Below, one piece after another: positions 1-64,000 of a stretch of DNA of 64,000 bases (its first letter is position 1; each line of letters begins with the position of its first letter). Location of the stretch: assembly GCA_949284685.1 (NCBI GenBank), contig CASDWE010000001.1, forward strand, positions 17,216 to 81,215, in the 5' to 3' direction. This DNA comes from an uncultured bacterium. Its GTDB lineage: Bacteria > Bacillota_I > Bacilli_A > RFN20 > CAG-826. The notes beneath the pieces were generated by a model. It was given only the letters and a program-made list of their open reading frames with translations, was not told the DNA's origin and did not search any database. The translations under genes and the position numbers were made by a program.

Positions 1-1143
1 ATCTTTTGGCATGCACCAACCATCAAACCATATATTAGCACCTGTTTTAGGAACAGAATAGCAAAGTCCAACCTCTGGTTCAATACCATGTTCATCATTA
101 TATTCGTCCGCTAAATCCATAGAGTAGACCGAATCTCCAGACCACGCCAAATTAACTCCAATAGTGCCGGTTACAATATCTTGTTTTCCTGAATCTACTT
201 CTAAACCAAAAATATTATTTTTTAATTCGATTAATTTCTCCTTAACTTTATCAATAGTGGTTTGATCACATCTATTTAAAACTTCAGTTATTTGTTTATT
301 ATATTCTTCGGCACTAATTAGATTTTTGTTGTAATCATCCAAAAGAGCTAATAATTCTTGTTTATAAGTTTCCGCTAATCCAACAAAATATGTATCACGC
401 ATAGAGTCTTTAATTGAAATACCACCATGATATTTTTCTGACCACAAGCTTGAATAATCAGCCATATCATTTATCATTTCATAAGGGTTAATATGCGAAT
501 ACAAATCATATTCTGGATTAAAAATAACCCCTAGAGTTCCCCACATATATCCAATAGCATATTCACCAAGATATTCTGTTTCGCCTGTTACATCATTAAT
601 AGCAGAAATGTTAGCTAGGGCTTCCACCATATAATTAGAACCATAATGCGTATAATTATTATTAAAATTATATTCAGGGACGCTTTCTAAAGCATCCATC
701 AACGGTTTAATTTTCACTAAAGAATTTTCACGCATTAATCTTTGAATACCATAATCACTAGGACAAATTAAATCATATGAGGCTTTGCCAGTTGCTAATT
801 CATTTAGCATTGTTTCGTTTGTATCTGTAGTTGAATAAACTACATTGACATTTGCAAATTGTGGGTAATTTTCTTTAACATAATTTTCAAATTGAGTAAT
901 TAAATCTGGTTCTTCATAGCCATTTTCAGGATCATATTGGTAAATATAATCTTCCCAATTTAATAAACGAAGAGTTTGACTACCCTCTGGATTTTTAAAA
1001 CCATCTATAAAATCTTTTAAATCTGCGTCGACATCATTTTCAGCATTTGCCTTAACAAATTGAGTGCTTCCAAAAATAACTGGATTTATAATAAAACCAA
1101 GCGAAATTGCAAGAAATGATGGTAAAACAAATATTTTTTTCAT
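1..1143 (-). CDS. potD: Spermidine/putrescine ABC transporter substrate-binding protein. The C-terminus is cut by the window edge.
   Basis: Hand translation of the minus strand from ATG at 1143 gives MKKIFVLPSFLAISLGF (signal peptide) and then a PotD-family periplasmic binding protein sequence, open to position 1. The ATG overlaps the potC stop (ATGA). This ORF is absent from the supplied track because it is truncated. Confidence 0.8.
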   Translation of the reverse strand, partial: MKKIFVLPSFLAISLGFIINPVIFGSTQFVKANAENDVDADLKDFIDGFKNPEGSQTLRLLNWEDYIYQYDPENGYEEPDLITQFENYVKENYPQFANVNVVYSTTDTNETMLNELATGKASYDLICPSDYGIQRLMRENSLVKIKPLMDALESVPEYNFNNNYTHYGSNYMVEALANISAINDVTGETEYLGEYAIGYMWGTLGVIFNPEYDLYSHINPYEMINDMADYSSLWSEKYHGGISIKDSMRDTYFVGLAETYKQELLALLDDYNKNLISAEEYNKQITEVLNRCDQTTIDKVKEKLIELKNNIFGLEVDSGKQDIVTGTIGVNLAWSGDSVYSMDLADEYNDEHGIEPEVGLCYSVPKTGANIWFDGWCMPKD

Positions 1144-1994
1144 AATTTAGACATCCTTTCTTGAGCGTGGGTCTTTTTATGCTTTCCTTGATAATAACGA
1201 TATAAAGAAACACAAACAACAGCTACCACTACCGCTAAAAATATAATTGTAGTTAATGCTCTCATTTCAGCAGGGACTGGACGTTTTTTAATAGTTGCTT
1301 GAATTAATGTGGAAAGAGTTTCAATATTAGCTTCCCCATTTAACAAACCAGTACCACGAGTAAAAGCAGTAATAATAAAATCGTCTAAAGATAAAGTTAT
1401 AGCTAATAAGAATCCACTTAAAATTCCAGGTAAAATTTCTGGAATTAAAACTTTTCTAATAGCTGTTTTTGGCGTTGCTCCTAAATCAAGAGCAGCCTCG
1501 TATAAACTTGGATCCATTTGTTGAAGTTTTGGCTTTACTGAAATATAAACAAAAGGCAAAGATAAAACAACGTGTCCAATTAATAATGTCCAAAAACTAA
1601 ATAGTTGAGTATGGAAAATATATTGCCCTAAAAATACAAATAAAATTGTTAAAGAAAGCGCCATAACAATTTCAGCATTAACAATTGGTATTTGTGTTAC
1701 TAAATCAACACTTTTTCTAAACCCTTTTTTAAGATAAAAAGCTCCAATTGCACCGCTTGTACCAAGCAAAGTTGAAACAAGAGCACTAGTAATTGCTATA
1801 ATTATCGTATTTCCTAAAGCAATCATGATTTCTTTATTTTGAAATAATGCAGGATACAAATCAAAAGTAAATCCATTCCATTGACCAACGTAAACAGCAT
1901 CAGTGAATGAAAAAGCCATCAAAATTAAAATAGGTAAATACATAATAATTAAGATTAGCCAAATATAAATTTGTCCAAATATCTTTTTTACCAT
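1140..1994 (-). CDS. potC: Spermidine/putrescine ABC transporter permease
   Basis: 284-aa polytopic membrane protein with a PotC-like BPD_transp_1 fold. It sits in the potABCD order, and its stop TGA overlaps the potD start. Confidence 0.85.
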   Translation of the reverse strand: MVKKIFGQIYIWLILIIMYLPILILMAFSFTDAVYVGQWNGFTFDLYPALFQNKEIMIALGNTIIIAITSALVSTLLGTSGAIGAFYLKKGFRKSVDLVTQIPIVNAEIVMALSLTILFVFLGQYIFHTQLFSFWTLLIGHVVLSLPFVYISVKPKLQQMDPSLYEAALDLGATPKTAIRKVLIPEILPGILSGFLLAITLSLDDFIITAFTRGTGLLNGEANIETLSTLIQATIKKRPVPAEMRALTTIIFLAVVVAVVCVSLYRYYQGKHKKTHAQERMSKL

Positions 1995-2830
1995 GTTGCA
2001 CCTCCTTTTGAGTCTTGATTTTCTTTATTACGCGTAAACAACATTGAGATTCCTACTATCACGAGCATAATTAACGCCATAAACGAACCGTCATTCCAAG
2101 CAGTATTAGAAAAATCTAGATAAATATAATTGCCTAATAAAGTGATTTTTCCCTCACTTAAAGTGTCGCTGATTACATAACTTGACATAGTTGGCATAAA
2201 TGTCATTGTAATAGCAGAAACAATTCCTGGCACAGATTGTGGCAAAATATTTTTTATAAAAACTTGGAAAGGATTTGCACCCAAATCAGATGCAGCTTCA
2301 ATTTGACTACGATCCAATTTAAGCATGGTCGTATATAGCGGTAATATAACAAATGGTAAATAGTTATAAGTCATGCCGATAAGAGTAGCTAAATAAGGAT
2401 AATTACCTCCATTGATATTCATCCATGTTAATAAGTCTCTAGTTGCACCAGTTCTTAAGACGAAATTTATCCACATCGGTGCAATAAATAAAGTTACCAA
2501 AACAGCGTTTTTATTGACCTTTTTATCAGCTAAAAAATACGCTAGTGGATAGCCAATAAGCAAACAAATCAGTGTAGTTTGCAACGCAATAAAAATCGAT
2601 ATGAATAAAACATTGATTTTAGTCCAAGTGGTAAAAAAACCGACTAATGCATCAAAAGAAAAAGCACCAGTAGCGTCGCTAAAAGCATAATAAACTATTA
2701 AAAGGATTGGTATAATGATAAAAAGAATAAGAAAAATGGAATATGGAATACATAAATATTTTCTTTGAAATAAAACAATGTGAGGTTTTTTATTTGCTAC
2801 CCTTTGTATAGCAACACTATTCGACTTCAT
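1988..2830 (-). CDS. potB: Spermidine/putrescine ABC transporter permease
   Basis: 280-aa polytopic permease. It overlaps potC by 7 nt and potA by 14 nt, which indicates translational coupling. Confidence 0.85.
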
Positions 2831-4376
2831 ATTTTGTAATGCTTCCTTTAAGAGTTAATTTAATGTTCTTTGGCAAAACATTTATTGAAACGATATCATT
2901 TTCGTTAAAGGCATACTCGCTATCGCAAACGAAATCTTCTTCTTCCTTTGTTCTGATTAGATATTGATAATGGTCACCTTTATAAACAATAGAAATAATT
3001 TCGCCAATATTTTCATCTTCATTTGGGTTATGATCTAAAATTTCAATATCAGATAATCCAATCTCTACAAAAACATCAGCGTCTTTTAAATCATATTTTT
3101 TATTATCTGGTCCTATTAGATATCCATTTTCATCAAGATGTGAATCGCTTAATAATTGAGTCAATTCGCAATCAAATGTGCAATCTGAGATAATAAGTTT
3201 ATTGTTTTTATCAATATAGGCATCCGTAAATACGTTTGTCGTTAATTCTTTTTTCATAATATGAATCTCATTTGGTCCAATATTGATTAAAACAACATCA
3301 CCGACATTGAATTCTTTTGTATCTTGAACAACAATTTCATTTTTGCCTTTTAAAACAACGTATTCAAAGTGGATTCCCTTAAAAACTTTAGAATCAACAA
3401 TACCAATAAGTTTTTCTTTGTATTTTTCTTTAATTTCAGCAGTAATATTGCCATCTTTTCCAATTCTTTTAAGTTCAACATCTTCAGGACGAATAACGAC
3501 ATCAACTTTTTCATTAACTGGAAAATCATCTAGACAATTAAAATTGGCACCTAGAAATCTAACGACTTTCTTTTTCATCATTGTAGCGTTATAAATATTG
3601 CTTTCGCCAATAAAATTAGCAACATAAGCATTATTTGGTTCGTTATAAATATCTTTAGGAGTGCCAACTTGTTGAATTTGTCCAGCTTTCATAACTACAA
3701 TAGTATCTGACATTGTAAGAGCTTCTTCTTGGTCGTGAGTAACATAGATGAAAGTTATACCAAGTTTATCATGCATAGCTTTCAATTCTAACTGCATTTC
3801 TTTTCTCATTTTTAAATCAAGAGCACCAAGAGGTTCATCTAACAACAAAATCTCAGGTTCATTAACAATAGCTCGAGCAATAGCGACACGTTGTTGTTGG
3901 CCACCACTTAAAGTTGAAATATCACGATCCTCTAATTCTTCTAGGTCAACAATCTTTAAAGCACGAGCAACTTTTTCATCAATAACTTTGCTTGATAAAT
4001 GTTTAAGTTTAGTTTTTGTAACACCTTTTTTTGTTGTATATGTAACAGGAACTTTCTTAAGTTTTAATCCAAAAGCAACATTATCATAAACATCCAAATG
4101 AGGAAATAACGCATAACGTTGGAAAACAGTATTAACCGGTCTTTTATAAGGTGGTAACTTCGTTATATCATTTCCATTTAGAAGTATACTGCCTTCGCTT
4201 GGAGTTTCAAATCCAGCAATCATACGGAGAGTAGTCGTTTTTCCACATCCAGAAGGACCTAGAAAAGTAACAAATTCACCTTTTGTAATATCGAGATTAA
4301 AATCATCGACAACAGTCACACCATCATAAACTTTGCTAACGTGTGATAGACTAATAATTTTATTATTCTCTTCCAT
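2817..4376 (-). CDS. potA: Spermidine/putrescine ABC transporter ATP-binding protein. It is a long, Mollicutes-style form with an insertion and a C-terminal TOBE-like region.
   Basis: Walker [10 protein letters not shown], signature [14 protein letters not shown] and Walker [13 protein letters not shown] are present. The protein is 519 aa, against about 370 aa for typical PotA, because of an insert between the Q-loop and the signature plus a C-terminal extension. Confidence 0.85.
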
Positions 4377-4632
4377 AAAAAATCTCCTTTACAAAGATAA
4401 AAAACCAGTTAGATTTTTTTATTAACTAACGAAAGAAATAATATAAATAATTTTCAAAAAAAACAAACATTTTTTTTAAAAAAGAAAATATAAATAGAAA
4501 AAAATAGATTTGAAAATGAAATTTATTAGTTTCAATCTAGCTTTTTTCCATAATTAAATTTTTCAAAAAAATTGTAAAAATAGTAACAAATTTTAATGGT
4601 TTTTATTGTATGTGTTTTTAAAAAAAATTATA

Positions 4633-5709
4633 ATGAGAAACATGAGAAAAAAATGTTTGTTTTTATTGCCAATACTTTGTGCAAGTTTGCTTGCTACATC
4701 ATGCAACAAAAGTGATGACAAAATTTCATTAACTTTTGGAACTTATATCGAAAATGCAATCAAGATAACATACGATCAGTTATCACCAAAAATGGCGGAT
4801 AATGAAAATATGATTGTTGTTGTTTATCCAGGTGATAATTCCACATGCGGTTGTTGGACAACATTTGAAGATGTTATCGATAATGTTGTTAACACTTATC
4901 ATTATCAAATATATAAAATATCTTATTCTCAGTTCATGTCTTATGGAAATCCGTGGAACTTCCCTATTTTTAATGACCGACCAAGTTTATGCTTTGTCGA
5001 AGAAGGTAAAATTAAAGAACGTATTGATTATGACACTAGCAATGTGCATCCGCTTTTTAAAAGCCGCGATGAATTATTAAAAGTAATTGAAGAATATTGC
5101 AATAAACCAAACTATTATTACATCGATGAACAATATTTAGATACAATTAAAAATGATGAAACCTTTCTTATAGGATATACATGGTCGAGCTGTCCTGATT
5201 GTTCATATTCTTTTCCAAATGTCTTATATCCATTCTCAAATGAAAATAATTTTAAAACCAAGATGTATATAATAGATTTAGAAGTTGAAGGCTTGCTTTT
5301 AGAAAACGGAATTAAAAATTCTGATAATGAAAGTTACAGAAAGTTTGTTAATGAACATTTTTTAAGCAATGTTGAAAACACAATTTTTGGTTACGATCGT
5401 GGTTTTGTTCCAACTTACCAATATTGGGAAAATGGGCAAATAAAAGATATGTGCGTATATTTTAATGATGAAGTAAGTAAAGTCAATGATAAATATCAAA
5501 TAACTAGAACATATTACACAAATGAAAGAATAAATAATTTACCATTTTTTGCTAATTTAGAAAACAAAAACGAATATGTTCTTGAAAATAAGGTTTTAAA
5601 TGAAAACGAACTAAATATTTATGAAAATTCATATTCTTGGAAACAAGAATACGCAAGTAAATATCACAATAAAATTTTAGAAACTTTTTTACAAACCTAC
5701 GCACTTTAA
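4633..5709 (+). CDS. Putative lipoprotein with two thioredoxin-like CxxC motifs; function unknown
   Basis: The likely start is ATG 4633 (MRNMRKKCLFLLPILCASLLATSC, lipobox LATSC). The track start at 4606 is a non-ATG codon. Two separated motifs, CGCW and CPDC, suggest tandem thioredoxin-fold modules. Confidence 0.45.
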   Translation: MRNMRKKCLFLLPILCASLLATSCNKSDDKISLTFGTYIENAIKITYDQLSPKMADNENMIVVVYPGDNSTCGCWTTFEDVIDNVVNTYHYQIYKISYSQFMSYGNPWNFPIFNDRPSLCFVEEGKIKERIDYDTSNVHPLFKSRDELLKVIEEYCNKPNYYYIDEQYLDTIKNDETFLIGYTWSSCPDCSYSFPNVLYPFSNENNFKTKMYIIDLEVEGLLLENGIKNSDNESYRKFVNEHFLSNVENTIFGYDRGFVPTYQYWENGQIKDMCVYFNDEVSKVNDKYQITRTYYTNERINNLPFFANLENKNEYVLENKVLNENELNIYENSYSWKQEYASKYHNKILETFLQTYAL

Positions 5710-6986
5710 TTAACTGATTTTAAATAATTTGTTATTTCTTGACATTTTTTATAAAGTTTTTCGATGTCATCGTCAACAAAATATTTACCATCCATATATA
5801 AAATTTTGCCATTAATCATTGTCATTTTAATATTTGATTTTGATCCGCTGTAGACAAGATTTTTTGCAATATTGTTAATAGGTTGCATATTTGGTTGTTT
5901 TAAATCTATCATGATTATATCAGCATATTTTCCTTCTTTTAAAACATCACAGTTGTCTAAACCCATGATTTTAGCACTTCCAATAGTAGCCATTTTTAAA
6001 ATATCAAAAGCATCACCTTTAGTCGGATCTTTATACAAAAGTTTTTGCAAGACGCTTGCCAAATGCATTTCATAAAACATATCAAGACAATTATTAGACC
6101 CGGCACCATCAGTTCCTAATCCAAGCAACATATTTTCATCTTTATATTTGCTTAATGGTGCAATTCCTGATGCTAATTTAGAATTACTGCCAGGACAACT
6201 AACAACACCAATATTGTGTTTTTTTAAAATTTCAATATCGTTATCGGATAAAACAACGCCGTGGAATATTCCTCCACCATTATCTAATAACCCTAAAGAT
6301 TCCATATATTCAACAGGCGTTAGACCATTATGTCGCTTTTTACATTCTTCGACTTCTTTATAAGTTTCCGAAGAGTGCGTAAAAATTTTTGCATGTAGTT
6401 TTTTACAAGCACACGCTAATTCTTTTAACATTTCATCACTTGCAGTGTATTCAGCGTGAAACCCCATCTCATATTTAACAAGATCATTGTTTTGGCTATT
6501 AATATAGTTATATGCCTCCACCATTTCTTTCACTGATTCTCTAAAATCTGATATGGTCCCTAACAAAACCGTTCTAAAGCCATATTCAAGAGAAGCCTTC
6601 ATCATTTCAAGCGGATTATAATACATATCAAAACATGCCGTAATCCCGCTTGATAAATATTCTAAAATTGATATTTTACTCAAATAATATTGGTCCTCAG
6701 CGGAAAGTTTATCTTCCATAGGAAATATGCAATCATTGAGCCACTTATCCAAAGGCAAATCATCGCTACAAGAACGTGCAAATGACATCGCACTATGCGT
6801 ATGAGCATTTTTAAATCCCGGCATTAATAAATTGCCATCACAATCAATAACTTGATTAACATTTTTAACAATAATTTCTTTTCCTATTTTTTCTATAATA
6901 TTGTCGTTTATGAGTATATCACCATCAAAAATATTATCGTCATCATTCATTGTCAAAATTCGAGCATTTTTTAACAAAATTTTCAT
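5706..6986 (-). CDS. Metal-dependent amidohydrolase of the MtaD/SsnA-like aminohydrolase family, possibly a 5'-methylthioadenosine/SAH deaminase
   Basis: 426 aa with an N-terminal HxH-type motif (NAHTHS) and an overall amidohydrolase_1 layout. Its stop overlaps the upstream lipoprotein gene end. Confidence 0.6.
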   Translation of the reverse strand: MKILLKNARILTMNDDDNIFDGDILINDNIIEKIGKEIIVKNVNQVIDCDGNLLMPGFKNAHTHSAMSFARSCSDDLPLDKWLNDCIFPMEDKLSAEDQYYLSKISILEYLSSGITACFDMYYNPLEMMKASLEYGFRTVLLGTISDFRESVKEMVEAYNYINSQNNDLVKYEMGFHAEYTASDEMLKELACACKKLHAKIFTHSSETYKEVEECKKRHNGLTPVEYMESLGLLDNGGGIFHGVVLSDNDIEILKKHNIGVVSCPGSNSKLASGIAPLSKYKDENMLLGLGTDGAGSNNCLDMFYEMHLASVLQKLLYKDPTKGDAFDILKMATIGSAKIMGLDNCDVLKEGKYADIIMIDLKQPNMQPINNIAKNLVYSGSKSNIKMTMINGKILYMDGKYFVDDDIEKLYKKCQEITNYLKSVN

Positions 6987-6988
6987 AG

Positions 6989-7663
6989 CTAATTCTCCTT
7001 TAGATTGTCACAATCTAGAATAAGTATTTTGGATTTATTTGGTTCTACATACTGTTGAATATCAATCATTCTGTCTTTAATAAATGTTATTTCATTTTTA
7101 GCAATGTTAATAAATTTAAAGATTTGGTTATTGTCAAAATAACCTGTATTATTGTAATAATAATGCATTGGTATTAATATACGGGGATTAATTTTCTTAA
7201 AAATATCATAGGCTTGTTTATAATTGATAGTAAAAAATCCATTAATTGGTATTAAAACTAAATCGGCATCTTTTAATTGTTCTACCATTTCGTTAGTCAA
7301 TTCACATCCAATATCCCCAAAATGAACTATTTTATAATTAGACATATAAACAATATGTATTTTGTTCATGCCACGTAATTTTCCACCAGCATTATCATGT
7401 GGAATGTTAATTATTTGAACATCTAAATCTTCGACTTTATTTAATAATTGAATAACACCTTCACGATTGTTATGATCATCATGCTCGTGGCTTATAAATA
7501 AGTAATTAGTGTTTACTCCGTTTGGAAAAGTTAAATTGTCAACACTTCCATTTTTATATGGATCAAAACAAACTTTACAATGATCATCATCTAATAAAAA
7601 ACAAGCATGTCCAATCCATTTTAAAAAGAGATGATTATTCATCGATTCTGCCCCCATTATCAA
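6989..7663 (-). CDS. MBL-fold metallo-hydrolase
   Basis: 224 aa with an HxHxDH-type motif (SHEHDDHNN) typical of metallo-beta-lactamase-fold hydrolases. Confidence 0.6.
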   Translation of the reverse strand: MIMGAESMNNHLFLKWIGHACFLLDDDHCKVCFDPYKNGSVDNLTFPNGVNTNYLFISHEHDDHNNREGVIQLLNKVEDLDVQIINIPHDNAGGKLRGMNKIHIVYMSNYKIVHFGDIGCELTNEMVEQLKDADLVLIPINGFFTINYKQAYDIFKKINPRILIPMHYYYNNTGYFDNNQIFKFINIAKNEITFIKDRMIDIQQYVEPNKSKILILDCDNLKEN

Positions 7664-8681
7664 AATTATTTTTTAAAAATAGTTTTTTGAAAAATTGAAA
7701 AACTTTGTATATAAAAAAGGAAAAAATAGGTGATATAAAAGATATAGTAAAAACAACTAACGAATAAATATAATCAGCAAACTCAAATTGCTTAAAATCA
7801 ATAAAGATATCAAAAGAATGCAAAATAAAATCAATCAAATAGCCAATACTAAAACCGACTAAAAAACAACAAATATCAATTAAAACAATGTAAATTTCGT
7901 GTTTTTTTAAAAAATCATGTTTTTTTAAAAAAGCAAAATTTGAATATAAAATATAGAAATTTAAAAATAAAAACAATAAGGAAATGATTAATAAAAAAGA
8001 GCCAATTAAAGCGTTATCATTTCGAATAAAATGAATACATGGAAAACTACACACACCAAGAAAAATCGAAAATAATACATAAAAAATAAAGTTAGAATAT
8101 ATATTTTTGATTATAAATTTAAAAGTCATTCCATTTTTTAAATTAGTATTTTTGATATTTTTTTCATCGACAATTTCAGATTCTTTTTTTGCAAATGTTT
8201 TATCTAAAACAACAACATTCAAACTCGAATTGCAATGACTAATTATTTGCTCAAAAAAATCAAAATTATTTCCATAATTTAAATCTATTGTTATATAAAG
8301 AACGTTGTTTTGCACTAATAAATTAATAATATCATGGAATTTTTCATTTAAAACTTTATCGATTTTTTTTATTTTTAACAAATTTTTTTTAAGTTTAGTT
8401 ATTTTGTTGTTATTTAATTTTAATTCCAAATCAAAAAAAGCATCTAAACTAACACCATTAAAATTGATTTTTAAATCGTAAAGACAATTTTCCTTATCTG
8501 CATAAATATTCAATGACTTATCGTCAATTAAAATTTGTCCATCGACTATCCCATTATTTTTAAAATTTAAAATATTAAAGAAAATTTTGTCTTCCTTTTT
8601 AATATTAATGACATTAGATTCAAATTTTTTATTGAATACATTATCAATGCCTGCTAGTTTTAAATTTTTGATTTCAATCAT
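7635..8681 (-). CDS. Hypothetical membrane protein with an N-terminal soluble domain and a C-terminal polytopic domain
   Basis: 348 aa. The N-terminal ~190 aa are hydrophilic with weak resemblance to an ABC-ATPase N-terminus but no Walker A. The C-terminal half has about 4 hydrophobic helices. Confidence 0.4.
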   Translation of the reverse strand: MIEIKNLKLAGIDNVFNKKFESNVINIKKEDKIFFNILNFKNNGIVDGQILIDDKSLNIYADKENCLYDLKINFNGVSLDAFFDLELKLNNNKITKLKKNLLKIKKIDKVLNEKFHDIINLLVQNNVLYITIDLNYGNNFDFFEQIISHCNSSLNVVVLDKTFAKKESEIVDEKNIKNTNLKNGMTFKFIIKNIYSNFIFYVLFSIFLGVCSFPCIHFIRNDNALIGSFLLIISLLFLFLNFYILYSNFAFLKKHDFLKKHEIYIVLIDICCFLVGFSIGYLIDFILHSFDIFIDFKQFEFADYIYSLVVFTISFISPIFSFFIYKVFQFFKKLFLKNNFDNGGRIDE

Positions 8682-8713
8682 ACTTTGATTATATCAAATT
8701 ATGAACAATAAAT

Positions 8714-11008
8714 TTACTTTTTAAAATAATTTTTAATACCTGTTAAATATTTTCCATTCAATATATCCACTATTAAATGGCCTAAACGCATATCAAATGT
8801 TTTACTATTAGCGTAGTTTATCACGCCTCTTAATGGTGTATTCATCATTTGATTAAACATCATTTCCTTATTTGGATCATCATCTTTAAATCTTTTATTG
8901 AACTCCTTGGCGAATATTTTATTTATAAACCTTCCCATTCGGGTTGATTTGAAATCATTTAATGATGAATTCATATCAAAATTTGGTTTCTTGGAATTAT
9001 CAAAAGAAATTTCTGAATCAATTTGTAAATCAATATTGTATTTGTACTTTGTAGAACCTTCTTTAATCTCGTAATCAAAATAATAATAAATATTGTTAAT
9101 TGATTCACCAAGATAAATTTTATATTTCCCTTTCTTTACACTATAAAATTTAATTTCATCATCATAAGAAGAAAACATCTCGTCGTTTAACATGATTTTT
9201 ACATCTATGCTTTTGTTTGCACCAACAAAAATTTTCTTAAAATATTTTAATTGTTTAAAACTGTTTACATCATCTTTTATGTATAGTTGCACTAACGTTT
9301 TTCCGTTAATCTTAGACAAATTTTTAATTTTAAAAGACACCTGATTTCCATCGCATTTAAAATTTGAATAATTAAATTTACTATATGTCAATCCATGGCC
9401 AAAACAAAATCTAACATCTTTATTAAAACCATCATAATAGCGGTATCCAACATACAAGCCTTCTTTGTAAGGAATATTTTTATTTTTAGATGGAAAATCA
9501 TTTCCTAAATATGTTGATGCTGTATCAAGTGGCCAAGTTTCTGAAAGGTGTCCACTTGGGTTGACATCACCATAAAGAATATCCACTAACGCACTAGAAC
9601 CTTTACATCCGCATAAGTATGGTAAGACAATAGCGTTGACTTTATCATAAAATGGTAATTCAACAGGAGAACCTGCTAATATGACACAAACAATATTTTT
9701 ATTAAATTCATATAATTTATCAATTAAATCTGGCATGAAGGAAGGAAGGCTCATAGAAATTTTATCTTCTCCTTCTGTTTCTAAATCATCAAACAAACCA
9801 AGAAAAACCACAATCTTGTTAGTGTTTTTAGCAACTTCAATAGCTTGTCTAATTAAATTTTCGTTCGTGGATTGAGAACTAATATCATATCCATCCGCAT
9901 ATTCATATGGGTATTTATTATTATCCATAACATTTAAAATTTGCTCTAAATAAATAGGATTAATTTTGCTTGAACCGCCACCTTGAACATGAATATTTTT
10001 TGCAAATTGCCCTATTATTCCAATTTTTTCATTTTTATTTAAAGGTAAAATTTCTTTTTCATTTTTTGCTAAAACAATAGACTCACTAGCAATTTTATAA
10101 GCATTATTGATGTTTTCTTGCAAATTGTATTGGAACTTGCTTTTATCAATACTTTGATGTTTAATTATAAAATCAAAAGTTGGCTGTATAGCTTTATCAA
10201 TTTCATAATCGGTTATGTTTTTATTTCGATATGCTTTATTTATGGCATCTAAAACATATTTGTTGTTTCCTGGCATAACTAAATTTAAACCATTTTTAAA
10301 TGAATCGACAGGATCATTTAAGGCACCCCAATCTGTGACCACCATCCCTTTAAAATCGAATTTATTTCTTAAAACATCCTCTAATAAAAATTTATTTTCA
10401 CCACAATAAATGCCATTAACACGATTATACGCTGACATAACCGCAGCGACGTCGCTATTTTTAATTGTTAAATAAAATGGGAATAAATATAAATCATAAA
10501 GAGTATGTAAATCCGCATCACTACTATAAACAAAGCGATTTGTTTCTTGAGAATTTAAGGCATAATGTTTTAAACAACAATCAACATTTTCACTTTTTGC
10601 TCCATTTACGTAACTATATCCTAAAACACCATTTAAGTATGGATCTTCACTAAAATATTCAAAATTTCGTCCGCCCAAAGGATGGCGTTTGATATTTAAT
10701 CCAGGACCCAATATCAAATCAACATCATTATTAAAAGCATCATTAGCGATACTTTTACCAAATAAATAAGCGATATTTTCATCAAAACTGCAACTAACTA
10801 ATGCAGCAGTCGGATATACTATGCTTTTAATTACGCTGACATTGCCATTTTCAATAATTTCTTTTCTAATTCCATGTGGCCCATCGCTCATCCAAACACT
10901 TTTAATTTTTAAACGATCAATAGGACGTGTTTGCCAAACATTTAGACCATCAAAAAGCAAAATCTTTTCTTCTGATGATAATTTTTCAAAAATATCTTTA
11001 TTTTTCAT
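8714..11008 (-). CDS. Glycoside hydrolase family 3 beta-glucosidase (BglX-like), cytoplasmic
   Basis: 764 aa with a GH3 N-terminal domain carrying the VTDWGA motif and a C-terminal GH3 domain. There is no signal peptide. Confidence 0.8.
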   Translation of the reverse strand: MKNKDIFEKLSSEEKILLFDGLNVWQTRPIDRLKIKSVWMSDGPHGIRKEIIENGNVSVIKSIVYPTAALVSCSFDENIAYLFGKSIANDAFNNDVDLILGPGLNIKRHPLGGRNFEYFSEDPYLNGVLGYSYVNGAKSENVDCCLKHYALNSQETNRFVYSSDADLHTLYDLYLFPFYLTIKNSDVAAVMSAYNRVNGIYCGENKFLLEDVLRNKFDFKGMVVTDWGALNDPVDSFKNGLNLVMPGNNKYVLDAINKAYRNKNITDYEIDKAIQPTFDFIIKHQSIDKSKFQYNLQENINNAYKIASESIVLAKNEKEILPLNKNEKIGIIGQFAKNIHVQGGGSSKINPIYLEQILNVMDNNKYPYEYADGYDISSQSTNENLIRQAIEVAKNTNKIVVFLGLFDDLETEGEDKISMSLPSFMPDLIDKLYEFNKNIVCVILAGSPVELPFYDKVNAIVLPYLCGCKGSSALVDILYGDVNPSGHLSETWPLDTASTYLGNDFPSKNKNIPYKEGLYVGYRYYDGFNKDVRFCFGHGLTYSKFNYSNFKCDGNQVSFKIKNLSKINGKTLVQLYIKDDVNSFKQLKYFKKIFVGANKSIDVKIMLNDEMFSSYDDEIKFYSVKKGKYKIYLGESINNIYYYFDYEIKEGSTKYKYNIDLQIDSEISFDNSKKPNFDMNSSLNDFKSTRMGRFINKIFAKEFNKRFKDDDPNKEMMFNQMMNTPLRGVINYANSKTFDMRLGHLIVDILNGKYLTGIKNYFKK

Positions 11009-11729
11009 CTTTTTTTACATCTTTAAAATTTATTACTGCTTGAAATACTACTTTTTCATCCACCGTACCTGTTACAGAAGAAATATTATTTGAAAAAGTT
11101 TCATATAATTTCAAATTTTGTTTTTCTTTCACTTCTAACATATAGTCGATTCTAAAATTTGTAATTTCATGTGTTAAATAAAAATCAGAATCATGCAAAT
11201 CCATAATATAATCGATATATCGGGTGTTATTTAAATGTCTATTTAAATCGCAATCAGTATATGAAATTGTAACTTCTTTTTTAAGGTCTCCTAAAGGAAT
11301 ATCAATTTTTTTTGGCAATGGAAGTTCGCCATCATGACTTTCAAATTCTAAATTAAATTCGCCTTCTTTTAATGTTGCTATTTTTCTTGTTTTATCATCT
11401 AAAAGGGCCCATGTAGTAACCATACGAATTATAGGCTGATTATTTTTATCTACAACTAAAAAATGTCTAGGATAAATAAAACGTAACGTAGGAGAAGGAT
11501 AAGTATAAAAAGTAATGGGTTCTAAATAATCGGGCATGCGATAAATTTTTACGTCGGCTCGTGTTACAACCCAAATTAATCCTTTTGATTCGTTAAAAGA
11601 GTTTCCTTTCCCAATTTCTTCAACAGCGGCAACAGATACATCTTGAAACATTCTAAAAAACGAAGAGATTCTTAATTTCTTTAATTCATCTACTTCAGTT
11701 GATTTAACAAATAGTTCCTCCTTGTGCAT
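10998..11729 (-). CDS. Acyl-ACP thioesterase (tandem hotdog)
   Basis: 243 aa whose layout is consistent with acyl-ACP thioesterase family proteins. It overlaps the GH3 gene by 11 nt. Confidence 0.55.
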   Translation of the reverse strand: MHKEELFVKSTEVDELKKLRISSFFRMFQDVSVAAVEEIGKGNSFNESKGLIWVVTRADVKIYRMPDYLEPITFYTYPSPTLRFIYPRHFLVVDKNNQPIIRMVTTWALLDDKTRKIATLKEGEFNLEFESHDGELPLPKKIDIPLGDLKKEVTISYTDCDLNRHLNNTRYIDYIMDLHDSDFYLTHEITNFRIDYMLEVKEKQNLKLYETFSNNISSVTGTVDEKVVFQAVINFKDVKKDEK

Positions 11730-11748
11730 ATAAATAAATATCTCCTTT

Positions 11749-12615
11749 TTATTTTTTAATACTCAATTTTAGAATATCACCATATAAATCCACGCGTCTA
11801 TCTCTAAATATTCCCCAAGAATAACGATGTTTATTAACTTCATCTAAATCAAATTCCTCTATAATGTAACCTTCATCTACACTATTTAATTGTTTTTTAA
11901 CATTTCCAAATTCGTCACAAATAAAAGATGAGCCAAAAAATGTCATTGATGAATTTCCGATTTTTTCTTCACCAATTCTATTTGATGCAACAACTGGTAT
12001 TATATTGGCGGCAGCATGGCCTATCATGACATTTTGCCAATGATTTTTGCTATCTTTATCTAAAACTGGTTCACTTCCAATCGCGGTTGGATAAAACAAT
12101 ATTTCAGCACCTTGAAGTGTCATGATTCTTGCACATTCGCTAAACCATTGGTCCCAGCATATTGCAACACCAATTTTTCCATATTTAGTATTAAAAATCT
12201 TAAAACCAGTATCCCCCGGGGTAAAATAAAACTTTTCCTCATAACATTGGCCAGTAGGGATATGCGATTTGCGATATAACCCAAGAATCTTTCCATCAGC
12301 ATCAATTACCACTAAAGAATTAAAGTAGCAGTTATTATCTTTTTCAAAAAAAGAAATCGGTAAAACAACACGATATTTTTTTGCAATTTGTTGATAATGT
12401 TTAATTAATTTACTATTCTTAACATCTTCTGCTAAAGAAAAGAAATCATAATTTTCAATTTGACAAAAATATATGTTAGAAAATAGTTCTTGTAATAAAA
12501 CTATGTTAGCACCATCTTGACACGCTACATGAATCATTTCATCAGCTTTTTCAATATTTTGCTTTATATTACTACTACAAGCAAATTGAACTGCACAAAC
12601 TTTTATTTTTCGCAT
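11749..12615 (-). CDS. aguB: N-carbamoylputrescine amidohydrolase (CN-hydrolase family)
   Basis: 288 aa that matches the AguB consensus closely: KVCAVQFACS, LQELF, YRKSHIP, AICWDQWF (catalytic Cys) and ILFYPTAIG. Confidence 0.85.
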   Translation of the reverse strand: MRKIKVCAVQFACSSNIKQNIEKADEMIHVACQDGANIVLLQELFSNIYFCQIENYDFFSLAEDVKNSKLIKHYQQIAKKYRVVLPISFFEKDNNCYFNSLVVIDADGKILGLYRKSHIPTGQCYEEKFYFTPGDTGFKIFNTKYGKIGVAICWDQWFSECARIMTLQGAEILFYPTAIGSEPVLDKDSKNHWQNVMIGHAAANIIPVVASNRIGEEKIGNSSMTFFGSSFICDEFGNVKKQLNSVDEGYIIEEFDLDEVNKHRYSWGIFRDRRVDLYGDILKLSIKK

Positions 12616-12618
12616 ACA

Positions 12619-15228
12619 TTAATTTCCTTTCTTTGGAATTTGCATGGTAATACAATGAATATTACCACCACCTATTAATATATTAACAGTTTTTATAGGA
12701 ATTATTGTTTTATTAGGAAAAATATTTTTAAATTGTTTTACAACTAATTCATCCTGTTTAACATCAAATTGTGGAAGAACAACAAAATCCTTACCTTGAT
12801 AAAAATTAATGTAACTTCCTTGCAAAATTTCATTAAATAAGCGAGGTTTTGCATTGTATTTATCTTTTTTTATGGCATTTGCTTGCTTTTTAGAAATGCG
12901 AATTTTGCTTGGCAATTTGACCTTAATTATGTTGTATGGATTACCATCAATATCCCTAGCGTTACTTAAAATCTTATATGCTTTTTGACAAACTAAATAT
13001 TGTTTTTTGTCGTTAGCGTTAGCCCACGCTAATAAGATAGTATGTTGATCTTTAAAAGCTATAAAATTATCAATATGCTCATCTGTTTCATCATTTAATA
13101 TACCATGTGGTAACCAAATTATTTGTGAAACATTTAAATTTATTTTTAAAATTTCTTCGATTTCGTTTTTGTTGAATTGAGGATTTCTACCTTTTGATAA
13201 CAAGCATGTTTCTGTCACAAACAAAGTTTTATTCCCATCATATGCGATAGAACCACCTTCTAAAACAAAATTATTAATGTAATAAGAATCGATGTTTAAT
13301 TTTTTTGACAAAACCTTGCCGAGATTATCATCATCTTGATAGTTGGAATATAGACCATTATATTCTCCGCCCCAAGCATTAAAACGGAAATCAACACTTC
13401 TAATTTGCCCTTGAGAATTTTTTAAGAAAATTAACGTATTATCTCTAGCCCAAGCATCATTATATTTTATTTTTAAAACACTAACACTAGTAAAATTCTT
13501 CACTAACGGCAAATATTTATTATAAACACTAGGGTCGATGCCAACGTAAACATGTTCATATTTAGAAATGCTTTTTATTACATTTAAAAATTCTTTTAAA
13601 GCATCTTTCCCTTTATTTGTCCAAACATCTTTACGATAAGGTAATAAAATAATACACCCATCATGTTCATCGCCTTCAAACGGTAAATAAAACTCATCAC
13701 CGCGAGGGGTCGTTTTTCTTTTAACAACATAATCCTGTAATTTTTTTTGATAATATGGAAATCTCTTCCATTTATTTTCATCTATAATATCAACTTGATA
13801 CCCATCATTATGATTTGATAATAATCGACATCCTTTTTTTGAACCATCTTTAATTTGATTAATGATATCCTTTGTAAAAACTTCACCAGGCAAAATTATA
13901 GGTATTCCTGGAGGGTAAATCATAATTGATTCCTTGCATATATGATTAAGTGCATTATCAAGTGAAACAGTTTGTGTTGGCGCAAAATAAGCTGTACGTG
14001 GCCTAGTTATCATATAACCATATTCAAAATTAAAATTATGAACCGGATAACTTAAATTTTTATGGAAATGGCGTTTTGATATATCTTTTAATGCTTTAAC
14101 CAAATTATCGATATGAGTTTTAGTGTTTCCTAATGCTAAAATACATAAAATAACATATGTCTCAGCAAGTTCTATTTGAATATGATAATCATTTTTTAAT
14201 AATCGATATACTTCATAACCATTTAAGTCTAAACGATCTAATTCAATTAAAAGTTTTGTCTTATCATAATTGAAACATCCGCGTGATTTAAAATAATCTT
14301 TACCACGCACTATAAAACCATCAATTTGATTAATTTTCTCAAAAGCATATTCGCTTAATTTAATTATGTTTTCAACAGATTCAGGACCATTTTCTTCCAT
14401 CCACGCTCGTGCAGCGTCTAAACTAGCAAGCAATAATGATGATGGGGACGTGGTGTTTAGTAAATTGAGTGTTTCTCTTATTTTGATATTATTAACCTTG
14501 TTTCCTTTGGTAAGCAATACGCTAGATTGCGTTAAACTGCCTCCGGTTTTATGAAATGAAACAGCGCTTATATCAGCGTTTGCTTCCATCGCATTAATAG
14601 GATTAGAATCACTAAAATAATAATGTGCACCATGAGCTTCATCAACAATGACTAACATGTTATGTTCATGAGCCATTTCAACAAGTTTTTTTAAATCCAA
14701 AATTACTCCAAAATAAGTTGGATTTATAACCACTACCGCTTTTGCACTTGGATAACGTATCATCGCCTTTTTATAATCTTGCAATGTTGGTTGATTTGCT
14801 ATTTCAATGTTTGCATCAATATCAGGATTAATATAAATTGGTATAGCACCACTTAAAACAAGAGAATTTGTAATAGATTTATGGACATTTCTTGGCAATA
14901 TGATTTTATCATTTGGACGGCAAATACTCAAAATAGCAGCTTGCAAACCACTAGTAGTTCCATTAATAAGAAAAAAAGAATTATCTGCGTGGCAAGCTTT
15001 TGCCATTAACTCTTCGCTTTGTAAAATAACGCCATCAGGATGTGCTAAATTATCTAAACCAACTGGTGCATTTACATCACATTTATATACTATTTGACCC
15101 ACTAAATCGGTCATTTTATTTTTAATATTTCCCATATGATGACCAGGTACATCAAAAGGAGAAATACCTTCGTTTACATAATTTTTAAGTGCGTCTACAA
15201 ATGGCGTCTCCGCCTTAACTTTTCCCAT
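12619..15228 (-). CDS. Bifunctional fusion of a PLP-dependent Orn/Lys/Arg-decarboxylase-family arginine decarboxylase (N-terminal) with agmatine deiminase (C-terminal)
   Basis: 869 aa. Residues 1 to ~495 show an OKR decarboxylase major domain with the PLP-lysine motif SFHKTGGS. From ~498 onward (TPRGDEFYLPFEGDEHDGCIILLPYRKDVWTNKGKDA...) the sequence aligns to an agmatine deiminase N-terminus and continues as a PAD_porph-type deiminase. The stop lies 3 nt before the aguB start. Confidence 0.75.
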   Translation of the reverse strand: MGKVKAETPFVDALKNYVNEGISPFDVPGHHMGNIKNKMTDLVGQIVYKCDVNAPVGLDNLAHPDGVILQSEELMAKACHADNSFFLINGTTSGLQAAILSICRPNDKIILPRNVHKSITNSLVLSGAIPIYINPDIDANIEIANQPTLQDYKKAMIRYPSAKAVVVINPTYFGVILDLKKLVEMAHEHNMLVIVDEAHGAHYYFSDSNPINAMEANADISAVSFHKTGGSLTQSSVLLTKGNKVNNIKIRETLNLLNTTSPSSLLLASLDAARAWMEENGPESVENIIKLSEYAFEKINQIDGFIVRGKDYFKSRGCFNYDKTKLLIELDRLDLNGYEVYRLLKNDYHIQIELAETYVILCILALGNTKTHIDNLVKALKDISKRHFHKNLSYPVHNFNFEYGYMITRPRTAYFAPTQTVSLDNALNHICKESIMIYPPGIPIILPGEVFTKDIINQIKDGSKKGCRLLSNHNDGYQVDIIDENKWKRFPYYQKKLQDYVVKRKTTPRGDEFYLPFEGDEHDGCIILLPYRKDVWTNKGKDALKEFLNVIKSISKYEHVYVGIDPSVYNKYLPLVKNFTSVSVLKIKYNDAWARDNTLIFLKNSQGQIRSVDFRFNAWGGEYNGLYSNYQDDDNLGKVLSKKLNIDSYYINNFVLEGGSIAYDGNKTLFVTETCLLSKGRNPQFNKNEIEEILKINLNVSQIIWLPHGILNDETDEHIDNFIAFKDQHTILLAWANANDKKQYLVCQKAYKILSNARDIDGNPYNIIKVKLPSKIRISKKQANAIKKDKYNAKPRLFNEILQGSYINFYQGKDFVVLPQFDVKQDELVVKQFKNIFPNKTIIPIKTVNILIGGGNIHCITMQIPKKGN

Positions 15229-15272
15229 GCTTTAAATTATAATAATAATTTATGCATATACAAGAAAATTTT

Positions 15273-15296
15273 AAAAGCGTGGTCGCCCACGCTTTT
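15273..15296. terminator. GC-stem hairpin (aaaagcgtggtcgcccacgctttt). It is a likely rho-independent terminator for the convergent minus-strand lipoprotein gene and insulates the downstream speA/aguA promoter.
   Basis: An 8-bp perfect stem (gcgtggtc/gaccacgc-type) is flanked by A/T runs on both strands. Confidence 0.55.
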
Positions 15297-15331
15297 AGAA
15301 AAGAGAAACAATAATGTTAATTTTAACTTTA

Positions 15332-16531
15332 TTATCCAACATATGCTGTCCAGTTACCAGGAACAACATTATCAGGATTATTATCATACCAAGATGCAGT
15401 GCTATTAACAATTGAATACATATTCATGCCAGAAGGAATATCTGCCAAACTTAAATCAGCCGTTCTAGCATTCCAATCTGCTAAAATACCATTATTATAT
15501 CCAGCACGCACGAACTGAATATTAGTGTATAAACTAACATCTAATCTAATACCCCAGAAATTATGACTTGTATCTGAATCATAGCGCAAATGAGTCATAA
15601 CAACACCTGGCCAAGCACCATTTATAACATCATTTGGTCCATAAGCATAAATTGAGGTTGATACATTATAGCCTTGCCACCAAGAAGCATCTTCAAAATA
15701 TAAAACAAGATATTCTGGAGCAACATTGCCAGATCTAACTGCTAAAGCATTAATTAATTCACCTAATGTCGTTTGAAGAGGTTTTTCTCCAACAGTTTCG
15801 CCTGCATCAACAACGGTATCCATATCAATATCACCAAGATTTTGGCTGATAAAGATTTTTTCTAATTGTTTCCAAGCACCATAACCATTATGGACATTTG
15901 GTGAACAAGAATCGATAAATTCATGTGATAAAACATGAGCAAGTTGTTCGCTAGTTAATGCTGGAACATAACCAAAATTAATATTACGAACAGCTGTTTC
16001 ATCTTCGCCTTTTTCAATCCAAAGTGCGTTATATTCGCTGTCCGTTCCTAAAAATGTTTTTGCGGTTTGTTTTGCGTTATAGCCATCCTGCCATTCACCA
16101 GCAAAATTTTTGATTTGAATATAATTATATTCATTTTTCAAATCGAAATAGTAAAGACCATAGCCATATCCATCATCACGGCTTCCATCGCTACTGCGAC
16201 CAATTAAATGCATTTTTGGAGCATCATTATAGCCACCTTCAATTGTGCTAATTGGTTCATCGTCAAGATTATCATTTTCCTCGGCATAAATCCAAAGGTT
16301 TCCATCCACTGAATCATGAGACCATGTTTCGTCATTTAAGACGACATAAATTCTCTTTAAACCAGTTTCTTCAACTACCCCACGATGATTATCGTCTGGT
16401 AAAAGAGAGGTTTTGGGCGTAAACGAGCATGCTGCTGCAACTATACCGACGATAGCAACACCGCATACCGCACCAAAAATCGCTAATTTCTTTTTCATAT
16501 GCAATTTTCCTAAACGTTTGATTAAAATCAA
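15332..16531 (-). CDS. Lipoprotein of unknown function with atypical composition
   Basis: Lipoprotein signal KKKLAIFGAVCGVAIVGIVAAAC. Start is either TTG 16531, which lies 4 nt after an AGGAG, or ATG 16498. The protein is rich in Gly/Ala/Asp/Trp/Tyr, unlike its Lys/Ile/Asn-rich neighbours. Confidence 0.5.
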   Translation of the reverse strand: MILIKRLGKLHMKKKLAIFGAVCGVAIVGIVAAACSFTPKTSLLPDDNHRGVVEETGLKRIYVVLNDETWSHDSVDGNLWIYAEENDNLDDEPISTIEGGYNDAPKMHLIGRSSDGSRDDGYGYGLYYFDLKNEYNYIQIKNFAGEWQDGYNAKQTAKTFLGTDSEYNALWIEKGEDETAVRNINFGYVPALTSEQLAHVLSHEFIDSCSPNVHNGYGAWKQLEKIFISQNLGDIDMDTVVDAGETVGEKPLQTTLGELINALAVRSGNVAPEYLVLYFEDASWWQGYNVSTSIYAYGPNDVINGAWPGVVMTHLRYDSDTSHNFWGIRLDVSLYTNIQFVRAGYNNGILADWNARTADLSLADIPSGMNMYSIVNSTASWYDNNPDNVVPGNWTAYVG

Positions 16532-16654
16532 ACAACTCCTTTCCTAAAAATTATTAAGTACATTAGGATTTATACTATTTATTATTTAACCATTAACAAT
16601 ATTTTATTTCAAACATTTTTTACATTGTGATGATAAATGGTATAATATGTAGAG

Positions 16655-17626
16655 ATGAAAAAAAGTAAAAAAAGTTTAATTTATAAAATTCCATTAATAA
16701 TCATTGCTAGCATACTTGGTCTAGTGAGTGTGGTTTCTGGTGGTCTTAATATTTTAAAATATGGCATTTATTCAGAATTTTATGCGGTTAAGGAAGATAT
16801 TGCAACACTCCCGGGATTAAATGACAATTTTGTTCCACAAGGAATATGTGTAAATGAAGAAAAAGGCATATATATGATATCTGGTTATATGTCGGATCAC
16901 ACAAATAGTAGAATTTATATCACAAACAAGGAAAACGAATCACGCTATGTTTCTCTTATTAAAAATGGTGAAGATTTTTTAGGACACGTTGGTGGAATAG
17001 CTACAACTGGAAATGATGTATTTATTGCAAACAATGAAAGAATTTATATAGTACAATTAAAAGATTTATTAAACGCTGATACTACGATAGATATTGGAGA
17101 TGGCATTGAAGTAAACAATGCTGCAAGTTTTGTCTTTACCAACGATGATTATTTATATGTTGGAGAATTTCATGATGGCGGAGCTTATGTAATTGAAAAT
17201 CACGAATTTGAAACAGGCGATGGAACATATTATGCGATTTGTTCAAAATATAATATTAGCGATTTTACCACGTCTACTTCATCTACTCCAAAGCCAGAAA
17301 TAATATACTCTATAAGAAACAAAGTACAAGGGTTTGCTGTTAAAAATAATGGTGATATCATTCTTTCAACTTCTTATGGCTTAACTGATTCCATTTTTTA
17401 TTATTACAATAGTAATCATATAGAACAATCAGATGAAACATATGATGGTGTGCCTGTATATTTTCTTGATGAATATGATAAGACTTTAAAAGGTTCTGCT
17501 ATGAGTGAAGACTTGGATTATGATGAAATAAATAATCAAATAATTACATTGACAGAAAGTGCATGCAATAAATATGTATTTGGCAAATTCTTTTTTGCAA
17601 CAACATTTTTTGCACTCAATTGGTAA
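16655..17626 (+). CDS. Hypothetical N-terminally anchored protein, possibly beta-propeller-like
   Basis: 323 aa with a single N-terminal TM/signal anchor followed by a repetitive beta-rich sequence. An extended -10 TGGTATAAT sits at 16634-16642, only ~12 nt before the ATG, giving a very short leader. Confidence 0.4.
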   Translation: MKKSKKSLIYKIPLIIIASILGLVSVVSGGLNILKYGIYSEFYAVKEDIATLPGLNDNFVPQGICVNEEKGIYMISGYMSDHTNSRIYITNKENESRYVSLIKNGEDFLGHVGGIATTGNDVFIANNERIYIVQLKDLLNADTTIDIGDGIEVNNAASFVFTNDDYLYVGEFHDGGAYVIENHEFETGDGTYYAICSKYNISDFTTSTSSTPKPEIIYSIRNKVQGFAVKNNGDIILSTSYGLTDSIFYYYNSNHIEQSDETYDGVPVYFLDEYDKTLKGSAMSEDLDYDEINNQIITLTESACNKYVFGKFFFATTFFALNW

Positions 17627-17631
17627 ATAAT

Positions 17632-18015
17632 ATGAATCACAAATTTGAATCAAGCGAAGATTACTTAGAAAGAATTCTTATGTTACAAGAAAAACGTAAG
17701 AAAAATGATATACGTGCCATCGATATTGCAAAAGACATGTCTTTTAGCAAGGCGAGTGTTTCGGTTGCACTAAAAAAATTAAAAGAACAAGAACTAATTA
17801 ATGTCGAACCTCATACCAGCGTAATAACTCTTACTGATAAAGGATATGAAATCGCAAATAAAATTTATGAACGTCACAAACTTATTTCAAAGTGGCTTTT
17901 AGATTTAGGCGTCAGCGAGGAAACCGCAGCACGCGATGCTTGTTTAATTGAACACGATTTAAGCGATGAAACATTTGCAATTTTGAAGAAAAAATATTTT
18001 AAGAATCGCTTCTAG
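17632..18015 (+). CDS. DtxR/MntR-family metal-dependent transcriptional repressor
   Basis: Winged-HTH plus dimerisation/metal-binding helix pattern (DYLERILMLQEKRKKNDIRAIDIAKDMSFSKASVSVALKKL... HKLISKWLLDLGVSEE). ATG 17632 is preferred over the track's TTG 17620, and it is probably co-transcribed with the upstream gene. Confidence 0.75.
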   Translation: MNHKFESSEDYLERILMLQEKRKKNDIRAIDIAKDMSFSKASVSVALKKLKEQELINVEPHTSVITLTDKGYEIANKIYERHKLISKWLLDLGVSEETAARDACLIEHDLSDETFAILKKKYFKNRF

Positions 18016-18841
18016 ATATAACTTTTGAATAAGGATCTTTAAAATCGATAGCTTTTGTAAAATCATCATTATAATGTGAATATATTGCAATAAAGATGAA
18101 ATAAATATACGGCATACCTAAATTTGTTTCAATAATACTATTTACGAGCATAGTAGTTAAAGAATGTTCGTTTATTGGTCTAATTGAATTAACAAGTAAC
18201 GCAAATTCCCAAGCAAATTGAACGCTTATGCCTATTAAATTTAAATGTAAAATGTTAATCATCTTCTTTTTATTTACAATATTATAAATGATTAAAATCA
18301 TATAACCGACAATAAGTATCAAAGCCATATAACCATGATATTGACCAGTTGTTCTAAAAGTTTGTATATTATTTTCACCACCTAACGAGGCAATAGAAGG
18401 TGCAACTAACCACCAAATAATAATCATAAATAAATATTCTTTTAGATTTTTATCTTTTTTTAGGCATAACCAAATATAAGCAAAATTTGTAATACCATAA
18501 CTAAGAGACATCCACAATAAAACAAGGGCGGTATTAGCTTCACTAGAAACGCCATTGACTGTTACAATTCTAGAACCGCTGATCCAATAAAAATATCCAT
18601 AGTCGACTAAAAAATATAATATTCCACCAAACAAGGCCCAAATGACAGTGATATACTTCTTTTGATATATCAATAAGCTTAATAAAACGCAAAGAAAAAC
18701 ACTATCAATAATGATATATGTCAAATTAAAATTTCTTGTTGGGGTTATATTTTCTAAACTTGATAAAAAATTAATATTCATAATCATCATCCAACCAATA
18801 TGATACACCATCTTCATAATATTTTGACCATGAAGATTCAT
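17999..18841 (-). CDS. Polytopic membrane protein of unknown function
   Basis: 280 aa with about 7 hydrophobic helices. The real start is probably an internal Met (for example near 18781-18817), which would limit overlap with the upstream esterase gene. Confidence 0.4.
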   Translation of the reverse strand: MNLHGQNIMKMVYHIGWMMIMNINFLSSLENITPTRNFNLTYIIIDSVFLCVLLSLLIYQKKYITVIWALFGGILYFLVDYGYFYWISGSRIVTVNGVSSEANTALVLLWMSLSYGITNFAYIWLCLKKDKNLKEYLFMIIIWWLVAPSIASLGGENNIQTFRTTGQYHGYMALILIVGYMILIIYNIVNKKKMINILHLNLIGISVQFAWEFALLVNSIRPINEHSLTTMLVNSIIETNLGMPYIYFIFIAIYSHYNDDFTKAIDFKDPYSKVISRSDS

Positions 18842-19655
18842 GATGTTTTAAAGAAGAATCAAAAACTAATTTAATTTGATTGTGGTTAAAACCTTTACGA
18901 AATAAATATCGATAAGTATAAAATGTTAAATCAACAAATCTGTGTTCGAATTCTTGCCCACCTACATAAAAATAAAATCGACCATATTCTTCATTATTAA
19001 AATGATATTTGCTCAATTTATGCTTAAAAAATTTATTTTGATAAACCATAAAAGCTGGAGAAAAACAAAGCGAAAAGCCAATATTTTCTTTAAATTTCAT
19101 TCCTAAATAAAAGGAAAACAAGCCTCCCATAGATGAACCTCCAATCGCGGTATTGTTTTTATCAGCTAAAGTATAAAATATTGAATCGATTCGTGGTTTT
19201 AAATTAAAAATAATAAAGTTTGCTAATGTCTCAGCATAACCTAATTCAACATCTTTTTTATGATAGAGCAGATGTGTAGATTTTGGTGTCATTTCTTGCA
19301 TTCGATCCATATCTTTTTTTGCTGAATCAATTCCCACTATAATAAAAGATTTCTTATTATTTTTAATACGTCTTTCAATGGTTTCATCACAATGCCATTC
19401 TCCAACATAGGAAGTATAATCATCAAATAAATTTTTCCCATCCATCATATACATAACCGGAAATCTCTTTTTAGGATTATCAAATTCGTAATCACTAGGT
19501 AAATAAACTCTAATTAATCTTTTTTTATCAGGATTATCAATATCAATAAAAATGGTAGTTATATATAAAAAGCCTTTGCTTATCGTGTTTGGTTTTTTAT
19601 GATAATATGTAAAATCTTCAATTTGTTTAGGACATCTCATATAAAGATTATACAT
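18771..19655 (-). CDS. Putative esterase (esterase D / enterochelin-esterase-like alpha/beta hydrolase)
   Basis: 294 aa with the GGSSMGG nucleophile-elbow motif typical of PF00756-type esterases. It sits next to the feo genes. Confidence 0.6.
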   Translation of the reverse strand: MYNLYMRCPKQIEDFTYYHKKPNTISKGFLYITTIFIDIDNPDKKRLIRVYLPSDYEFDNPKKRFPVMYMMDGKNLFDDYTSYVGEWHCDETIERRIKNNKKSFIIVGIDSAKKDMDRMQEMTPKSTHLLYHKKDVELGYAETLANFIIFNLKPRIDSIFYTLADKNNTAIGGSSMGGLFSFYLGMKFKENIGFSLCFSPAFMVYQNKFFKHKLSKYHFNNEEYGRFYFYVGGQEFEHRFVDLTFYTYRYLFRKGFNHNQIKLVFDSSLKHHESSWSKYYEDGVSYWLDDDYEY

Positions 19656-19720
19656 CTATTAGAAAAAATATTTCATATTTTTATAAAAAAAGCCTATTTT
19701 TCAATAGACTTTTTCTTATT

Positions 19721-19897
19721 TTATTTAGCGTGTTTTTTATATTTTTTATGATATTGCTTTAAAATATCATTTTTAGCGCAGTTACATCCGCAATCATTAA
19801 AAGGATTTTTCTTTTTTGCTTTGATTTGATAAACAAAATATATTATCAATCCTATAAATAAGCATATCCCTAAGATAATGATAATAATATCAATCAT
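19721..19897 (-). CDS. Small FeoB-associated Cys-rich membrane protein (58 aa). It is not in the supplied ORF track because it falls below the length cutoff.
   Basis: Hand translation from ATG 19897 to TAA 19721-19723 gives MIDIIIIILGICLFIGLIIYFVYQIKAKKKNPFNDCGCNCAKNDILKQYHKKYKKHAK. That is one TM helix followed by a CGCNC motif, and it starts 3 nt after the feoB stop. Confidence 0.55.
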   Translation of the reverse strand: MIDIIIIILGICLFIGLIIYFVYQIKAKKKNPFNDCGCNCAKNDILKQYHKKYKKHAK

Positions 19898-19899
19898 AA

Positions 19900-22260
19900 C
19901 TAAGCACCTGAATATTCGCCTTTTTTAATTGGATGTTTTTTATTGTAGAAATAAACAGCGACAATAAATATTGCAATAACGGCAAGATAAATAAATAGTG
20001 TCCACCACCAAGTACCAACTAAATAGAAGGCACTACTAATTATAAATGAAGTTACAAGCCAGAATATAATTGTATATCTTAATGTTCCTTTTTTAAGTTC
20101 TGCCTTTGCAGTTGCTACCGCCGCAAAACATGGAATAGTTGTCATATTAAAGACAATAAATGCTAATATTCCAGGAATATTAATATTTGTTGCCAAAACC
20201 ATCATAGCAACATCGCTTGCTCCTTCGATAGTTTCTAATGTTCCTGGTAGTGTTGATGGATCAATACTAATAGAAACAACTGCACCTAGCATTGCAAATG
20301 TAGCAATAACGTTTTCTTTTGCAATTAAACCAGTAATTGCACCAACTGCAAATACCCAGCCAAAATTACCTAATTGCGAACCAAATCCTAATGGTGTAAA
20401 TAGCGGCTGAATAATTTTTCCAATTTGAGCTAATATTGAATCATCTGTTGTTAAGTTAGTTAGAAAGCCTTCCCCTTCAACATATTCAATGTATTGCCAT
20501 GATGGAGTAAATGATTGCAAAAACCAAATTATTAAGTTGGAAATTAAAATAATTGTGAAGGCTTTTTTAATAAAGTGTTTCGCTTTGTCCCATAAATGCA
20601 TCATTAAAGATTTAAATTGAGGCCAGTGATAAGCAGGTAATTCCATAATAAAAGGCGGAGTTTCACCTCTAAGGGTTGTATTTCTCATGACTAACAAAGC
20701 AATAATTGCCACTATTATGCCGGTAAAATACATGCCAAGTGTAATTAAATCAGCATTACTAACACCAAACATGCTGACAATAGCACCAGCACACGCTGTT
20801 AAAATTGGTAATTTAGCACTACAGGAGAAAAATGGAATGACCCTAATAGTGGCAATTCTTTCTTTTTCATTTGCTAACGTACGTGTATTAGTCATTGCAG
20901 GAATCGAACAACCAAATCCCATAATCATTGGCATAAACGCACGTCCAGAAACACCAAATCTTCTAAAAATACGATCTAAAATAAAGGCAACACGTGCCAT
21001 ATATCCTGAATCTTCTAGGAAAGAGAAGAACAAGAATAGTAATAAAATTTGTGGTAAGAAACTTAAAACGGAGAAAATGCCTGCAAGTATTCCATCACAT
21101 ATAAATGCAGTAGCCCAGTTAGAAGCACCCGCTAAAGTAAGACCATCACCAATTAATCCAGTAATCCAATCAGTAAATCCCACTAAAACAGTTTGTAAAA
21201 ATACACCAGGCGATTGAATACCGCCACTAGAAAACAATATTCCTTCAAAAGTTGTTCCGCTTGCTAAAGCAAAATCCTCAGGGACGCCATTAAAAGCACC
21301 CATTGCTGACAAATAAAATAAGTCTTCACCAAAAGTTAAATGGAAAACAAAAAACAAAATAACAACGAAAATTAATATACCAAATACACGGTTTGTTAAA
21401 ACCTTATCGATTTTATCAGAAATAGATACTTTTTCTTTTTCAACAAGATTACCTTTTTTATCTTTTACTTTGATTAATCTTGATGATTTGGTTAATTTTG
21501 ATGAAAAATGTTTTTGAATATATTTATAACGATAATCAGCAACTATTGCCTCTAAATCATTACTAAAAAGCGGATCATTTACCTTTTCTTTTTCTTTTAA
21601 GACATATTCATATTCTTTCGGATGCATGTTTTTTTCTATTTCATCATTTTCCACTAATTTGACCGCATGGAACAAACTTGAAAATAAACCATTTTCATCT
21701 AATTGTTTTTTAACATTATCTATAATGCTATAAATTTTGCATCCTTTTAATATTGATGTTCCTAATCTTTTTTCTTTGCTAGTGGTAATAACTTCATTCA
21801 TTAAAGAATTTAGATTTTCTTCCTTTAATGCAGAAATAGCTACAACAGGTACGCCTATTTCTTTTCTTAAACCATCAATATCGATTTTATCTTCGTTTTT
21901 AGATAAGACGTCAATCATATTTAGGGCCACAACTACAGGAACATCCATCTCTAATAATTGACTTGTTAAATATAAGTTTCTTTCTAAGTTTGTGGCATCA
22001 ACAATATTAATAATACAATCAGGTTTTTCATCTATTATAAAATTTCTTGCAATAACTTCTTCGGGAGTATAAGGAGATAAAGAATAAATACCAGGCAAGT
22101 CAATAATATTAACTTCTTCTTTTCCTTTTTTATATACGCCTTCTTTTTTATCAACTGTAACACCAGGCCAGTTACCAACACGTGCTGTTGAACCAGTTAA
22201 AGAATTAAATAAAGTAGTTTTACCAGAGTTTGGGTTACCCGCTAACGCGACACGAATCAT
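19900..22260 (-). CDS. feoB: Ferrous iron transporter B
   Basis: 786 aa. The N-terminal G-domain has GNPNSGKTT (G1) and DLPG (G3), followed by a polytopic permease domain. Confidence 0.9.
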   Translation of the reverse strand: MIRVALAGNPNSGKTTLFNSLTGSTARVGNWPGVTVDKKEGVYKKGKEEVNIIDLPGIYSLSPYTPEEVIARNFIIDEKPDCIINIVDATNLERNLYLTSQLLEMDVPVVVALNMIDVLSKNEDKIDIDGLRKEIGVPVVAISALKEENLNSLMNEVITTSKEKRLGTSILKGCKIYSIIDNVKKQLDENGLFSSLFHAVKLVENDEIEKNMHPKEYEYVLKEKEKVNDPLFSNDLEAIVADYRYKYIQKHFSSKLTKSSRLIKVKDKKGNLVEKEKVSISDKIDKVLTNRVFGILIFVVILFFVFHLTFGEDLFYLSAMGAFNGVPEDFALASGTTFEGILFSSGGIQSPGVFLQTVLVGFTDWITGLIGDGLTLAGASNWATAFICDGILAGIFSVLSFLPQILLLFLFFSFLEDSGYMARVAFILDRIFRRFGVSGRAFMPMIMGFGCSIPAMTNTRTLANEKERIATIRVIPFFSCSAKLPILTACAGAIVSMFGVSNADLITLGMYFTGIIVAIIALLVMRNTTLRGETPPFIMELPAYHWPQFKSLMMHLWDKAKHFIKKAFTIILISNLIIWFLQSFTPSWQYIEYVEGEGFLTNLTTDDSILAQIGKIIQPLFTPLGFGSQLGNFGWVFAVGAITGLIAKENVIATFAMLGAVVSISIDPSTLPGTLETIEGASDVAMMVLATNINIPGILAFIVFNMTTIPCFAAVATAKAELKKGTLRYTIIFWLVTSFIISSAFYLVGTWWWTLFIYLAVIAIFIVAVYFYNKKHPIKKGEYSGA

Positions 22261-22496
22261 AATTCATCCTCCGTTTCTAAAATGATATTTTGTGCCTCAC
22301 TTTTTCTTAAAGATAATTCATAATTCCTAATCGTAATCTCAAGTGGGTCACCTAATGGTGCTTTTTTTACTAATACGACACTTGCACCAGGAGTAACGCC
22401 CATATCAAAAAGACGTTTTCTTACTATACCTTCTCCTTTAACTGCAACTATCATACCTTTTTGCTTGATTTTAAATTTGTCTAAACTAATTTGCAT
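22257..22496 (-). CDS. feoA: FeoA-family protein
   Basis: 79 aa SH3-like FeoA. Its stop overlaps the feoB start (ATGA-type coupling). Confidence 0.8.
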   Translation of the reverse strand: MQISLDKFKIKQKGMIVAVKGEGIVRKRLFDMGVTPGASVVLVKKAPLGDPLEITIRNYELSLRKSEAQNIILETEDEL

Positions 22497-22508
22497 ATGT
22501 CCTCCTAA

Positions 22509-22721
22509 CTAGCAAACAAATATACTGCTTGCAATATTTCTATCTAAAGCAAGTCGCCCATCTTTTAAGGCAATGATGACATTCCCATTATCAGAACTTA
22601 ATACTGTAATTATGGAATTTATTAAGATGCCCAAACTTTCCAAATGTTTTTTTACTTTTGGATCGCTTGATACCCTAATAACACGTAATTCTTTATTTAA
22701 AGGTGCGATTGAAATTGGCAT
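22509..22721 (-). CDS. feoA: FeoA-family protein (second copy)
   Basis: 70-aa FeoA-like protein. A GGGGGA RBS sits immediately upstream of ATG 22721. Confidence 0.75.
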   Translation of the reverse strand: MPISIAPLNKELRVIRVSSDPKVKKHLESLGILINSIITVLSSDNGNVIIALKDGRLALDRNIASSIFVC

Positions 22722-22730
22722 ATATCCCCC

Positions 22731-22810
22731 TTAGTTAGTTATATCTAACTATTGATATATTACACCATAAAAAGCAAATGTAAAGAAAAAAGTTAGTTTT
22801 AACTAACTAA
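22731..22810. promoter_or_regulatory. feo promoter region containing two copies of an AGTTAG-N6-CTAACT inverted repeat, which are candidate metalloregulator operators
   Basis: Copy 1 is TTAGTTAGTTATATCTAACTA at 22731-22751. Copy 2 is AGTTAGTTTTAACTAACTAA at 22791-22810. Both are 6-6-6 inverted repeats, and copy 1 abuts the RBS. Confidence 0.45.
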
Positions 22811-22875
22811 TTTACTATAAACCCAAAAAATTATAAAAATATTCAAGTTTTGCACATAATTTTAAAATAAAATGC

Positions 22876-22900
22876 ATAAAAAAAGAGTGAATTCACTCTT
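22876..22900 (-). terminator. Rho-independent terminator of xylB
   Basis: The perfect 18-bp palindrome AAGAGTGAATTCACTCTT at 22883-22900 is followed on the minus strand by TTTTTTT. Confidence 0.65.
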
Positions 22901-22975
22901 ATAATAGAATCTCGAAGAGCGAAAACAATATTTAAAGATGCATAAAACAAGGAGGTTTTGCTCTTCTTTTAATTT

Positions 22976-24424
22976 TTAAATTTTATTACGGCAATATAAA
23001 TCTAAATATTTTTTAAATTTTAATTCATATTTTGTGTGGCGCTCTTTATTAGGATAAAATACTTCTTTATCTTTGATTAAGGATGAACCAGCTTCTTCAA
23101 CATTTTTATAAAGACCATCACCCACCATTGCACATATAATGGCACCCAAAGCACCACCATCGCTAGAATTGATAGTTTTAATTTCAATTCCAAATATATC
23201 AGCGAGAATTTGAAGTGTTTTTTTAGATTTTGTTCCACCACCTATTACGCGTGCACAATTCGCTGTTATACCATCTTCAATCATAACTTGATAATTATGA
23301 TATAAACTAAAACATATACCTTCGATAATTGCTTTTAATACATCAAGACGAGTGTGTGATAATTTGATATTAGATAAGTAACCTGATGCACTCGGATCAT
23401 TAATAGGAGATCTTTCCCCCATTAAATAAGGAAGAAATAAAATATCACTAATATTATCATCTAATTGATCGATTAAAGAATAATCATTAGTTTTTAATAT
23501 ATCTTCCATGTACCATTTTAACGAACCCATCGCACATAAAGTACAACCCATCAGATGGAATTTGCCAGTTGTATGTCTAAAACAATGAACTCGACCAAGT
23601 TTATCATAACGATATTCATTGACGGGAGCAAAAACAACTCCAGAAGTACCTAAAGATAAAGAAATTTCGCCTTCTTTTAAAGTATTTGTTCCAGTTGCAC
23701 CAATGGCTTGATCTCCACCACCAATTACAATCTTACAATTTTTAGAAAGATGAGTTATTTCTTCTAAATCATTTTTTAATGTTCCAATAACATCATAAGA
23801 ATTAAAGATTTTTGGTAACATATTACGATTAATATGTAATATATCAAGCATGAAATCGCTATAATCATTTTTCTTGACGTCAAAATATAAAGTGCCACTT
23901 AAATCAGATACATCGCTTGCAAATACACCACTTAACTTATAAGCTAAATAGTCTTTTGGTAACATTATTTTAGCAATTTTATCAAAATTAGATCTTTCAT
24001 TTTCATAAAGCCATAAAACTTTTGGGGCAGTAAAACCACAAAGTGCAATATTTGAAGTATGTTGAATCAATTTATCTTTTCCGATGACATTATTTAAATA
24101 ATCAACTTGTGTGGTAGTTCTTGAATCGTTCCATAAAATTGCATTTCTTATCACATTATCATCTTTATCTAATGTGACCATTCCATGCATTTGACCGCTG
24201 AAAGAAAGACTTCTTACTAATTTTAAATCATGCTTTTCATTTAATTTATCAAAGCAAGATAACATTGCCTTATACCATAGATTAGGATCTTGTTCCGACC
24301 AATTTTCTTTTGGAAGATATAATGGATAATCTTTTGATGCGCTATCTAAAATATTTCCTTTATCATCCGCTAAAGATAATTTGATGGAAGAAGTTCCTAA
24401 ATCTATGCCAAGGTAATAACTCAT
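22976..24424 (-). CDS. xylB: Xylulokinase (FGGY carbohydrate kinase)
   Basis: 482-aa FGGY kinase (LGIDLGTSS...) located immediately downstream of xylA. Confidence 0.75.
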   Translation of the reverse strand: MSYYLGIDLGTSSIKLSLADDKGNILDSASKDYPLYLPKENWSEQDPNLWYKAMLSCFDKLNEKHDLKLVRSLSFSGQMHGMVTLDKDDNVIRNAILWNDSRTTTQVDYLNNVIGKDKLIQHTSNIALCGFTAPKVLWLYENERSNFDKIAKIMLPKDYLAYKLSGVFASDVSDLSGTLYFDVKKNDYSDFMLDILHINRNMLPKIFNSYDVIGTLKNDLEEITHLSKNCKIVIGGGDQAIGATGTNTLKEGEISLSLGTSGVVFAPVNEYRYDKLGRVHCFRHTTGKFHLMGCTLCAMGSLKWYMEDILKTNDYSLIDQLDDNISDILFLPYLMGERSPINDPSASGYLSNIKLSHTRLDVLKAIIEGICFSLYHNYQVMIEDGITANCARVIGGGTKSKKTLQILADIFGIEIKTINSSDGGALGAIICAMVGDGLYKNVEEAGSSLIKDKEVFYPNKERHTKYELKFKKYLDLYCRNKI

Positions 24425-24442
24425 AATTTTTTCCTAAAAATA

Positions 24443-25762
24443 TTATTTTTCAAACATCACGTTATTAATAATGGATTCAAGATATTCTTGTCTTCCACTA
24501 TCAACTGTAACTTTATTTGGATTATTTAATGCATAATCTGCTAATTCTTCAAGATTAGTTTTGTTTTCTTTAATCTTTAAGCCGATACCATGATTATAGG
24601 AATCGTAACGGTCTTTAACAAATTCATCAATACGACCATCATCAATTAGTTTATATGCTAATCTTAATCCTAAAGCAAATGTATCCATACCAGCAATATA
24701 TGCTAATAAAATATCTTCAAATGTATTGGATTGTCTTCTTGTCTTTGCATCAAAATTAAGACCGCCATTAACAAATCCGCCAGCTTTAATGACTTCATAC
24801 ATACAATAAACTGTATCATAAATATTAGTTGGGAATTGATCGGTATCCCAGCCTAACATTGGATCACCTTGGTTAGCATCGATGCTTGAAAAAACACCGT
24901 TAACACGTGCAGTTCTTAGTTCGTGTTCAAAAGTATGTCCAGCCAAAGTAGCGTGGTTTGCTTCAATGTTAACTTTAAAATCACCTAATAAATTATATGT
25001 TCTTAAGAAATTACAACATGTTGCAACGTCAAAATCATATTGATGTTTGGTAGGTTCTTTTGGTTTTGGTTCAAGTAAGAAATCGCCTTTAAAACCTTTG
25101 CTTCTCGCGTAATCGCGTGCCATAGTAAAGAATTTTGCGATATTATCTAATTCTAAACCCATATCGGTATTTAATAAGGTGTCATAACCTTCTCTACCAC
25201 CCCAGAAAACGTAAGCGGTTCCACCTAATCTAATGTTTGCATCCATCGTAGCTTTAACTTTTAAAGCACTAAGAGCAAATACATCAGCGTTTGGTGAGGT
25301 TGCCGCACCTGCCATAAAGGCTTTGTCACCAAAATTATTTGAAGTAGCCCATAATAATTTTTTATTATGTTTCTTTTGAAGCGCTTCTAAATAATCAACA
25401 ATTTCGTTAAAGCTTTTTAATGATTTTTTCAAATCGTTTGGATCATAAGGATAAACATCAACATCGTGGAAACAATAATAATCGATTGATAATTTGTCCA
25501 TTAAATCGAAAGCAAAATCCGCTTTTGCCTTATAACGTTTCATCAAATCAGCTTCATTAAAATTCTTATCCTCGGTATCACCGCCAAACATATCAGTACC
25601 GCTGTAGTTGATAGTGTGCCAATAAGAAAGTGCAAATTTAAGATGCTCTCTCATCTTTTTTCCATGAATCACTTCATCAGGATTATAATATTTAAACGCA
25701 AATGGCTCCTTACTATTTGGTCCTAAATATTCTACCTTTTTAATTTCTTCATAACGTTTCAT
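24443..25762 (-). CDS. xylA: Xylose isomerase
   Basis: 439-aa class-II xylose isomerase with FHDVD and WGGREG motifs. Confidence 0.9.
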
Positions 25763-25888
25763 AATTTCAGTCTCTCCTTTTCTTTTTTAAGAATATTAAA
25801 ACGTCAAATTTAATAATAATTTTAAACAAGTATGATATGAACAAGTCTGATAAATTCAACAAATTTATCTAAATGAAGAATTTTAAAA

Positions 25889-27913
25889 TTATTTTCTGTT
25901 CTTAATAATTTTTTCAAGACGAGCAGATAATTCTTTTTCTAGTTCTTGATATTTGGCATCCTTTTCAGCTAAAAGAGCTTCTTTTTCTGCTTTGCGTGCA
26001 GCTTTATCGTTTTCTTTTTGTTGTTTTAAAGCTTGTTTAGCATTTTCTTTTTCTTGTAGTGCCTGTTGTAAAGATTCATATTTATCATGATTTGTTTTAT
26101 CATCTGCAAGTGCGTTTTCAAGTTTTGCAGTATATTTTTGTTCAAGTGAAGATAATTTTGCTTCAAAAGAAGTATTTTCTTTTTCAATTTGAGAATTAAT
26201 TTTTGCTTGATAAGCATTGTATTTACTTAATAATTGATCATGCTCGGTATTAATTTTTTCCTTTTCAGCATCACTAGCATATCCTAAAGTAAATTCGCGT
26301 AAATGTTCAATCTGTTTAGGATCCATACCGATTCTTGCTTTTGCATGTAAAATTTCATTATTAGTTTGATTTATAAATTTAACTTGCTCTAAAACTAATT
26401 TTTTCTCTAATTTAGTATATTCACCTTTCCAAGGTGCAGTTTCTTGTTTTTTATTTTTTAAAACATAAATATCGTATTGTTTTTGATTTAAAATTTCATG
26501 TTTTTTCTTAGCAATAGTAGAATTAATTCTTTCTTTTTCATCATGAACAATAGCGGTTATTCTAGCTTTTTCAATTAAAACATCATATTTATCTTTTAAT
26601 GCTTTTAATTTAGTTTCTTTTTCATCAAGCAAAGAATTAATCGAGGAAACGATTTCTTCTTCACTTAATTTTGTTGAATGATTAATTTTGTTAATCTTAC
26701 CTGTATAAAGTTTTTCAAGATTTTCAACTTTTGTTTTATATTCAGATTCTAATAACAAATCTTTATTAGGAACATAAATAAGATTTAATTTTTGTAAGTA
26801 ACGAACGAAATCTTCTTTGGAAAATTTAACGACTTGTAAAGCGATTGCAATAATTAAAATTGCACCTTTAATTGTATCGTTTAAGTTTGGATTTAAGTGT
26901 AAGGCAGCAATAATTCTATCGATAGTTTGGAATGCAGCCGTACCAAAAATAACACCAAGGATGCTACCACGACCACCGCTCATAGCAATACCACCTAAAA
27001 CAACTGAGGCAATGGCATATAATTCATAAGAAGTACCAGTTGCGGCAGCGTCAATATTACCTCTCATTGCTATTTGTAATAAACTTGATATTCCAACTAA
27101 TCCACCAGCAATTGAGAAAACAGCAACTTTAATCCAGCTAGATTTAATGCCAACTAAGCCAGCCGCTTTTGCATTACTACCAACAGCGTAAATTTTACGA
27201 CCAAATTTTGTATATTTAGTCATTAACCAAACCAATATACCAATAATTATAAAGATAATGGTAACCATGGAAATTTGTAAAACTTGTGTAAAATATAAGT
27301 TATACAACCAGTTTCCGGTTGTTGATGTATATCCGGTTAAACGGAAAGTAGAAATATTTTGACCAGTAACAGGATCAACTTGGATTGACAAAATATATTG
27401 AATAATACTTCTAAATATTAACATTGTGGCCAAAGTCACAATAAATGATGGCATTTTTAATAAACCAATGAAAAAACCGTTTATAAAACCACAAACAACA
27501 CCAACACCCAAACATGCAATTAAACAGACAAGGAATGCAAGCCCATTATCGCCTGTCGATGAATAAACTGCGTTGTGGGCCAAAATACCAATACCGCCAG
27601 CAAAGGCAAACATGCTTCCAACAGATAAATCAATATCTCCGAGCAATATAATAAGACCCATGCCGATAGCAATAACACCAATTGTAACTGATGAAAGCCA
27701 AATATTAGTAAACAAGTTCCAATTGAAAGTGTTAATTGCTGAAAAAAAGTAAATTAACAAAACTGCAAGGAAAATGTAAATAAAGTTTGCCTTAGACCAA
27801 CTGCGTTTAAAAAAGTTTCCAAGGCCCCTTCCAAACTCCTTACCAGTGATTTTTCTTTTAAAACTGTCGCCATTTTTAAAATAAGTGTCTTGACGAATAA
27901 ATGGATTAGACAT
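25889..27913 (-). CDS. Monosaccharide ABC transporter permease (XylH/RbsC type) fused to a ~300-aa Lys/Glu-rich coiled-coil C-terminal tail
   Basis: Residues ~40-370 form a polytopic BPD_transp_2-like permease. Residues ~375-674 are low-complexity, heptad-like and strongly charged (KLENALADDKTNHDKYESLQQALQEKENAKQALKQQKENDKAARKAEKEALLAEKDAKYQELEKELSARLEKIIK). The gene overlaps the ATPase gene by 8 nt. Confidence 0.75.
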   Translation of the reverse strand: MSNPFIRQDTYFKNGDSFKRKITGKEFGRGLGNFFKRSWSKANFIYIFLAVLLIYFFSAINTFNWNLFTNIWLSSVTIGVIAIGMGLIILLGDIDLSVGSMFAFAGGIGILAHNAVYSSTGDNGLAFLVCLIACLGVGVVCGFINGFFIGLLKMPSFIVTLATMLIFRSIIQYILSIQVDPVTGQNISTFRLTGYTSTTGNWLYNLYFTQVLQISMVTIIFIIIGILVWLMTKYTKFGRKIYAVGSNAKAAGLVGIKSSWIKVAVFSIAGGLVGISSLLQIAMRGNIDAAATGTSYELYAIASVVLGGIAMSGGRGSILGVIFGTAAFQTIDRIIAALHLNPNLNDTIKGAILIIAIALQVVKFSKEDFVRYLQKLNLIYVPNKDLLLESEYKTKVENLEKLYTGKINKINHSTKLSEEEIVSSINSLLDEKETKLKALKDKYDVLIEKARITAIVHDEKERINSTIAKKKHEILNQKQYDIYVLKNKKQETAPWKGEYTKLEKKLVLEQVKFINQTNNEILHAKARIGMDPKQIEHLREFTLGYASDAEKEKINTEHDQLLSKYNAYQAKINSQIEKENTSFEAKLSSLEQKYTAKLENALADDKTNHDKYESLQQALQEKENAKQALKQQKENDKAARKAEKEALLAEKDAKYQELEKELSARLEKIIKNRK

Positions 27914-29405
27914 TTGCTTCTACCTCCGTTTTATTTGCATTTGTCGCATATAACATGACTTTTTCTTCAGTAATTTCGTCATGTTTTAAAATCTTTTCAA
28001 TCGTGCCATGATAGAAAACACAACATCTATCAGCACATTTCATAATTTCAGGAACTTCCAAGGTATTAAAAATAATTGTTTTACCTTGATTAGCAAGTTC
28101 CAATAATAATTTATAAATTTCTGCTTTTGCACCAACGTCGATACCTTGAGTGGGATTATCTAATAATAAAATATCAGCGTTTGTTTTAAGCCATCTTCCA
28201 ATAATAACTTTTTGTTGATTTCCACCTGAAAGAGAAACGAGTAAATCATTGCATGATAAAGCTTTAATATTTAGTTGTTTTTTATATATTTGATATAATT
28301 TAGTTTCTTTTCCTGGTGAAAAGAATGGATTTTTTTCCACATTATTTGAAGCCACAGAAGTATTATCTAAAATACTTAGCGACTCAAAAACAGAATTTTC
28401 TTTTCTATTTGATGGAACCATACCGACTTTGTGACGCATAACATTTTTGATAGAATCATTTGTTATAGTTTTGCCTAAAGCAATAACATCACCACCATTA
28501 GAATGGTTAACACCAAACATTGTCTGCATTAGTTCAGATGATCCAGCACCTTGCAAACCAGTGAAACCAACAATTTCACCACGGCGAATTTTTAAGTTAA
28601 TATCATGAAACCCGGGACCATTATAATGAGCAAATTCTAACACAACATCACCAAGTTTTCTAGGTTTATAAAAATCAACATTTTCATATCCGGGACCAAC
28701 AATGTCCTTAGTGACTTGTTCTGGGGTGGTGTCAGATATTTTTCCACTTGAAATATAATATCCATTTCTTAAAACAGTATATTCATCACATAATTTAAAA
28801 ATTTCCGGCATTTTATGTGAAATAAAAATAAATGTTTTACCTTGTTTTTTTAAGTTATTAATAATATTAAAGAAGTGATTGATTTCTTCATTTGATAATG
28901 CGGTTGTTGGTTCATCAAGAATAAAAAGATCAGCATTAGCAAATAAGGCTTTAGAAATTTCAAGTAATTGTTTTTTACCTGTTGATAAGTTTGCCACCAA
29001 TTCATTAGCGTCAATATCAACGCCCAATTGTTTAAACAAATTATTTGACATTTCTATCATTTTTTTGGCATTAATACAGCCAAATTTTGTTATTTCCTTA
29101 TTGATAAAGATATTTTCATAAACCTTCAAATCGTTAAAAAGGTTTATCTCTTGGTGGACAAATGCAACGCCTAATTTTTCAGAAGCGTTAACATTTAATG
29201 TTCCAGTTTCTTTTCCATCAATTTTAATAACACCAGAATCAGGTTGATGGACACCACCTAATACATTCATCAATGTTGATTTACCAGCACCATTTTCACC
29301 AATTAAAGCGTGAACCGTGCCTTTTTTTACTTTTAAGGAAACATTATGTAAAACTTGAACACCGAAGAAAGATTTATTAATTTTAATCATTTCAAGTTTA
29401 ATCAT
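27906..29405 (-). CDS. Sugar ABC transporter ATP-binding protein with two nucleotide-binding domains (XylG/RbsA type)
   Basis: 499 aa. The first NBD has Walker A GENGAGKST and signature LSTGKKQLLEISKA. The second NBD is partly degenerate (GLQGAGSSE; LSGGNQQKVIIGR). Confidence 0.85.
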   Translation of the reverse strand: MIKLEMIKINKSFFGVQVLHNVSLKVKKGTVHALIGENGAGKSTLMNVLGGVHQPDSGVIKIDGKETGTLNVNASEKLGVAFVHQEINLFNDLKVYENIFINKEITKFGCINAKKMIEMSNNLFKQLGVDIDANELVANLSTGKKQLLEISKALFANADLFILDEPTTALSNEEINHFFNIINNLKKQGKTFIFISHKMPEIFKLCDEYTVLRNGYYISSGKISDTTPEQVTKDIVGPGYENVDFYKPRKLGDVVLEFAHYNGPGFHDINLKIRRGEIVGFTGLQGAGSSELMQTMFGVNHSNGGDVIALGKTITNDSIKNVMRHKVGMVPSNRKENSVFESLSILDNTSVASNNVEKNPFFSPGKETKLYQIYKKQLNIKALSCNDLLVSLSGGNQQKVIIGRWLKTNADILLLDNPTQGIDVGAKAEIYKLLLELANQGKTIIFNTLEVPEIMKCADRCCVFYHGTIEKILKHDEITEEKVMLYATNANKTEVEANV

Positions 29406-29430
29406 ATTTTTTCTCCTTTCTTACATGTTA

Positions 29431-29467
29431 ATTGGAGGTCACATTGTAGCGAGATATGACCTCCAAT
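29431..29467 (-). other. Intercistronic stem-loop between the substrate-binding-protein and ATPase genes
   Basis: ATTGGAGGTCA-15 nt-TGACCTCCAAT forms an 11-bp perfect stem. No U-tract follows on the transcribed (minus) strand. Confidence 0.5.
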
Positions 29468-29513
29468 AATATTGTTAGTTAACTAAATTTTAATAAGTGA
29501 ACAAATTACTTAA

Positions 29514-30584
29514 TTAGAAACCTACTAATGTGGAATCAGCTTTAAGAGCAGCTTCATCAACAACTTTGACTTCGACGACGTGATCACCATTACCTGGAAC
29601 TGGTGTGCCATCGGTTAAGTAATTCATCATATCTTCAATACCAGTAACGATCATTTCTGGTGGATATGTGACATCAAATAAATCCATTTCGCCAACCCAA
29701 GCATCATATTCGGTTTGTCTTTCGTGGTTACCACGGATTACTTGATACATTTCTTCTAAACCAGAAGAAGATGCGATAACATCAACTGAGGCTTTGAAAG
29801 CTTCTTTTTTAGCAGTTTCGATTTCATTTGATGCTAAAGCTTCAAGGATACCTAATGAAATTTCAGAGTCGTGTGTAAAAACAAATCTGAAAGCAGAAAT
29901 ATCTGCGGTTGTATTAATCCAATCAACAAATAATTGGTGAGCTGTATCTCTTGACCAACCAGTGTAATCAGTACTTACGATAGCAGCATCGATTTCTGCA
30001 TCAGTCCAACCATTGTCTCTTAAGACGGATCTAAATCCATTGTTACGTGCGATAGGAACAGTTGAATTGTCACCTGGCATAACTAAGATTTTATCTTCTT
30101 TTGTTAAGCTTAATGGTGCAGCTAAGAATCTTTTTGCTGTTAATTCACCAATCATTTCGTTGTTACCACGAACATCACCGATATGACCTTCAGAATTGGT
30201 AATTGTGTCATTGCTAATAACACGGTCAACTTGTAAGAATGGGATTCCGCTTTGTGCTAAAACGTTAAGACCATTTTCAACAGTGTTGTCCCATGGAAGT
30301 GTAACAACAGCGGCGATTTGATCTTTGCCACGTCCAGCTAAATCTTCGTATTGGGAAATTTGATCTTCGCCATCATCAGAAGTATAGACTTCATACTTAT
30401 ATGGAGCATCTTCTGTGTTGTGTTCGTCTGCCCAAGTTTGTGCATTACGTAAGATAGCACCTGTCCAACCATGGTCTGCAGATGGAACCAAAATTGCAAA
30501 TTCTGGTTTTGATGGATTACATGCTGCAAGAGTGCCAACTAGCATCGCTACTGCTGCTAAGCCAGCTAATTTTGTTGTTTTCAT
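29514..30584 (-). CDS. Sugar ABC transporter substrate-binding lipoprotein (periplasmic-binding-protein type I fold)
   Basis: Lipoprotein signal MKTTKLAGLAAVAMLVGTLAAC. About 44% GC in a hand-counted 100-nt sample, against 22-33% in its neighbours. Ala/Gly/Asp/Thr/Val-rich composition. Confidence 0.65.
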   Translation of the reverse strand: MKTTKLAGLAAVAMLVGTLAACNPSKPEFAILVPSADHGWTGAILRNAQTWADEHNTEDAPYKYEVYTSDDGEDQISQYEDLAGRGKDQIAAVVTLPWDNTVENGLNVLAQSGIPFLQVDRVISNDTITNSEGHIGDVRGNNEMIGELTAKRFLAAPLSLTKEDKILVMPGDNSTVPIARNNGFRSVLRDNGWTDAEIDAAIVSTDYTGWSRDTAHQLFVDWINTTADISAFRFVFTHDSEISLGILEALASNEIETAKKEAFKASVDVIASSSGLEEMYQVIRGNHERQTEYDAWVGEMDLFDVTYPPEMIVTGIEDMMNYLTDGTPVPGNGDHVVEVKVVDEAALKADSTLVGF

Positions 30585-30647
30585 AGAAATTTTTCCTCCT
30601 TTTGTATATAGAAATTTCTATTTACAGGGTGAAACACCCCTAAAACC

Positions 30648-31799
30648 TTATTTGTATTCGACCCACTTGCCTTCTTTTGAAGATTCAATGGCCTTGTGGA
30701 TAAATTTAACACCATCGACACCATTACTGACATTTTGGAAATCTAGATCAGCTTCAGTAACAGTTTCGTGGTTTTTCTTTTTAAGAATTGTGGTGATAAC
30801 ATTTTTATAAATGTTTGCAAAGGCAATAACTAGACCTTCAGGATGACCAACTGGAATTCTTGAATAATGTCCAGCATCATATTTCATCGTATAAGATCCG
30901 CCTCTTGCCCATGTTTGAGTTGGTTCACCTTTTGGTGTGACATAAAGATAATCAGGATGTTCTTGTGCCCATTCAATTGAGCCTTTTTCACCATAGATTC
31001 TAAATACTAAACCATTAAGATGACCACATGCAACTTGAGAACACCATAAAGCTGCTCTAACACCATTTTCATATTCTAATATCATGTTAGCGTTTAAATC
31101 TAATGCCATACCATAGTTATCTGTGGTACAAACTAGACGTTTGATATCAAGACCTGTTAAATAATGTACGATATTTTCAGCGTGAGTGCCAATATCTCCT
31201 ATACAATTTGAAATACCAGAATATTTTGGATCACTTCTCCAGACGCTTAGTGTCGTTGCTTTTTGATTTTTTGGATCTAAAGAATCGATAAGCCAATCTT
31301 GTGCATATTCAACATTGATATTAACAATCTTACCAATCTCGCCTTTTTTAATCATTTCACGAGCAACTTTAACCATTGTATAGCCAGTATAAGTATAGGT
31401 AATTGCAAATACTAAGTCTCTTTCTTTAGCTAATTTTTCTAATTCTTCAGCTTCTTTGATAGTAAAGCATAAAGGTTTCTCACAAACGACATTGATATTA
31501 TGAAGCAAGAATTCTTTAGCAACTTGATAATGTAAGAAGTTTGGAGTACAAATGCTTACCCAATCAATACCATCTTCACGTTGAGATTCTTTTTCTGCCA
31601 TTTCTTTATAATCAAGATAATTTCTTGACATATCGACACCATAAGCAATCGCGGTTTCTTTCCCTAAGACTGGATCAATTGAGAAACAACCCGCTACTAA
31701 TTTAGCTCTTGTATCAAAATTAATAGCTTTACGATGGACTTCACCAATAAAGGCTTTTAAGTCACCACCGACCATTCCATAACGAAGACATTTTTCCAT
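30648..31799 (-). CDS. Gfo/Idh/MocA-family NAD(P)-dependent oxidoreductase
   Basis: 383 aa with an N-terminal Rossmann domain (GMVGGD...) and a C-terminal GFO_IDH_MocA_C-like domain. Confidence 0.75.
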   Translation of the reverse strand: MEKCLRYGMVGGDLKAFIGEVHRKAINFDTRAKLVAGCFSIDPVLGKETAIAYGVDMSRNYLDYKEMAEKESQREDGIDWVSICTPNFLHYQVAKEFLLHNINVVCEKPLCFTIKEAEELEKLAKERDLVFAITYTYTGYTMVKVAREMIKKGEIGKIVNINVEYAQDWLIDSLDPKNQKATTLSVWRSDPKYSGISNCIGDIGTHAENIVHYLTGLDIKRLVCTTDNYGMALDLNANMILEYENGVRAALWCSQVACGHLNGLVFRIYGEKGSIEWAQEHPDYLYVTPKGEPTQTWARGGSYTMKYDAGHYSRIPVGHPEGLVIAFANIYKNVITTILKKKNHETVTEADLDFQNVSNGVDGVKFIHKAIESSKEGKWVEYK

Positions 31800-31844
31800 A
31801 TTTTGAATTATCTCCTTTTATTTCCTTATTAGAATTATTATAAA

Positions 31845-32849
31845 TTATTTGTTTGAAATTGCATCATCAAACTTGATGGAAGAAGGTTCAAAATCAACTT
31901 TTCGGACAAACGCACAGGCTTCTGTCGCACCGCTTACACGTTCCATACCGGAATCTTCCCATTCAACTGCTAATGCACAATTCATATGATGTTCATTTAA
32001 AACGCGAATGATTTCTTCAAAATTAACTTGACCATGTCCTAATGAACGGAAATTCCAACCTCTTTTTAAACTTCCAAAATCAATATGGCTGCCTAACAAT
32101 CCGGTTCTACCATCTAATGTAACAGCAGCATCTTTCATATGAACGTTATAAACGCGATCAATGAAATCTTCCAAGAAGACATGAGGAGTAACGCCTTGCC
32201 ATAATAAATGGGATGGATCAAAATTTAAACCAAATTCTGGGCGATCTTTAAATTCTTCTAAAAGACGTTTTGTGCTGTAATAGTCAAAAGCAATTTCGCC
32301 TGGATGAACTTCTAAAGCAAATTTAATACCATTTTCTTTAAATACATCAAGAATTGGTAGCCAAACTTCACGAACTTTTCTAAATCCAGCTTCAACCATT
32401 TCTTCAGGTGTTTGTGGGAAACTATATAAGTAACGCCAAATTGGTGATCCAGTAAAGCCACTGACAACACTAACACCTAGTTTTTTAGCAACTACAGCAA
32501 CTTTTTTCATGGATTCAACAGCCCATTTTCTAATTTCATCTGGTTTATCAGCTAAACGGGAAGGTGCAAAATTATTCAATCTTGGGTCGTCTAAATCACA
32601 AGTACATTGACCGATGATATGTGCGGCTAATGCAGAAAGAACTAAACCATTTTTCTTTAAAGTGTTTTTGATAAATTCGATGTACTTATCATCTTCATAA
32701 GCACGATCTAAGTCAAAAGCATTTCCCCATACTGCTAATTCAAGGCCATCATAACCCATTTTTTTAGCAGTTGCACATAGAGTTTCAAAATCCATGTCAG
32801 ACCACTGACAAGTGACGAGTGTAACTAATCTTTTTCCCATAAAATTCAT
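31845..32849 (-). CDS. Sugar phosphate isomerase/epimerase (xylose-isomerase-like TIM barrel, AP_endonuc_2 family)
   Basis: 334-aa TIM-barrel family protein that sits between the LacI regulator and the oxidoreductase. Confidence 0.65.
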   Translation of the reverse strand: MNFMGKRLVTLVTCQWSDMDFETLCATAKKMGYDGLELAVWGNAFDLDRAYEDDKYIEFIKNTLKKNGLVLSALAAHIIGQCTCDLDDPRLNNFAPSRLADKPDEIRKWAVESMKKVAVVAKKLGVSVVSGFTGSPIWRYLYSFPQTPEEMVEAGFRKVREVWLPILDVFKENGIKFALEVHPGEIAFDYYSTKRLLEEFKDRPEFGLNFDPSHLLWQGVTPHVFLEDFIDRVYNVHMKDAAVTLDGRTGLLGSHIDFGSLKRGWNFRSLGHGQVNFEEIIRVLNEHHMNCALAVEWEDSGMERVSGATEACAFVRKVDFEPSSIKFDDAISNK

Positions 32850-32858
32850 CTCCTTTTC

Positions 32859-33890
32859 TTAATCTTCGTATTTATCTAATTTATGTGGAATATATGATTC
32901 TTTTAAAATTACAGAGTTGTCTATAATTTTAAGAGGCTCAATCTTGGTTTCTCTAATGAAATAATCATAAAATATATCAACAGATTTAACACCTTGTGTA
33001 TATGGATGTTGCGTGATGGTTGCAGATACAATTCCTTCTTGCAATCCTTTTTCTATCTCATTAGATTGGTCAACTGTAATAGCCTTAATATTATAGTGGT
33101 TTTCCATATTAGCGTCTCTTATTGCTCTAATTCCACCGCTACTACCAGAACCAAAGAAAATTATATAATCAATTTTGTCATTAAATTCTTTAATTAAATC
33201 ATTAACAACAATATGACATTTGCCAGAACTATCATAATTTTGTCTAATGTCTAAAATATTAACATCTTTTCTTATTACAGATTTAAATCCTTCTATTCTC
33301 TGTCTTTGACCATTATGAGTTAATGAACCAACTACTATTGCCACATTAGCGTCTTTTCTTAAAACTAAATTTGCAAAATTAGCAACAAGTGAACCACAAT
33401 TTTTATAATCGACACCGACATATGCTAAATTTTTGCATGGTAAATTAACATTTGTGCAAACAACAGGAACTTTGATTTTATTAATTCGATCGATGACTTC
33501 TTTATCATCTAAAGCAGTAATAATTAATCCAGAAAGTTCAGCGTTATCTAATTCATCCAAAGCTTTAATCACAGATTTAGGATCAAACAAATTAACTCTT
33601 TTTAAAACAAGAGAAAATCCATAATTTTTATATTTTTCAATTTCTCTTGCGATTCCATCTATAATTAAAGAGAAAAAAGAATTATTTATTGAGCCAATAA
33701 TTGCACCAATAACAAATTTTCTAGTATTAGATAAACTACGGCCTAATTCATTTTTTACATAATTAGTCTCTTGAATAACTTTTAAAATTCTAGCTTCAAC
33801 TTCTTTTCTAACTTTACCTCTATTGTTAACAACACGATCAACGGTTCCTCTAGAAGTATTAGCAAGTACAGCAATCTCTTTAATAGTCAT
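32859..33890 (-). CDS. LacI-family transcriptional regulator
   Basis: N-terminal HTH (MTIKEIAVLANTSRGTVDRVVNN) followed by a periplasmic-binding-protein-like sugar-binding domain. Confidence 0.85.
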   Translation of the reverse strand: MTIKEIAVLANTSRGTVDRVVNNRGKVRKEVEARILKVIQETNYVKNELGRSLSNTRKFVIGAIIGSINNSFFSLIIDGIAREIEKYKNYGFSLVLKRVNLFDPKSVIKALDELDNAELSGLIITALDDKEVIDRINKIKVPVVCTNVNLPCKNLAYVGVDYKNCGSLVANFANLVLRKDANVAIVVGSLTHNGQRQRIEGFKSVIRKDVNILDIRQNYDSSGKCHIVVNDLIKEFNDKIDYIIFFGSGSSGGIRAIRDANMENHYNIKAITVDQSNEIEKGLQEGIVSATITQHPYTQGVKSVDIFYDYFIRETKIEPLKIIDNSVILKESYIPHKLDKYED

Positions 33891-33914
33891 ATTTCACCTT
33901 AATTTAATTATTTG

Positions 33915-33983
33915 TGTGCACGTTCACATTATTAATTTATCATAAAACAAAATTGTGTCAACATTTTTTTGTGCACGTGAACA
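33915..33983. promoter_or_regulatory. Two candidate LacI-type operators with CG-centred palindromes upstream of the LacI-led xylose operon
   Basis: TGTGCACGTTCACA at 33915-33928 and TGTGCACGTGAACA at 33970-33983. Each has TGTG..CG..CACA half-site symmetry. Confidence 0.4.
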
Positions 33984-34061
33984 TATTATTTTAAAATTTA
34001 TAAAAAATAGCACTGGAACCAGCACTATTTCATATTTAAATTATATTATAGATAGTAAAAT

Positions 34062-35474
34062 TTAGGCTTTTTCAACTTTAATAGTATTTGTGTTTCCACT
34101 TAAACCATTAATTTCTCCGCCAGTTAAAACAACATTATCACCATCATTAAGTTTTAAAATTTTTTTCGCGGCATTTAAAGCATCCTCATACATCTCATCT
34201 GTTGTTTTGCATTGTTTGCCTAATGTTGGCGTTACACCCCATGACAATGCTAATTTACGATAAACTTTTTCACGTGTAGTAATACCTACAATATCAATTG
34301 GACAACGAAAACGCGATACCATTCTAACAGTCATTCCACTTAAAGAAGAAACTACAATAGCTTTTGCATTGACATCAATAGCCATAGCACATGTCGCATG
34401 TGATAATGCATCAGTATTATTTCGAATAATAAAATTAGTAGTTTTAAACCAATGACGATAATCGATTCCTTTTTCGGTATATTCAGCAATTTGTGCCATA
34501 TTTTTAACCGCTAAAACAGGATATTTTCCACTGGCAGTCTCACCCGAAAGCATTACCGAACTAGAACCATCATAAACAGCATTAGCGACATCATTAATTT
34601 CAGCACGTGTTGGACGAGGATTACGAATCATCGATTCTAACATTTCGGTCGCAGTAATTACTCTTTTACCTAACAAACGGCACTTTTTGATTAGAAATTT
34701 TTGAACGGTTGGTACTTCAATAAAAGGAATTTCTACTCCTAAATCACCACGCGCAATCATAATTCCGTCACACACTTGACAAATTTCATCAATTTTATCA
34801 ACACCACTTCTATTTTCTATCTTAGCGATTATATCGATGTCTTCACCGCCATTATCATTTAAAAATTTTCTCATGCTAGCGACATCTTCTTTATTAGATA
34901 CAAAACTTGCAGCGACAAAATCAACATCATTTTTAATACCAAATAATAAATCATCTTTATCAGCTTGGCTTAAAAATTCATGATTTAAAACTTTATTAGG
35001 AAAATTCATTGATTTGCGATCGCTAATTTCTCCACCTGCAACTACTTTACAAATCGCATCATGACCTTGTAATTTTTCAACTGTAAAAATAACAAGACCA
35101 TTATTAACCATAATCGTATCGCCGACTTCTAAATCATCCACTAAATGATCATAATTAACACTAACACGATTTTGATCGCCAACAATGTCATCAGTCGTAA
35201 AAGTAAATGTATCACCATCTTTTAAAACGATCGATTTGTTTTTAAAAGTTTTAATACGATATTCAGGACCCTTAGTGTCAAGCATAATAGCGATTGGCAA
35301 GTGCAATTTTTCTCTAACTTTTTTAATCATATCAATTTTTTGTTGATGTTCTTCGTGAGTGCCGTGGGAAAAATTTAATCGTGCGACATTCATTCCTGCT
35401 AAACACATTTGTGTCAAAGTTTCTTCATCTTGACATGATGGACCAATAGTACAAATAATTTTTGTTTTTCTCAT
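34062..35474 (-). CDS. pyk: Pyruvate kinase
   Basis: 470 aa with typical PK motifs (MRKTKIICTIGPS, MVARGDLGVEIP). Confidence 0.9.
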   Translation of the reverse strand: MRKTKIICTIGPSCQDEETLTQMCLAGMNVARLNFSHGTHEEHQQKIDMIKKVREKLHLPIAIMLDTKGPEYRIKTFKNKSIVLKDGDTFTFTTDDIVGDQNRVSVNYDHLVDDLEVGDTIMVNNGLVIFTVEKLQGHDAICKVVAGGEISDRKSMNFPNKVLNHEFLSQADKDDLLFGIKNDVDFVAASFVSNKEDVASMRKFLNDNGGEDIDIIAKIENRSGVDKIDEICQVCDGIMIARGDLGVEIPFIEVPTVQKFLIKKCRLLGKRVITATEMLESMIRNPRPTRAEINDVANAVYDGSSSVMLSGETASGKYPVLAVKNMAQIAEYTEKGIDYRHWFKTTNFIIRNNTDALSHATCAMAIDVNAKAIVVSSLSGMTVRMVSRFRCPIDIVGITTREKVYRKLALSWGVTPTLGKQCKTTDEMYEDALNAAKKILKLNDGDNVVLTGGEINGLSGNTNTIKVEKA

Positions 35475-35479
35475 TTTTC

Positions 35480-36403
35480 TTACTTCCTATTCTTTTCTTT
35501 ATTTCTTTTATCGTTAATTGTTTTCATGACTTCAGCATCGATATAAGTAATATTATTCTCTTTAGCGTATTTAACGCATCCTTGTAAAACGAGTTTTAAA
35601 AATACACGGGGTACTTTAACTAACATTTGACAAGCTTCATCACTAAATTTAATATCAGGGTCTATTCTTCCAGCCGCATATTTAACGCTTTGAATATCCG
35701 CTTCTTTTCCAGCAGGAATAGGCATAGCTATAGGACGTTTAAATTTGCTATACCAAAAATTAGTGCTGTCACGATAACCATAATCTACTGGAACACGTGG
35801 AAAATTGTTAGATTTAACACCATTAATAATTGAATTATAATATTTTTCTTTCATTAAAATTTTGTCAATTTTTAAAATGAAATGACAACCAAATTTACTA
35901 GTTACACCATTAAAATTACGATATGGTCCTTCAATACCTTCTAGTTGACCAACTTTGTCTTTATCTAAATAAGCATCCTCTAATTTATCATCCCAAGTAC
36001 ACTCGAAAACTTGAAAAGCATCTTTTAAAACTTTTGGTCTAGTTCCTTTTGCTAACCCATCTTCGAATTCTAATGGACAATCCTTCATTTTTTCTTTGCT
36101 TGTTTCGCCCGGAAAACCAAGACGGACAGTTTCTTTAAAAAGTTTTTTATCATCTAATAAAAAGTTAAGAGCACATTTTCCTCTTTTTAAAATATTTTGT
36201 GCGGTATTAGATGAATTTCGACATTCTAAAATCATCGCATAGTAATCTTTGCCAGCTATATAATAAGGAAAACATAAAGAATATGCTCCTAAGGTAGTAT
36301 TTCCATCGTCATCAATAGTGGAAATTAGTATTGTTGGCATTGGAAAGAAAGCTGATGTCTGGTAAAAATTATCTACAATTCTTAAATCTTTAAAAGAACT
36401 CAT
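35480..36403 (-). CDS. Flavin-reductase-like (FMN-binding split-barrel) protein with a C-terminal PCP_red-like domain
   Basis: ATG 36403 is preceded by GGAGGG 13 nt upstream; the track start at 36439 is further upstream. The N-terminus has a flavin-reductase-like fold pattern. The C-terminal ~50 aa resemble the protochlorophyllide-reductase 57-kDa C-terminal domain family. Confidence 0.45.
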   Translation of the reverse strand: MSSFKDLRIVDNFYQTSAFFPMPTILISTIDDDGNTTLGAYSLCFPYYIAGKDYYAMILECRNSSNTAQNILKRGKCALNFLLDDKKLFKETVRLGFPGETSKEKMKDCPLEFEDGLAKGTRPKVLKDAFQVFECTWDDKLEDAYLDKDKVGQLEGIEGPYRNFNGVTSKFGCHFILKIDKILMKEKYYNSIINGVKSNNFPRVPVDYGYRDSTNFWYSKFKRPIAMPIPAGKEADIQSVKYAAGRIDPDIKFSDEACQMLVKVPRVFLKLVLQGCVKYAKENNITYIDAEVMKTINDKRNKEKNRK

Positions 36404-36556
36404 AAATATTTTGACCCTCCAAAAAAATATTATATGCAAGTATTATATGAAATTCTAGTAGACACTTTGTCTTATTTATAATTTTGTTCTTGACTTATTT
36501 CTTTTAAAAAAAGAAAATACATAATGCACTGCGCAAAAAGGAGGAAGTATAAAAGT

Positions 36557-38368
36557 ATGAAAAATAAAACAAAAAATAAAACATCATACTGGACAATTGT
36601 TAAAAAAATATCTCAATCTGTCCGTGAATTCAAATTACCGATGATATTGACTCCTATTTTTGTTGGATTAGAAGTTATTATGGAGTGTATTATTCCAATT
36701 GTCATCGCGATGTTAATTGATGAATTAAACGGATTATCACAAGAACCTGCTATTACAGATGAAATAGCTAATCAAGCCATGCAAAACATATTGATATATT
36801 GTGGAATTTTATTACCACTAGCGGTTCTTAGTTTGGTATTTGGTTTATTATCAGGAAGATTTGCTGCAACTGCTTCTTTAGGTTTGTCAAGAAACTTGCG
36901 CCATGACATGTTTGAAAAAATCCAAACATTTTCTTTTGAAAACATTGATAAATATGCGACAAGTGGATTAGTAACAAGAATAACTACTGACGTCTATTAT
37001 GTCCAAATGGCGGTGATGAATATTATTCGTATCGCGGTTAGAGGACCGATGATGATTATATTTTCGCTAGTTATGTGCTTTGTTTTGGCACCACAACTAT
37101 GGTGGACATTCTTAATCATTATTCCAATCGTTGCCGCAGCCCTTTTATTCATTATATTAAAAGCTTCACCAATTTTTGTTCGCGTGTTTGATGAATACGA
37201 TGATTTAAACGATAGAATTGAAGAAAATATTAAAGGAATACGTGTCGTTAAGTCATATGTTAGAAGCGAATATGAGAAAAAATTATTTTATCAAAGAGCG
37301 AAAGCGGTTCGTGATGATTTTATCAAGGCCGATAAAATATTTGTCTTATCAAATCCAGTGATGCAATTTGCGATTTATTTATTAATTACGCTTTGTACTT
37401 ATTTTGGCGGAACCTATATCCTAAATGAAGCAATGTCAATTGGCAATTTTAACTCTTTAATGTTATATGGCGTGCAATGTTTATTTTCCTTAATGATGTT
37501 AGGACAAGTTTTGATTTCTATTACGATGGCAACAACTTCTGTCAAACGTATTTATGAAATATTAACCGAAGTTCCAACGATTAAAGATAATGATAATCCA
37601 ATCTTTGAAATCAAAGATGGTTCAATTGATTTTGATAATGTTTCTTTTAAATACAAAAAAGAAGCACAAAGATATGCATTAAGTGATGTTAATTTACATA
37701 TCAATTCAGGCGAAACAATTGGCATTATAGGTGGAACTGGAAGTGCTAAATCAACGTTAGTTAATCTTATTTCTAGACTATACGATACGACCGAGGGTGA
37801 AGTTAAAGTAGGCGGAATAAATGTTAAAGAATACGATTTAACAACATTAAGAAATAATGTCAGTGTTGTTTTACAAAAAAATATTTTATTTTCTGGATCA
37901 ATTAAAGACAATTTGCGTTGGGGAAACGAAAACGCGACTGACGAAGAAATAATTCATGCATGCAAACTTGCCTGCGCCGATGAATTCATCATGCAGTTTA
38001 AAGATGGCTATAATCATATGATTGAACAAGGTGGCACAAACGTATCTGGCGGGCAAAAACAAAGACTTTGTATCGCGCGTGCCCTATTAAAAAATCCTAA
38101 AATATTGATTTTAGATGATTCAACAAGTGCGGTTGATACAAAAACCGATGCCAAAATTAGAGCCAGTTTTAAAGAATATATTCCAGAAGTTACAAAATTT
38201 ATTATCGCACAAAGAATTTCTTCTGTTGAAGATGCAGATCGCATCATTGTTATGAACGATGGAAAAATTGATGCGGTCGGAACTCACGAACAATTATTAA
38301 AAACAAATCAAATTTATCAAGAATGTTATTATTCACAAACAAAACAAGGAGGTAGTTTAAATGACTAA
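36557..38368 (+). CDS. ABC transporter permease/ATP-binding protein, half of a heterodimeric exporter (LmrC/YheI-like)
   Basis: A 6-TM domain followed by an NBD (GGTGSAKST, LSGGQKQRLCIARA, ILILDDSTSAVD). ATG 36557 has AGGAGG 13 nt upstream. Confidence 0.8.
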   Translation: MKNKTKNKTSYWTIVKKISQSVREFKLPMILTPIFVGLEVIMECIIPIVIAMLIDELNGLSQEPAITDEIANQAMQNILIYCGILLPLAVLSLVFGLLSGRFAATASLGLSRNLRHDMFEKIQTFSFENIDKYATSGLVTRITTDVYYVQMAVMNIIRIAVRGPMMIIFSLVMCFVLAPQLWWTFLIIIPIVAAALLFIILKASPIFVRVFDEYDDLNDRIEENIKGIRVVKSYVRSEYEKKLFYQRAKAVRDDFIKADKIFVLSNPVMQFAIYLLITLCTYFGGTYILNEAMSIGNFNSLMLYGVQCLFSLMMLGQVLISITMATTSVKRIYEILTEVPTIKDNDNPIFEIKDGSIDFDNVSFKYKKEAQRYALSDVNLHINSGETIGIIGGTGSAKSTLVNLISRLYDTTEGEVKVGGINVKEYDLTTLRNNVSVVLQKNILFSGSIKDNLRWGNENATDEEIIHACKLACADEFIMQFKDGYNHMIEQGGTNVSGGQKQRLCIARALLKNPKILILDDSTSAVDTKTDAKIRASFKEYIPEVTKFIIAQRISSVEDADRIIVMNDGKIDAVGTHEQLLKTNQIYQECYYSQTKQGGSLND

Positions 38369-40286
38369 TAAAAATGTCGATTTACGAAATGTCGAAAAAC
38401 CAACTCCAAAAGTATTATTAAGATTAATTAAAGATATGATTAAAACATATCCTTGGACTTATAGTGCTATTTTAATTTTATTATTAATATCGACAGTTTG
38501 CAGTATTTCTAATACTGTTATGACTAATTATCTTGTTTCAAACGTCATTGAAGTTTTTCAAAATGAAATAATTGATTTTAACGAAGCTCATCAAAGATTA
38601 ATTTACTTAGTATTAGTGATGGTTGGCATATTTGTCGTTGGCACTCTTGCAATATTCTTTTATCAAAGATTGATTGCTATTACCGGACAAAAATTCATCA
38701 TGGATATTCGTATTAGAATGTTTAATAATATGGAAGATTTACCAATTAAATATTTTGATACTCATAAACATGGCGCGATTATGTCAACATACACAAATGA
38801 TGAAGATGCTTTATATCAATTAGCATCGATGACACTTCCACAATTATTGATGAATATTTTAACTATATTGATTTTATTCACAATTATGTTAATTTTTTCT
38901 ATCTATCTAGGATTGGTTGTCATTGGATTTTCTATATTGATGTTGTTTATTACTAGATGGTGTGGAAATATTTCTAGTAAATGTTTTCTTCAACAACAAA
39001 AAAATCTTGCTGCTGTGGAAGGATATGTTGAAGAAATGCTCGGTGGTTTAAAAGTTGTTAAAGTATTTTGCCACGAGAAACAATCTTTAGATGGCTTTAA
39101 CAAAGTTAATAATGTCTTTTTTAATTATGGTGAAAAAGGAAATAAATACACCAATATTTTAATGCCAATATTAAATAACACTGGACATTTAATGTATATT
39201 TGCACCGCTATTTTAGGTGGATTATTAATTGTTTTTAGAATAGATAATTTAACAGTAACTGGTTTTGAACCAATTTCTATTGCCACTATTATTTCTTTTC
39301 TTTTAATTGCTAGACAATTTTCAGGAGCGGTAAGCCAAGCTTCTAGCCAATTTAACGCTGTTATTTTAGGGATGGCAGGTGCAACAAGAATTTATAATTT
39401 AATTGATGAACCAAAAGAAGTTGATAATGGTTATGTTAAATTAGTTAATGCTGAAATCGATCAAGATGGAAATATTAAAGAAGTTGATTACCGTACAGGC
39501 CAATGGGCTTGGAAACATCCTCATGGTGATGGAACTCTTACTTATACTCCACTTCGCGGAGATATTGTCTTAAAAGATGTTGATTTTGGATATACAGAAA
39601 ATCATATAGTTTTACATGATATTAATGTTTACGCTCATGCTGGACAAAAAATTGCATTTGTCGGCTCGACTGGCGCAGGTAAAACAACGATAACAAATTT
39701 GATTAATCGTTTTTATGACATTGCCGATGGAAAAATTAGATACGATGAAATAAACATTAACAAAATCAAAAAAGGTGATTTAAGAGCGTCTCTTGGGATG
39801 GTTTTACAAGATACAAATCTTTTTTCCACGACAATTATGGAAAATATACGTTACGGAAAATTAGATGCGACAGACGAAGAATGTATAGCAGCGGCGAAAT
39901 TAGCTAACGCTGATGATTTTATTAGAAGATTGCCTAATGGTTATCAAACTATGTTAACAAGCGATGGTACTAATTTAAGTCAAGGACAAAGACAACTACT
40001 ATCTATTGCACGTGCGGCCGTAGCTAATCCACCAGTTTTAATTTTAGATGAAGCAACATCTAGTATTGATACAAGAACCGAAGCTCTTATTCAAAAAGGT
40101 ATGGATGCCTTAATGAAAGGAAGAACAGTATTTGTCATTGCTCATAGATTATCTACGATTAGAAATTCAGATGCCATCATGGTTTTAGACCATGGGCGAA
40201 TCATTGAACGCGGAACACACGAAGATTTATTAAAGAAAAAAGGCACTTATTATCAGTTATATACAGGTAATCTAGAATTAGAATAA
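38361..40286 (+). CDS. ABC transporter permease/ATP-binding protein, partner half (LmrD/YheH-like)
   Basis: TM domain plus NBD (GSTGAGKTT, LSQGQRQLLSIARA). It overlaps the upstream gene by 8 nt. Confidence 0.8.
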   Translation: MTNKNVDLRNVEKPTPKVLLRLIKDMIKTYPWTYSAILILLLISTVCSISNTVMTNYLVSNVIEVFQNEIIDFNEAHQRLIYLVLVMVGIFVVGTLAIFFYQRLIAITGQKFIMDIRIRMFNNMEDLPIKYFDTHKHGAIMSTYTNDEDALYQLASMTLPQLLMNILTILILFTIMLIFSIYLGLVVIGFSILMLFITRWCGNISSKCFLQQQKNLAAVEGYVEEMLGGLKVVKVFCHEKQSLDGFNKVNNVFFNYGEKGNKYTNILMPILNNTGHLMYICTAILGGLLIVFRIDNLTVTGFEPISIATIISFLLIARQFSGAVSQASSQFNAVILGMAGATRIYNLIDEPKEVDNGYVKLVNAEIDQDGNIKEVDYRTGQWAWKHPHGDGTLTYTPLRGDIVLKDVDFGYTENHIVLHDINVYAHAGQKIAFVGSTGAGKTTITNLINRFYDIADGKIRYDEININKIKKGDLRASLGMVLQDTNLFSTTIMENIRYGKLDATDEECIAAAKLANADDFIRRLPNGYQTMLTSDGTNLSQGQRQLLSIARAAVANPPVLILDEATSSIDTRTEALIQKGMDALMKGRTVFVIAHRLSTIRNSDAIMVLDHGRIIERGTHEDLLKKKGTYYQLYTGNLELE

Positions 40287-40293
40287 TAAAAAT

Positions 40294-40333
40294 AAACTGT
40301 TTGAAACCTACAAAGTTAAAAACAGTTTTTTTG
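40294..40333 (+). terminator. Probable rho-independent terminator of the ABC exporter operon
   Basis: The arms AAACTGTTT and AAACAGTTT are followed by TTTTTT. Confidence 0.45.
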
Positions 40334-40357
40334 TGTTAAAAAACATATAAAAAAGAA

Positions 40358-40413
40358 TAATAAGTTGTAAAAATGTGTAAATCTATTCAAAAATAAGTTG
40401 TAAAAATGTGTAA
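40358..40413. repeat. Tandem direct repeat of a 22-23-bp unit, AATAAGTTGTAAAAATGTGTAA, present twice and spaced ~10 bp apart
   Basis: Copies at 40358-40380 and 40391-40413, in the convergent intergenic region between the ABC exporter and the alcohol dehydrogenase gene. Confidence 0.6.
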
Positions 40414-40536
40414 TTAACAATGATTATATACAAAATAAAAGTAATATTTTTTCCATTTTAAGTAATTCTGTTAATTTAAAAAATAGTAGGATTCCATTAT
40501 TTTTTAATTTATTAATTTCTCGCGTTTACTATTTAT

Positions 40537-41709
40537 TTATTCGTGATATGAATTTAATAATATTTGTTTAATATCTTGTTTAGAAAGAGTTTTATATCCG
40601 CCAGTGTTAGAAAAACAAGAATTAGCAATGTCATCAATCATATCTTTTTTAACACCCAATTCCTTGATATTTAAAACCACTCCTATTTCTTTCATGTATT
40701 GTTCCAATTTATCAATACCTTCGCTAGCGATTTGTTTATCTGTTTTGTTAGCGGGATCGACATTAAAAACATTTAAAGCAAAACGTTTAAATTTTAAAAG
40801 ACCATCATCCATTATATAGCGATAATAAGCAATAGAAACCGCAGATAAAGTCATTCCATGTGTCGCATTAGTAAACGCTCCGATTTGTTGTCCAATCATA
40901 TGGACTTCCCAATCTGTAGTTTTCCCTTTTGCCACTAATGTGTTTAATGCCCAGGTGGCAATCCACATAATATTACTTCTAGCTTCATAATTTAAAGGAT
41001 CTTTAACTGCAATTAAGCTCGAATGAATTAAACTTTTCATTAATCCTTCCATTAAATAATCGGAAGTATTGTCATCAAAATCAGAAAAATATTGTTCCAT
41101 GATATGTGAAAAAGTATCAAAAATCCCTGCAATCATTTGATAATGTGGAACAGTGTAAGTTAATTTTGGATTTAAAATAGCAAATTTTGGAAAAACATTT
41201 TCATTAAATACATGACCAATTTTTAATTTTTCTTTTTGATTGGTAATGACCGCTCCGCCATTCATTTCTGAACCAGTACCAACCATCGTTAAAACACATC
41301 CGACTGGGACGATTTTATTATCGACATCTTCCATTCTCGCATAATATTTTTCCCACGGATCTTCCTTACAATAAATAGAAACAGATAAAGCTTTGCTATA
41401 ATCGATAACTGAACCACCGCCAATGGCTAAAATCATATCAATATTATTATCTCTTGCTATTTTTATTCCTTCATAAAGTTTATCAAGCGTTGGATTTGGC
41501 ATAACTCCAGCATCTTCAAACACTATTTTGTCATTATTTTTTAAGATTTTTATTATTTCATCATATAATCCGATTCTTTTAATAGAACCACCACCATAAA
41601 CAAGCAAAACTCTTTTTCCATAATTTTTTAATTCTTTATTTAAACCATCTAATGCATTTTCCCCAAAATACAATTTTGTGGGATTACAATACGTAAAATT
41701 TCCTAACAT
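40537..41709 (-). CDS. Iron-containing (group III) alcohol dehydrogenase
   Basis: 390-aa Fe-ADH family protein (GGGSVID-type motif). Confidence 0.8.
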   Translation of the reverse strand: MLGNFTYCNPTKLYFGENALDGLNKELKNYGKRVLLVYGGGSIKRIGLYDEIIKILKNNDKIVFEDAGVMPNPTLDKLYEGIKIARDNNIDMILAIGGGSVIDYSKALSVSIYCKEDPWEKYYARMEDVDNKIVPVGCVLTMVGTGSEMNGGAVITNQKEKLKIGHVFNENVFPKFAILNPKLTYTVPHYQMIAGIFDTFSHIMEQYFSDFDDNTSDYLMEGLMKSLIHSSLIAVKDPLNYEARSNIMWIATWALNTLVAKGKTTDWEVHMIGQQIGAFTNATHGMTLSAVSIAYYRYIMDDGLLKFKRFALNVFNVDPANKTDKQIASEGIDKLEQYMKEIGVVLNIKELGVKKDMIDDIANSCFSNTGGYKTLSKQDIKQILLNSYHE

Positions 41710-41722
41710 AATAAATTCCTCC

Positions 41723-42070
41723 TTAATTGTTTTGCGTCCATTCGATTTTGTTTTTCAATCTTAAAGATGTTTCTTTTAATTTTTTTATTTGTTTATCAAT
41801 TTTAACTTTTTCTTTTTTTAACAAATCAATTCTTTCTTTTTTACTATCTTTACCAAGTCTTAACAACTTCATATATTTTTTAATTGTTTCTATTGAAACA
41901 CCAGAATTTCTCAAGCAAACAACAAATTCAATAGCTTTTTCATCATCGCTTGTAAAATTTCTAATTCCATTACTATCTTTTTTAACAGGTGGTATCAAAC
42001 CTTCGCTTTCATAATAACGAATAGTGGATGCATTAATATTATATTTTTTTGCCATTTCTTTAATTAACAT
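41723..42070 (-). CDS. MerR-family regulator of the AdhR/NmlR type, with a conserved Cys at position 52
   Basis: 115 aa with an N-terminal MerR HTH, Cys52 in FVVCLRNSG, and a coiled-coil dimerisation helix. It has no C-terminal metal-binding cysteines, and an alcohol dehydrogenase gene lies directly downstream. Confidence 0.6.
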   Translation of the reverse strand: MLIKEMAKKYNINASTIRYYESEGLIPPVKKDSNGIRNFTSDDEKAIEFVVCLRNSGVSIETIKKYMKLLRLGKDSKKERIDLLKKEKVKIDKQIKKLKETSLRLKNKIEWTQNN

Positions 42071-42097
42071 AAAAGCCTCCCTATTATCTTACAATTA

Positions 42098-42129
42098 ATT
42101 AATACCACTTAAAGTCGACTTTATGTCAA
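42098..42129 (-). promoter_or_regulatory. MerR-type promoter: TTGACA, a 19-bp spacer containing the palindrome TAAAGTCGACTTTA, then TATTAAT
   Basis: Minus strand: -35 TTGACA (42129-42124) and -10 TATTAA (42104-42099), with exactly 19 nt between them. The perfect 14-bp palindrome at 42110-42123 lies inside the spacer. Confidence 0.6.
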
Positions 42130-42137
42130 TAATTAAA

Positions 42138-42959
42138 TTATATAAAAAGCAAAAAAGCAGTAATTGCTAAACCTAATATGATATAAATAAACGAATATTT
42201 GCTTTTATATTGATAATAGCTCTGCGGTATTAATTCAATAAATAAAACATATAATAAAGAGCCAGTTGATACGCTTAACATCGCACCTTTTGTAATATCA
42301 TTAATATTAATATTTGAAACAAAATAACCAACAATTGCAAAAATATAAGCAATTAATGCAGTAATAAGTGGCGTAAATAAACAATATAATTTGTTTTTAT
42401 TAATTTCTTTTAAAGAAGAAGATAAAGAATAACCAATAATCAAATTATGAAGAAACAACACTATAGACATAATTAATCCTTCTAAAGGAAATGTCTCGTT
42501 ATTTAAAATAAATGACATTCCTAAAGATAGACCTTCGGGAATATTATGAATAAAAATTGCTAAAAGGAAAACAGCATTAGTTAATATTGATTTATTAGTG
42601 TCAATATCAATGATGTGAGCGTGATCTAAACAAGCAACCTTATCATCATTATCGTGATGATGGTGTTTACTAAAATGATGAATTAATTCATGTGAAATAT
42701 AAAATAACAATCCAACACCAACAATGATTAATAATGAATAAACGCTGCCTAGGATGTTATTATCAACACCAACAATAAATAATTCAATCGATTCTTTAAA
42801 TAATTCTAAAAATAAAAAACTAACAATTGCTCCTAAAGAAAAATTATTTAAAAACTTAATAAATTCCTTATTAATATTTTGAAGATATATTGCAATTAAT
42901 CCACCCAAAAAAGTAGATAAAATCGTCGCACAAAAAGAAAATAAAAACATGTAAATCAT
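42138..42959 (-). CDS. ZIP-family divalent metal transporter (ZupT-like)
   Basis: 273 aa with about 8 TM helices and a His-rich loop (HHFSKHHHHDNDDK). Confidence 0.7.
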   Translation of the reverse strand: MIYMFLFSFCATILSTFLGGLIAIYLQNINKEFIKFLNNFSLGAIVSFLFLELFKESIELFIVGVDNNILGSVYSLLIIVGVGLLFYISHELIHHFSKHHHHDNDDKVACLDHAHIIDIDTNKSILTNAVFLLAIFIHNIPEGLSLGMSFILNNETFPLEGLIMSIVLFLHNLIIGYSLSSSLKEINKNKLYCLFTPLITALIAYIFAIVGYFVSNININDITKGAMLSVSTGSLLYVLFIELIPQSYYQYKSKYSFIYIILGLAITAFLLFI

Positions 42960-42985
42960 AAAATTAATTATATATTAATTTGTTA

Positions 42986-45016
42986 TTAATGATGATTTAA
43001 TTTTCTTCTTTTCACTATGATGATAACAAATGTAATAGTAAGCGCTAATGCAAATAAACTTATAGATAAAATAATTATAAAATGATTATCGTTAATCAAA
43101 ATTAAATTTGGCGTTGAATCAATTATAGAGCGATTCATAAAATTATTTAAATTGTATTTATCGACAATATAATCATATTTTTCAATTGCAGTTAAAATAT
43201 CATTATTATCACTGCCTTCTTTAAAATATTTTTGTGCTTCACTACTTAGATTTAAAAATTTTGTGCTTAAAGAATTCCAAGCATTTGTTAATTCATCTAA
43301 GTTAGTGTTTCCATCATAATCACAAATATTAGAAATTTGATTATTAAAATCTTTAGCAAAACTAATCGCCATATCTAGATCCGAATTTTGTTTAACTAAA
43401 CGATATAAAGCGATCGGTTCTTGGTTTGTATAACTTCCTGACTTGTAATATCTAAAACGCATTTGACCGCTGTCACCATTAAATCTTAAGTGGGTTTGGC
43501 TTGCTTTTGATATTATTTCAACATTTCCATTAACATATTCAATCATGTTAGTAACACTACTTGAAAGTGTTGAAGAAGTTAATAATCCGTTGCTATTGCT
43601 ACTTTGATAAATATACTGACCTAAACTTGAACAAATCGAATAACCATCATTATAAGAAGTAATAGTAAAAACTGAATTATCTAAGTTTGAATTATATTCA
43701 ATCGTTTCATCATTAATATCGACATTAATATAATTATTGACAACATCTAGTTTAGATAAACCGCTGTTAAATGCATAAGATAAGCTTTCATTTACTATAA
43801 GATATGTGCCAGAATAATCATCTAAACTTGTCACTTTTTCAAATACCGATTTTGTAATAACTTTATCCACTACTTCTATGTTATATGAACAAGAAAAATC
43901 ATAACTTAGAGAATTGATAACTACTTCCTTAGTTCCTAAACTAGTCATATTAGGAGCAACCACATTATAATCATCGGTGGCTATTCTTTTCCCGTTTTCA
44001 TAAACATAATAAACTTTCAATCCATCATAATTAAAACTTGAATTTAAAGAAAATTCTAATTGGCAAGAATCAACATTTATTTCCATATCGACAGGATCTT
44101 CATCAATAATTTGACTATCGCCCCAAATATAATCGATATATTCTGGATGGTCAATAAACGGATTTCGATTTCCTTGATAAATAGCAACTTGCTCATTTCT
44201 TGTAGTTTCAATTGAATCAACAGGATCTAAACTATTCCATTCCACTAATAAATCAAAGGCCTCATCAGCGGTTGGTTCATCAATGATATTAGTAATGATA
44301 AGTGGCTTGCTAGCATTAGCGCCACTTTCGTTATAAGAAGCACTGCTACCACCTAAATATGAACGGGTGTTATAGTGCATATACATGTATAAAACAATTC
44401 TTGCTACATCACCTTTAACTTCATCATGAGGTTCAAAAGTATTTCCGCTTGAATAAGCAATCAAATCACCATCGATATAACCACCCCAAGTAGAACCACC
44501 ATTAACTTCACCATATAACTTATTGTTTCTAGAAGAATTTAAACCAGAAAGAACAGGTCTAATGTGGTGCATGTCAGCACCCCCATATGATTCACCATAT
44601 AAATTATCATCACCACTTGTCGTATAACCTGTTAAAGACTGTGCCCAAACATGTTCACGATTATATGTGGCTCCTTTATCCCAAGTTACATTAATTGCCC
44701 GATGAGTATAAAAATCGATAATATATCCGCTTTTATTTGGATATGGATCAGTATATCTTTGATATTCATTAACACCACTATCATCATAAGAAGTGTACGT
44801 TTTATGAGTTTCATACATTAAATCATGAAGACCTAATAACAAATCTTCACCTGTTAAATTTGAAACATCATGATAATACGTGTTAACATCTGTTTGATAG
44901 TTGCCAACTCTAGCTTCCACCTTATTTAAATTAATGTTTTGATTGGATAAAAAAGGCGTTGCAAAAATTAACCCAAAAGTAAGAATAGATAATATTATTT
45001 TATGATTATTTTTCAT
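42986..45016 (-). CDS. Secreted, C-terminally membrane-anchored endonuclease I-family nuclease with a large C-terminal extension
   Basis: Signal peptide, then an Endonuclease_1-like core (REHVWAQS, ADMHHIRP, GNRNPFIDHPEY), a ~330-aa extra domain and a terminal TM plus basic tail (IIILSISLFALALTITFVIIIVKRRK). Confidence 0.6.
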   Translation of the reverse strand: MKNNHKIILSILTFGLIFATPFLSNQNINLNKVEARVGNYQTDVNTYYHDVSNLTGEDLLLGLHDLMYETHKTYTSYDDSGVNEYQRYTDPYPNKSGYIIDFYTHRAINVTWDKGATYNREHVWAQSLTGYTTSGDDNLYGESYGGADMHHIRPVLSGLNSSRNNKLYGEVNGGSTWGGYIDGDLIAYSSGNTFEPHDEVKGDVARIVLYMYMHYNTRSYLGGSSASYNESGANASKPLIITNIIDEPTADEAFDLLVEWNSLDPVDSIETTRNEQVAIYQGNRNPFIDHPEYIDYIWGDSQIIDEDPVDMEINVDSCQLEFSLNSSFNYDGLKVYYVYENGKRIATDDYNVVAPNMTSLGTKEVVINSLSYDFSCSYNIEVVDKVITKSVFEKVTSLDDYSGTYLIVNESLSYAFNSGLSKLDVVNNYINVDINDETIEYNSNLDNSVFTITSYNDGYSICSSLGQYIYQSSNSNGLLTSSTLSSSVTNMIEYVNGNVEIISKASQTHLRFNGDSGQMRFRYYKSGSYTNQEPIALYRLVKQNSDLDMAISFAKDFNNQISNICDYDGNTNLDELTNAWNSLSTKFLNLSSEAQKYFKEGSDNNDILTAIEKYDYIVDKYNLNNFMNRSIIDSTPNLILINDNHFIIILSISLFALALTITFVIIIVKRRKLNHH

Positions 45017-45019
45017 TTT

Positions 45020-45271
45020 TTATCCTTTAAGACCGCGCGATTGACGATCCATATCTTCAACGACTATATCGTATATTTCTCCTAATGTAGCGCAATATTT
45101 TAATAAATCCCATGGTTCATTTGTGTGAAAATGAATTTTAATTAGTTCATCATCACCCACTGCTAATAAGCAGTCACCTTTAAAATTTTCGGTTATGTAA
45201 TCATTTATTTTATCTTCATCTAAATCTTTACCCTCAATTAATAATTGGGTGTCATAACGAAATTCTAACAT
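45020..45271 (-). pseudogene. Short ORF (83 aa) resembling the C-terminal end of a DAK2-domain fatty-acid kinase (FakA/YloV-like); possible gene remnant
   Basis: LLAVGDDELIKIHFHTNEPWDLLKYCATLGEIYDIVVEDM resembles the C-terminal segment of YloV/FakA-type proteins. No upstream Dak2 domain is present, and it lies next to fakB/DegV. Confidence 0.3.
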
Positions 45272-45311
45272 TTATATTACCTCCATAATGTAACTTAATT
45301 TTAACACAAAA

Positions 45312-45818
45312 TTATTTTTCCAAAAAATTTATTTCTTTGACATCGTCTTTAATTAAATAACACATTTCTTCGTGCACGTCATTATTAGTAGCGATGTTTC
45401 TAACATCCATTTTCATATATTTTACTTGTGCTTTTGCTAATTCGTTACCATATTCATCAAAAATAAAAGTGTCAATATCAATAAATAGTTTGCTATTAAA
45501 AGTAACAATACCTTTTCCAATTAATTTTTGATTATATGGAACTGGTTTTTTAAATTTGACCGACATTGAAGTAGTTACACCAAAACTATTTTCACCTTCT
45601 AATGCCCATAACGCTCTTAAACCTAATTCATCTAACATTGTTGATATTAATCCACCATGAACACGATTAGGAAATGATTGATGTTCTTCTTTATATGAAA
45701 ACATACACATCACGCTTTTATCTTCCATATTATAAAATTGAACTTTTAATCCTATTGGATTATCCATTCCACAAATAAAACACATTTTAGAATTAGTTTG
45801 TTTAGATATAACTTTCAT
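45312..45818 (-). CDS. PaaI-family (hotdog-fold) thioesterase
   Basis: 168 aa with an N-terminal CxxC-like CFICG and the HGG motif (RVHGGLISTMLDE) typical of PaaI/YbgC thioesterases. Confidence 0.65.
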   Translation of the reverse strand: MKVISKQTNSKMCFICGMDNPIGLKVQFYNMEDKSVMCMFSYKEEHQSFPNRVHGGLISTMLDELGLRALWALEGENSFGVTTSMSVKFKKPVPYNQKLIGKGIVTFNSKLFIDIDTFIFDEYGNELAKAQVKYMKMDVRNIATNNDVHEEMCYLIKDDVKEINFLEK

Positions 45819-45823
45819 TTTTC

Positions 45824-46699
45824 TTATTTGTACAATTTCTTTGAAATAGTAACCGCTAAAGCGCCAGGACCAATATGGGTAGCTATTGAATATGATAATG
45901 GATTCATTTCAATATCTTCTTCATTAATATTTAACTTATTCGCTACTTCATGTTTAAACATTGAGGCGGCTTGCTCATCATATGTGTATGCAATTGCATA
46001 CACTAATTCATCATCTTTTAAATCTTTAAATTTAGTTTTTCGATCATTAATAACAGCGTCAATCATGACACTTTTGGCTTTTTTTGTTCCTAAGACTTTT
46101 TTATAAGCATCTAATTTCCCACCTAAAATTGTTAAAACTGGTTTTAGATGAAGAGCTTCACCTAGTGCTGCAGCAGCAGGAGTTACTCTTCCCCCTCTTT
46201 TTAAATATTTTAAGGTGTTGACCATAATATAAATAGATGAATTAAAAGATTCTTCTTCTAATATACTTTTTATTTTATTTCCATCATAACCTTGTTTTGC
46301 TAAATACATCGCATCACGAACTGCACTTTTTAAAGTAACACTGATACGATGATTATCAACAACAAATACTTTATTTTTAAATTGGTCATCTTTTGCAAGA
46401 CCTTCTGCAGTCATGCATCCTTCTGATAAACTACTAGACATTGGAATATGAACAATTTGATCATATTCTTTTAATAGTTTCTCCCACATATTCATTATTT
46501 CACCAGGAGAGGGTTGACTAGTTTTAACATTTTCAGTAGTCGCTAACTTATTATAAAATTCATCTTCAGTGATGGTATAATTTTGAAAATAATCTTTATC
46601 ATCAATGACGATTGGCATTCTAACAACAGATAAATTTAATTGTTTTATTTCATCTAAGGTAAATCCTGCATTTTGATCAGTAATTACACAAATCTTCAT
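45824..46699 (-). CDS. DegV-family fatty-acid-binding protein (FakB)
   Basis: 291-aa DegV domain (MKICVITDQNAGFTLDE...). Confidence 0.8.
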   Translation of the reverse strand: MKICVITDQNAGFTLDEIKQLNLSVVRMPIVIDDKDYFQNYTITEDEFYNKLATTENVKTSQPSPGEIMNMWEKLLKEYDQIVHIPMSSSLSEGCMTAEGLAKDDQFKNKVFVVDNHRISVTLKSAVRDAMYLAKQGYDGNKIKSILEEESFNSSIYIMVNTLKYLKRGGRVTPAAAALGEALHLKPVLTILGGKLDAYKKVLGTKKAKSVMIDAVINDRKTKFKDLKDDELVYAIAYTYDEQAASMFKHEVANKLNINEEDIEMNPLSYSIATHIGPGALAVTISKKLYK

Positions 46700-46867
46700 A
46701 AAATAACACTCCTTTTTACTGCCTTACTATATCATAGTAAAAAGAAATTTAAAACTATATATTCTATGATTGTTTATTAAAATCAAATAGATAATCAAGC
46801 AATAAAAACGGAATAGATATAATAGATAGAAATAAAAGATAGTCACAAGAATTGTATAAAGTAGTAA

Positions 46868-47501
46868 GTATTAGTGCTGATAAGAATTACATTACTCTCA
46901 AACGATAGACATCCAATTCAGCAAGTAGCCTTTTCGTATTAGTGCTGATAAGAATTACATTACTCTCAAACTTGAAGAGGCTAAAGATTTTGTAGAAAAT
47001 AGTATTAGTGCTGATAAGAATTACATTACTCTCAAACAATAATCAAGTAGAACAAGGTGATATTATTGTATTAGTGCTGATAAGAATTACATTACTCTCA
47101 AACAAAAGTTCTGAAGAGGTATTAAAGTAAACAGTATTAGTGCTGATAAGAATTACATTACTCTCAAACATATAATCCATTAATATATCCGACTTGGATG
47201 TATTAGTGCTGATAAGAATTACATTACTCTCAAACACCTATCTTTATGCTGTCTTGAAATAAGGGGTATTAGTGCTGATAAGAATTACATTACTCTCAAA
47301 CTAGTTGGTGAATATGGTGGCACGACCTTTCGGTATTAGTGCTGATAAGAATTACATTACTCTCAAACAATTTAAGGAGTAAAAAAAATGGAATTAGTTG
47401 TATTAGTGCTGATAAGAATTACATTACTCTCAAACACCTATCTTTATGCTGTCTTGAAATAAGGGGTATTAGTGCTGATAAGAATTACATTACTCTCAAA
47501 C
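46868..47501 (-). CRISPR. CRISPR array of 10 identical 36-bp repeats and 9 spacers (30-32 bp), transcribed on the minus strand from the csn2-side leader
   Basis: Plus-strand repeat GTATTAGTGCTGATAAGAATTACATTACTCTCAAAC, with repeat starts at 46868, 46936, 47002, 47068, 47134, 47200, 47266, 47333, 47400 and 47466. The minus-strand reading GTTTGAGAGTAATGTAATTCTTATCAGCACTAATAC has the type II-A GTTT(T/G)AGAG 5' signature. Confidence 0.95.
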
Positions 47502-47638
47502 CTCAAAAAAAATCCATGTTTTTAGACTATTTTTTCAGTACGAAAGCCAGAAATTCTTATTTTTTAACACAAAAAAATGTTTGAAAGATTTACATTACAA
47601 AATTATTATAACAAAATTTAAACAAAATAAATAAATAT
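47502..47638 (-). promoter_or_regulatory. CRISPR leader. It is AT-rich and contains one or two degenerate repeat-like elements.
   Basis: 137 bp between the csn2 stop and the first full repeat. GAAAGATTTACATTAC at ~47578-47600 matches the repeat core GATAAGAATTACATTAC. Confidence 0.6.
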
Positions 47639-48292
47639 TTATGTCAATTGACATAAATCTTCGTCAATAATTATGTTTTTATCAATACTTTGTTTACTAT
47701 TTCCTAAATTTATAACGCTTAAATGTAAAAAACTTAATTCTGTTTTTAATTTTTCAATCTCTTGTTCGTTTAAATAATCAAACAAATTAAGTGTAAAAAT
47801 TAGATTTATTTTCCCAAATTCTTTAACTATCTTAATATATGTTAAGAAGTTTTCTAAAAAATTATCTTCGTTTTCGTAATATTCTAAGTCTATTGATGAA
47901 AATAACGTTTTAAAATCCAATAAACTTTCGTATTGCAATTTTATATTAGAATTAATTGATAAATCTAGCATTAATTGCCCCACTAATTCGTTAATTTCAG
48001 CTAACTTTTGTCTATATTCATCATTTATATTTTCTTTTTCAATTTGTGAATATAAATTGCTAATTTGTTTTTTATTATTAATTTGAAGATTAAGAACATT
48101 TTCAATAAAAACGATGTGTTTTGAAAAATCTAGTAAATTTTTTTCATATAAAAACATAAAGTCTTCGTCTAAATGTCTTAATGACAAAATAAATTTATAT
48201 AAATACGAAGGATTTAATATTTGAATATTATAAATCTCCCCGTTTCCAATTATAAATTCATAGTCAACATTTTTAATTTTTAAAGTCATCAT
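47639..48292 (-). CDS. csn2: Csn2 (short form), the type II-A signature adaptation protein
   Basis: 217 aa located directly downstream of cas2. N-terminal MTLKIKNVDYEFIIGNGEIYNIQILNPSY resembles short Csn2. Confidence 0.8.
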   Translation of the reverse strand: MMTLKIKNVDYEFIIGNGEIYNIQILNPSYLYKFILSLRHLDEDFMFLYEKNLLDFSKHIVFIENVLNLQINNKKQISNLYSQIEKENINDEYRQKLAEINELVGQLMLDLSINSNIKLQYESLLDFKTLFSSIDLEYYENEDNFLENFLTYIKIVKEFGKINLIFTLNLFDYLNEQEIEKLKTELSFLHLSVINLGNSKQSIDKNIIIDEDLCQLT

Positions 48293-48615
48293 AATTCAAT
48301 ATTTCTCTCGTCACTATTAATTACTTCTGTATTTATTTCTCCTAATATAATATTGATATCTCCAAATTGTTTTTCAGTAATGGTTAAAACCGCAACAGAT
48401 CCTTCTTTTGGAGAGATTTTTTTAACTTTTTCAATTGTGGAATTTGCAATTCTTTGATCTAAACATAATTTTAGATAAACAGATTTTTGAAACATATAAA
48501 ACCCAAGACTTTTTATATCTTTTACAAATTTAGAATAATTACGTCTTTGCACTTTTTTCTCAACTGGCAAATCAAAAAATAATAATAATCTCATATATCT
48601 ATAATTCATAATCAA
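48289..48615 (-). CDS. cas2: Cas2
   Basis: 108 aa (MRLLLFFDLPVEKKVQRRNYSKFVKDIKSLGFYMFQKSVY). It overlaps cas1 by 17 nt and csn2 by 4 nt. Confidence 0.85.
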   Translation of the reverse strand: MIMNYRYMRLLLFFDLPVEKKVQRRNYSKFVKDIKSLGFYMFQKSVYLKLCLDQRIANSTIEKVKKISPKEGSVAVLTITEKQFGDINIILGEINTEVINSDERNIEL

Positions 48616-49462
48616 TAAATTCTACATTATCAGTATTACTTCTCAGCTGAAGTAATAGATTTTTAACATAAGAATGAATAGCGTTTTCTAAATACATTTC
48701 ATTTCCTAAATAAGTAACTTTTCTATTTAACATATTAATAAATTCTTTTTTAAAATTATCGTTGTTAACTCGATTAGAAATAACATAACTATCCACTAAA
48801 GGACGCAATGGTTCAATAAAATCGCAAGAAAGATTAACCGGATTTGTTTCGCCTATATGATGAATACCAATTTCTAAAAGATATCCAAATGATTTAATTT
48901 CCCTACTAATAGCACTTAAAATAATAGAATAGCCATAATCCAAATATTTATTTATATCGTCTTCAAGATTTCTAGAAAATCTTGTTCCAAATAGTGAATT
49001 AAAATAAACTTTAGCCGCATGACCTTCCCTATTTGTGACATCATCATTTAAAACGTCATTTGAATAATCTAATAATTTAACATATGAATCTTCGTTAATA
49101 TTTTTAAGGTTTCTAGCTTGATTAGTAATTTTTTTGATAATAATTTTTCTCCAAATTTTACCTTTAATCTCGCTATTCCAATTGATTTGGATTTGAATTT
49201 TTTTATATGTATCACCGGTGCCATATATAGGCAACAATTGACTTTGTGGAGTATATTTGTGATCACAAAATATTACCATAATATTTTTGTTCATCAACGC
49301 AGACAATAAAGATGCAGTTAAAGCAATTTCTGTAGAAGCGATAATCAAAACAGATATTTCATCAAGCAATATTTTTGTCTCGTTTTCGCCTCTGCAAACT
49401 AAATAATTTAAAGAGTGTTCTAATTTACAACGAGATTTAATAGTTACAACTCTAAATCCCAC
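48599..49462 (-). CDS. cas1: Cas1 (type II)
   Basis: 287-aa Cas1 located 5 nt downstream of cas9. Confidence 0.85.
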   Translation of the reverse strand: MGFRVVTIKSRCKLEHSLNYLVCRGENETKILLDEISVLIIASTEIALTASLLSALMNKNIMVIFCDHKYTPQSQLLPIYGTGDTYKKIQIQINWNSEIKGKIWRKIIIKKITNQARNLKNINEDSYVKLLDYSNDVLNDDVTNREGHAAKVYFNSLFGTRFSRNLEDDINKYLDYGYSIILSAISREIKSFGYLLEIGIHHIGETNPVNLSCDFIEPLRPLVDSYVISNRVNNDNFKKEFINMLNRKVTYLGNEMYLENAIHSYVKNLLLQLRSNTDNVEFIDYEL

Positions 49463-49467
49463 TAAAA

Positions 49468-52400
49468 TTATTCACCTTTCCAAAGAACTTTCTTATAAAA
49501 ACCCGTGACAGATTCTGTGATTATTTGGCATTTGTTATCGGTTGGGTATGATGATGATATTGTTAATACACCAGATTTTTCTTTTCCGTTTATAAGTTTT
49601 AAGTTAGATGATAGTCTATCACATGTAAATAAATGATTTGCTTCATGATTTAGGCATATTAATTCTAAAACACTTAATTTATTTAAAATATTATTAATTT
49701 CTTCTGATTCCAAAAAAATTCTAATATTTTGTAAATTTGAAAAATCAAAATATATTTTTGATGAGATGGCTTTTTTATAAATATTAAACAATTGCATTTC
49801 TTTATTTTTATCTAAATTTTCTTCTTTGTTTTTGTCTCCTCTAGCTTTTGAAACAATATAATTATTTTCATATTTTTCGATATCTTCTGCTTTAAATTTA
49901 TAATCTTTAGTAATTATTTTTTTATCAATTAACTGGCTATATGCTTTTTCATTCAATTTAATTAATTTAAGTTCATCATACGAATAATTATGCTGCATTA
50001 AATTTTTAACTAAAAATTGTGAGTTAGTTACGCCAGTAATGCAGAATTTAGAATTGTTAATCGTGATAACTGTATTCACTTTTAAATTTTTGATAAGCAC
50101 ATTTATATCTAATAATTTTGAATTTTCAGATAAATATTTTTTATATTTTTCATCTGGTAATTGTCCATACATTGTTGGCATAGGAACAATCATGATTTTC
50201 TTATTACCTTTTTTATCTAAACCGGAAATCAAAGAATAAAAACCATATTGTAAACTAGAATATCCACCATATTTTTTGATGTCTAATCCTTTTTTCAATG
50301 GTAAGGCACCTTCTTTAATTTCTAATTTAGGAGTTATAGAATCTTTTGAAAATATTGTGTTATTGATATAGGTTCTAGTTGTCACCATAATATCAAATCG
50401 TGTATATAAATTCTTCTTTATTTGCTCAACTGTTTTGTTATATCCATAGATAAGCTTGCCATTTAGCGAATAAAATGGTTTTTTATTATTGTTTTCATCT
50501 TCAAAAATCTTTTCTGGATTTGTGGTTTTCTTTTGCTGTTTTAGTCTTTCAATCCATCCGATTATATGACCTTTGTTGAACCATTCATATATAGTTCTTC
50601 CGATAATAATATTAAGATACGCGTCGTGAGCGTGATGATAATCGTTTGCATCTCTACATTTAACCAAGTCAAATTTTTGGCGATAAGAAGATACATGATT
50701 AGCTTTTGAAAATACTATTGTTGGTTTTTCTTTAAATTCTTCTAATAAATCTTTTAGTGCTTTAGCACTTTGATTTGTTGACACTAATTGACGATTGACA
50801 AAATCTTGTAGTTCTTCATCGCTTAATTCTTCTTTTCGCGTTAATCGATTAAATTTTTTCTCACTAATAAGTTTGTTCTCTTTTAAAAATTTAAAATAGT
50901 CATGTGGATTATAGTCTTTTCTTCTATTTGGATAATTATATGGATAATTTTCGCCTTTATTTCTATTTTCGGTTGATAATACCAATACTCTATTGTCTAG
51001 AGAATCATCTTTTACTTTTGATTGAGGATATATGTGATCAATATCATACATTGTTCCATTTAAAACGCCTTCAAAGTCAAGTTGTTCACCGGTATATAAG
51101 CATCTTCCTAATTGAGTAAAATATAAATAAATTCTATCGCTTCTGAATGCAGATTTATCATTTTCATATTTATTTAATTTTTCCTCTAGTTTTTCAAAAT
51201 TGATATCTTTATCAAATTTGTTTTGTTTTTTTGCTTCTTCAATAAATTTTTTAGCAGCAGCGTATCTAGAATCATCAGTTTTCTTTTTGCCATCAACGTT
51301 TCCTCTAGCGCATTCAATAAAGAAATTGTTGATTGGTTGTTTGACTATTTTTTCTAATTCTAAAATAATCTTAAAACTTTGGATTAAAGATCTTTTCATC
51401 ATTGGTGACACATAGCTCTCGTCAATAGCCTTTTTAATTGATTCCATATTATATTCACGAACACCAATAACATTATTTCTGTATTCTCTTAAACGATCTT
51501 GGTAGTGATATTTTTCTAAAAACAAGATTTCTTGTAATATAAGATTCTCGTTTTCCATAATTTTTATAATAGAAGTATCAATCACTTCCCCGTTTTCATC
51601 ACAAGGTTTAAATTCTAAAAGAAATTTTTGAGAAAGCCTTCCCCAATTTTTATAAGTTAATTTGCATATTTTCTTAATTTTATCTTCGTCTATAATCTTG
51701 CTATACTTTTTCTCTAAACGTTTTTTTAAAATCGCCTTGTCTTCAAAAATTGTAATATCAAAAATTATATCTTCAATTGTATCAATATGTTTTTTAACAA
51801 AATCTTCACCAAAAATATTAATAAAATCGACCATTGAAGAAAATGATGCCACTAATTCAGCTTTTTCTTTATCATTTGACGTAGTTATTTCAACACAATT
51901 TTCACCATTTTTCTTTTTAAACCAGTCTTTTAAATCGTTTATCGTCACTTTTGAGTGATGGTAATAAACTTCTTCAATTAAAGATAATTTGTCTTCTTTT
52001 GAAATGTGATTTCCGTTAACATTTAATTTATTTAGTTCTGTTAAGACTTCATATCTGCTATATAAAATAGATTTCTTGGGCAAGCAATAACAATCTGGCA
52101 AATATGTGCACTTATTTTGCATTCTATTAATAAATATTTTTGCACTTTCATCTATGTCTACTACCTTATTAAAGTTCCATGGCGTAACTTTCTCGTTTGT
52201 TATTTTTTTAACCCAGGAAAATTTTTTCTTATTTTCATCACTGCCAGCATACAAAGGTCCGACATAATAAGGAACTCTAAACGTTAAAAGTGAAACTATT
52301 TTATCTAATACTGAGCCATCTTCATCCTTATCGTTTAAGAATGAATAATATTTCTTTTGGTTATTTAAAATTTTCTCTAACATTGCTTTATTTAACTGCA

Positions 52401-53718
52401 CGGGAAAATTATTTTCAGCAGAATTTTGACGTTCTAAATAACTTTTGTCTTCAATATTAGAAAAAATCTCTCTTAAAGTCTCGTCTTGAATATCTTCGGC
52501 TTTTTTAATATTTTTAAGTCCTAAAGTTTCTTTTAAAAATTTATAAAAATCATCCCTTGAACAATGACTTGTGGATATTTTTTTGCCATTGCATAGACAT
52601 GTTCCGATATATTTAGTGTAATTGTTGATATCAACTTTCTTTCCGCTATTATCTTTTGTATATGGCAAGCCAAATATTTTTTTCTTTAATTCAGGATGCA
52701 ATATACAATAATCTTTTAATTGACGTAATTGTTTTTTATGTTTTTCAAATTTTTCAATGTAAACCTCATATAGATATTGTTTTCCTTTTAAATTTTTATT
52801 TAAACGAATTAAGTCATATACCCCTTTTGCCAAAATTATTGCATTGAATATATCGATAAAATTTGGATATTCATTTTTTAATGATAATATGTCTTCATCA
52901 AAAGTTTGGCTTGTTATATCTAATTTAACTTTTTCTTCTGCTTTTATTTCTCCTTTAACAAGACTTTCTATTGATGAGCCTGACATTGTTTTAATTATTA
53001 TTTTAACTAACCCGGATGGTTTTTCATCGTCTAATAAAATTTGTATTAATTTCTCTTCGGTATCTTTTTTGCCTTTCACATCATTTAATTTTTCAAAAAA
53101 ATTGTCTAATACTCTAGATTCGTCATTTAATTTTTGAACATCATCTTTATCTTTGCTGTAATTGTCTAGAATATCATTAAGGCTATAAATTAAGTTTTTT
53201 AGATTTGAGCTATCAGATAATTCAAAATCTCCTTCGTATAAAAAGTGTCCGCGGTATTTAATCAAAAAAGAACAAGCTAAATATAATTTTCTTATGTCTG
53301 TTTTTTTATCTTCTTCAATTAATTCTTTGATTAAATGATATATGGTTTTATATTCATGAAAATAATCTTTGTCAGAATAATTAATATCATTAAAGAGAGT
53401 GTATGAATTTTTTAATTGTTTATCATCTATTGTCAATCTAGAATCATCAAGTCTTTGAAAGAAATTTTTATCAACCTTACATATTTCATTTGCAAACAAT
53501 TCTTGAAGTAAAGATAATCTAAATTTTCTTCTTTGTAATCTTCTTCTGTTCGTTCTATGAAGGCGCCTTTCCTCTGCGGTGCTTGCTTCTTCAAAAAGTC
53601 TAACACCCCACAAAGACTTGCCTTGTTTTTTTACAATATTATAATCTTCGTCAGTTAATGCCCAACCAACAGAATTTGTCCCAATATCTAAACCTAATAA
53701 ATAATTTTTCTTTTCCAT
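49468..53718 (-). CDS. cas9: Cas9 (type II-A), 1416 aa, catalytically intact
   Basis: RuvC-I LGLDIGTNSVGWAL, arginine-rich bridge helix RRLHRTNRRRLQRRKFR, HNH DIDHIYPQSKVKDDSLDNRVLV and RuvC-III HHAHDAYL. Confidence 0.95.
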   Translation of the reverse strand: MEKKNYLLGLDIGTNSVGWALTDEDYNIVKKQGKSLWGVRLFEEASTAEERRLHRTNRRRLQRRKFRLSLLQELFANEICKVDKNFFQRLDDSRLTIDDKQLKNSYTLFNDINYSDKDYFHEYKTIYHLIKELIEEDKKTDIRKLYLACSFLIKYRGHFLYEGDFELSDSSNLKNLIYSLNDILDNYSKDKDDVQKLNDESRVLDNFFEKLNDVKGKKDTEEKLIQILLDDEKPSGLVKIIIKTMSGSSIESLVKGEIKAEEKVKLDITSQTFDEDILSLKNEYPNFIDIFNAIILAKGVYDLIRLNKNLKGKQYLYEVYIEKFEKHKKQLRQLKDYCILHPELKKKIFGLPYTKDNSGKKVDINNYTKYIGTCLCNGKKISTSHCSRDDFYKFLKETLGLKNIKKAEDIQDETLREIFSNIEDKSYLERQNSAENNFPVQLNKAMLEKILNNQKKYYSFLNDKDEDGSVLDKIVSLLTFRVPYYVGPLYAGSDENKKKFSWVKKITNEKVTPWNFNKVVDIDESAKIFINRMQNKCTYLPDCYCLPKKSILYSRYEVLTELNKLNVNGNHISKEDKLSLIEEVYYHHSKVTINDLKDWFKKKNGENCVEITTSNDKEKAELVASFSSMVDFINIFGEDFVKKHIDTIEDIIFDITIFEDKAILKKRLEKKYSKIIDEDKIKKICKLTYKNWGRLSQKFLLEFKPCDENGEVIDTSIIKIMENENLILQEILFLEKYHYQDRLREYRNNVIGVREYNMESIKKAIDESYVSPMMKRSLIQSFKIILELEKIVKQPINNFFIECARGNVDGKKKTDDSRYAAAKKFIEEAKKQNKFDKDINFEKLEEKLNKYENDKSAFRSDRIYLYFTQLGRCLYTGEQLDFEGVLNGTMYDIDHIYPQSKVKDDSLDNRVLVLSTENRNKGENYPYNYPNRRKDYNPHDYFKFLKENKLISEKKFNRLTRKEELSDEELQDFVNRQLVSTNQSAKALKDLLEEFKEKPTIVFSKANHVSSYRQKFDLVKCRDANDYHHAHDAYLNIIIGRTIYEWFNKGHIIGWIERLKQQKKTTNPEKIFEDENNNKKPFYSLNGKLIYGYNKTVEQIKKNLYTRFDIMVTTRTYINNTIFSKDSITPKLEIKEGALPLKKGLDIKKYGGYSSLQYGFYSLISGLDKKGNKKIMIVPMPTMYGQLPDEKYKKYLSENSKLLDINVLIKNLKVNTVITINNSKFCITGVTNSQFLVKNLMQHNYSYDELKLIKLNEKAYSQLIDKKIITKDYKFKAEDIEKYENNYIVSKARGDKNKEENLDKNKEMQLFNIYKKAISSKIYFDFSNLQNIRIFLESEEINNILNKLSVLELICLNHEANHLFTCDRLSSNLKLINGKEKSGVLTISSSYPTDNKCQIITESVTGFYKKVLWKGE

Positions 53719-53738
53719 GTTGCATTTTTCTCCTAGAT

Positions 53739-53843
53739 GTATTAAATTAATTACATAAGAATTACATTACAAGTTCAAATAAAATTCATTCGAATCATAA
53801 ACTTGATTGCAAGTTAATTAACATCCGACGGGATGTTTTTTTT
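53739..53843 (+). ncRNA. tracrRNA. It is divergent from cas9, with an anti-repeat, two internal hairpins and an intrinsic terminator.
   Basis: 53755-53770 ATAAGAATTACATTAC equals repeat positions 13-28. CAAAT at 53776-53780 pairs with the crRNA 5' GUUUG (lower stem). GTATTA at 53739-53744 equals repeat positions 1-6. Hairpins are AACTTG-attg-CAAGTT and CATCC-gacg-GGATG, and the latter is followed by T8 at 53836-53843. Confidence 0.7.
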
Positions 53844-53938
53844 CTATAATTCTTATTATTTAAATTATACTATACAAAATACACTACAAAAATAACATTA
53901 TTATCGTTTTTCCTAATGTCCGTTTTTTAGTGCATCGT

Positions 53939-54562
53939 CTAATAAACCGCATTAACACTGCTTATTGCACATATCATTGAAAAGAAAAATAATATTAGGC
54001 AAATAAAGAAAAGACAATAATAGATAATATTGCATGTAAGTTGTGCTTTATTCTTATTTTTATCTTTAAAATATAAAATATTAAATAATCCTAATCCAAT
54101 ACAAATAATACTTATTATCAAAAATATAATCGGCAGCGGGTTTCCACTACTTAGGCATGCCATCATGATACTAGCGACATAATAAAATTTATCAGGAGTT
54201 TGTTGTCCAGGAGGAATTGGATAAACATATTCAAAAGCCACTATTAAAGGAATAAACGTTAATATAACAGCACAAATTAATATGCTTATAGAAATAACAT
54301 GTAAAATAAAATGAATATTTTGTTTTTTTGAATTATGTTTTAATACCACGTCAAGAGTGTCTTCATTTGAAAACAATTCATCGATTGAAACATTTAAACA
54401 ATTAGCCAATTTTTCTAAATTTTCTTTTGTTGGGATAGCAACACCATTTTCATATTTATTAATTAATGTTCGCGATACAAAAATCATGTCAGCGAGCTTT
54501 TGTTGAGATAAATTGTTTTTAAGACGTAGTTGTTTTAATTTGTTTGGAAAATTCATAATCAT
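53939..54562 (-). CDS. Membrane-tethered XRE-family (HTH_3) transcriptional regulator
   Basis: 207 aa with an N-terminal Cro/C1-type HTH (LKQLRLKNNLSQQKLADMIFVSRTLINKYENG) and 4-5 C-terminal TM helices. Confidence 0.65.
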   Translation of the reverse strand: MIMNFPNKLKQLRLKNNLSQQKLADMIFVSRTLINKYENGVAIPTKENLEKLANCLNVSIDELFSNEDTLDVVLKHNSKKQNIHFILHVISISILICAVILTFIPLIVAFEYVYPIPPGQQTPDKFYYVASIMMACLSSGNPLPIIFLIISIICIGLGLFNILYFKDKNKNKAQLTCNIIYYCLFFICLILFFFSMICAISSVNAVY

Positions 54563-54633
54563 TCACCTAATTGCCATGATATATCAATTTTTATCAATTT
54601 GATATGTGAATTGTAATTCACACCTGTGAATTT

Positions 54634-56856
54634 TTATATCATGACATATGTCAAATCATTATAATCAAACGTATATTTTCCATCATCGTTTAAAGTAAAT
54701 GTTATGTAATGAATAATCTTATCATAATCTGGTGTTTGTTCTAAATAATAAAAGCTATAAGTGTGACTTGTGTCGTCTAGTGAGTATGGGAACAAACGAT
54801 GATAAGTAATGCTTGATGCTGTTTCAGTTACTTTTTTATAAAATCCAATATAGCCATCAAGTCTAACATATGCTGGAAGATTATTTGAAGAAATATATTC
54901 ACCAACAAAATCAAATCCAGCAAAGAATCGATTATTTTCTTGATACATTTTTTCATCATAAATCATGTATGCACCATTGCATTTAATGTATTTAGTGCCA
55001 GCATTTTCAAATTGAACTTTGATGATGTAATAATTATTATCTATATCATAATCGACAAAACTAGCAAAACCAACATCGACACGTTCATAATTTAAATAAT
55101 GTTCTAAATAACGCGTTTCTTGATAATCAATCGTTGGTCGATCAGCTTCCCAACTACCAGTAAGATTTAAATAATCGTCGATAGTGCCAAAATTGCCATA
55201 TAGATCACTTAAATAGAAATGATAAATATTTGCCTTTATTGTCATATCGCTAACAACAGGTGATGTATTATCATAACCAATAAAATCAAATCTTAGCACT
55301 TCATTTCTTAAAATAAAGTATGGCTTTAATGTTTCTCCTTTATTAACAACATAATAAAAGCGTGAATTATCATCTTCGATTTTAATAAAAGCCTCTTTAT
55401 CATTCATTTTTTGATATTTAATTTCATATGGGACAGTTTCACCAAAACTAGAAACAACAACTAAAGCTTCTTCATCAATTAAATATTTATATTTTTCAAA
55501 GCTAGTTATGCCAATTAGATTGATGTTTCCATCATTATCATAATAAGCATCATATAAACTTCCACTTGTTAAAGTAGAAAGATATATTTTATTGTCAGAA
55601 ATTCTAACTTTTACTTCTTTATTTTCATCATAATATACACCATCAACAATATCAGATACATCGATTGGTGTTTTAATTCCAACATACAGTGTTGTATCTT
55701 TATTAAATTTCGTATCTTCAGTTAAAGGATACATCTTATTAATATCTAGATATACTTCAACATATAAAGCGTATAAATAATGATATGTATTTGAATTAAG
55801 ATAACCATCCACTGCGATATAAGTTTCATCATTTTTACCATTTATTGTGATGTAATAATCATTATTATCAATTAAATATAAATCAAAAGAAGGATCGCCT
55901 AATATCATTCCTTCGACATGGAATGATTTAAAAAACGGATCATAAATCATCTTTTGTGTGTGACGATTATCACTTATGACAATATCTCCATCAATAATGT
56001 TCGCACTTAATTGACCATTAAGCAATAATTCTGAATAAATGTTCGTAGCGATATTGTTTTCATCAACGCTGAAAGCGTAAGTGCGAGGAGGATATGTTTG
56101 GTTGGCAAAAATATTATCGACATAATATTCACCTTTTAAAGAAAGTTGTTCCAATTCCACTACTTCAACTTGAAAAGATAAATTAAAATCTAGATTAGAA
56201 TTTAATTCAACATAAACTGGATAAGTTCCAAGTTTAGATGTATCAACATTAGAATAATCTACTGAATATTCACAACTTTTAGCGGCCTTATTTTTACCAT
56301 CTGATAAAACTTTTTCTAAGATAATATCTTTATGATTTGTTAAATCTTCATCTAAATAATATGTTTTACGATAATTCACTAAAACTATGTCTTCAATTGT
56401 TAAATTAACAACATCCACAGTAAAACTAGTTCTGACATCGGGGTTATCTTTTAAATAAATATTTATTGGATATTGCCCTGGAATATTGTTATTAAAAGAT
56501 GATGAATCAATAACATATTCACTACTTTCCGCTTGAGTTTTTTCACCATTGGAAAGATTTTTTTCAATAATAATTCCATCGCTAATAAAAGTCGTATTTT
56601 TTTCATATTCAAGCAATAAGTCTTCTTTATTTGCAATATTAATAGAGACTACTTTGACTTGTGTTAGAAAATAAACACTGATTGGAACTATCACTGCTAT
56701 CATAGACACCGCTACTAGACTAGTAATAAATACATTTTTAAAAGAGAAAATTGATTTTTTTTCTTTTTTAAAATTTATTTTATTTTTAACATCATCAAAT
56801 GAAGATATATTTTCTTTTTGAAAATCTTTTAGAAATTCTTTTTCTATTTTTTTCAT
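54634..56856 (-). CDS. Putative anti-sigma factor / large single-pass membrane protein with an extracellular Ig-like repeat domain
   Basis: 740 aa with a short cytoplasmic N-terminus, one TM (ITSLVAVSMIAVIVPISVYFL) and tandem ~60-aa Ig-like repeats (…GQYPINIYLKDNPDVRTSFTVDVV / …GTYPVYVELNSNLDFNLSFQVEVV). It overlaps the sigma gene by 4 nt. Confidence 0.45.
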   Translation of the reverse strand: MKKIEKEFLKDFQKENISSFDDVKNKINFKKEKKSIFSFKNVFITSLVAVSMIAVIVPISVYFLTQVKVVSINIANKEDLLLEYEKNTTFISDGIIIEKNLSNGEKTQAESSEYVIDSSSFNNNIPGQYPINIYLKDNPDVRTSFTVDVVNLTIEDIVLVNYRKTYYLDEDLTNHKDIILEKVLSDGKNKAAKSCEYSVDYSNVDTSKLGTYPVYVELNSNLDFNLSFQVEVVELEQLSLKGEYYVDNIFANQTYPPRTYAFSVDENNIATNIYSELLLNGQLSANIIDGDIVISDNRHTQKMIYDPFFKSFHVEGMILGDPSFDLYLIDNNDYYITINGKNDETYIAVDGYLNSNTYHYLYALYVEVYLDINKMYPLTEDTKFNKDTTLYVGIKTPIDVSDIVDGVYYDENKEVKVRISDNKIYLSTLTSGSLYDAYYDNDGNINLIGITSFEKYKYLIDEEALVVVSSFGETVPYEIKYQKMNDKEAFIKIEDDNSRFYYVVNKGETLKPYFILRNEVLRFDFIGYDNTSPVVSDMTIKANIYHFYLSDLYGNFGTIDDYLNLTGSWEADRPTIDYQETRYLEHYLNYERVDVGFASFVDYDIDNNYYIIKVQFENAGTKYIKCNGAYMIYDEKMYQENNRFFAGFDFVGEYISSNNLPAYVRLDGYIGFYKKVTETASSITYHRLFPYSLDDTSHTYSFYYLEQTPDYDKIIHYITFTLNDDGKYTFDYNDLTYVMI

Positions 56857-57371
56857 TTTTTCATCTCCTTTTGATATTTTTTTAATGCTCGGTAATATTT
56901 AGTTTTAATAGTCTTAGAATTTGATTTAAATATTTCTGCAATCTTTTTAAAATCATAGCCATAAATCAAATACAATATGATAATTTTAGTATCATCTTCG
57001 CCTAAAATATTTTGCATAGACTTTAATAATTCTTGATAAGCAATACTACCTTTTATTTTGCTATCTTCATCTCCTAAATTGATGAGTTCATCATAATCAA
57101 TCATTTTGCTTTCTTTTTTTATAATGTTAAGAGCAATGTTTTTAACGGTTTTGCAAAGGTAAGATTTGATGTTATCAACGTTTGATAAATTATTAAAAAG
57201 ATTAATAAAAGTTTGTTGAATAACATCATTAATATCTTCTTTGTTAGTTAAATAACTAGACGCTATAAAATAGCAAAGAGGATTATATTGCTCATAGATA
57301 TATTTAAAGGCCTTTTCTTTATCTATGACCATCAATGATTTAAAAAGAAGCAAATCGAAGTCTTTTTTCAT
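56853..57371 (-). CDS. ECF-type sigma-70 factor
   Basis: Region 2 (DVIQQTFINLFNN) and region 4 HTH (GYDFKKIAEIFKSNSKTIKTKYYRALKK). The preferred start is ATG 57371 (MKKDFDLL) with AAAGAGG 8 nt upstream. The track start 57401 is a TTG. Confidence 0.7.
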   Translation of the reverse strand: MKKDFDLLLFKSLMVIDKEKAFKYIYEQYNPLCYFIASSYLTNKEDINDVIQQTFINLFNNLSNVDNIKSYLCKTVKNIALNIIKKESKMIDYDELINLGDEDSKIKGSIAYQELLKSMQNILGEDDTKIIILYLIYGYDFKKIAEIFKSNSKTIKTKYYRALKKYQKEMKK

Positions 57372-57590
57372 AGTTTTTGCCTCTTTCATTATATATGACA
57401 AATTAATATAAGAATTAGTTTCATTATTTTAAAAAAAATATCAATAAATGTATTTGATATAATTTATGATATATTTCAATATTTCTTTATTATCCAATTT
57501 TTATTTTATGTGTTAAGATTTGCTCATCAGCAAATGTCAACATCAATATTGGCAAAATATTAAATGCGTTTTATTATCATCAATAACCAT

Positions 57591-58298
57591 TTAAGATTGC
57601 CCATCGATATCATCATTAGTGTTATAATCTTCTTCATCATCATCTAAAAAAGTTTCGCCTGTGATGATATCGCTCCATTTTTCAAATATTTCTTGTCCAA
57701 ACATCAATATTGTATTAATTTCATCATAATCAAATTTGGGATAAAAATCATAATCCTTCTTTAATTTTTCACCAGAAGAATACATTTCACTAGGCTTAGC
57801 TTTTCCAGATAAAAATTTTAATAAGCCGTATTTATTGTCTTCCCAAATCCCATCCCCTTTTGCGTCCACTAATAAGACATTACAAAGAAGAGGAATTTGA
57901 TAAACTTTTTTTGAAATTTGTTTTACATTGAATTCATAATATTCACCACTATCATAAATGTAGGTTAAATTATTGTTTGATTTTTCTAAGGCTTTAAGAA
58001 AATCTTCTCTTTTATAATTTAAAGATTGAATATTGTCATCAACACGATCGACCAACCAAGAAGAATCAACATATTCAATATTATTTAAATGATCAATGAA
58101 ATAAAACATATGTTCAAATTTAGTCTTAAAAAGACTAGCAAGATTTAAACCAAGAACGAATAAATATATATCTTTTCTTACTAAAAGTGTCCGATATAAT
58201 TTGTTTTTAGCGTTTTTAAAAGAAACTTTAATCTTAATATAATCCATATCAAAGATTATTACATAAATTACATTTTTTATAAACAATTTAATATGCAA
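57591..58298 (-). CDS. Hypothetical protein, PRiA4_ORF3-like (plasmid pRiA4b ORF-3 family) with an acidic C-terminus
   Basis: The LYRTLLV...LFVLGLNLASLFKTKFEHMFYF pattern resembles the IWRR...HLHxF core of PF07929. The tail is DDDEEDYNTNDDIDGQS. Confidence 0.35.
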   Translation of the reverse strand: MHIKLFIKNVIYVIIFDMDYIKIKVSFKNAKNKLYRTLLVRKDIYLFVLGLNLASLFKTKFEHMFYFIDHLNNIEYVDSSWLVDRVDDNIQSLNYKREDFLKALEKSNNNLTYIYDSGEYYEFNVKQISKKVYQIPLLCNVLLVDAKGDGIWEDNKYGLLKFLSGKAKPSEMYSSGEKLKKDYDFYPKFDYDEINTILMFGQEIFEKWSDIITGETFLDDDEEDYNTNDDIDGQS

Positions 58299-58622
58299 CT
58301 AAATTCTTTTTTTAAATCGATAAGAAATAATTGCAAAAACCAAATTTGCAAGCGAAAAAGCTATAATTATAAAACTTAATCTAGATAATCCACCAAAAAC
58401 AAAATGAAATGATACAATACTGAATATTAAAATCAATATTGCTAAGATGGAACAAACAAATAATAAAACATTATTTATTTTAAGACATAATGATATTATT
58501 CCAAGAACAAGCAAGATAGTTAATAAAACAAATGAAATTGCTAATAACGCTATAGAAGTTGGATTAATTTTAAAAGAAGAAGATAATTGATAATAAATAA
58601 TAATATTGCAACAGCGCTCCAA
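58299..58622 (-). CDS. Small hydrophobic ORF (107 aa). It may be the out-of-frame continuation of the upstream XRE-membrane gene rather than an independent gene.
   Basis: Three predicted TM helices. It overlaps the 58550..59317 gene by 73 nt in another frame. Confidence 0.25.
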   Translation of the reverse strand: MERCCNIIIYYQLSSSFKINPTSIALLAISFVLLTILLVLGIISLCLKINNVLLFVCSILAILILIFSIVSFHFVFGGLSRLSFIIIAFSLANLVFAIISYRFKKRI

Positions 58623-59317
58623 GAAATAATCGCTACACCGCTGACTAGCTTAAAATAAGTAACTAATGAATTTTTAAAAGCCATATTATTTTTTAAAATA
58701 CGATAAAGATAAACACTTGATAAAATAAGACAAGGAATTATAAGACATATCGCGATTAATAAATCGATATAATTAATTGTAAGTCCTTGATAATATTCAA
58801 ATGTCGGATTATAAACAAAAGAAAATAAGGTTAAAAATCCAAATAAAAATGTAAATATATATAAGATATTAGTAAGGAAAATTAAACTGCTTATTTTAAA
58901 TTTCTTTAAAATTAATATAAAGAAAGTCAAATTAATTGCAAAACATATTAAGGAAATAACAAATCCAATCAATGGCATTTTAAAAAGATACAAACAAAGA
59001 AAATAAGAAATAAAACCGTTAAGAGAAATAAGTATTGATATACAACTTAATACTACATTAATAACTATGTTATTTTTATCAGTGATTTTTTCTTCTTTTT
59101 TGTTTCTTTTACCTTTTAAAATCTCATCGACTGTGATATTAAAAATTTCCGCTAATTTACTTAATAGTTCTAAACTAGGATATCCTTCCCCACATTCGTA
59201 ACGTGAAATAGTTTTATTAGTAACATTTAACATTTCTGCTAATTGTTCTTGGGTATAATGTTTCTCCATTCTAAGTTCGTATAAGAATTTTCCAATAGTT
59301 AGTGCATCTATATGCAA
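58550..59317 (-). CDS. Membrane-tethered XRE-family (HTH_3) transcriptional regulator (second copy of this architecture)
   Basis: 255 aa with an N-terminal HTH (LRMEKHYTQEQLAEMLNVTNKTISRYECG) and about 6 TM helices. AGGAGG lies upstream of ATG 59317. Confidence 0.6.
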   Translation of the reverse strand: MHIDALTIGKFLYELRMEKHYTQEQLAEMLNVTNKTISRYECGEGYPSLELLSKLAEIFNITVDEILKGKRNKKEEKITDKNNIVINVVLSCISILISLNGFISYFLCLYLFKMPLIGFVISLICFAINLTFFILILKKFKISSLIFLTNILYIFTFLFGFLTLFSFVYNPTFEYYQGLTINYIDLLIAICLIIPCLILSSVYLYRILKNNMAFKNSLVTYFKLVSGVAIISWSAVAILLFIINYLLLLKLIQLL

Positions 59318-59649
59318 TACCTCCTAGTTGATAATATACAAATCTTCATAAAAATAAGTTATTCCAAATTTATCTATTTTTAATAGAATAAGGAAAAACG
59401 TAATAAAAAGTCGTATTTGCAAGGTTTTTAAAACAATCTACGATATTTCAATATCAGCAAAATTAGGACAATTTTGATATTCAATTGCTACTCGATAGTA
59501 TTTGCTTTCAAACATCGTAATATTTATTCTTTTTCTTTATCGGATAAATAATACCCTTCTTTACTTTTTGTTAAATAATAATCTTCTTTCACCTAAATCA
59601 GCAATATTCATCAATAAATTTTATTATAAGCGACAATAAAAAATTAAAA

Positions 59650-59667
59650 GTGCCCCAATCGGGGCAC
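59650..59667 (-). terminator. Rho-independent terminator of the 603-aa lipoprotein gene
   Basis: GTGCCCC-aatc-GGGGCAC is a 7-bp GC stem, followed on the minus strand by TTTTAATTTTTT. Confidence 0.65.
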
Positions 59668-59695
59668 GATATTAATTATGAATTTTTTAATATTA

Positions 59696-61507
59696 TTAAT
59701 ACAAATCAACAATAATTAAGACATCTTGATAATTATAATCGGAAATTCTAACCGTGCCAATTTCACGACCATTAATTAATTTTAATGAACTATATGAAGT
59801 TGGTGAAGCGGAAATATTATCAGAAACAAACGAATATAAAATGCCACTAGAATTAAGTGTATTAATTTCCACTCTATTGAATTCGTTATCAACCATGCAA
59901 GAAACGTACATGTTGCCACAAACTTTATAAACGTTTAATGTTTGATAAGGATTGTCGATAATGTTAACAATCCTATTTACATCATAGTCATAGATAACTG
60001 CGTCAATATCATTATAGTAACTGATTGTATATATATTAACTGAAGTGTCAGTTACTGAAATAAAGCTACCTTCAGTAACGGTGTTATATAATGTGCCTTC
60101 AACAGAAGGAACGATAATTTTGCCACTACTTGCAAGAATTGAAGAAACTCCTCTTCTTGTATCATTTAAAATAAAATAACCGGAGTTTTCATCTTCAACA
60201 TAACTACATTCTGTATGGCTAAAATCAGAAACTAAATTCAAATTTAAATCGTAAAGCAACTTTGTCTTTGTATTAAAATAATAACCGCATCTAACTTTAA
60301 TAAATGATAAGACTTCAAAACCTGTAACTTCATCAACAATATTTCCATCACCATCGATAATGATTTCTTTTGTTGAACTTAAAGTTTTGTTATCTAAAAT
60401 TTCACAAGCCGTAGTTAAGGCATAAGTTGGTTCATTATTTTTATCATTCATTGTTTTTGGTTCTGTATTAGTTAAAACATAATCCAAATCGATTGAAGAA
60501 GAAGTTCCTTCTAATAAATCATAACTATAAGTCAACAAATCATATTTAGAAGCACCATTTGAATAATCATAACTTGTGGCATCTTCTGGCAATAAAATTG
60601 ATGATTGAAGGATTATCTTACCATCTACAATTGCTAAACCCACGTTGCCACTATATATATTTGTTGGTGCTAAAAATGAAGAAATAATCGTATTATTTTC
60701 GTCAAAAACATAAATTGTTGAACCGCTTTGATTACCACCTAAATAATATCCATCTAAACCAAACGTGCTCAAATCAAGTGCTTCGTATAAAGGATATGTA
60801 TCAGTTGGTTGGTTGCTATCTTCTGCTTGCACAGCGGTATAATTATCATCGTAAACAAAAGTTGTTTCTAATGATGAACCATCAGCAAGATTTAAATCTA
60901 ATTCTAATGTTAAGACATCGTCTACATAACTATACGCATGAGAAGCAATTACAGAATTTCCACTTGAAACTACTTCTTCTTCTCTATTTCTTGTAAGTTC
61001 ATTTCCATAACTATCATATATAGTTACATAACCATTGCTTCTAACGGTTAAGAAAAAGCCCATATTGGTGTCAGTGGTTACTGTTATTTCATAACTATCG
61101 TTATAATATGATCTACCATCAAAAACCATTTTATGGCTAATCATGGAATAATATGTTGGACGATCGTATTGTGAACCGCTATTAGACTCATAAAAAATCA
61201 ATAAGCCGTAATTCATATAACTTCTATCCAAATAGCAGCCGGATGGCAAATCACTTCCATATGGTGCATCAAATACACTACTACTAGTTACTTCCGACAT
61301 TGAAGAACTAGAAAAATCACCTTCAAGAACAAAGTGTGGCATTTGACTAGAATAAATTTTGTTATCGTTATCTAACAAATTGTTGTCAAGCATTTCAGGA
61401 GTTAATGTTTTAAAATTACCTGAATTGCCTCCTTGATTGTTATCACATCCGCTTAGCCCTAATGCAGATATTAATAATCCAATCATTAATAAATTTTTAT
61501 ATTTCAT
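59696..61507 (-). CDS. Large lipoprotein of unknown function
   Basis: 603 aa with lipobox LSGC (MKYKNLLMIGLLISALGLSGC). Tyr/Ser/Asn-rich, beta-rich composition. Confidence 0.5.
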   Translation of the reverse strand: MKYKNLLMIGLLISALGLSGCDNNQGGNSGNFKTLTPEMLDNNLLDNDNKIYSSQMPHFVLEGDFSSSSMSEVTSSSVFDAPYGSDLPSGCYLDRSYMNYGLLIFYESNSGSQYDRPTYYSMISHKMVFDGRSYYNDSYEITVTTDTNMGFFLTVRSNGYVTIYDSYGNELTRNREEEVVSSGNSVIASHAYSYVDDVLTLELDLNLADGSSLETTFVYDDNYTAVQAEDSNQPTDTYPLYEALDLSTFGLDGYYLGGNQSGSTIYVFDENNTIISSFLAPTNIYSGNVGLAIVDGKIILQSSILLPEDATSYDYSNGASKYDLLTYSYDLLEGTSSSIDLDYVLTNTEPKTMNDKNNEPTYALTTACEILDNKTLSSTKEIIIDGDGNIVDEVTGFEVLSFIKVRCGYYFNTKTKLLYDLNLNLVSDFSHTECSYVEDENSGYFILNDTRRGVSSILASSGKIIVPSVEGTLYNTVTEGSFISVTDTSVNIYTISYYNDIDAVIYDYDVNRIVNIIDNPYQTLNVYKVCGNMYVSCMVDNEFNRVEINTLNSSGILYSFVSDNISASPTSYSSLKLINGREIGTVRISDYNYQDVLIIVDLY

Positions 61508-61548
61508 AAATTTTCCTCCTTTACTTTATTTTATCAAATATGAAATAT

Positions 61549-62448
61549 TTATGAATTAGTAACATTATTATTTGTATTTGATAGTTGTTCCTCCTTTCCG
61601 TTATTTGAAATAGTATTAGAATTATTTTCTTCCATCTTAGCAAAAACATAATCGACAGCTTTATTCATTTTATAACATGTAAAACCTTGCAAAACATCAG
61701 TGCCAATATAAGAAACAATAATTAAAATAATGAAAAATATATTAAGCCCATTTAATTCAATATTCGAAAAATCAAAGGGATTATATTCTCCTGGTATAAA
61801 ATGAGAAATAATTGCAAAATAAACAAACAAACCACCAATAATAAAAATTGGTAAAGTTAGCATAATAACAACAAAAGCCACATTTCTTTTTCTATATGCT
61901 CTTCTTTTTTCATTTATTTTTTGTACTATTTTAATGCAATATTTTTCTCTTGAACTCCTAATTAAAAAGCTAAACAATAGATAAAGGATATAAATAGATA
62001 TTACACCTATAATGATATAAACTATTATATCAATTACCATAAATAACATAGCAAAAATATTGTTACCAACAAACGAACCAATAAAAGAAAATAATAATTC
62101 GTAAAATGAATAATCACCAGCGATAGGTGCTACAAATATCAACATAGTAATTAATGAAAGAAAATTAATCAAAAACATAAACAAAAATATATGTTCAAAC
62201 ATCTTTTTGTTACTTTCATAAATATTTTTATATTTAGTTTGCATAACAAAAGCAGGATTAACAGGCTGTTGATTAATATTTGTAGCAGGAAGTGTGTTTT
62301 GCTGTTGATTAGTAACATTATTATTTGTTTCTTCTTTAACAGCACTACTCATATCCACTACTTCTTCTGGCCATTTGAATTTTACATTACAATGTGGACA
62401 TCTTTCTGGCCGACCTTCAAATACTTGCTGACACTTTGGACATTTCAC
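61549..62448 (-). CDS. Zinc-ribbon (CPxC...CPxC) membrane protein
   Basis: MKCPKCQQVFEGRPERCPHCNVKF at the N-terminus, followed by a Gln/Asn-rich linker and about 5 TM helices. Confidence 0.5.
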   Translation of the reverse strand: MKCPKCQQVFEGRPERCPHCNVKFKWPEEVVDMSSAVKEETNNNVTNQQQNTLPATNINQQPVNPAFVMQTKYKNIYESNKKMFEHIFLFMFLINFLSLITMLIFVAPIAGDYSFYELLFSFIGSFVGNNIFAMLFMVIDIIVYIIIGVISIYILYLLFSFLIRSSREKYCIKIVQKINEKRRAYRKRNVAFVVIMLTLPIFIIGGLFVYFAIISHFIPGEYNPFDFSNIELNGLNIFFIILIIVSYIGTDVLQGFTCYKMNKAVDYVFAKMEENNSNTISNNGKEEQLSNTNNNVTNS

Positions 62449-62837
62449 TATTTTCTATCTCCGCTAGTTGGCAATGTCGAAATTTCAACAACATTTGATT
62501 TAGGCGAACTAATAACATAGTCTTCTTTATATTCAGCATAAGCTTGAACATAAAATAAACCTCTTCCTCTAAAATTATTAAAACTATAGGTGTTAGTAAT
62601 TACTTTTGCGTATTTTTCATCGTTTGAAGCATTATAAATAATATAATAATCCGCTAATTTGACTTCCTCCCAAGAAATAGTCAAACTATTCGTTTCTGAT
62701 ATTTCTACATTAGGAGTAGATAAACTAAATCGCAAAACATCACTTACAGAACAAGAAGTCAAAAACATTAATATTGGTAAGGTCATTAAGATTTTTTTAA
62801 ATGTTTTCATTATTTTTTCCTCCTTATGCATACTCAA
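62448..62837 (-). CDS. Small lipoprotein, FN3/Ig-like
   Basis: Probable start MKTFKKILMTLPILMFLTSC (ATG ~62810) with lipobox LTSC, then a ~100-aa beta-sandwich-like domain. Confidence 0.45.
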   Translation of the reverse strand: MSMHKEEKIMKTFKKILMTLPILMFLTSCSVSDVLRFSLSTPNVEISETNSLTISWEEVKLADYYIIYNASNDEKYAKVITNTYSFNNFRGRGLFYVQAYAEYKEDYVISSPKSNVVEISTLPTSGDRK

Positions 62838-63603
62838 TTAAATCGTTAATAAAATAAAAGCCGAAAGCGCTAGCGATATAATAACCAATCATTCCACCAT
62901 AAATTAAAACCAAGATAAAAATGTTCCCGATGTCAACAATTCCATTAGATATGTCGATTACTTCCGCATTAACAAATCCGTTGTAAAATAAATTAATGCT
63001 CATGATAAATAAGAAAAATCCTATAATAGCGTTAAACAAATGAAAAATACTTATAAATTCGCGTTGATAAATAATCATCATTATAACAATATATATAACT
63101 GATAATCCTCCCGCGGTAATAACCATATATGAGGTTTCACTTGATAATCTTTCAAAATCACTAGCAAGCATTAAGCCTCTTTCAACAAACATTTCTAATT
63201 TAGATAAATTAAATATGAAAATGTCTTGATAAAAATACGCTAAAACAAAAAATCCTGCTGTTATTATAGGAAGTATAATTAAAGTTATTATGCTAAATTC
63301 TTTATCACGTATTTCATTGATTTTATTAAATACAATTGAAAATGCAACAAAAAATATTACCCCAGCCGCTAACAAAACTAAAAACGCTAGCCAATCAGAT
63401 AATAATAAAGTAAAAATAGAACCAGCCAGTAATAATATGAAAACTACAACGTAAATAAATTTAGCAACTGGAAATTTAATCACTTCACGATAGTTTTTTT
63501 TAAAATCCCGTTCAAAATCATTAGCACAAAGATATAATTTATTTGCTGATATATTAATATTGAGAAGATTATTAATTTCTTCAAAATCTTTAATTTTTCT
63601 CAT
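62824..63603 (-). CDS. Polytopic membrane protein of unknown function
   Basis: 259 aa with about 6 TM helices. It overlaps the downstream lipoprotein gene. Confidence 0.45.
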   Translation of the reverse strand: MRKIKDFEEINNLLNINISANKLYLCANDFERDFKKNYREVIKFPVAKFIYVVVFILLLAGSIFTLLLSDWLAFLVLLAAGVIFFVAFSIVFNKINEIRDKEFSIITLIILPIITAGFFVLAYFYQDIFIFNLSKLEMFVERGLMLASDFERLSSETSYMVITAGGLSVIYIVIMMIIYQREFISIFHLFNAIIGFFLFIMSINLFYNGFVNAEVIDISNGIVDIGNIFILVLIYGGMIGYYIASAFGFYFINDLIEYA

Positions 63604-63617
63604 GTCTGTGCCCTCCT

Positions 63618-64000
63618 TTACTTAACGCTAGAATAAATGTCAGATAAAACTTTTTCATATTCTTTATCGACAATTTTTTTAATTTCTTTATTATAAAAAT
63701 CGCTGCAAAAATCAATCAATCTTTGCTGTGTGGAATTGCTGCTTTGTGACAATTTAGAATTATTTTTGCTAATCATGGACGATATATAGTATTTATTTTC
63801 ATGATATAATTGTGCAATTTTATATATAACTTCTTTCATATAATCGGGATTGTATTTTAGTTTTTTTCTTGTTGGATAATATTTAAGACGGCAAACCTCA
63901 TGAGTATAATAATAAAAATCGGCAAACTTATATGTGTCAGCGGTTCCAGATTTAACTATTATAGATGAAGAATATCTATTAAATAATTTTTTAAAATATT
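63618..64000 (-). CDS. Hypothetical protein. The minus-strand frame stays open upstream to the window edge, so the gene is probably N-terminally truncated by the window.
   Basis: The track gives 63618..63839 (73 aa). The same frame continues without a stop from 63840 to 64000 (…YFKKLFNRYSSSIIVKSGTADTYKFADFYYYTHEVCRLKYYPTRKKLKYNPDY-MKEV…). Confidence 0.4.
   Translation of the reverse strand, partial: YFKKLFNRYSSSIIVKSGTADTYKFADFYYYTHEVCRLKYYPTRKKLKYNPDYMKEVIYKIAQLYHENKYYISSMISKNNSKLSQSSNSTQQRLIDFCSDFYNKEIKKIVDKEYEKVLSDIYSSVK

Follow-up and report, generated by a model that had tools for sequence, protein, structure and literature searches.

Two enzymes, a decarboxylase of the Orn/Lys/Arg family and a complete agmatine deiminase (AgDI), are joined in one open reading frame of 869 aa (12619..15228, minus strand) in the 64-kb window, the term used here for the whole stretch of DNA analysed. 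The protein is likely bifunctional: a PLP-dependent arginine decarboxylase (ADC) of the SpeA type, ancestral in form and with the AAT fold, is connected by a short rigid helix to AguA, and the gene shares an operon with aguB, the gene for N-carbamoylputrescine amidase. The fusion is genuine and combines known enzymes in a domain architecture that is new and apparently undescribed: the literature searched (including PMC8503589, PMC10407285, PMC13625781, and PMC9251427) contained no account of an ADC-AgDI fusion, although an earlier mention is possible.

Architecture of the fused reading frame

The ORF, which starts with ATG and stops with TAA, was first interpreted in a sequence-only reading as a decarboxylase followed by a full agmatine deiminase, and searches with Pfam and NCBIfam profiles agree on the domain make-up. 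OKR_DC_1 (PF01276) covers residues 8-328 (4.5e-69), OKR_DC_1_C (PF03711) residues 417-454 (2e-7), and PAD_porph (PF04371) residues 515-865 (1.7e-92). Between the two halves lies the linker KWKRFPYYQKKLQDYVVKRK (residues 486-505; 13714..13773, minus strand), predicted to be an ordered helix; the junction placed earlier near residue 498 (nt 13737) falls in its middle. Neither an in-frame stop nor a change of frame is needed to cross the junction, and homologues match the ORF over its full length with 53-99% identity. Genetic code 11 fits the window, since the 46 long ORFs end in TAA (36), TAG (8), or TGA (2) and the fusion gene contains seven TGG codons and no TGA. No paralogue of either fusion domain was found within the 64 kb. 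The AlphaFold2 (AF2) model of the 869-aa protein (pLDDT 89.2, pTM 0.87) predicts that the two domains form one rigid body.

The operon and its proposed route

The aguB gene (11749..12615, minus strand) encodes a protein of 288 aa whose TIGR03381 score, 430.6 bits, exceeds the cut-off of 410.25. As already read from the sequence, its ATG lies 3 nt (tgt) past the TAA of the fusion, and an AAGGA motif is located within the 3′ end of the fusion gene (12625-12629); aguB is probably translationally coupled to it. The catalytic residues of AguB are intact. In an alignment with Medicago NCPAH 5H8I (6.4e-105) the segments QELF, YRKSHIP, and AICWDQWF are identical, and these we take to be the Glu-Lys-Cys triad motifs of the nitrilase superfamily. 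At the other end of the unit, a TATAAT box (15236..15241, minus strand) is positioned 7 nt upstream of the fusion ATG, and a similar geometry occurs in six of the eight other fused loci with an identifiable start. No Shine-Dalgarno (SD) sequence was found upstream of this ATG, and the gene may begin leaderless. A terminator-like hairpin detected by sequence scan (15272..15297, minus strand; 11-bp stem with five GC pairs and a T-rich tail) appears to close the upstream gene and to form the 5′ boundary of the unit.

In the proposed route, the decarboxylase half would convert L-arginine to agmatine and CO2, the AgDI half would convert agmatine to N-carbamoylputrescine and NH3, and AguB would release putrescine, CO2, and NH3 from N-carbamoylputrescine. 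Co-transcription of the fusion gene with aguB would place this hydrolytic, non-ATP-yielding pathway on two polypeptides. The AgDI of Enterococcus faecalis works instead in the ATP-yielding aguBDAC pathway, together with a carbamoyltransferase, a carbamate kinase, and an antiporter. A system of this catabolic kind is not encoded in the window: a Pfam survey of the 64 kb (ORFs of at least 120 aa, except a few small or overlapping ones) found no carbamate kinase, putrescine/ornithine carbamoyltransferase, or amino-acid antiporter, in line with what had been noted from the sequence. As for the further suggestion that the genes look biosynthetic rather than catabolic, the ATP-yielding module is indeed absent from the window, but a hydrolytic AguA/AguB route is by itself no proof of biosynthesis.

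What is the putrescine made for? Spermidine-synthesis genes, speD included, are missing from the window and from the flanks of every fused locus, and speE, CASDH, and CASDC are found neither in the window nor at fused or split loci. A PotABCD-type polyamine importer is present, and together these observations mean that the purpose could be polyamine supply, nitrogen release, or pH control. Pseudomonas uses aguAB catabolically. It is possible, if rather unlikely, that the same chemistry serves arginine catabolism, with protons consumed and two NH3 released for acid tolerance or nitrogen while putrescine is excreted; besides the gene content just described, the reduced genome of at least one carrier, whose complete chromosome (OX437086.1) measures 1.06 Mb, is in keeping with such a role. 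Two points argue against it, namely that neither an antiporter nor the carbamate kinase module is present in the window and that out-group homologues are located in spermidine-biosynthesis clusters. Putrescine supply is the putative purpose.

The two predicted catalytic halves

The decarboxylase half (residues 8-485; 13774..15207, minus strand) is an AAT-fold Orn/Lys/Arg decarboxylase domain of the ancestral form, as judged from PF01276, PF03711, and alignments with SpeA and 2x3l. It contains both OKR_DC_1 domains within the ~480-490 aa of that form, with neither the N-terminal REC wing nor the extended-form insertions, and the match to extended-form enzymes begins only at their residue ~130. 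The SFHKTGGS lysine motif pointed out in the sequence-only reading is present at residues 224-231. Its K227 (codon 14548..14550, minus strand), the PLP-binding lysine, aligns with the HK motif of SpeA and 2x3l and is invariant in alignments of 16 and 67 sequences; the DEAHG motif (D196-G200, with D196 and H199 catalytic) aligns with the same two proteins and is invariant in the homologue alignments. Residues 7-459 align with the 490-aa Bacillus SpeA with few gaps (40% identity over 455 aa, E=3e-128). A YaaO-type paralogue, acting in EF-P modification and unrelated to polyamines, was considered and rejected, because the downstream gene is aguB and not tmk and the match to 2x3l (1.8e-39), the outgroup of the tree, is far weaker than that to SpeA. 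The protein in 2x3l (SAR0482) is presumably the S. aureus yaaO homologue. S. aureus has one YaaO-type homologue (PMC8503589). Bacillus subtilis SpeA (aADC; PMC8503589) resembles the fusion half in fold, domain set, length (~485 aa), PLP-lysine motif, and lack of a REC wing. However, SpeA is a stand-alone enzyme that feeds agmatinase (SpeB), whereas the fusion half continues into a C-terminal helix to which AgDI is joined covalently.

Arginine specificity is established for SpeA, and gene context suggests it for the fused protein. In ancestral-form AAT-fold decarboxylases, assignment to Arg, Orn, or Lys is hard from sequence alone; the family has switched repeatedly among ADC, ornithine (ODC), and lysine (LDC) decarboxylases (PMC8503589), and no specificity-determining residues have been published, according to the literature searched. 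Gene context may mislead in this family, as shown by an ODC in C. botulinum, which nevertheless encodes AIH and NCPAH, and by an LDC beside speD/speE in L. ferrooxidans (Li et al., 2021, PMC8503589). Nor does phylogeny separate ADC from ODC, because in the neighbor-joining (NJ) tree the two characterised enzymes, SpeA (aADC) and the Fusobacterium aODC, group together and apart from the fused clade. An improbable alternative is that this half is an ODC or LDC, or bifunctional, and that AgDI and AguB process agmatine imported from the gut, so that the fusion unites two alternative entries to putrescine. The near-equal identity to the Fusobacterium aODC fusion (39%) and to SpeA, and the JGI label of ‘lysine decarboxylase’ given to homologues of the fused protein, would fit this alternative as much as the changeable history of the family does. 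On the other side, linkage of this decarboxylase lineage to aguA and aguB is kept in fused, overlapping, clustered, and reordered arrangements, a structured linker of fixed length would have no obvious selective reason, and in the sole characterised aODC fused to an agmatine-pathway domain that domain is decayed, in contrast to the intact AgDI found here.

The AgDI half (residues 506-866; 12631..13713, minus strand) is identified by PF04371, TIGR03380, alignment with 2JER and 2EWO, and Foldseek. It is a full domain, as proposed earlier: the PF04371 match scores 310.5 bits (cut-off 25) over profile positions 2-321 of 321, and TIGR03380 is matched over positions 1-357 of 357 with 361 bits, slightly under the equivalog cut-off of 381.8. 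The half aligns end to end with 2JER and 2EWO (~1e-66), and D596, E657, E714, H718, D720, and C859 map to D96, E157, E214, H218, D220, and C357 of 2JER. C859 (codon 12652..12654, minus strand), in the GGGNIHC motif, is the catalytic nucleophile and corresponds to C357 of E. faecalis AgDI. For 2JER we take C357 to be the nucleophile and D96 and D220 to be the two guanidinium-binding Asp residues, with H218 and E157 as the His and Glu of the catalytic set. The same Cys/His/Asp/Asp/Glu set is present in the AguA/AIH enzymes of E. faecalis (2JER), S. mutans (2EWO), Arabidopsis (1VKP/3H7K), and Medicago (6NIB); unlike the fusion, all solved AgDI/AIH chains among the matches are single-domain. In the AF2 model this half has the pentein (alpha/beta propeller) fold and superimposes on solved AgDIs, with target-normalised TM scores of 0.93-0.96 and rmsd of 1.6-2.1 Å over ~365 columns against 2JER, 1VKP, and 6NIB (Foldseek). 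It is predicted to hydrolyse agmatine to N-carbamoylputrescine.

Could one half be a pseudo-enzyme, kept for structure or regulation? The same enzyme family offers a precedent in the F. nucleatum aODC-arginase/agmatinase-like fusion (783 aa; PMC8503589), in which the decarboxylase half, 39% identical to the one described here, is an ODC and the arginase-fold partner, with degenerate metal ligands, is predicted to be inactive. The present protein is not of this type, as its C-terminal domain is an AgDI of the PAD_porph fold that retains its catalytic residues, and its carriers are taxonomically unrelated to Fusobacterium. The AgDI catalytic residues show no variation among 16 homologues and at least 90% conservation among 67, C859 being replaced only in a metagenomic homologue (P0121) with a decayed AgDI-like half. 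Despite the precedent and this decayed homologue, a pseudo-enzyme is very improbable, given that in both halves every residue for catalysis or substrate binding is either invariant or conserved to at least 90% down to ~53% identity and that mean column conservation is 0.72 in the AgDI half versus 0.67-0.75 in the decarboxylase half.

Distribution, split relatives, and the linker helix

The in-frame fusion followed by aguB is found in at least 120 protein clusters and ~55 species-level (GTDB) genomes. The top 120 clusters are each fused over their full length (53-99% identity), and the carriers are all uncultured, low-GC, partly genome-reduced Bacilli from gut or rumen. The fusion forms a single compact family confined to these organisms, and clustering at 50% reduces the fused proteins to essentially one representative among 1.84 billion. 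Databases annotate them just as ‘agmatine deiminase’ or ‘lysine decarboxylase’. The suggestion that the fusion is not a standard described arrangement holds for the literature searched; in sequence databases it is not rare. Of the 56 loci in which one ORF spans both domains, 53 have aguB immediately downstream, as do the 13 split loci; these counts carry an ascertainment bias because the loci were gathered via AgDI motifs. A sequencing or assembly error, in which a 1-nt indel merged adjacent speA and aguA genes, was considered, because the window is from a metagenome assembly and in close relatives the two ORFs overlap at the junction, each in its own frame. It is excluded for practical purposes: in data from independent projects, frame and linker length are conserved across ~55 species genomes and at least 120 clusters; the identical protein is on three contigs, and an independent MAG (L002) has a copy with 99% identity; and fused genes lack the internal SD and ATG of split genomes.

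The nearest relatives, in the Acholeplasmatales/Anaeroplasmataceae and including the cultured Anaeroplasma bactoclasticum, have the same three genes unfused. In 13 Acholeplasmatales/Anaeroplasma genomes the decarboxylase and aguA ORFs overlap, with the SD and ATG of aguA inside the 3′ end of the decarboxylase gene. The split operon (as in A. bactoclasticum ATCC 27112, L067) consists of orthologous genes (52-57% and 43-50% identity) in the same order, with aguB directly downstream and, on most decarboxylases, the helical tail also seen in the fusion. It differs in producing two polypeptides, as the decarboxylase ORF is closed by a separate stop and translation of aguA, in another frame, has an SD and ATG of its own. 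Because every split aguA has these start signals, programmed frameshifting was rejected for the split genomes. Together with the decarboxylase-speE-CASDH-CASDC-aguA-aguB polyamine clusters of Lachnospiraceae homologues and the order aguA-aguB-decarboxylase at one further locus (L081), the fused and overlapping forms make four arrangements in which this decarboxylase lineage is linked to aguA/aguB. In simple Kimura-distance NJ trees, fused and split decarboxylases form one clade (98.5% bootstrap) with the topology (54 fused),((2 fused),(13 split)); in the AgDI tree, all 56 fused sequences group together. It is possible that one fusion was followed by fission; alternatively, two fusions may have occurred. 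Since the closest relatives keep a split speA-aguA-aguB operon, fusion is one route open to evolution and is not required for function.

The linker has the same length and the same continuous frame in 64 of 66 aligned homologues, and its residues W487 and D499 are invariant. AF2 places a helix at 491-503 (pLDDT ~92-95), and the segment is homologous to the C-terminal tail of the split decarboxylases. The fusion may offer a kinetic advantage, and channelling of agmatine between the halves is a matter of speculation. As a tentative proposal, the protein could be a bienzyme machine, probably part of a higher oligomer, in which the fixed-length helix sets the geometry of the active sites and agmatine passes between them without release. 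In the split versions the helix would be a docking element for a non-covalent complex. If so, fused and split forms would be a natural pair in which to study how metabolic channelling evolves, and the fusion would give polyamine metabolism in uncultured, genome-reduced gut Bacilli its first functional anchor.

Joining of enzymes from the same polyamine pathway has been found by genome mining in the aguA-aguB fusion of a Diapherotrites MAG, which also links consecutive steps, and in SpeD-SpeD fusions (PMC10407285), in both cases with partners different from those described here. Both the components and the reactions are textbook material, and enzymes that are neighbours in a pathway often become fused in evolution; to the specialist the finding is useful rather than startling. 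For one large uncharacterised clade of ancestral-form decarboxylases, the covalent tie to an intact AgDI is the strongest genomic (“Rosetta-stone”) pointer to substrate. The orthologous fused and split versions, the latter in a culturable strain, are a clean system for asking what the fusing of consecutive enzymes buys. Two gene products would be enough to take arginine to putrescine in uncultured low-GC Bacilli of the gut and rumen, at least one of them with a reduced genome, and this may bear on luminal putrescine.

The fused gene and aguB

The fusion gene is an unbroken ORF of 869 codons (12619..15228, minus strand), running from ATG to TAA. As the sequence-only reading had proposed, a Pfam search places OKR_DC_1 (residues 8-328, 4.5e-69) and OKR_DC_1_C (residues 417-454), followed by PAD_porph (residues 515-865, 1.7e-92), in this one ORF; the SFHKTGGS motif it named is found at residues 224-231, and the junction it set near residue 498 falls within the linker (residues 486-505). 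The C-terminal half matches the NCBIfam agmatine deiminase (AgDI) model TIGR03380 end to end with 361 bits, slightly below the equivalog cut-off of 381.8. The aguB ORF (11749..12615, minus strand, 288 codons) follows directly, its ATG lying 3 nt past the fusion TAA, as that reading also stated, with an AAGGA motif 9 nt 5' of the ATG. Its product scores above the cut-off of the AguB model TIGR03381 (430.6 against 410.25 bits, NCBIfam) and matches the Medicago N-carbamoylputrescine amidase (NCPAH) 5H8I at 6.4e-105, with identical nitrilase-superfamily motifs. The genetic code is standard: 46 window ORFs stop at TAA (36), TAG (8) or TGA (2), and tryptophan in the fusion is encoded by TGG only.

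At the fusion ATG (15228-15245, minus strand), a -10-like hexamer is located 6-8 nt upstream, without a Shine-Dalgarno (SD) sequence. The same arrangement occurs in six of the eight other fused loci whose start could be identified (L003, L013, L014, L029, L033, L056), the hexamer upstream of fused-gene ATGs being TATAAT, TACAAT, GATAAT or TAGAAT. The hexamer together with the missing SD suggests a conserved leaderless mRNA for the fusion genes. Among the sizeable ORFs with no Pfam match (15332-16531, 7635-8681 and 59696-63603, minus strand; 16655-17626 and 4606-5709, plus strand), the first, of 399 aa, is immediately 5' of the fusion.

Both halves appear to be functional. The PLP lysine K227 and the DEAHG motif show no variation in alignments of 16 and of 67 fused proteins; in the AgDI half, D596, E657, E714, H718, D720 and C859 are either invariant or conserved to 90% or more, the single departure coming from P0121, a metagenomic protein. 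These six residues correspond to D96, E157, E214, H218, D220 and C357 of Enterococcus faecalis AgDI (2JER; alignment covering residues 8-365). Column conservation is alike in the decarboxylase (0.67-0.75) and AgDI (0.72) halves. The AlphaFold2 model of the fusion, built from the 67-sequence alignment, has a mean pLDDT of 89.2 and a pTM of 0.87, and its C-terminal half resembles 2JER, 1VKP and 6NIB with target-normalised TM scores of 0.93-0.96; a structure search with the model found no PDB chain covering both halves. The linker (KWKRFPYYQKKLQDYVVKRK) has equal length in 64 of 66 homologues, with W487 and D499 invariant and residues 491-503 predicted as an ordered helix (pLDDT ~92-95). The high pTM of this two-domain chain suggests a defined arrangement of the two domains.

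A compact family and its split relatives

Could the fusion be a frameshift artefact, as the sequence-only reading had feared? This is rejected, given an identical copy of the protein on three contigs of one ENA assembly, a 99% identical copy in an independent MAG (L002), and full-length homologues of 860-890 aa with both domains in all of the best 120 clusters (99% to 53% identity; 5.8 billion proteins searched). In addition, when one genome was scanned for each GTDB species, 56 loci had both domains in a single ORF, all of them in uncultured organisms binned from rumen or from horse, chicken or human gut; among the carriers, OX437086.1 is a complete 1.06-Mb chromosome. aguB lies directly 3' in 53 of the 56, and two more are on short contigs ending before that point. 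Where database names exist, they are 'agmatine deiminase' (NCBI MAGs of Erysipelotrichia, Bacilli, Bacillales and Firmicutes) or 'lysine decarboxylase' (JGI). Among 1.84 billion 50%-identity representatives, the fused proteins merge into essentially one (P0013), accompanied by a junction-spanning fragment (P0122) and an aberrant singleton (P0121), and the remaining matches are separate decarboxylases (~480-500 aa) or deiminases (~370 aa). The fused proteins thus make up a single compact family. The singleton (863 aa, ENA metagenome, one 12.5-kb contig) keeps the decarboxylase and linker up to ...TVPRNDEYYL, but its C-terminal half has lost NDAWARD and LEGGS as well as the AgDI motifs that come after them; this second domain would have either decayed or been replaced, and it recalls the arginase-like domain of the Fusobacterium fusion, which is predicted to be inactive.

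By sequence, each part belongs to a well-defined family. Polyamine-pathway fusions already described include those of an ancestral-form ornithine decarboxylase (aODC) with an arginase-like domain (PMC8503589), aguA-aguB and SpeD-SpeD (PMC10407285). The polyamine-fusion literature searched, which did not include the key older paper Burrell 2010, gave no description of an arginine decarboxylase-AgDI combination, in keeping with the earlier remark that this is not a standard arrangement. The protein is classified as a new domain architecture built of known families.

In 13 loci labelled Acholeplasmatales, Anaeroplasmataceae or Mollicutes, among them the type strain Anaeroplasma bactoclasticum ATCC 27112 (L067), decarboxylase, aguA and aguB are separate ORFs (52-57% identity to the window protein for the decarboxylase, 43-50% for AgDI). 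The decarboxylase has its own stop, and aguA, in a different frame, starts 4 to ~30 nt upstream of it with its own GGAGG/GAGG and ATG. These signals rule out sequencing errors or programmed frameshifts; judged from the junctions, the split pair is a set of real coupled genes. In most, the decarboxylase ends in a tail (WDLYEKHKKDLEEYYESIK) that matches the linker of the fused proteins position by position in the alignment; L066 and L071 are without such a tail. At the junctions of L057-L064, L066, L067 and L069-L071, the aguA SD and ATG lie inside the decarboxylase C-terminal-tail codons (e.g., TTGGAGGAATATTATG, L-E-E-Y-Y in the decarboxylase frame), so that one DNA stretch encodes both helix and downstream ribosome-binding site.

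In neighbor-joining (NJ) trees (200 bootstraps), fused and split decarboxylases form a single clade (98.5%), where 54 fused genes cluster (76%) and the fused L028 and L030 join the 13 split genes (98%). The AgDI tree places all 56 fused sequences in one group, with the split forms nearest. A single fusion with later fission is possible, as are two fusion events. The decarboxylase of L072 (Bacillales bacterium UBA6879, 5498-8079) falls outside the clade and is followed by an AgDI region in two ORFs (query residues 513-636 and 705-865), possibly a pseudogene or an assembly problem.

Substrate of the decarboxylase half

Which amino acid does the decarboxylase half use? Arginine is probable, because the decarboxylase is persistently linked to aguA-aguB in multiple forms: fused to AgDI with aguB downstream; as overlapping decarboxylase and aguA ORFs; in seven Lachnospiraceae/Roseburia loci as decarboxylase-SpeE-saccharopine-dehydrogenase-like (CASDH)-Orn_DAP_Arg_deC (CASDC)-aguA-aguB; and in L081 as aguA-aguB-decarboxylase. 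The loci were gathered via AgDI motifs, so the linkage frequencies are biased. Alternatively, this half could be an ornithine decarboxylase (ODC): it shares 39% identity with P0148, the aODC-arginase-like fusion of Fusobacterium, close to the 40% it shares with SpeA of the B. subtilis group (a reference sequence with a 100% match to the database entry 'arginine decarboxylase [Bacillus subtilis BEST7613]'). The NJ tree, in which these two characterised enzymes group together apart from the fused clade, does not discriminate between the two substrates. Substrates have switched repeatedly in this family (Li et al., 2021, PMC8503589), and gene context misleads in C. botulinum, where AgDI and NCPAH are present, yet the decarboxylase is an ODC; the L. 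ferrooxidans enzyme adjoining speD/speE is a lysine decarboxylase (PMC8503589). However, it is hard to see why an ODC would be joined covalently, through a structured linker, to an intact AgDI, and the only aODC known to be fused with a domain of the agmatine branch has a partner domain predicted to be inactive (PMC8503589).

In the polyamine clusters of L075-L080 (Lachnospiraceae/Roseburia) and L081, SpeE plus a CASDH/CASDC-like pair stand between the decarboxylase and aguA-aguB. With this gene content, a single operon would encode either two routes of aminopropylation or one of the carboxyaminopropylagmatine type.

Gene neighbourhood and role

The window also encodes, ~7 kb away on the minus strand, a PotABCD-type spermidine/putrescine ABC importer (1-4376), comprising PotA (2817-4376; TIGR01187, 362.9 against a cut-off of 355.6), permeases (1988-2830 and 1140-1994) and a PotD-like lipoprotein ORF that begins near 1143 and extends past the window start; the models that fit best are the equivalogs MMSYN1_0195/0196/0197 from Mycoplasma. 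On the same strand, a type II-A CRISPR-Cas locus (47639-53718) encodes Cas9 (49468-53718, 1416 aa), Cas1 (48599-49462) and Csn2 (47639-48292).

Closely 3' of aguB are an acyl-ACP thioesterase gene with its own GGAG SD (10998-11729, minus strand) and then a GH3 glycosidase gene (8714-11008, same strand). Neither is kept beside the fusion elsewhere, so they are probably unrelated passengers sharing the transcription direction. The genes flanking fused loci are unrelated housekeeping genes (HAD hydrolase, GH2, M24 peptidase, MntP, patatin-like protein, pseudouridine synthase).

The whole 64-kb window contains no carbamate kinase, ornithine/putrescine carbamoyltransferase or amino-acid antiporter families, and AgDI is therefore predicted to feed the hydrolytic AguB step rather than an ATP-yielding system. 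This supports the earlier distinction from the catabolic agmatine-deiminase energy pathway. The genes may be biosynthetic, but neither the window nor the surroundings of the fused and split loci contain a speE/CASDH/CASDC homologue. The operon may have putrescine as its end product, or it may meet nitrogen or pH needs.

Follow-up and report, generated by a model that had tools for sequence, protein, structure and literature searches.

The 64-kb window (the whole stretch of DNA analysed here, to which all coordinates refer) comes from an uncultured low-GC, gut-type member of the Bacilli (29% GC). It carries, on the minus strand and in this order, cas9, cas1, cas2, csn2, a leader and a CRISPR array, with a tracrRNA gene placed divergently on the plus strand. 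Every element of the complete type II-A locus put forward in the original prediction was found where it had been placed, and the proposed gene set of cas9, cas1, cas2 and a short-form csn2 was matched by TIGR01865, TIGR03639, TIGR01573 and TIGR01866. In profile searches, all four Cas families were full length and scored above the curated NCBIfam cut-offs. As csn2 co-occurs with cas9, cas1 and cas2, each above its cut-off, the locus is assigned to type II-A. Between cas9 and the array there are no ORFs other than cas1, cas2 and csn2; there is thus no cas4 (II-B), nor is the arrangement the bare cas9-cas1-cas2 of II-C. Computationally, the features found are a Cas9 with split RuvC and HNH, csn2, cas1/cas2, an array with leader and a tracrRNA.

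The cas9 gene (49468..53718, minus strand) encodes a protein of 1416 aa that matches TIGR01865 with 760 bits (cut-off 100) and contains the complete set of Pfam domains, namely Cas9-BH, Cas9_REC, HNH_4, Cas9_RuvC and Cas9_PI. The RuvC site (D11, E802, H1029 and D1032) aligns with D10, E762, H983 and D986 of SpCas9, and the HNH site (D894, H895 and N918) with D839, H840 and N863. All seven catalytic residues are invariant across 82 aligned homologues, bearing out the intact RuvC and HNH motifs originally claimed. Outside the active sites the resemblance to SpCas9 is limited: the two proteins are 30% identical over an alignment of 1257 aa, which leaves out the PI domain. The SpCas9 query has the expected 1368 aa, and its E-value agrees with those of the PDB SpCas9 matches. 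St1Cas9, at 1121 aa, is a far smaller protein with only distant similarity (E ~ 1e-22). The best PDB match is instead FrCas9 (9jwk; phmmer E = 1e-162, 547 bits, query residues 4-1242). The claimed difference from both SpCas9 and St1 thus holds, FrCas9 being the closest relative with a solved structure.

FrCas9 is the type II-A enzyme of Faecalibaculum rodentium (PDB 9JWK/9JWN; PMC12926199). It shares with the window Cas9 the large II-A architecture (bridge helix, REC, HNH and RuvC) and an origin in low-GC gut Bacillota. However, identity is moderate, the window protein is 44 aa longer, and the alignment ends at residue 1242, with the C-terminal PI region not significantly alignable. The FrCas9 PAM (5'-NRTA-3') and its contact residues have been described (PMC12926199), but cannot be transferred to the window Cas9 because of this lack of significant alignment. 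When the PI fragment (aa 1100-1416) was searched alone against the PDB, no match was obtained at E <= 0.01. In the 82-sequence alignment, the columns of the PAM arginines R1333 and R1335 of SpCas9 hold S1382 and V1384, although this is a low-confidence region that BLASTP leaves unaligned; with these residues, an NGG PAM appears unlikely.

The remaining cas genes follow cas9 on the minus strand. The 287-aa Cas1 (48599..49462) is of the type II subtype (TIGR03639 cas1_NMENI, E = 5.1e-81, 272 bits, cut-off 120, near full length). Cas2 (48289..48615) comprises 108 aa when read from a TTG start and matches TIGR01573 (73 bits, cut-off 24.5) and PF09827; in relatives it is called as 106 aa, and the gene calls in L002 and L012 agree. 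The csn2 gene (47639..48292) is the type II-A signature adaptation gene, present here in its short form of 217 aa. It matches TIGR01866 with E = 2.7e-31 and 109 bits (cut-off 35), residues 4-215 covering model positions 2-221 of 222, and is also matched by Pfam Cas_Csn2.

A tracrRNA gene of approximately 90 nt is predicted on the plus strand (53752..53843, approximate ends). It contains an anti-repeat (53755-53780), a nexus-like hairpin (53784-53795), an AACUUG/CAAGUU hairpin (53800-53815) and an intrinsic terminator, with a stem at 53820-53837 and a U-run to 53843. Cofolding of repeat and tracrRNA (-37.1 kcal/mol) yields a lower stem of 7 bp and an upper stem of 16 bp, separated by a bulge. 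The repeat:anti-repeat duplex alone reaches -23.3 kcal/mol, compared with -6.6 +/- 2.3 kcal/mol for shuffles, and the folding z-scores are -2.95 for the 3' part of the tracrRNA and -8.1 for an sgRNA-like fusion of repeat and tracrRNA. RNAalifold, run on seven related loci, found compensatory changes in 9 of the 33 base pairs, including two in the lower stem of the repeat:anti-repeat duplex. Such changes, seen in relatives whose Cas9 is 43-55% identical, back the duplex as well as both 3' hairpins and the terminator. The divergent tracrRNA of the original prediction is therefore well founded on the fusion z-score and these compensatory pairs. Rfam gave no match anywhere in the window at gathering score, tracrRNA and CRISPR-DR families included; at E <= 10 the tracrRNA region was matched only by an unrelated sRNA model (E = 3.5) and the array by nothing. 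This null result reflects divergence from the Rfam seed sequences rather than absence of a tracrRNA.

A candidate tracrRNA promoter on the plus strand, TTGCAT (53720-53725)-N17-TAAATT (53743-53748), abuts the cas9 start codon. For the cas operon, a candidate TATAAT -10 box lies on the minus strand at 53864..53869, upstream of the complement of the tracrRNA terminator. At the corresponding position, L009, L010 and L011 have an extended, TGnTATAAT-like -10 box and L007 a non-extended TATAAA; a generic promoter scan showed no enrichment over shuffles. If the candidate TATAAT is used, the whole tracrRNA gene would lie antisense within the cas9 5' UTR.

The array (46868..47501, minus strand) consists of ten exact 36-nt copies of GTTTGAGAGTAATGTAATTCTTATCAGCACTAATAC and nine spacers, with a repeat spacing of 66-68 nt and spacers of 30-32 nt. 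All ten repeats are identical, the terminal one included, as had been claimed; a detail to be corrected is that only eight of the nine spacers are distinct, since spacer 1 (47465..47436) equals spacer 4 (47265..47236). Two small ORFs (47043-47237 and 47339-47584) were rejected as spurious, lying inside the array. No spacer self-target was found elsewhere within the 64-kb window. Between csn2 and the array is an AT-rich leader of 137 nt (47502..47638, minus strand) that ends TTTTGAG/GTTT. From consensus and conservation only, a leader promoter with a candidate extended -10 box TGTTATAAT (47613..47605, minus strand) and its start site are predicted. A repeat-like element GTAATGTAAATCTT (47598..47585, minus strand) sits at this predicted transcription start, the 5' end of the pre-crRNA.

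Group 1 type II-A loci, the S. thermophilus CRISPR1 type, have the leader end ATTTGAG (Van Orden et al. 2017, PMC5382924). The window fits this class in its GAG/GTTT junction, preceded by T/ATTTGAG, and in its short Csn2 of ~220 aa. It differs in that its TTTTGAG matches the motif at 6 of 7 positions, whereas the relatives L007, L009, L010 and L011 have exactly ATTTGAG/GTTT. S. pyogenes has a leader end of the ACGAG type (PMC5382924). The locus has several features in common with the SpCas9 system of Streptococcus pyogenes: the operon order with divergent upstream tracrRNA, the 36-nt repeat, 30-nt spacers, the short Csn2 and all catalytic residues are alike, as is the scaffold with its lower stem, bulge, upper stem, nexus-like element, AACUUG-type hairpin and terminator hairpin. 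A further difference is the short gap between anti-repeat and cas9 start codon in the window, which measures only ~30 nt.

The closest public relatives are an uncultured Bacilli MAG (CALVSI010000010.1, L001) and the ENA/Logan contigs P0001 and P0121-P0131. P0121 encodes exactly the same Cas9 and the others versions with 93-97% identity; synteny and tracrRNA are shared, and the repeat shows at most a single substitution (G27A). No name or functional characterisation is attached to any of the records. The description of this Cas9 as a candidate new orthologue thus stands insofar as the protein is uncharacterised and unannotated, but not as regards the sequence itself: public assemblies already contain the identical protein and ~11 near-identical ones, the exact sequence being present, unannotated, in MAG and metagenome data. 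Relatives whose Cas9 is 43-55% identical likewise have this gene order, the tracrRNA in this position and a leader ending in ATTTGAG.

Spacer content differs entirely between lineages. Among strains sharing at least 90% Cas9 identity, five lineages were distinguished; together they have 114 unique spacers, none of which is common between lineages, and array length varies from nine spacers in the window to 22-30 in sister strains. One target site is hit by independent spacers in two lineages, and two variants of one protospacer are matched within one array. As strains this similar carry five unrelated arrays, the lineage evidently acquires spacers actively. The wholly different spacer sets of these five strain lineages strengthen the claim of an active system.

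A scaffold from ENA (L012) represents the same strain, with cas9 100% identical at the nucleotide level. Its array has eight repeats. S2 and S3 are missing, and two copies of S1 follow each other in tandem, one of them adjoining a repeat that has lost 1 nt; the order at the leader end therefore differs between two assemblies of one strain. The window order S1-S2-S3-S1-S5...S9 might accordingly be an assembler path through population variants, with the duplicated spacer an artefact. Besides the L012 array, this would fit the collapse of arrays to a single repeat in Logan assemblies (L003 and L008), a gap of 100 N at the L014 leader end, and the length of the repeat-spacer-repeat unit, whose 102 identical nt exceed most short-read k-mers. 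However, S5-S9 and the presence of at least two S1 copies are common to both assemblies, and duplicate spacers also occur within the arrays of L015 (S19 = S24) and L017 (S9 = S20), making re-acquisition or local duplication plausible. We regard an assembly artefact as a serious possibility, if one that falls short of being probable.

The original proposal to read the PAM from protospacer flanks did not succeed, as ~110 spacers from the five lineages gave no convincing protospacer in GenBank phages, PLSDB plasmids, IMG/VR (exact seeds) or one metagenome scan. Two partial matches (L004, 26/30, flank CTCTCTC; L006, 24/30, flank AGTTATT) have flanks that disagree and are compatible with chance. 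The lack of matches in catalogued phages suggests that the virome of this host is still unsampled. It would also fit a recently inactivated relic, intact in appearance but silent through repression or for want of a working PI domain or tracrRNA expression, as would the short array of the window and a PI domain without a significant stand-alone match to any solved Cas9. Such a relic is very unlikely: every ORF is full length, the catalytic residues are invariant, Pfam recognises the PI domain (Cas9_PI, 8.5e-29), and the terminal repeat is as intact as the others. Furthermore, the complete change of spacers between near-identical strains and the polymorphism of the leader end within one strain require recent acquisition.

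The locus adjoins degV at the same site in the window, L001, L002 and L007, and is thus resident on the chromosome. That it belongs instead to a prophage, plasmid or ICE is scarcely credible: upstream XRE-type HTH regulators, a pRiA4b ORF3-like gene, several genes without family and a large serine recombinase beyond the array in the distant relative L011 could be taken as signs of mobility, but the flanks are housekeeping genes (DegV, thioesterase, FakA-like, ZIP transporter, Fe-ADH and ABC transporters), the degV-side junction is kept in L007 with Cas9 only 55% identical, the neighbours have no phage structural or PADLOC defence matches apart from generic HTH, and the borders have no tRNA or integrase. 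We conclude that the locus is, with high probability, a complete and intact type II-A CRISPR-Cas adaptive immune system that resides on the chromosome and is evolving at present.

From the homologous II-A systems of S. pyogenes and S. thermophilus, we infer how this system would be expressed and would act. The putative leader promoter would drive transcription of the array as a pre-crRNA, each repeat of which would pair with the divergently transcribed tracrRNA through the lower stem, bulge and upper stem described above. Host RNase III, together with Cas9, would process the duplex, and the Cas9:crRNA:tracrRNA complex would cut invading DNA adjoining a 3' PAM via the HNH and RuvC sites. New 30-nt spacers would be inserted at the leader-repeat junction by Cas1, Cas2, Csn2 and Cas9.

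The main value of the locus lies in a sound annotation: an uncultured Bacilli lineage has a complete II-A system that is evidently active. Its practical value is modest, with a Cas9 larger than SpCas9, although a guide scaffold is ready for testing (repeat nt 1-24 plus tracrRNA 53755-53843) and the divergent PI domain means that this Cas9 could add PAM diversity. As spacers turn over from strain to strain, the array is a useful strain marker and record of phage exposure.

More speculatively, the PI domain may read a PAM unrepresented among characterised Cas9s and the layout of the locus in this clade may serve autoregulation at the RNA level, possibilities we consider unlikely. As the tracrRNA gene would lie wholly antisense within the cas9 5' UTR, cas9 mRNA and tracrRNA would be mutually complementary, and therefore potential RNase III substrates. 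The repeat-like element GTAATGTAAATCTT can pair with the anti-repeat at 13 of 14 positions, and this pairing could titrate the tracrRNA or trigger leader processing. Both the antisense tracrRNA layout and the repeat-like element occur at fixed positions in relatives with 50-55% Cas9 identity.

All elements of the type II-A CRISPR-Cas locus named in the original prediction are present in the region, and the finding proved both correct and well described. Directly upstream of the array, the minus strand has four closely packed ORFs of 217, 108, 287 and 1416 aa. The window reads through in genetic code 11 and has a G+C content of 28.8%. Each of the four ORFs is matched over essentially its full length by an NCBIfam model, respectively Csn2 (TIGR01866, 109 bits against a cut-off of 35), Cas2 (TIGR01573, 73 bits), type II Cas1 (TIGR03639, 272 bits) and Cas9 (TIGR01865, 760 bits; positions 49468-53718). 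The Pfam domains of Cas9 comprise the bridge helix, REC lobe, HNH, RuvC and PAM-interacting (PI) domain. BLASTP aligned the protein with SpCas9 at 30% identity across 1257 aa; the SpCas9 sequence used has the expected length of 1368 aa, and its E-value is in line with the PDB SpCas9 matches. In this alignment, the RuvC residues D11, E802, H1029 and D1032 correspond to SpCas9 D10, E762, H983 and D986, while the HNH residues D894, H895 and N918 correspond to D839, H840 and N863. Across the window Cas9, SpCas9 and 80 database homologues, aligned with MAFFT, the catalytic columns of both domains are invariant. The locus is a type II-A system of textbook architecture with an uncharacterised Cas9 orthologue. 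The closest clusters beyond its own species-level group have a Cas9 identity of at most 55%. Its designation as a candidate new orthologue has to be qualified, as the sequence itself is already public, with an identical copy (P0121) in NCBI, ENA and Logan assemblies. None of the 12 members of the 90%-identity cluster of P0121 carries a name.

Among solved structures, the top match of the window Cas9 is 9JWK (E = 1e-162 over query residues 4-1242), which is FrCas9 of Faecalibaculum rodentium, a Cas9 with a 5'-NRTA-3' PAM (PMC12926199). When the C-terminal 317 residues were searched alone against the PDB, no solved structure was matched at E <= 0.01, and PAM contacts from solved structures were therefore considered not transferable. 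Despite this, Pfam Cas9_PI does match the window Cas9 (8.5e-29). The columns of SpCas9 R1333 and R1335 are occupied by S1382 and V1384 in a part of the MAFFT alignment that is of low confidence. These differences, together with the lack of a PDB match for the PI fragment, mean that PAM specificity cannot be inferred by homology; an NGG PAM is unlikely.

The predicted tracrRNA (plus strand, ~53752-53843) lies between cas9 and the next gene, with its anti-repeat (ATAAGAATTACATTAC-AAG-TTCAAAT) at 53755-53780. Cofolding of repeat and anti-repeat yields a lower stem of 7 bp, an asymmetric bulge (1 nt versus 3 nt) and an upper stem of 16 bp, with a duplex energy of -23.3 kcal/mol compared with -6.6 +/- 2.3 for shuffled anti-repeats. 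Three hairpins come after the duplex: a small one that is nexus-like, one of 6 bp (AACUUG/CAAGUU) and a GC-rich one that ends in a U8 tail. The last of these was independently called as a plus-strand intrinsic terminator. Folding z-scores are -2.95 for the 3' portion of the tracrRNA and -8.1 for an sgRNA-like fusion. Relatives were fetched with Cas9 identities to the window of 93-97% (loci L001 and L002), 55% (L007), ~50% (L009 and L010) and 43% (L011), and in all six the gene order and the place and orientation of the tracrRNA are as in the window. RNAalifold applied to seven aligned fusions of repeat nucleotides 1-21, GAAA and tracrRNA, a small sample of an artificial crRNA-tracrRNA fusion, found compensatory double changes in 9 of the 33 predicted pairs. 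The second hairpin has five of these, the terminator two, and the lower stem of the repeat:anti-repeat duplex the other two (G-C to A-U; A-U to G-C or U-A). The tracrRNAs of L001 and the window differ by two substitutions, each of them in a hairpin loop. From this comparison, a real and conserved tracrRNA is well supported. The 4-bp minimum free energy stem of the nexus (AUUC/GAAU) had no covariation support, either in RNAalifold or on inspection, and this hairpin is for that reason named only nexus-like. Neither the tracrRNA nor the repeat matched a tracrRNA or CRISPR-DR family in Rfam, which we read as divergence from the Rfam seed sequences.

The gap between the anti-repeat and the cas9 ATG is about 30-35 nt, and a candidate tracrRNA promoter (TTGCAT-N17-TAAATT) abuts the cas9 start codon with its -35 box side. 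Equal geometry is seen in L010 (TTGATT-N17-TAAAAT) and L011 (TTGACA-N17-TATTAT). A candidate cas9-sense -10 box (TATAAT, minus strand, 53869..53864) lies just past the tracrRNA terminator, and a -10 box occurs at this place in each lineage of the relatives, in extended form in L009, L010 and L011. A generic promoter scan of this AT-rich DNA returned 59 sites against 62 expected, and was uninformative. The tracrRNA gene thus appears to be nested antisense within the probable cas9 5' UTR. Were the operon transcribed from the promoter of this candidate -10 box, its cas9 5' UTR would be fully antisense to the tracrRNA, an arrangement that would permit RNase III-mediated coupling of both transcripts.

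At the other end of the operon, the 137-nt leader (minus strand, 47502..47638) has the 3' end TTTTGAG/GTTT, with ATTTGAG/GTTT in more distant relatives. By its sequence, this is the Group 1 leader-end motif; as Wei et al. reportedly found in 2015, S. thermophilus CRISPR1 requires the motif in order to integrate spacers. The motif has been surveyed over II-A loci by Van Orden et al. 2017 (PMC5382924), and the window Csn2, with 217 aa, agrees with the class that they call 'short' (218-230 aa). Within the leader, a repeat-like element (GTAATGTAAATCTT, minus strand, 47598..47585) is identical to repeat nucleotides 9-22 at 13 of 14 positions (shuffle p ~ 4e-4). An extended -10 box (TGTTATAAT, minus strand, 47613..47605) precedes it by exactly 6 nt, which places the element at the predicted pre-crRNA start. 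Such an element recurs at equal spacing from the -10 box in L007 and L010, and partially in L009; the L007 variant (GTAATATAA...) fits the complement of the L007 anti-repeat better than L007's own repeat does. The element could pair with the anti-repeat of the tracrRNA. We infer both the leader element and the placement of the tracrRNA in the UTR from sequence and conservation, and regard it as rather improbable that the locus holds a new PAM, an antisense tracrRNA-cas9-leader regulatory layout, or both.

Repeat search and TRF defined a 36-nt unit in 10 copies with a period of 66-68 nt (46868-47501). An exact-match script found all 10 repeats to be identical, the terminal copy included, with nine spacers of 30-32 nt (S1-S9, numbered from the leader end). 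On the minus strand, S1 (47465..47436) and S4 (47265..47236) are identical. The array of L012, an ENA scaffold of the window's own strain with a nucleotide-identical cas9, has 8 repeats (9218-9716), with a tandem pair of S1 and without S2 and S3; one repeat beside the tandem S1 carries a 1-nt deletion. In one ENA scaffold, an N-gap lies in the array on the leader side, and in three Logan contigs (L003, L008 and L016) the array between csn2 and degV is reduced to one repeat. Such single-repeat arrays are a collapse artefact of Logan unitig assemblies, and caution is needed when array size is taken from these contigs. Given the L012 discrepancy, the Logan collapse and the N-gap, the window's leader-proximal order could be the assembler's path through co-existing variants. 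The duplicate spacer may also be a genuine re-acquisition, as duplicate spacers are present in the arrays of two related contigs, L015 and L017, as well. Both readings suggest that the array varies at its leader end, the site of new-spacer addition. Some units are irregular in the long arrays of L002 (17140-17215 and 17942-18032), L015 and L017: 'spacers' of 39, 41, 45 and 54 nt enclose partial repeats, and others are very short (11 and 16 nt). These are signs of local deletion or duplication, or of mis-assembly. The repeat sequence occurs in none of the indexed papers, and the sample and accession identifiers led to no relevant paper.

Arrays were recovered from eight contigs of the 90%-identity Cas9 cluster and from L001 (CALVSI010000010.1), and fall into five lineages (window/L012; L001/L014; L002; L015; L017/L018). 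Resolved arrays have 7-30 spacers each, and none of the 114 unique spacers is common to different lineages, the trailer end included. Turnover of this kind, between strains with cas genes at least 93% identical, is a strong argument that adaptation is ongoing, and strengthens the earlier view that the system is active. S6 of the window (47133..47104) and S9 of L002 (16781-16810) derive from the same target site, with a 2-nt offset and a 13-nt identical core, and S2 and S19 of L015 are two variants of one protospacer; shared sites and variants of this kind are the mark of a strain group that has repeatedly met related, diverging invaders. Several spacers of L002 (16253-16578; S2, S3 and S5) are very GC-rich, for example CGGCGGCGCATGGGCTGACCCGGACTTCTA with 70% G+C. 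As the host genome has ~29% G+C, these likely stem from unrelated high-GC foreign DNA; they had no database match.

A PAM was to be read from the flanks of spacer matches, and this route yielded no significant match in phage, PLSDB, IMG/VR or metagenome data. BLASTN (word size 11, E <= 1) was run with 8 spacers of the window, 23 of L001, 29 of L002 and 51 of L015/L017. The ~110 spacers had no significant match among 50,697 phage records, nor did the window and L002 sets among PLSDB plasmids, and only sub-significant matches of 25-30 nt to Staphylococcus and Campylobacter phages were returned. In IMG/VR, covered by eight exact-seed scans, there was a single match (L006, S5 at 24/30, flank AGTTATTTTG), and one metagenome scan gave two (L004 and L005), of which L004 matches S6 at 26/30 (flank CTCTCTCC). 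Chance matches are expected at ~0.03-1 per scan, and a chance 21-mer in AT-rich DNA is not negligible; since, in addition, their 3' flanks conflict, the matches were discarded as PAM evidence. Overlapping spacers were also considered as a PAM read-out, but the sole clearly homologous offset pair, S6 of the window and S9 of L002, yields two bases (TT), which are too few. No spacer of any strain matches elsewhere in the window.

On the array side, the neighbouring genes encode DegV, a thioesterase, a FakA-like fragment, an endonuclease I, a ZIP transporter, a MerR regulator, an Fe-ADH and ABC exporters. The cas9 side holds an XRE-type HTH protein, a Big_3-containing protein, an ECF-like sigma factor, a PRiA4_ORF3-like protein and several family-less ORFs. 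Among these neighbours, no match to other defence systems (PADLOC) or to phage structural proteins was found beyond generic HTH, and the 64-kb window has no tRNA gene. The degV-side junction is kept in L007, whose Cas9 is 55% identical, and the locus is thus a long-term chromosomal resident in this group.

A number of neighbours were noted in their own right. Translational coupling links the ECF-like sigma-70 gene (182 aa) to the gene of the 740-aa Big_3 protein (minus strand, 54634-57401), the Big_3 Ig-like domain being the sole family match of the latter. The two may form a sigma/anti-sigma surface-signalling pair, and adjoin the CRISPR locus in close strains and not in distant relatives. 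Further out, four minus-strand ORFs of 603, 299, 129 and 259 aa (59696-63603) are without a significant family in Pfam or PADLOC, and their sole PHROG match is a weak one of the 299-aa ORF to a family of unknown function. In L002, this block is likewise found upstream. Encoded ~2 kb from the array and retained by the sister strains, the endonuclease I-family protein (676 aa; minus strand, 42986-45016) shows no obvious connection to CRISPR and probably acts as a secreted or surface nuclease. In L011 (GCA_964324155.1), the relative with 43% Cas9 identity, a 565-aa serine recombinase with Resolvase and Recombinase domains is encoded just past the array (14129-15826), and because of this neighbour the locus of that lineage may, in contrast to that of the window, lie in a mobile context.

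Follow-up and report, generated by a model that had tools for sequence, protein, structure and literature searches.

The forward strand just upstream of cas9 very probably encodes, at 53755–53843, the tracrRNA of a canonical type II-A CRISPR-Cas9 system, with expression and function predicted. Coordinates here and below refer to the window, meaning the whole 64,000-nt stretch of DNA that was analysed. The initial annotation had placed a tracrRNA on this strand, upstream of and divergent from cas9, and this placement is supported by synteny, homology and covariation. As judged from sequence, the element belongs among the tracrRNAs of SpCas9-like architecture and is a routine type II-A component, with every defining feature that can be looked for at this level. 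Its anti-repeat lies outside the array, with a 16-nt exact match and a 6-bp lower stem; it is encoded at the cas9 locus, divergently and starting 36 nt from the cas9 ATG; the predicted transcript is complementary to the crRNA and has an intrinsic terminator at its end; repeat and anti-repeat have evolved together locus by locus; and the modules known from SpCas9 (lower and upper stem with the bulge between them, nexus, 3' hairpins) are all present, the nexus by homology. The parts are as follows.

53755–53843, + strand: predicted primary tracrRNA of about 89 nt, its 5' end taken from promoter geometry and its 3' end from the T8 run
53755–53770, + strand: anti-repeat, upper stem, forming 16 Watson-Crick pairs with crRNA repeat nt 9–24 (GUAAUGUAAUUCUUAU)
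53771–53774, + strand: bulge, tracrRNA side AAGU, facing crRNA G7-A8; AGU is invariant in the family
53775–53780, + strand: lower stem UCAAAU, pairing with crRNA 5' GUUUGA, with a terminal G-U pair; 100% paired across 47 loci
53783–53791, + strand: nexus-equivalent mini-hairpin within AAUUCAUUC, AAU (53783–53785) with AUU (53788–53790), loop UC
53792–53799, + strand: linker GAAUCAUA, with GAAAUCAUA or CAAAUCG as its homologue in relatives (compare GUUAUCA in SpCas9)
53800–53815, + strand: stem-loop 2, AACUUG-AUUG-CAAGUU, with compensatory changes at five of six pairs in close relatives
53820–53843, + strand: intrinsic terminator AACAUCC-GACG-GGAUGUU plus U8, from a terminator scan; stem invariant, loop variable

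The surrounding locus is of type II-A, defined by cas9, cas1, cas2 and csn2 with an adjoining CRISPR array, and all of these are present.

49468–53718, − strand: cas9, 1416 aa, TIGR01865 (E 6e-228)
48599–49462, − strand: cas1, NCBIfam match above cut-off
48289–48615, − strand: cas2, NCBIfam match above cut-off
47639–48292, − strand: csn2, NCBIfam match above cut-off
47502–47638, − strand: CRISPR leader, ending in ...UUUUGAG and abutting the first repeat
46868–47501, − strand: CRISPR array, 10 identical 36-nt repeats

The four proteins match TIGR01865, TIGR03639, TIGR01573 and TIGR01866, respectively, all above the NCBIfam cut-offs, and the order on the minus strand is cas9-cas1-cas2-csn2-array. 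The catalytic RuvC/HNH residues of Cas9 (D11, H895, N918, H1031/D1032) are invariant in the Cas9 alignment. The repeat reads GUUUGAGAGUAAUGUAAUUCUUAUCAGCACUAAUAC in the crRNA sense and GTATTAGTGCTGATAAGAATTACATTACTCTCAAAC on the plus strand. The leader sits between csn2 and the array, with TTTTGAG directly preceding the first repeat, and a TTTGAG|G leader-repeat junction is also found in the related loci L004, L009 and L033; a leader by csn2 with this junction fixes the direction of crRNA transcription, and the same array orientation is supported by the GTTT...AC polarity of the repeat.

Every sequence element named in the initial annotation was found where it had been placed, including the 16-mer ATAAGAATTACATTAC (53755–53770, +), which is indeed identical to positions 13–28 of the plus-strand repeat. 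Together with the lower stem, the anti-repeat spans 22 of the 36 repeat positions. At a tolerance of two mismatches the 16-mer has 11 sites in the window, namely the 10 repeats and 53755–53770 itself, with 0.25 sites expected by chance; allowing three mismatches adds one further site, in the CRISPR leader, against 4.35 expected. A second anti-repeat elsewhere had been named as a finding that would speak against the assignment, and within the window 53755–53770 is the sole copy outside the array. Co-folding with the crRNA-sense repeat, a check proposed at the same time, gives the 16-bp upper stem, the bulge, a lower stem of 6–7 bp and three 3' hairpins.

Duplex energy does not discriminate across the window (29% G+C): the candidate reaches −23.3 kcal/mol and chance sites −22 to −24, the latter being interrupted, G-U-rich pairings at several unrelated places. 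Energy was therefore dropped as evidence, and the case as supported here rests on the exact Watson-Crick match, the position adjoining cas9, the tail and, above all, the comparison of related loci. Rfam (release 15) gave no match in the whole window at gathering thresholds and, at E ≤ 10 over 53600–54000, unrelated weak matches only, none of them a tracrRNA. One of these, to Spy490380c (E 5.3), was dismissed as a product of A/U-rich sequence and a terminator. The lack of a curated match is ascribed to model coverage, and bears on the models rather than on the functional class. Of 12 papers matched in a full-text literature search for AAGTTCAAATAA, none of the 10 listed looked relevant by its title.

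The closest relative of the Cas9 is a 97% identical metagenome protein (P0001), followed by proteins at 55% and about 50% identity. In a collection of species-representative genomes the best match is 55%, to metagenome genomes labelled "uncultured Bacilli", with further matches in Mollicutes, Erysipelotrichaceae, Anaeroplasma and many Clostridia. The window itself is from an uncultured low-G+C gut bacterium, and the loci nearest to it belong to gut metagenome genomes of "Bacilli" and Mollicutes-like kind. Of 81 loci with related Cas9 proteins, 59 have a homologous element ahead of cas9 on the other strand (400 nt upstream searched). These share a motif, N-AGU-N-N-AAAU-N-A (...AGU-N-CAAAU-AA...), followed by hairpins and a T-run. 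In the closest loci, L081 (Cas9 97% identical), L001/L085 (55%), L002/L084 (49%) and L082/L083 (50%), the elements align over their full length. An nhmmer profile built from 49 relatives, with the window and its 97% twin L081 left out, has a single significant match, at 53759–53796 (+) with E 1.1e-5; the next best in 128 kb over both strands is at E 2.

Covariation was assessed in 47 loci: in each, repeat nt 1–24 were joined to the anti-repeat of that locus and pairs were counted. Standard pairs make up 92% of the repeat/anti-repeat cells, compared with 30–42% when the partner is slid by 1–3 columns. Both sides have changed at 16 of the 22 pairs, and at 14 of 16 within the upper stem; none of 500 shuffles reaches the observed covariation score. 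The repeats of L010, L018, L024 and L056 are of the normal GTTTGAGAG type.

The same set of loci alters the boundary between bulge and lower stem. AAGTT (53771–53775) and CAAAT (53776–53780) are present as the initial annotation described, and its pairing of CAAAT with GUUUG, terminal G-U included, holds. The 5-bp stem length does not, nor does the 5-nt bulge of AAGTT against AGA: the stem is 6 bp (UCAAAU:GUUUGA) and the bulge AAGU against GA, with a sixth pair that co-varies. At pair 5, 46 loci have GC and one has AU; at pair 6, 41 have AU, four CG, one GC and one UA. The combinations include GUUUGG/CCAAAU in L001, GUUUAU/AUAAAU in L002, and GUUUGC/GCAAAU in L008, L012, L013 and L077. Given a lower stem that pairs in all 47 loci, with a co-varying sixth pair, the module is read as a GA/AAGU bulge with a UCAAAU stem, as in SpCas9.

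The nexus also changes register. ATTC (53784–53787) with GAAT (53792–53795) had been proposed and is the minimum-free-energy choice, but among six close sequences it is 79% paired, with five broken cells and no compensation, and across the 47 loci it has no covariation, 141 of 500 shuffles doing as well. GAAU (53792–53795) was accordingly rejected as a 3' hairpin arm and belongs to the linker GAAUCAUA, the GAAAUCAUA counterpart of which is found in L016, L047 and L009. In the family as a whole the nexus is a short hairpin directly 3' of AAAUAA, with outer pairs that co-vary (GGAU-UU-AUCC, CGAU-UU-AUCG, CAAU-UU-AUUG, GCU-UUA-AGC, AAGU-UU-ACUC). Its covariation score is 0.255 compared with 0.130 in shuffles (0 of 500 as high), a value diluted by a 1-nt length difference that the MAFFT alignment could not place; the register was settled by the nhmmer alignment and the close-relative set. 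In the window a conserved AA (53781–53782) precedes the mini-hairpin, and its AAU/AUU pairing persists in every close relative, only the loop varying (UC, UA, GU). This supports a predicted nexus placed by homology to the wider family, its pairs being invariant among close relatives.

Downstream, both hairpins of the initial annotation stand. AACTTG-ATTG-CAAGTT (53800–53815) has compensatory changes at five of its six pairs, and its forms among six distinct close sequences include AACUUG/CAAGUU, AGUUUG/CAAACU, UCUUCU/AGAAGA and GGUUGCA/UGUGACC. CATCC-GACG-GGATG (53822–53835) with T8 (53836–53843) is called as a terminator by the scan, on the plus strand only. Its CAUCC/GGAUG stem is invariant in the six close sequences, the loops being GACG, GAUU, GUAU and CUAA, and one compensatory flanking pair, A-U to G-C, extends the stem. 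The tail as a whole folds more stably than its shuffles (z = −2.8), and an intact terminator and compensated tail are kept across Cas9 lineages that are just 49–55% identical.

The 5' end is placed by comparison of promoter regions, where two further features are needed.

53720–53748, + strand: inferred tracrRNA promoter, −35 TTGCAT (53720–53725), 17-nt spacer, −10 TAAATT (53743–53748)
53739–53744, + strand: GTATTA, identical to repeat positions 1–6 and overlapping the inferred promoter

On the plus strand, five distinct lineages have the same order: the complement of the cas9 ATG, one base, TTGnnn, 17 nt, nAnnnT, 6–7 nt and the anti-repeat. The TTGnnn-17 nt-nAnnnT geometry is shared with L001, L085, L002 and L082/83; the −10 hexamers across the five lineages are TAAATT, GAATAT, CAATAT, TATAAT and TAAAAT, and the 17-nt spacer holds the complement of the cas9 Shine-Dalgarno sequence. 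This conserved geometry points to a start near 53755 and an RNA of about 89 nt, both ends being predicted. In a consensus promoter scan the window's weak hexamers, TTGCAT and TAAATT, fell below threshold and were not called.

The same tracrRNA could instead have its functional start further upstream, at or before 53739, where the initial annotation had it begin, or within the 5' coding region of cas9, which is possible and on balance unlikely. The scan does report promoter-like plus-strand sites ahead of the anti-repeat, at 53676–53705 (9/12) and 53618–53645 (10/12), within the cas9 coding region; such sites are, however, no commoner than in shuffled sequence (nine found, 8.0 expected). A longer precursor would also take in GTATTA, and there is a precedent in S. 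pyogenes, where two promoters give tracr-L and tracr-S (PMC11417352). Long forms from the two upstream sites were folded in search of a natural sgRNA of the tracr-L kind, but no fold-back onto the anti-repeat was found in them and their stability is unremarkable (z −1.4 and −0.6). As for GTATTA itself, its sequence and its identity to repeat positions 1–6 were confirmed, but the distal pairing proposed for it in the initial annotation has no counterpart in L001 and L002, the relatives with a known repeat used for this comparison, and 5% of 30-nt windows taken at random from this sequence contain a distal anti-repeat 6-mer of this kind. RNase III processing would presumably strip that part of a longer RNA in any case. 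With the start near 53755 retained as the preferred one, GTATTA probably lies outside the short transcript, as a vestige or a chance match, and should not count toward the functional duplex. It may be a vestige of a longer anti-repeat, because many relatives in the Clostridia pair nearly the whole repeat.

The short, 89-nt tracrRNA of S. pyogenes is likewise part of a type II-A system and likewise encoded upstream of cas9 on the opposite strand; its gene lies about 210 nt from the cas9 ATG, compared with 36 nt here. The SpCas9 scaffold has the same 6-bp lower stem with terminal G-U and the same GA/AAGU bulge followed by AA, then a 9-nt nexus, a linker ending in AUCA, a stem-loop starting with ACUUG, and a terminator hairpin with a U-run. 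When the tracrRNA part of the standard SpCas9 sgRNA scaffold is set against the window, 23 of 36 columns from bulge to linker are identical and the modules correspond one to one. The differences are in the nexus, which is A/U-only in the window (AAUUCAUUC) and GGCUAGUCC in SpCas9, and in the sequence of the upper stem. Compared with solved structures the Cas9 is remote, with the best match to 9jwk (E 1e-162) and SpCas9 chains at about 1e-122 over residues 4–1047.

Another comparison is FrCas9 of Faecalibaculum rodentium, whose tracrRNA is encoded upstream of cas9 and opposite to the cas genes, and was confirmed by small-RNA sequencing and sgRNA activity (PMC8931148). Likened here by repeat class, FrCas9 and the window both have a 36-nt repeat of the GTTTGAG type and a GAGUUCAAAU bulge/lower-stem module; the FrCas9 tracrRNA is 71 nt long, however, and differs in nexus and tail (CAGGCUCCUAGAGAGAUCCG...). 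More broadly, position, strand and module order are the same throughout the clade of Cas9 proteins with GTTTGAGAG repeats (Clostridia/Bacilli metagenome loci L001–L085). Within it, the lineage of the window (with L081, L001/85, L002/84 and L082/83) has a short anti-repeat (16 + 6 bp), a nexus one nucleotide shorter and the conserved CAUCC/GGAUG terminator, whereas many Clostridia relatives have almost the full repeat paired and three 3' hairpins. Finding a tracrRNA by its anti-repeat is standard procedure, and classes of sgRNA modules have been described (Gasiunas et al., 2020; PMC7606464).

The cas9 strand opposite the tracrRNA has features of its own. Just 36 nt lie between the cas9 ATG and the anti-repeat, and they accommodate both the ribosome-binding site and the inferred promoter of the tracrRNA. 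A perfect TATAAT is found on the cas9 strand at 53869–53864 (−), 21 nt past the tracrRNA terminator, and a (T/G)ATAAT hexamer is found past the terminator in every close lineage (L001/L085, L002, L082/L083), preceded by TATG-A in L002 and L082. A search for a cas9 promoter at the locus placed none with confidence, and no terminator was called on the cas9 strand between the upstream HTH gene and cas9 (53844–53938). The −10-like hexamers past the terminator suggest that the cas9 leader probably crosses the tracrRNA region, running antisense through the gene. A more specific arrangement is distinctly doubtful: the tracrRNA gene would be wedged between the cas9 start codon and its promoter, with a leader of about 140 nt fully antisense to it and the two transcripts regulating each other. 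If true, regulation could act via transcriptional interference or through a perfect duplex of about 89 bp being cleaved by RNase III, and would be a Cas9/tracrRNA autoregulation unlike the tracr-L natural-sgRNA mechanism of S. pyogenes.

These features, the short distance to the cas9 ATG and the conserved −10-like hexamer (TATAAT, 53864–53869) beyond the terminator, would also suit a region that is primarily a minus-strand cis element of the cas9 5' leader or promoter, with repeat complementarity secondary. This is very improbable as an account of the region, as the changes retained in it preserve pairing with the locus's own repeat, the plus-strand hairpins and the U-run, neither of which a minus-strand leader needs; nor are the cis-element and tracrRNA roles mutually exclusive. 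It is equally hard to credit a silent relic, in the form of a decayed solitary repeat or anti-repeat with the working tracrRNA elsewhere: an anti-repeat covering just 22 of 36 repeat positions could suggest decay, but there is no other anti-repeat or tracrRNA-like sequence in the window, the cas genes and array are intact, and the 3' tail is kept, with its compensatory changes and terminator, between Cas9 lineages 49–55% identical.

With a working tracrRNA as the preferred reading, the steps by which it would act can be drawn from established type II-A biology. The RNA would be transcribed away from cas9, from a promoter overlapping the cas9 ribosome-binding site and start codon, and would begin near 53755. 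Pre-crRNA would be made from the minus strand, starting in the leader by csn2, and the tracrRNA would pair with each of its repeats. The duplex would be bound by Cas9 and cut by host RNase III, and the mature crRNA:tracrRNA would guide DNA cleavage by Cas9. In this complex Cas9 is expected to read the 6-bp lower stem, GA/AAGU bulge, upper stem, nexus mini-hairpin, linker and two 3' hairpins.

Biologically this is an expected component of a type II-A system, and its value is practical: a guide-RNA scaffold is now given for an uncharacterised 1416-aa Cas9, so that an sgRNA can be built and the enzyme tested. The design rule of 16 nt of repeat, GAAA and anti-repeat applies directly here (PMC7606464), and the predicted layout is N20-22 + GUUUGAGAGUAAUGUAAUUC + GAAA + GAAUUACAUUACAAGUUCAAAUAAAAUUCAUUCGAAUCAUAAACUUGAUUGCAAGUUAAUUAACAUCCGACGGGAUGUUUU. 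If the scaffold is to be truncated or engineered, the corrected boundaries are important: the lower stem of 6 bp, the register of the nexus and the likely 5' end.

Several other observations concern the array and its leader. The leader-proximal and fourth spacers are identical (CCCTTATTTCAAGACAGCATAAAGATAGGT; 47236–47265 and 47436–47465, −), and the 111-nt blocks containing them (47191–47301 and 47391–47501) are 97% identical, which points to either a duplication inside the array or the same spacer having been taken up twice. The leader site found with three mismatches, GTAATGTAAATCTTTC at 47583–47598 (−), is oriented like the repeats, lies about 81 nt ahead of the first one and shares 13 of 16 positions with the repeat core; it may mean nothing, given the 4.35 such matches expected by chance. 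Complements of 11–12 nt to the middle of the locus's own repeat are found within the leaders of L004 (6458–6469), L009 (10753–10764) and L033 (11438–11448), all on the + strand, 45–75 nt ahead of the first repeat. L009 and L033 also carry a normal tracrRNA upstream of cas9; in L004 the tracrRNA motif was looked for upstream of cas9 and not found. About 700 nt past the distal end of the window's array, at 46151–46200 (+), are two repeat pieces, TAGTGCTG and TTACTCT, 13 nt apart, with a −22 kcal/mol duplex with the crRNA repeat; these could be chance or a decayed repeat.

Locus L081, the 97% relative, has its tracrRNA around 7936–7964 (−) and an array at 14217–16199 with 31 repeats, compared with 10 in the window. 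Its tracrRNA differs from that of the window only in the bulge (AAGUU to GCAGUU, one base longer) and in a terminator with one T fewer, and its repeat has one distal change, CAGCAC to CAACAC, at a position unpaired with the tracrRNA. Directly upstream of the window's tracrRNA, on the cas9 strand, is a gene for a 207-aa protein with an XRE/RstR-like HTH N-terminus (53939–54562, −). It is preceded by one for a 740-aa protein with no NCBIfam match (54634–56856, −) and, before that, by an ORF whose L081 counterpart is the sigma-70 region 2/4 protein (56853–57401, −). This HTH / 740-aa / sigma-70-like gene order is absent in L082 and L085 and is shared with L081.
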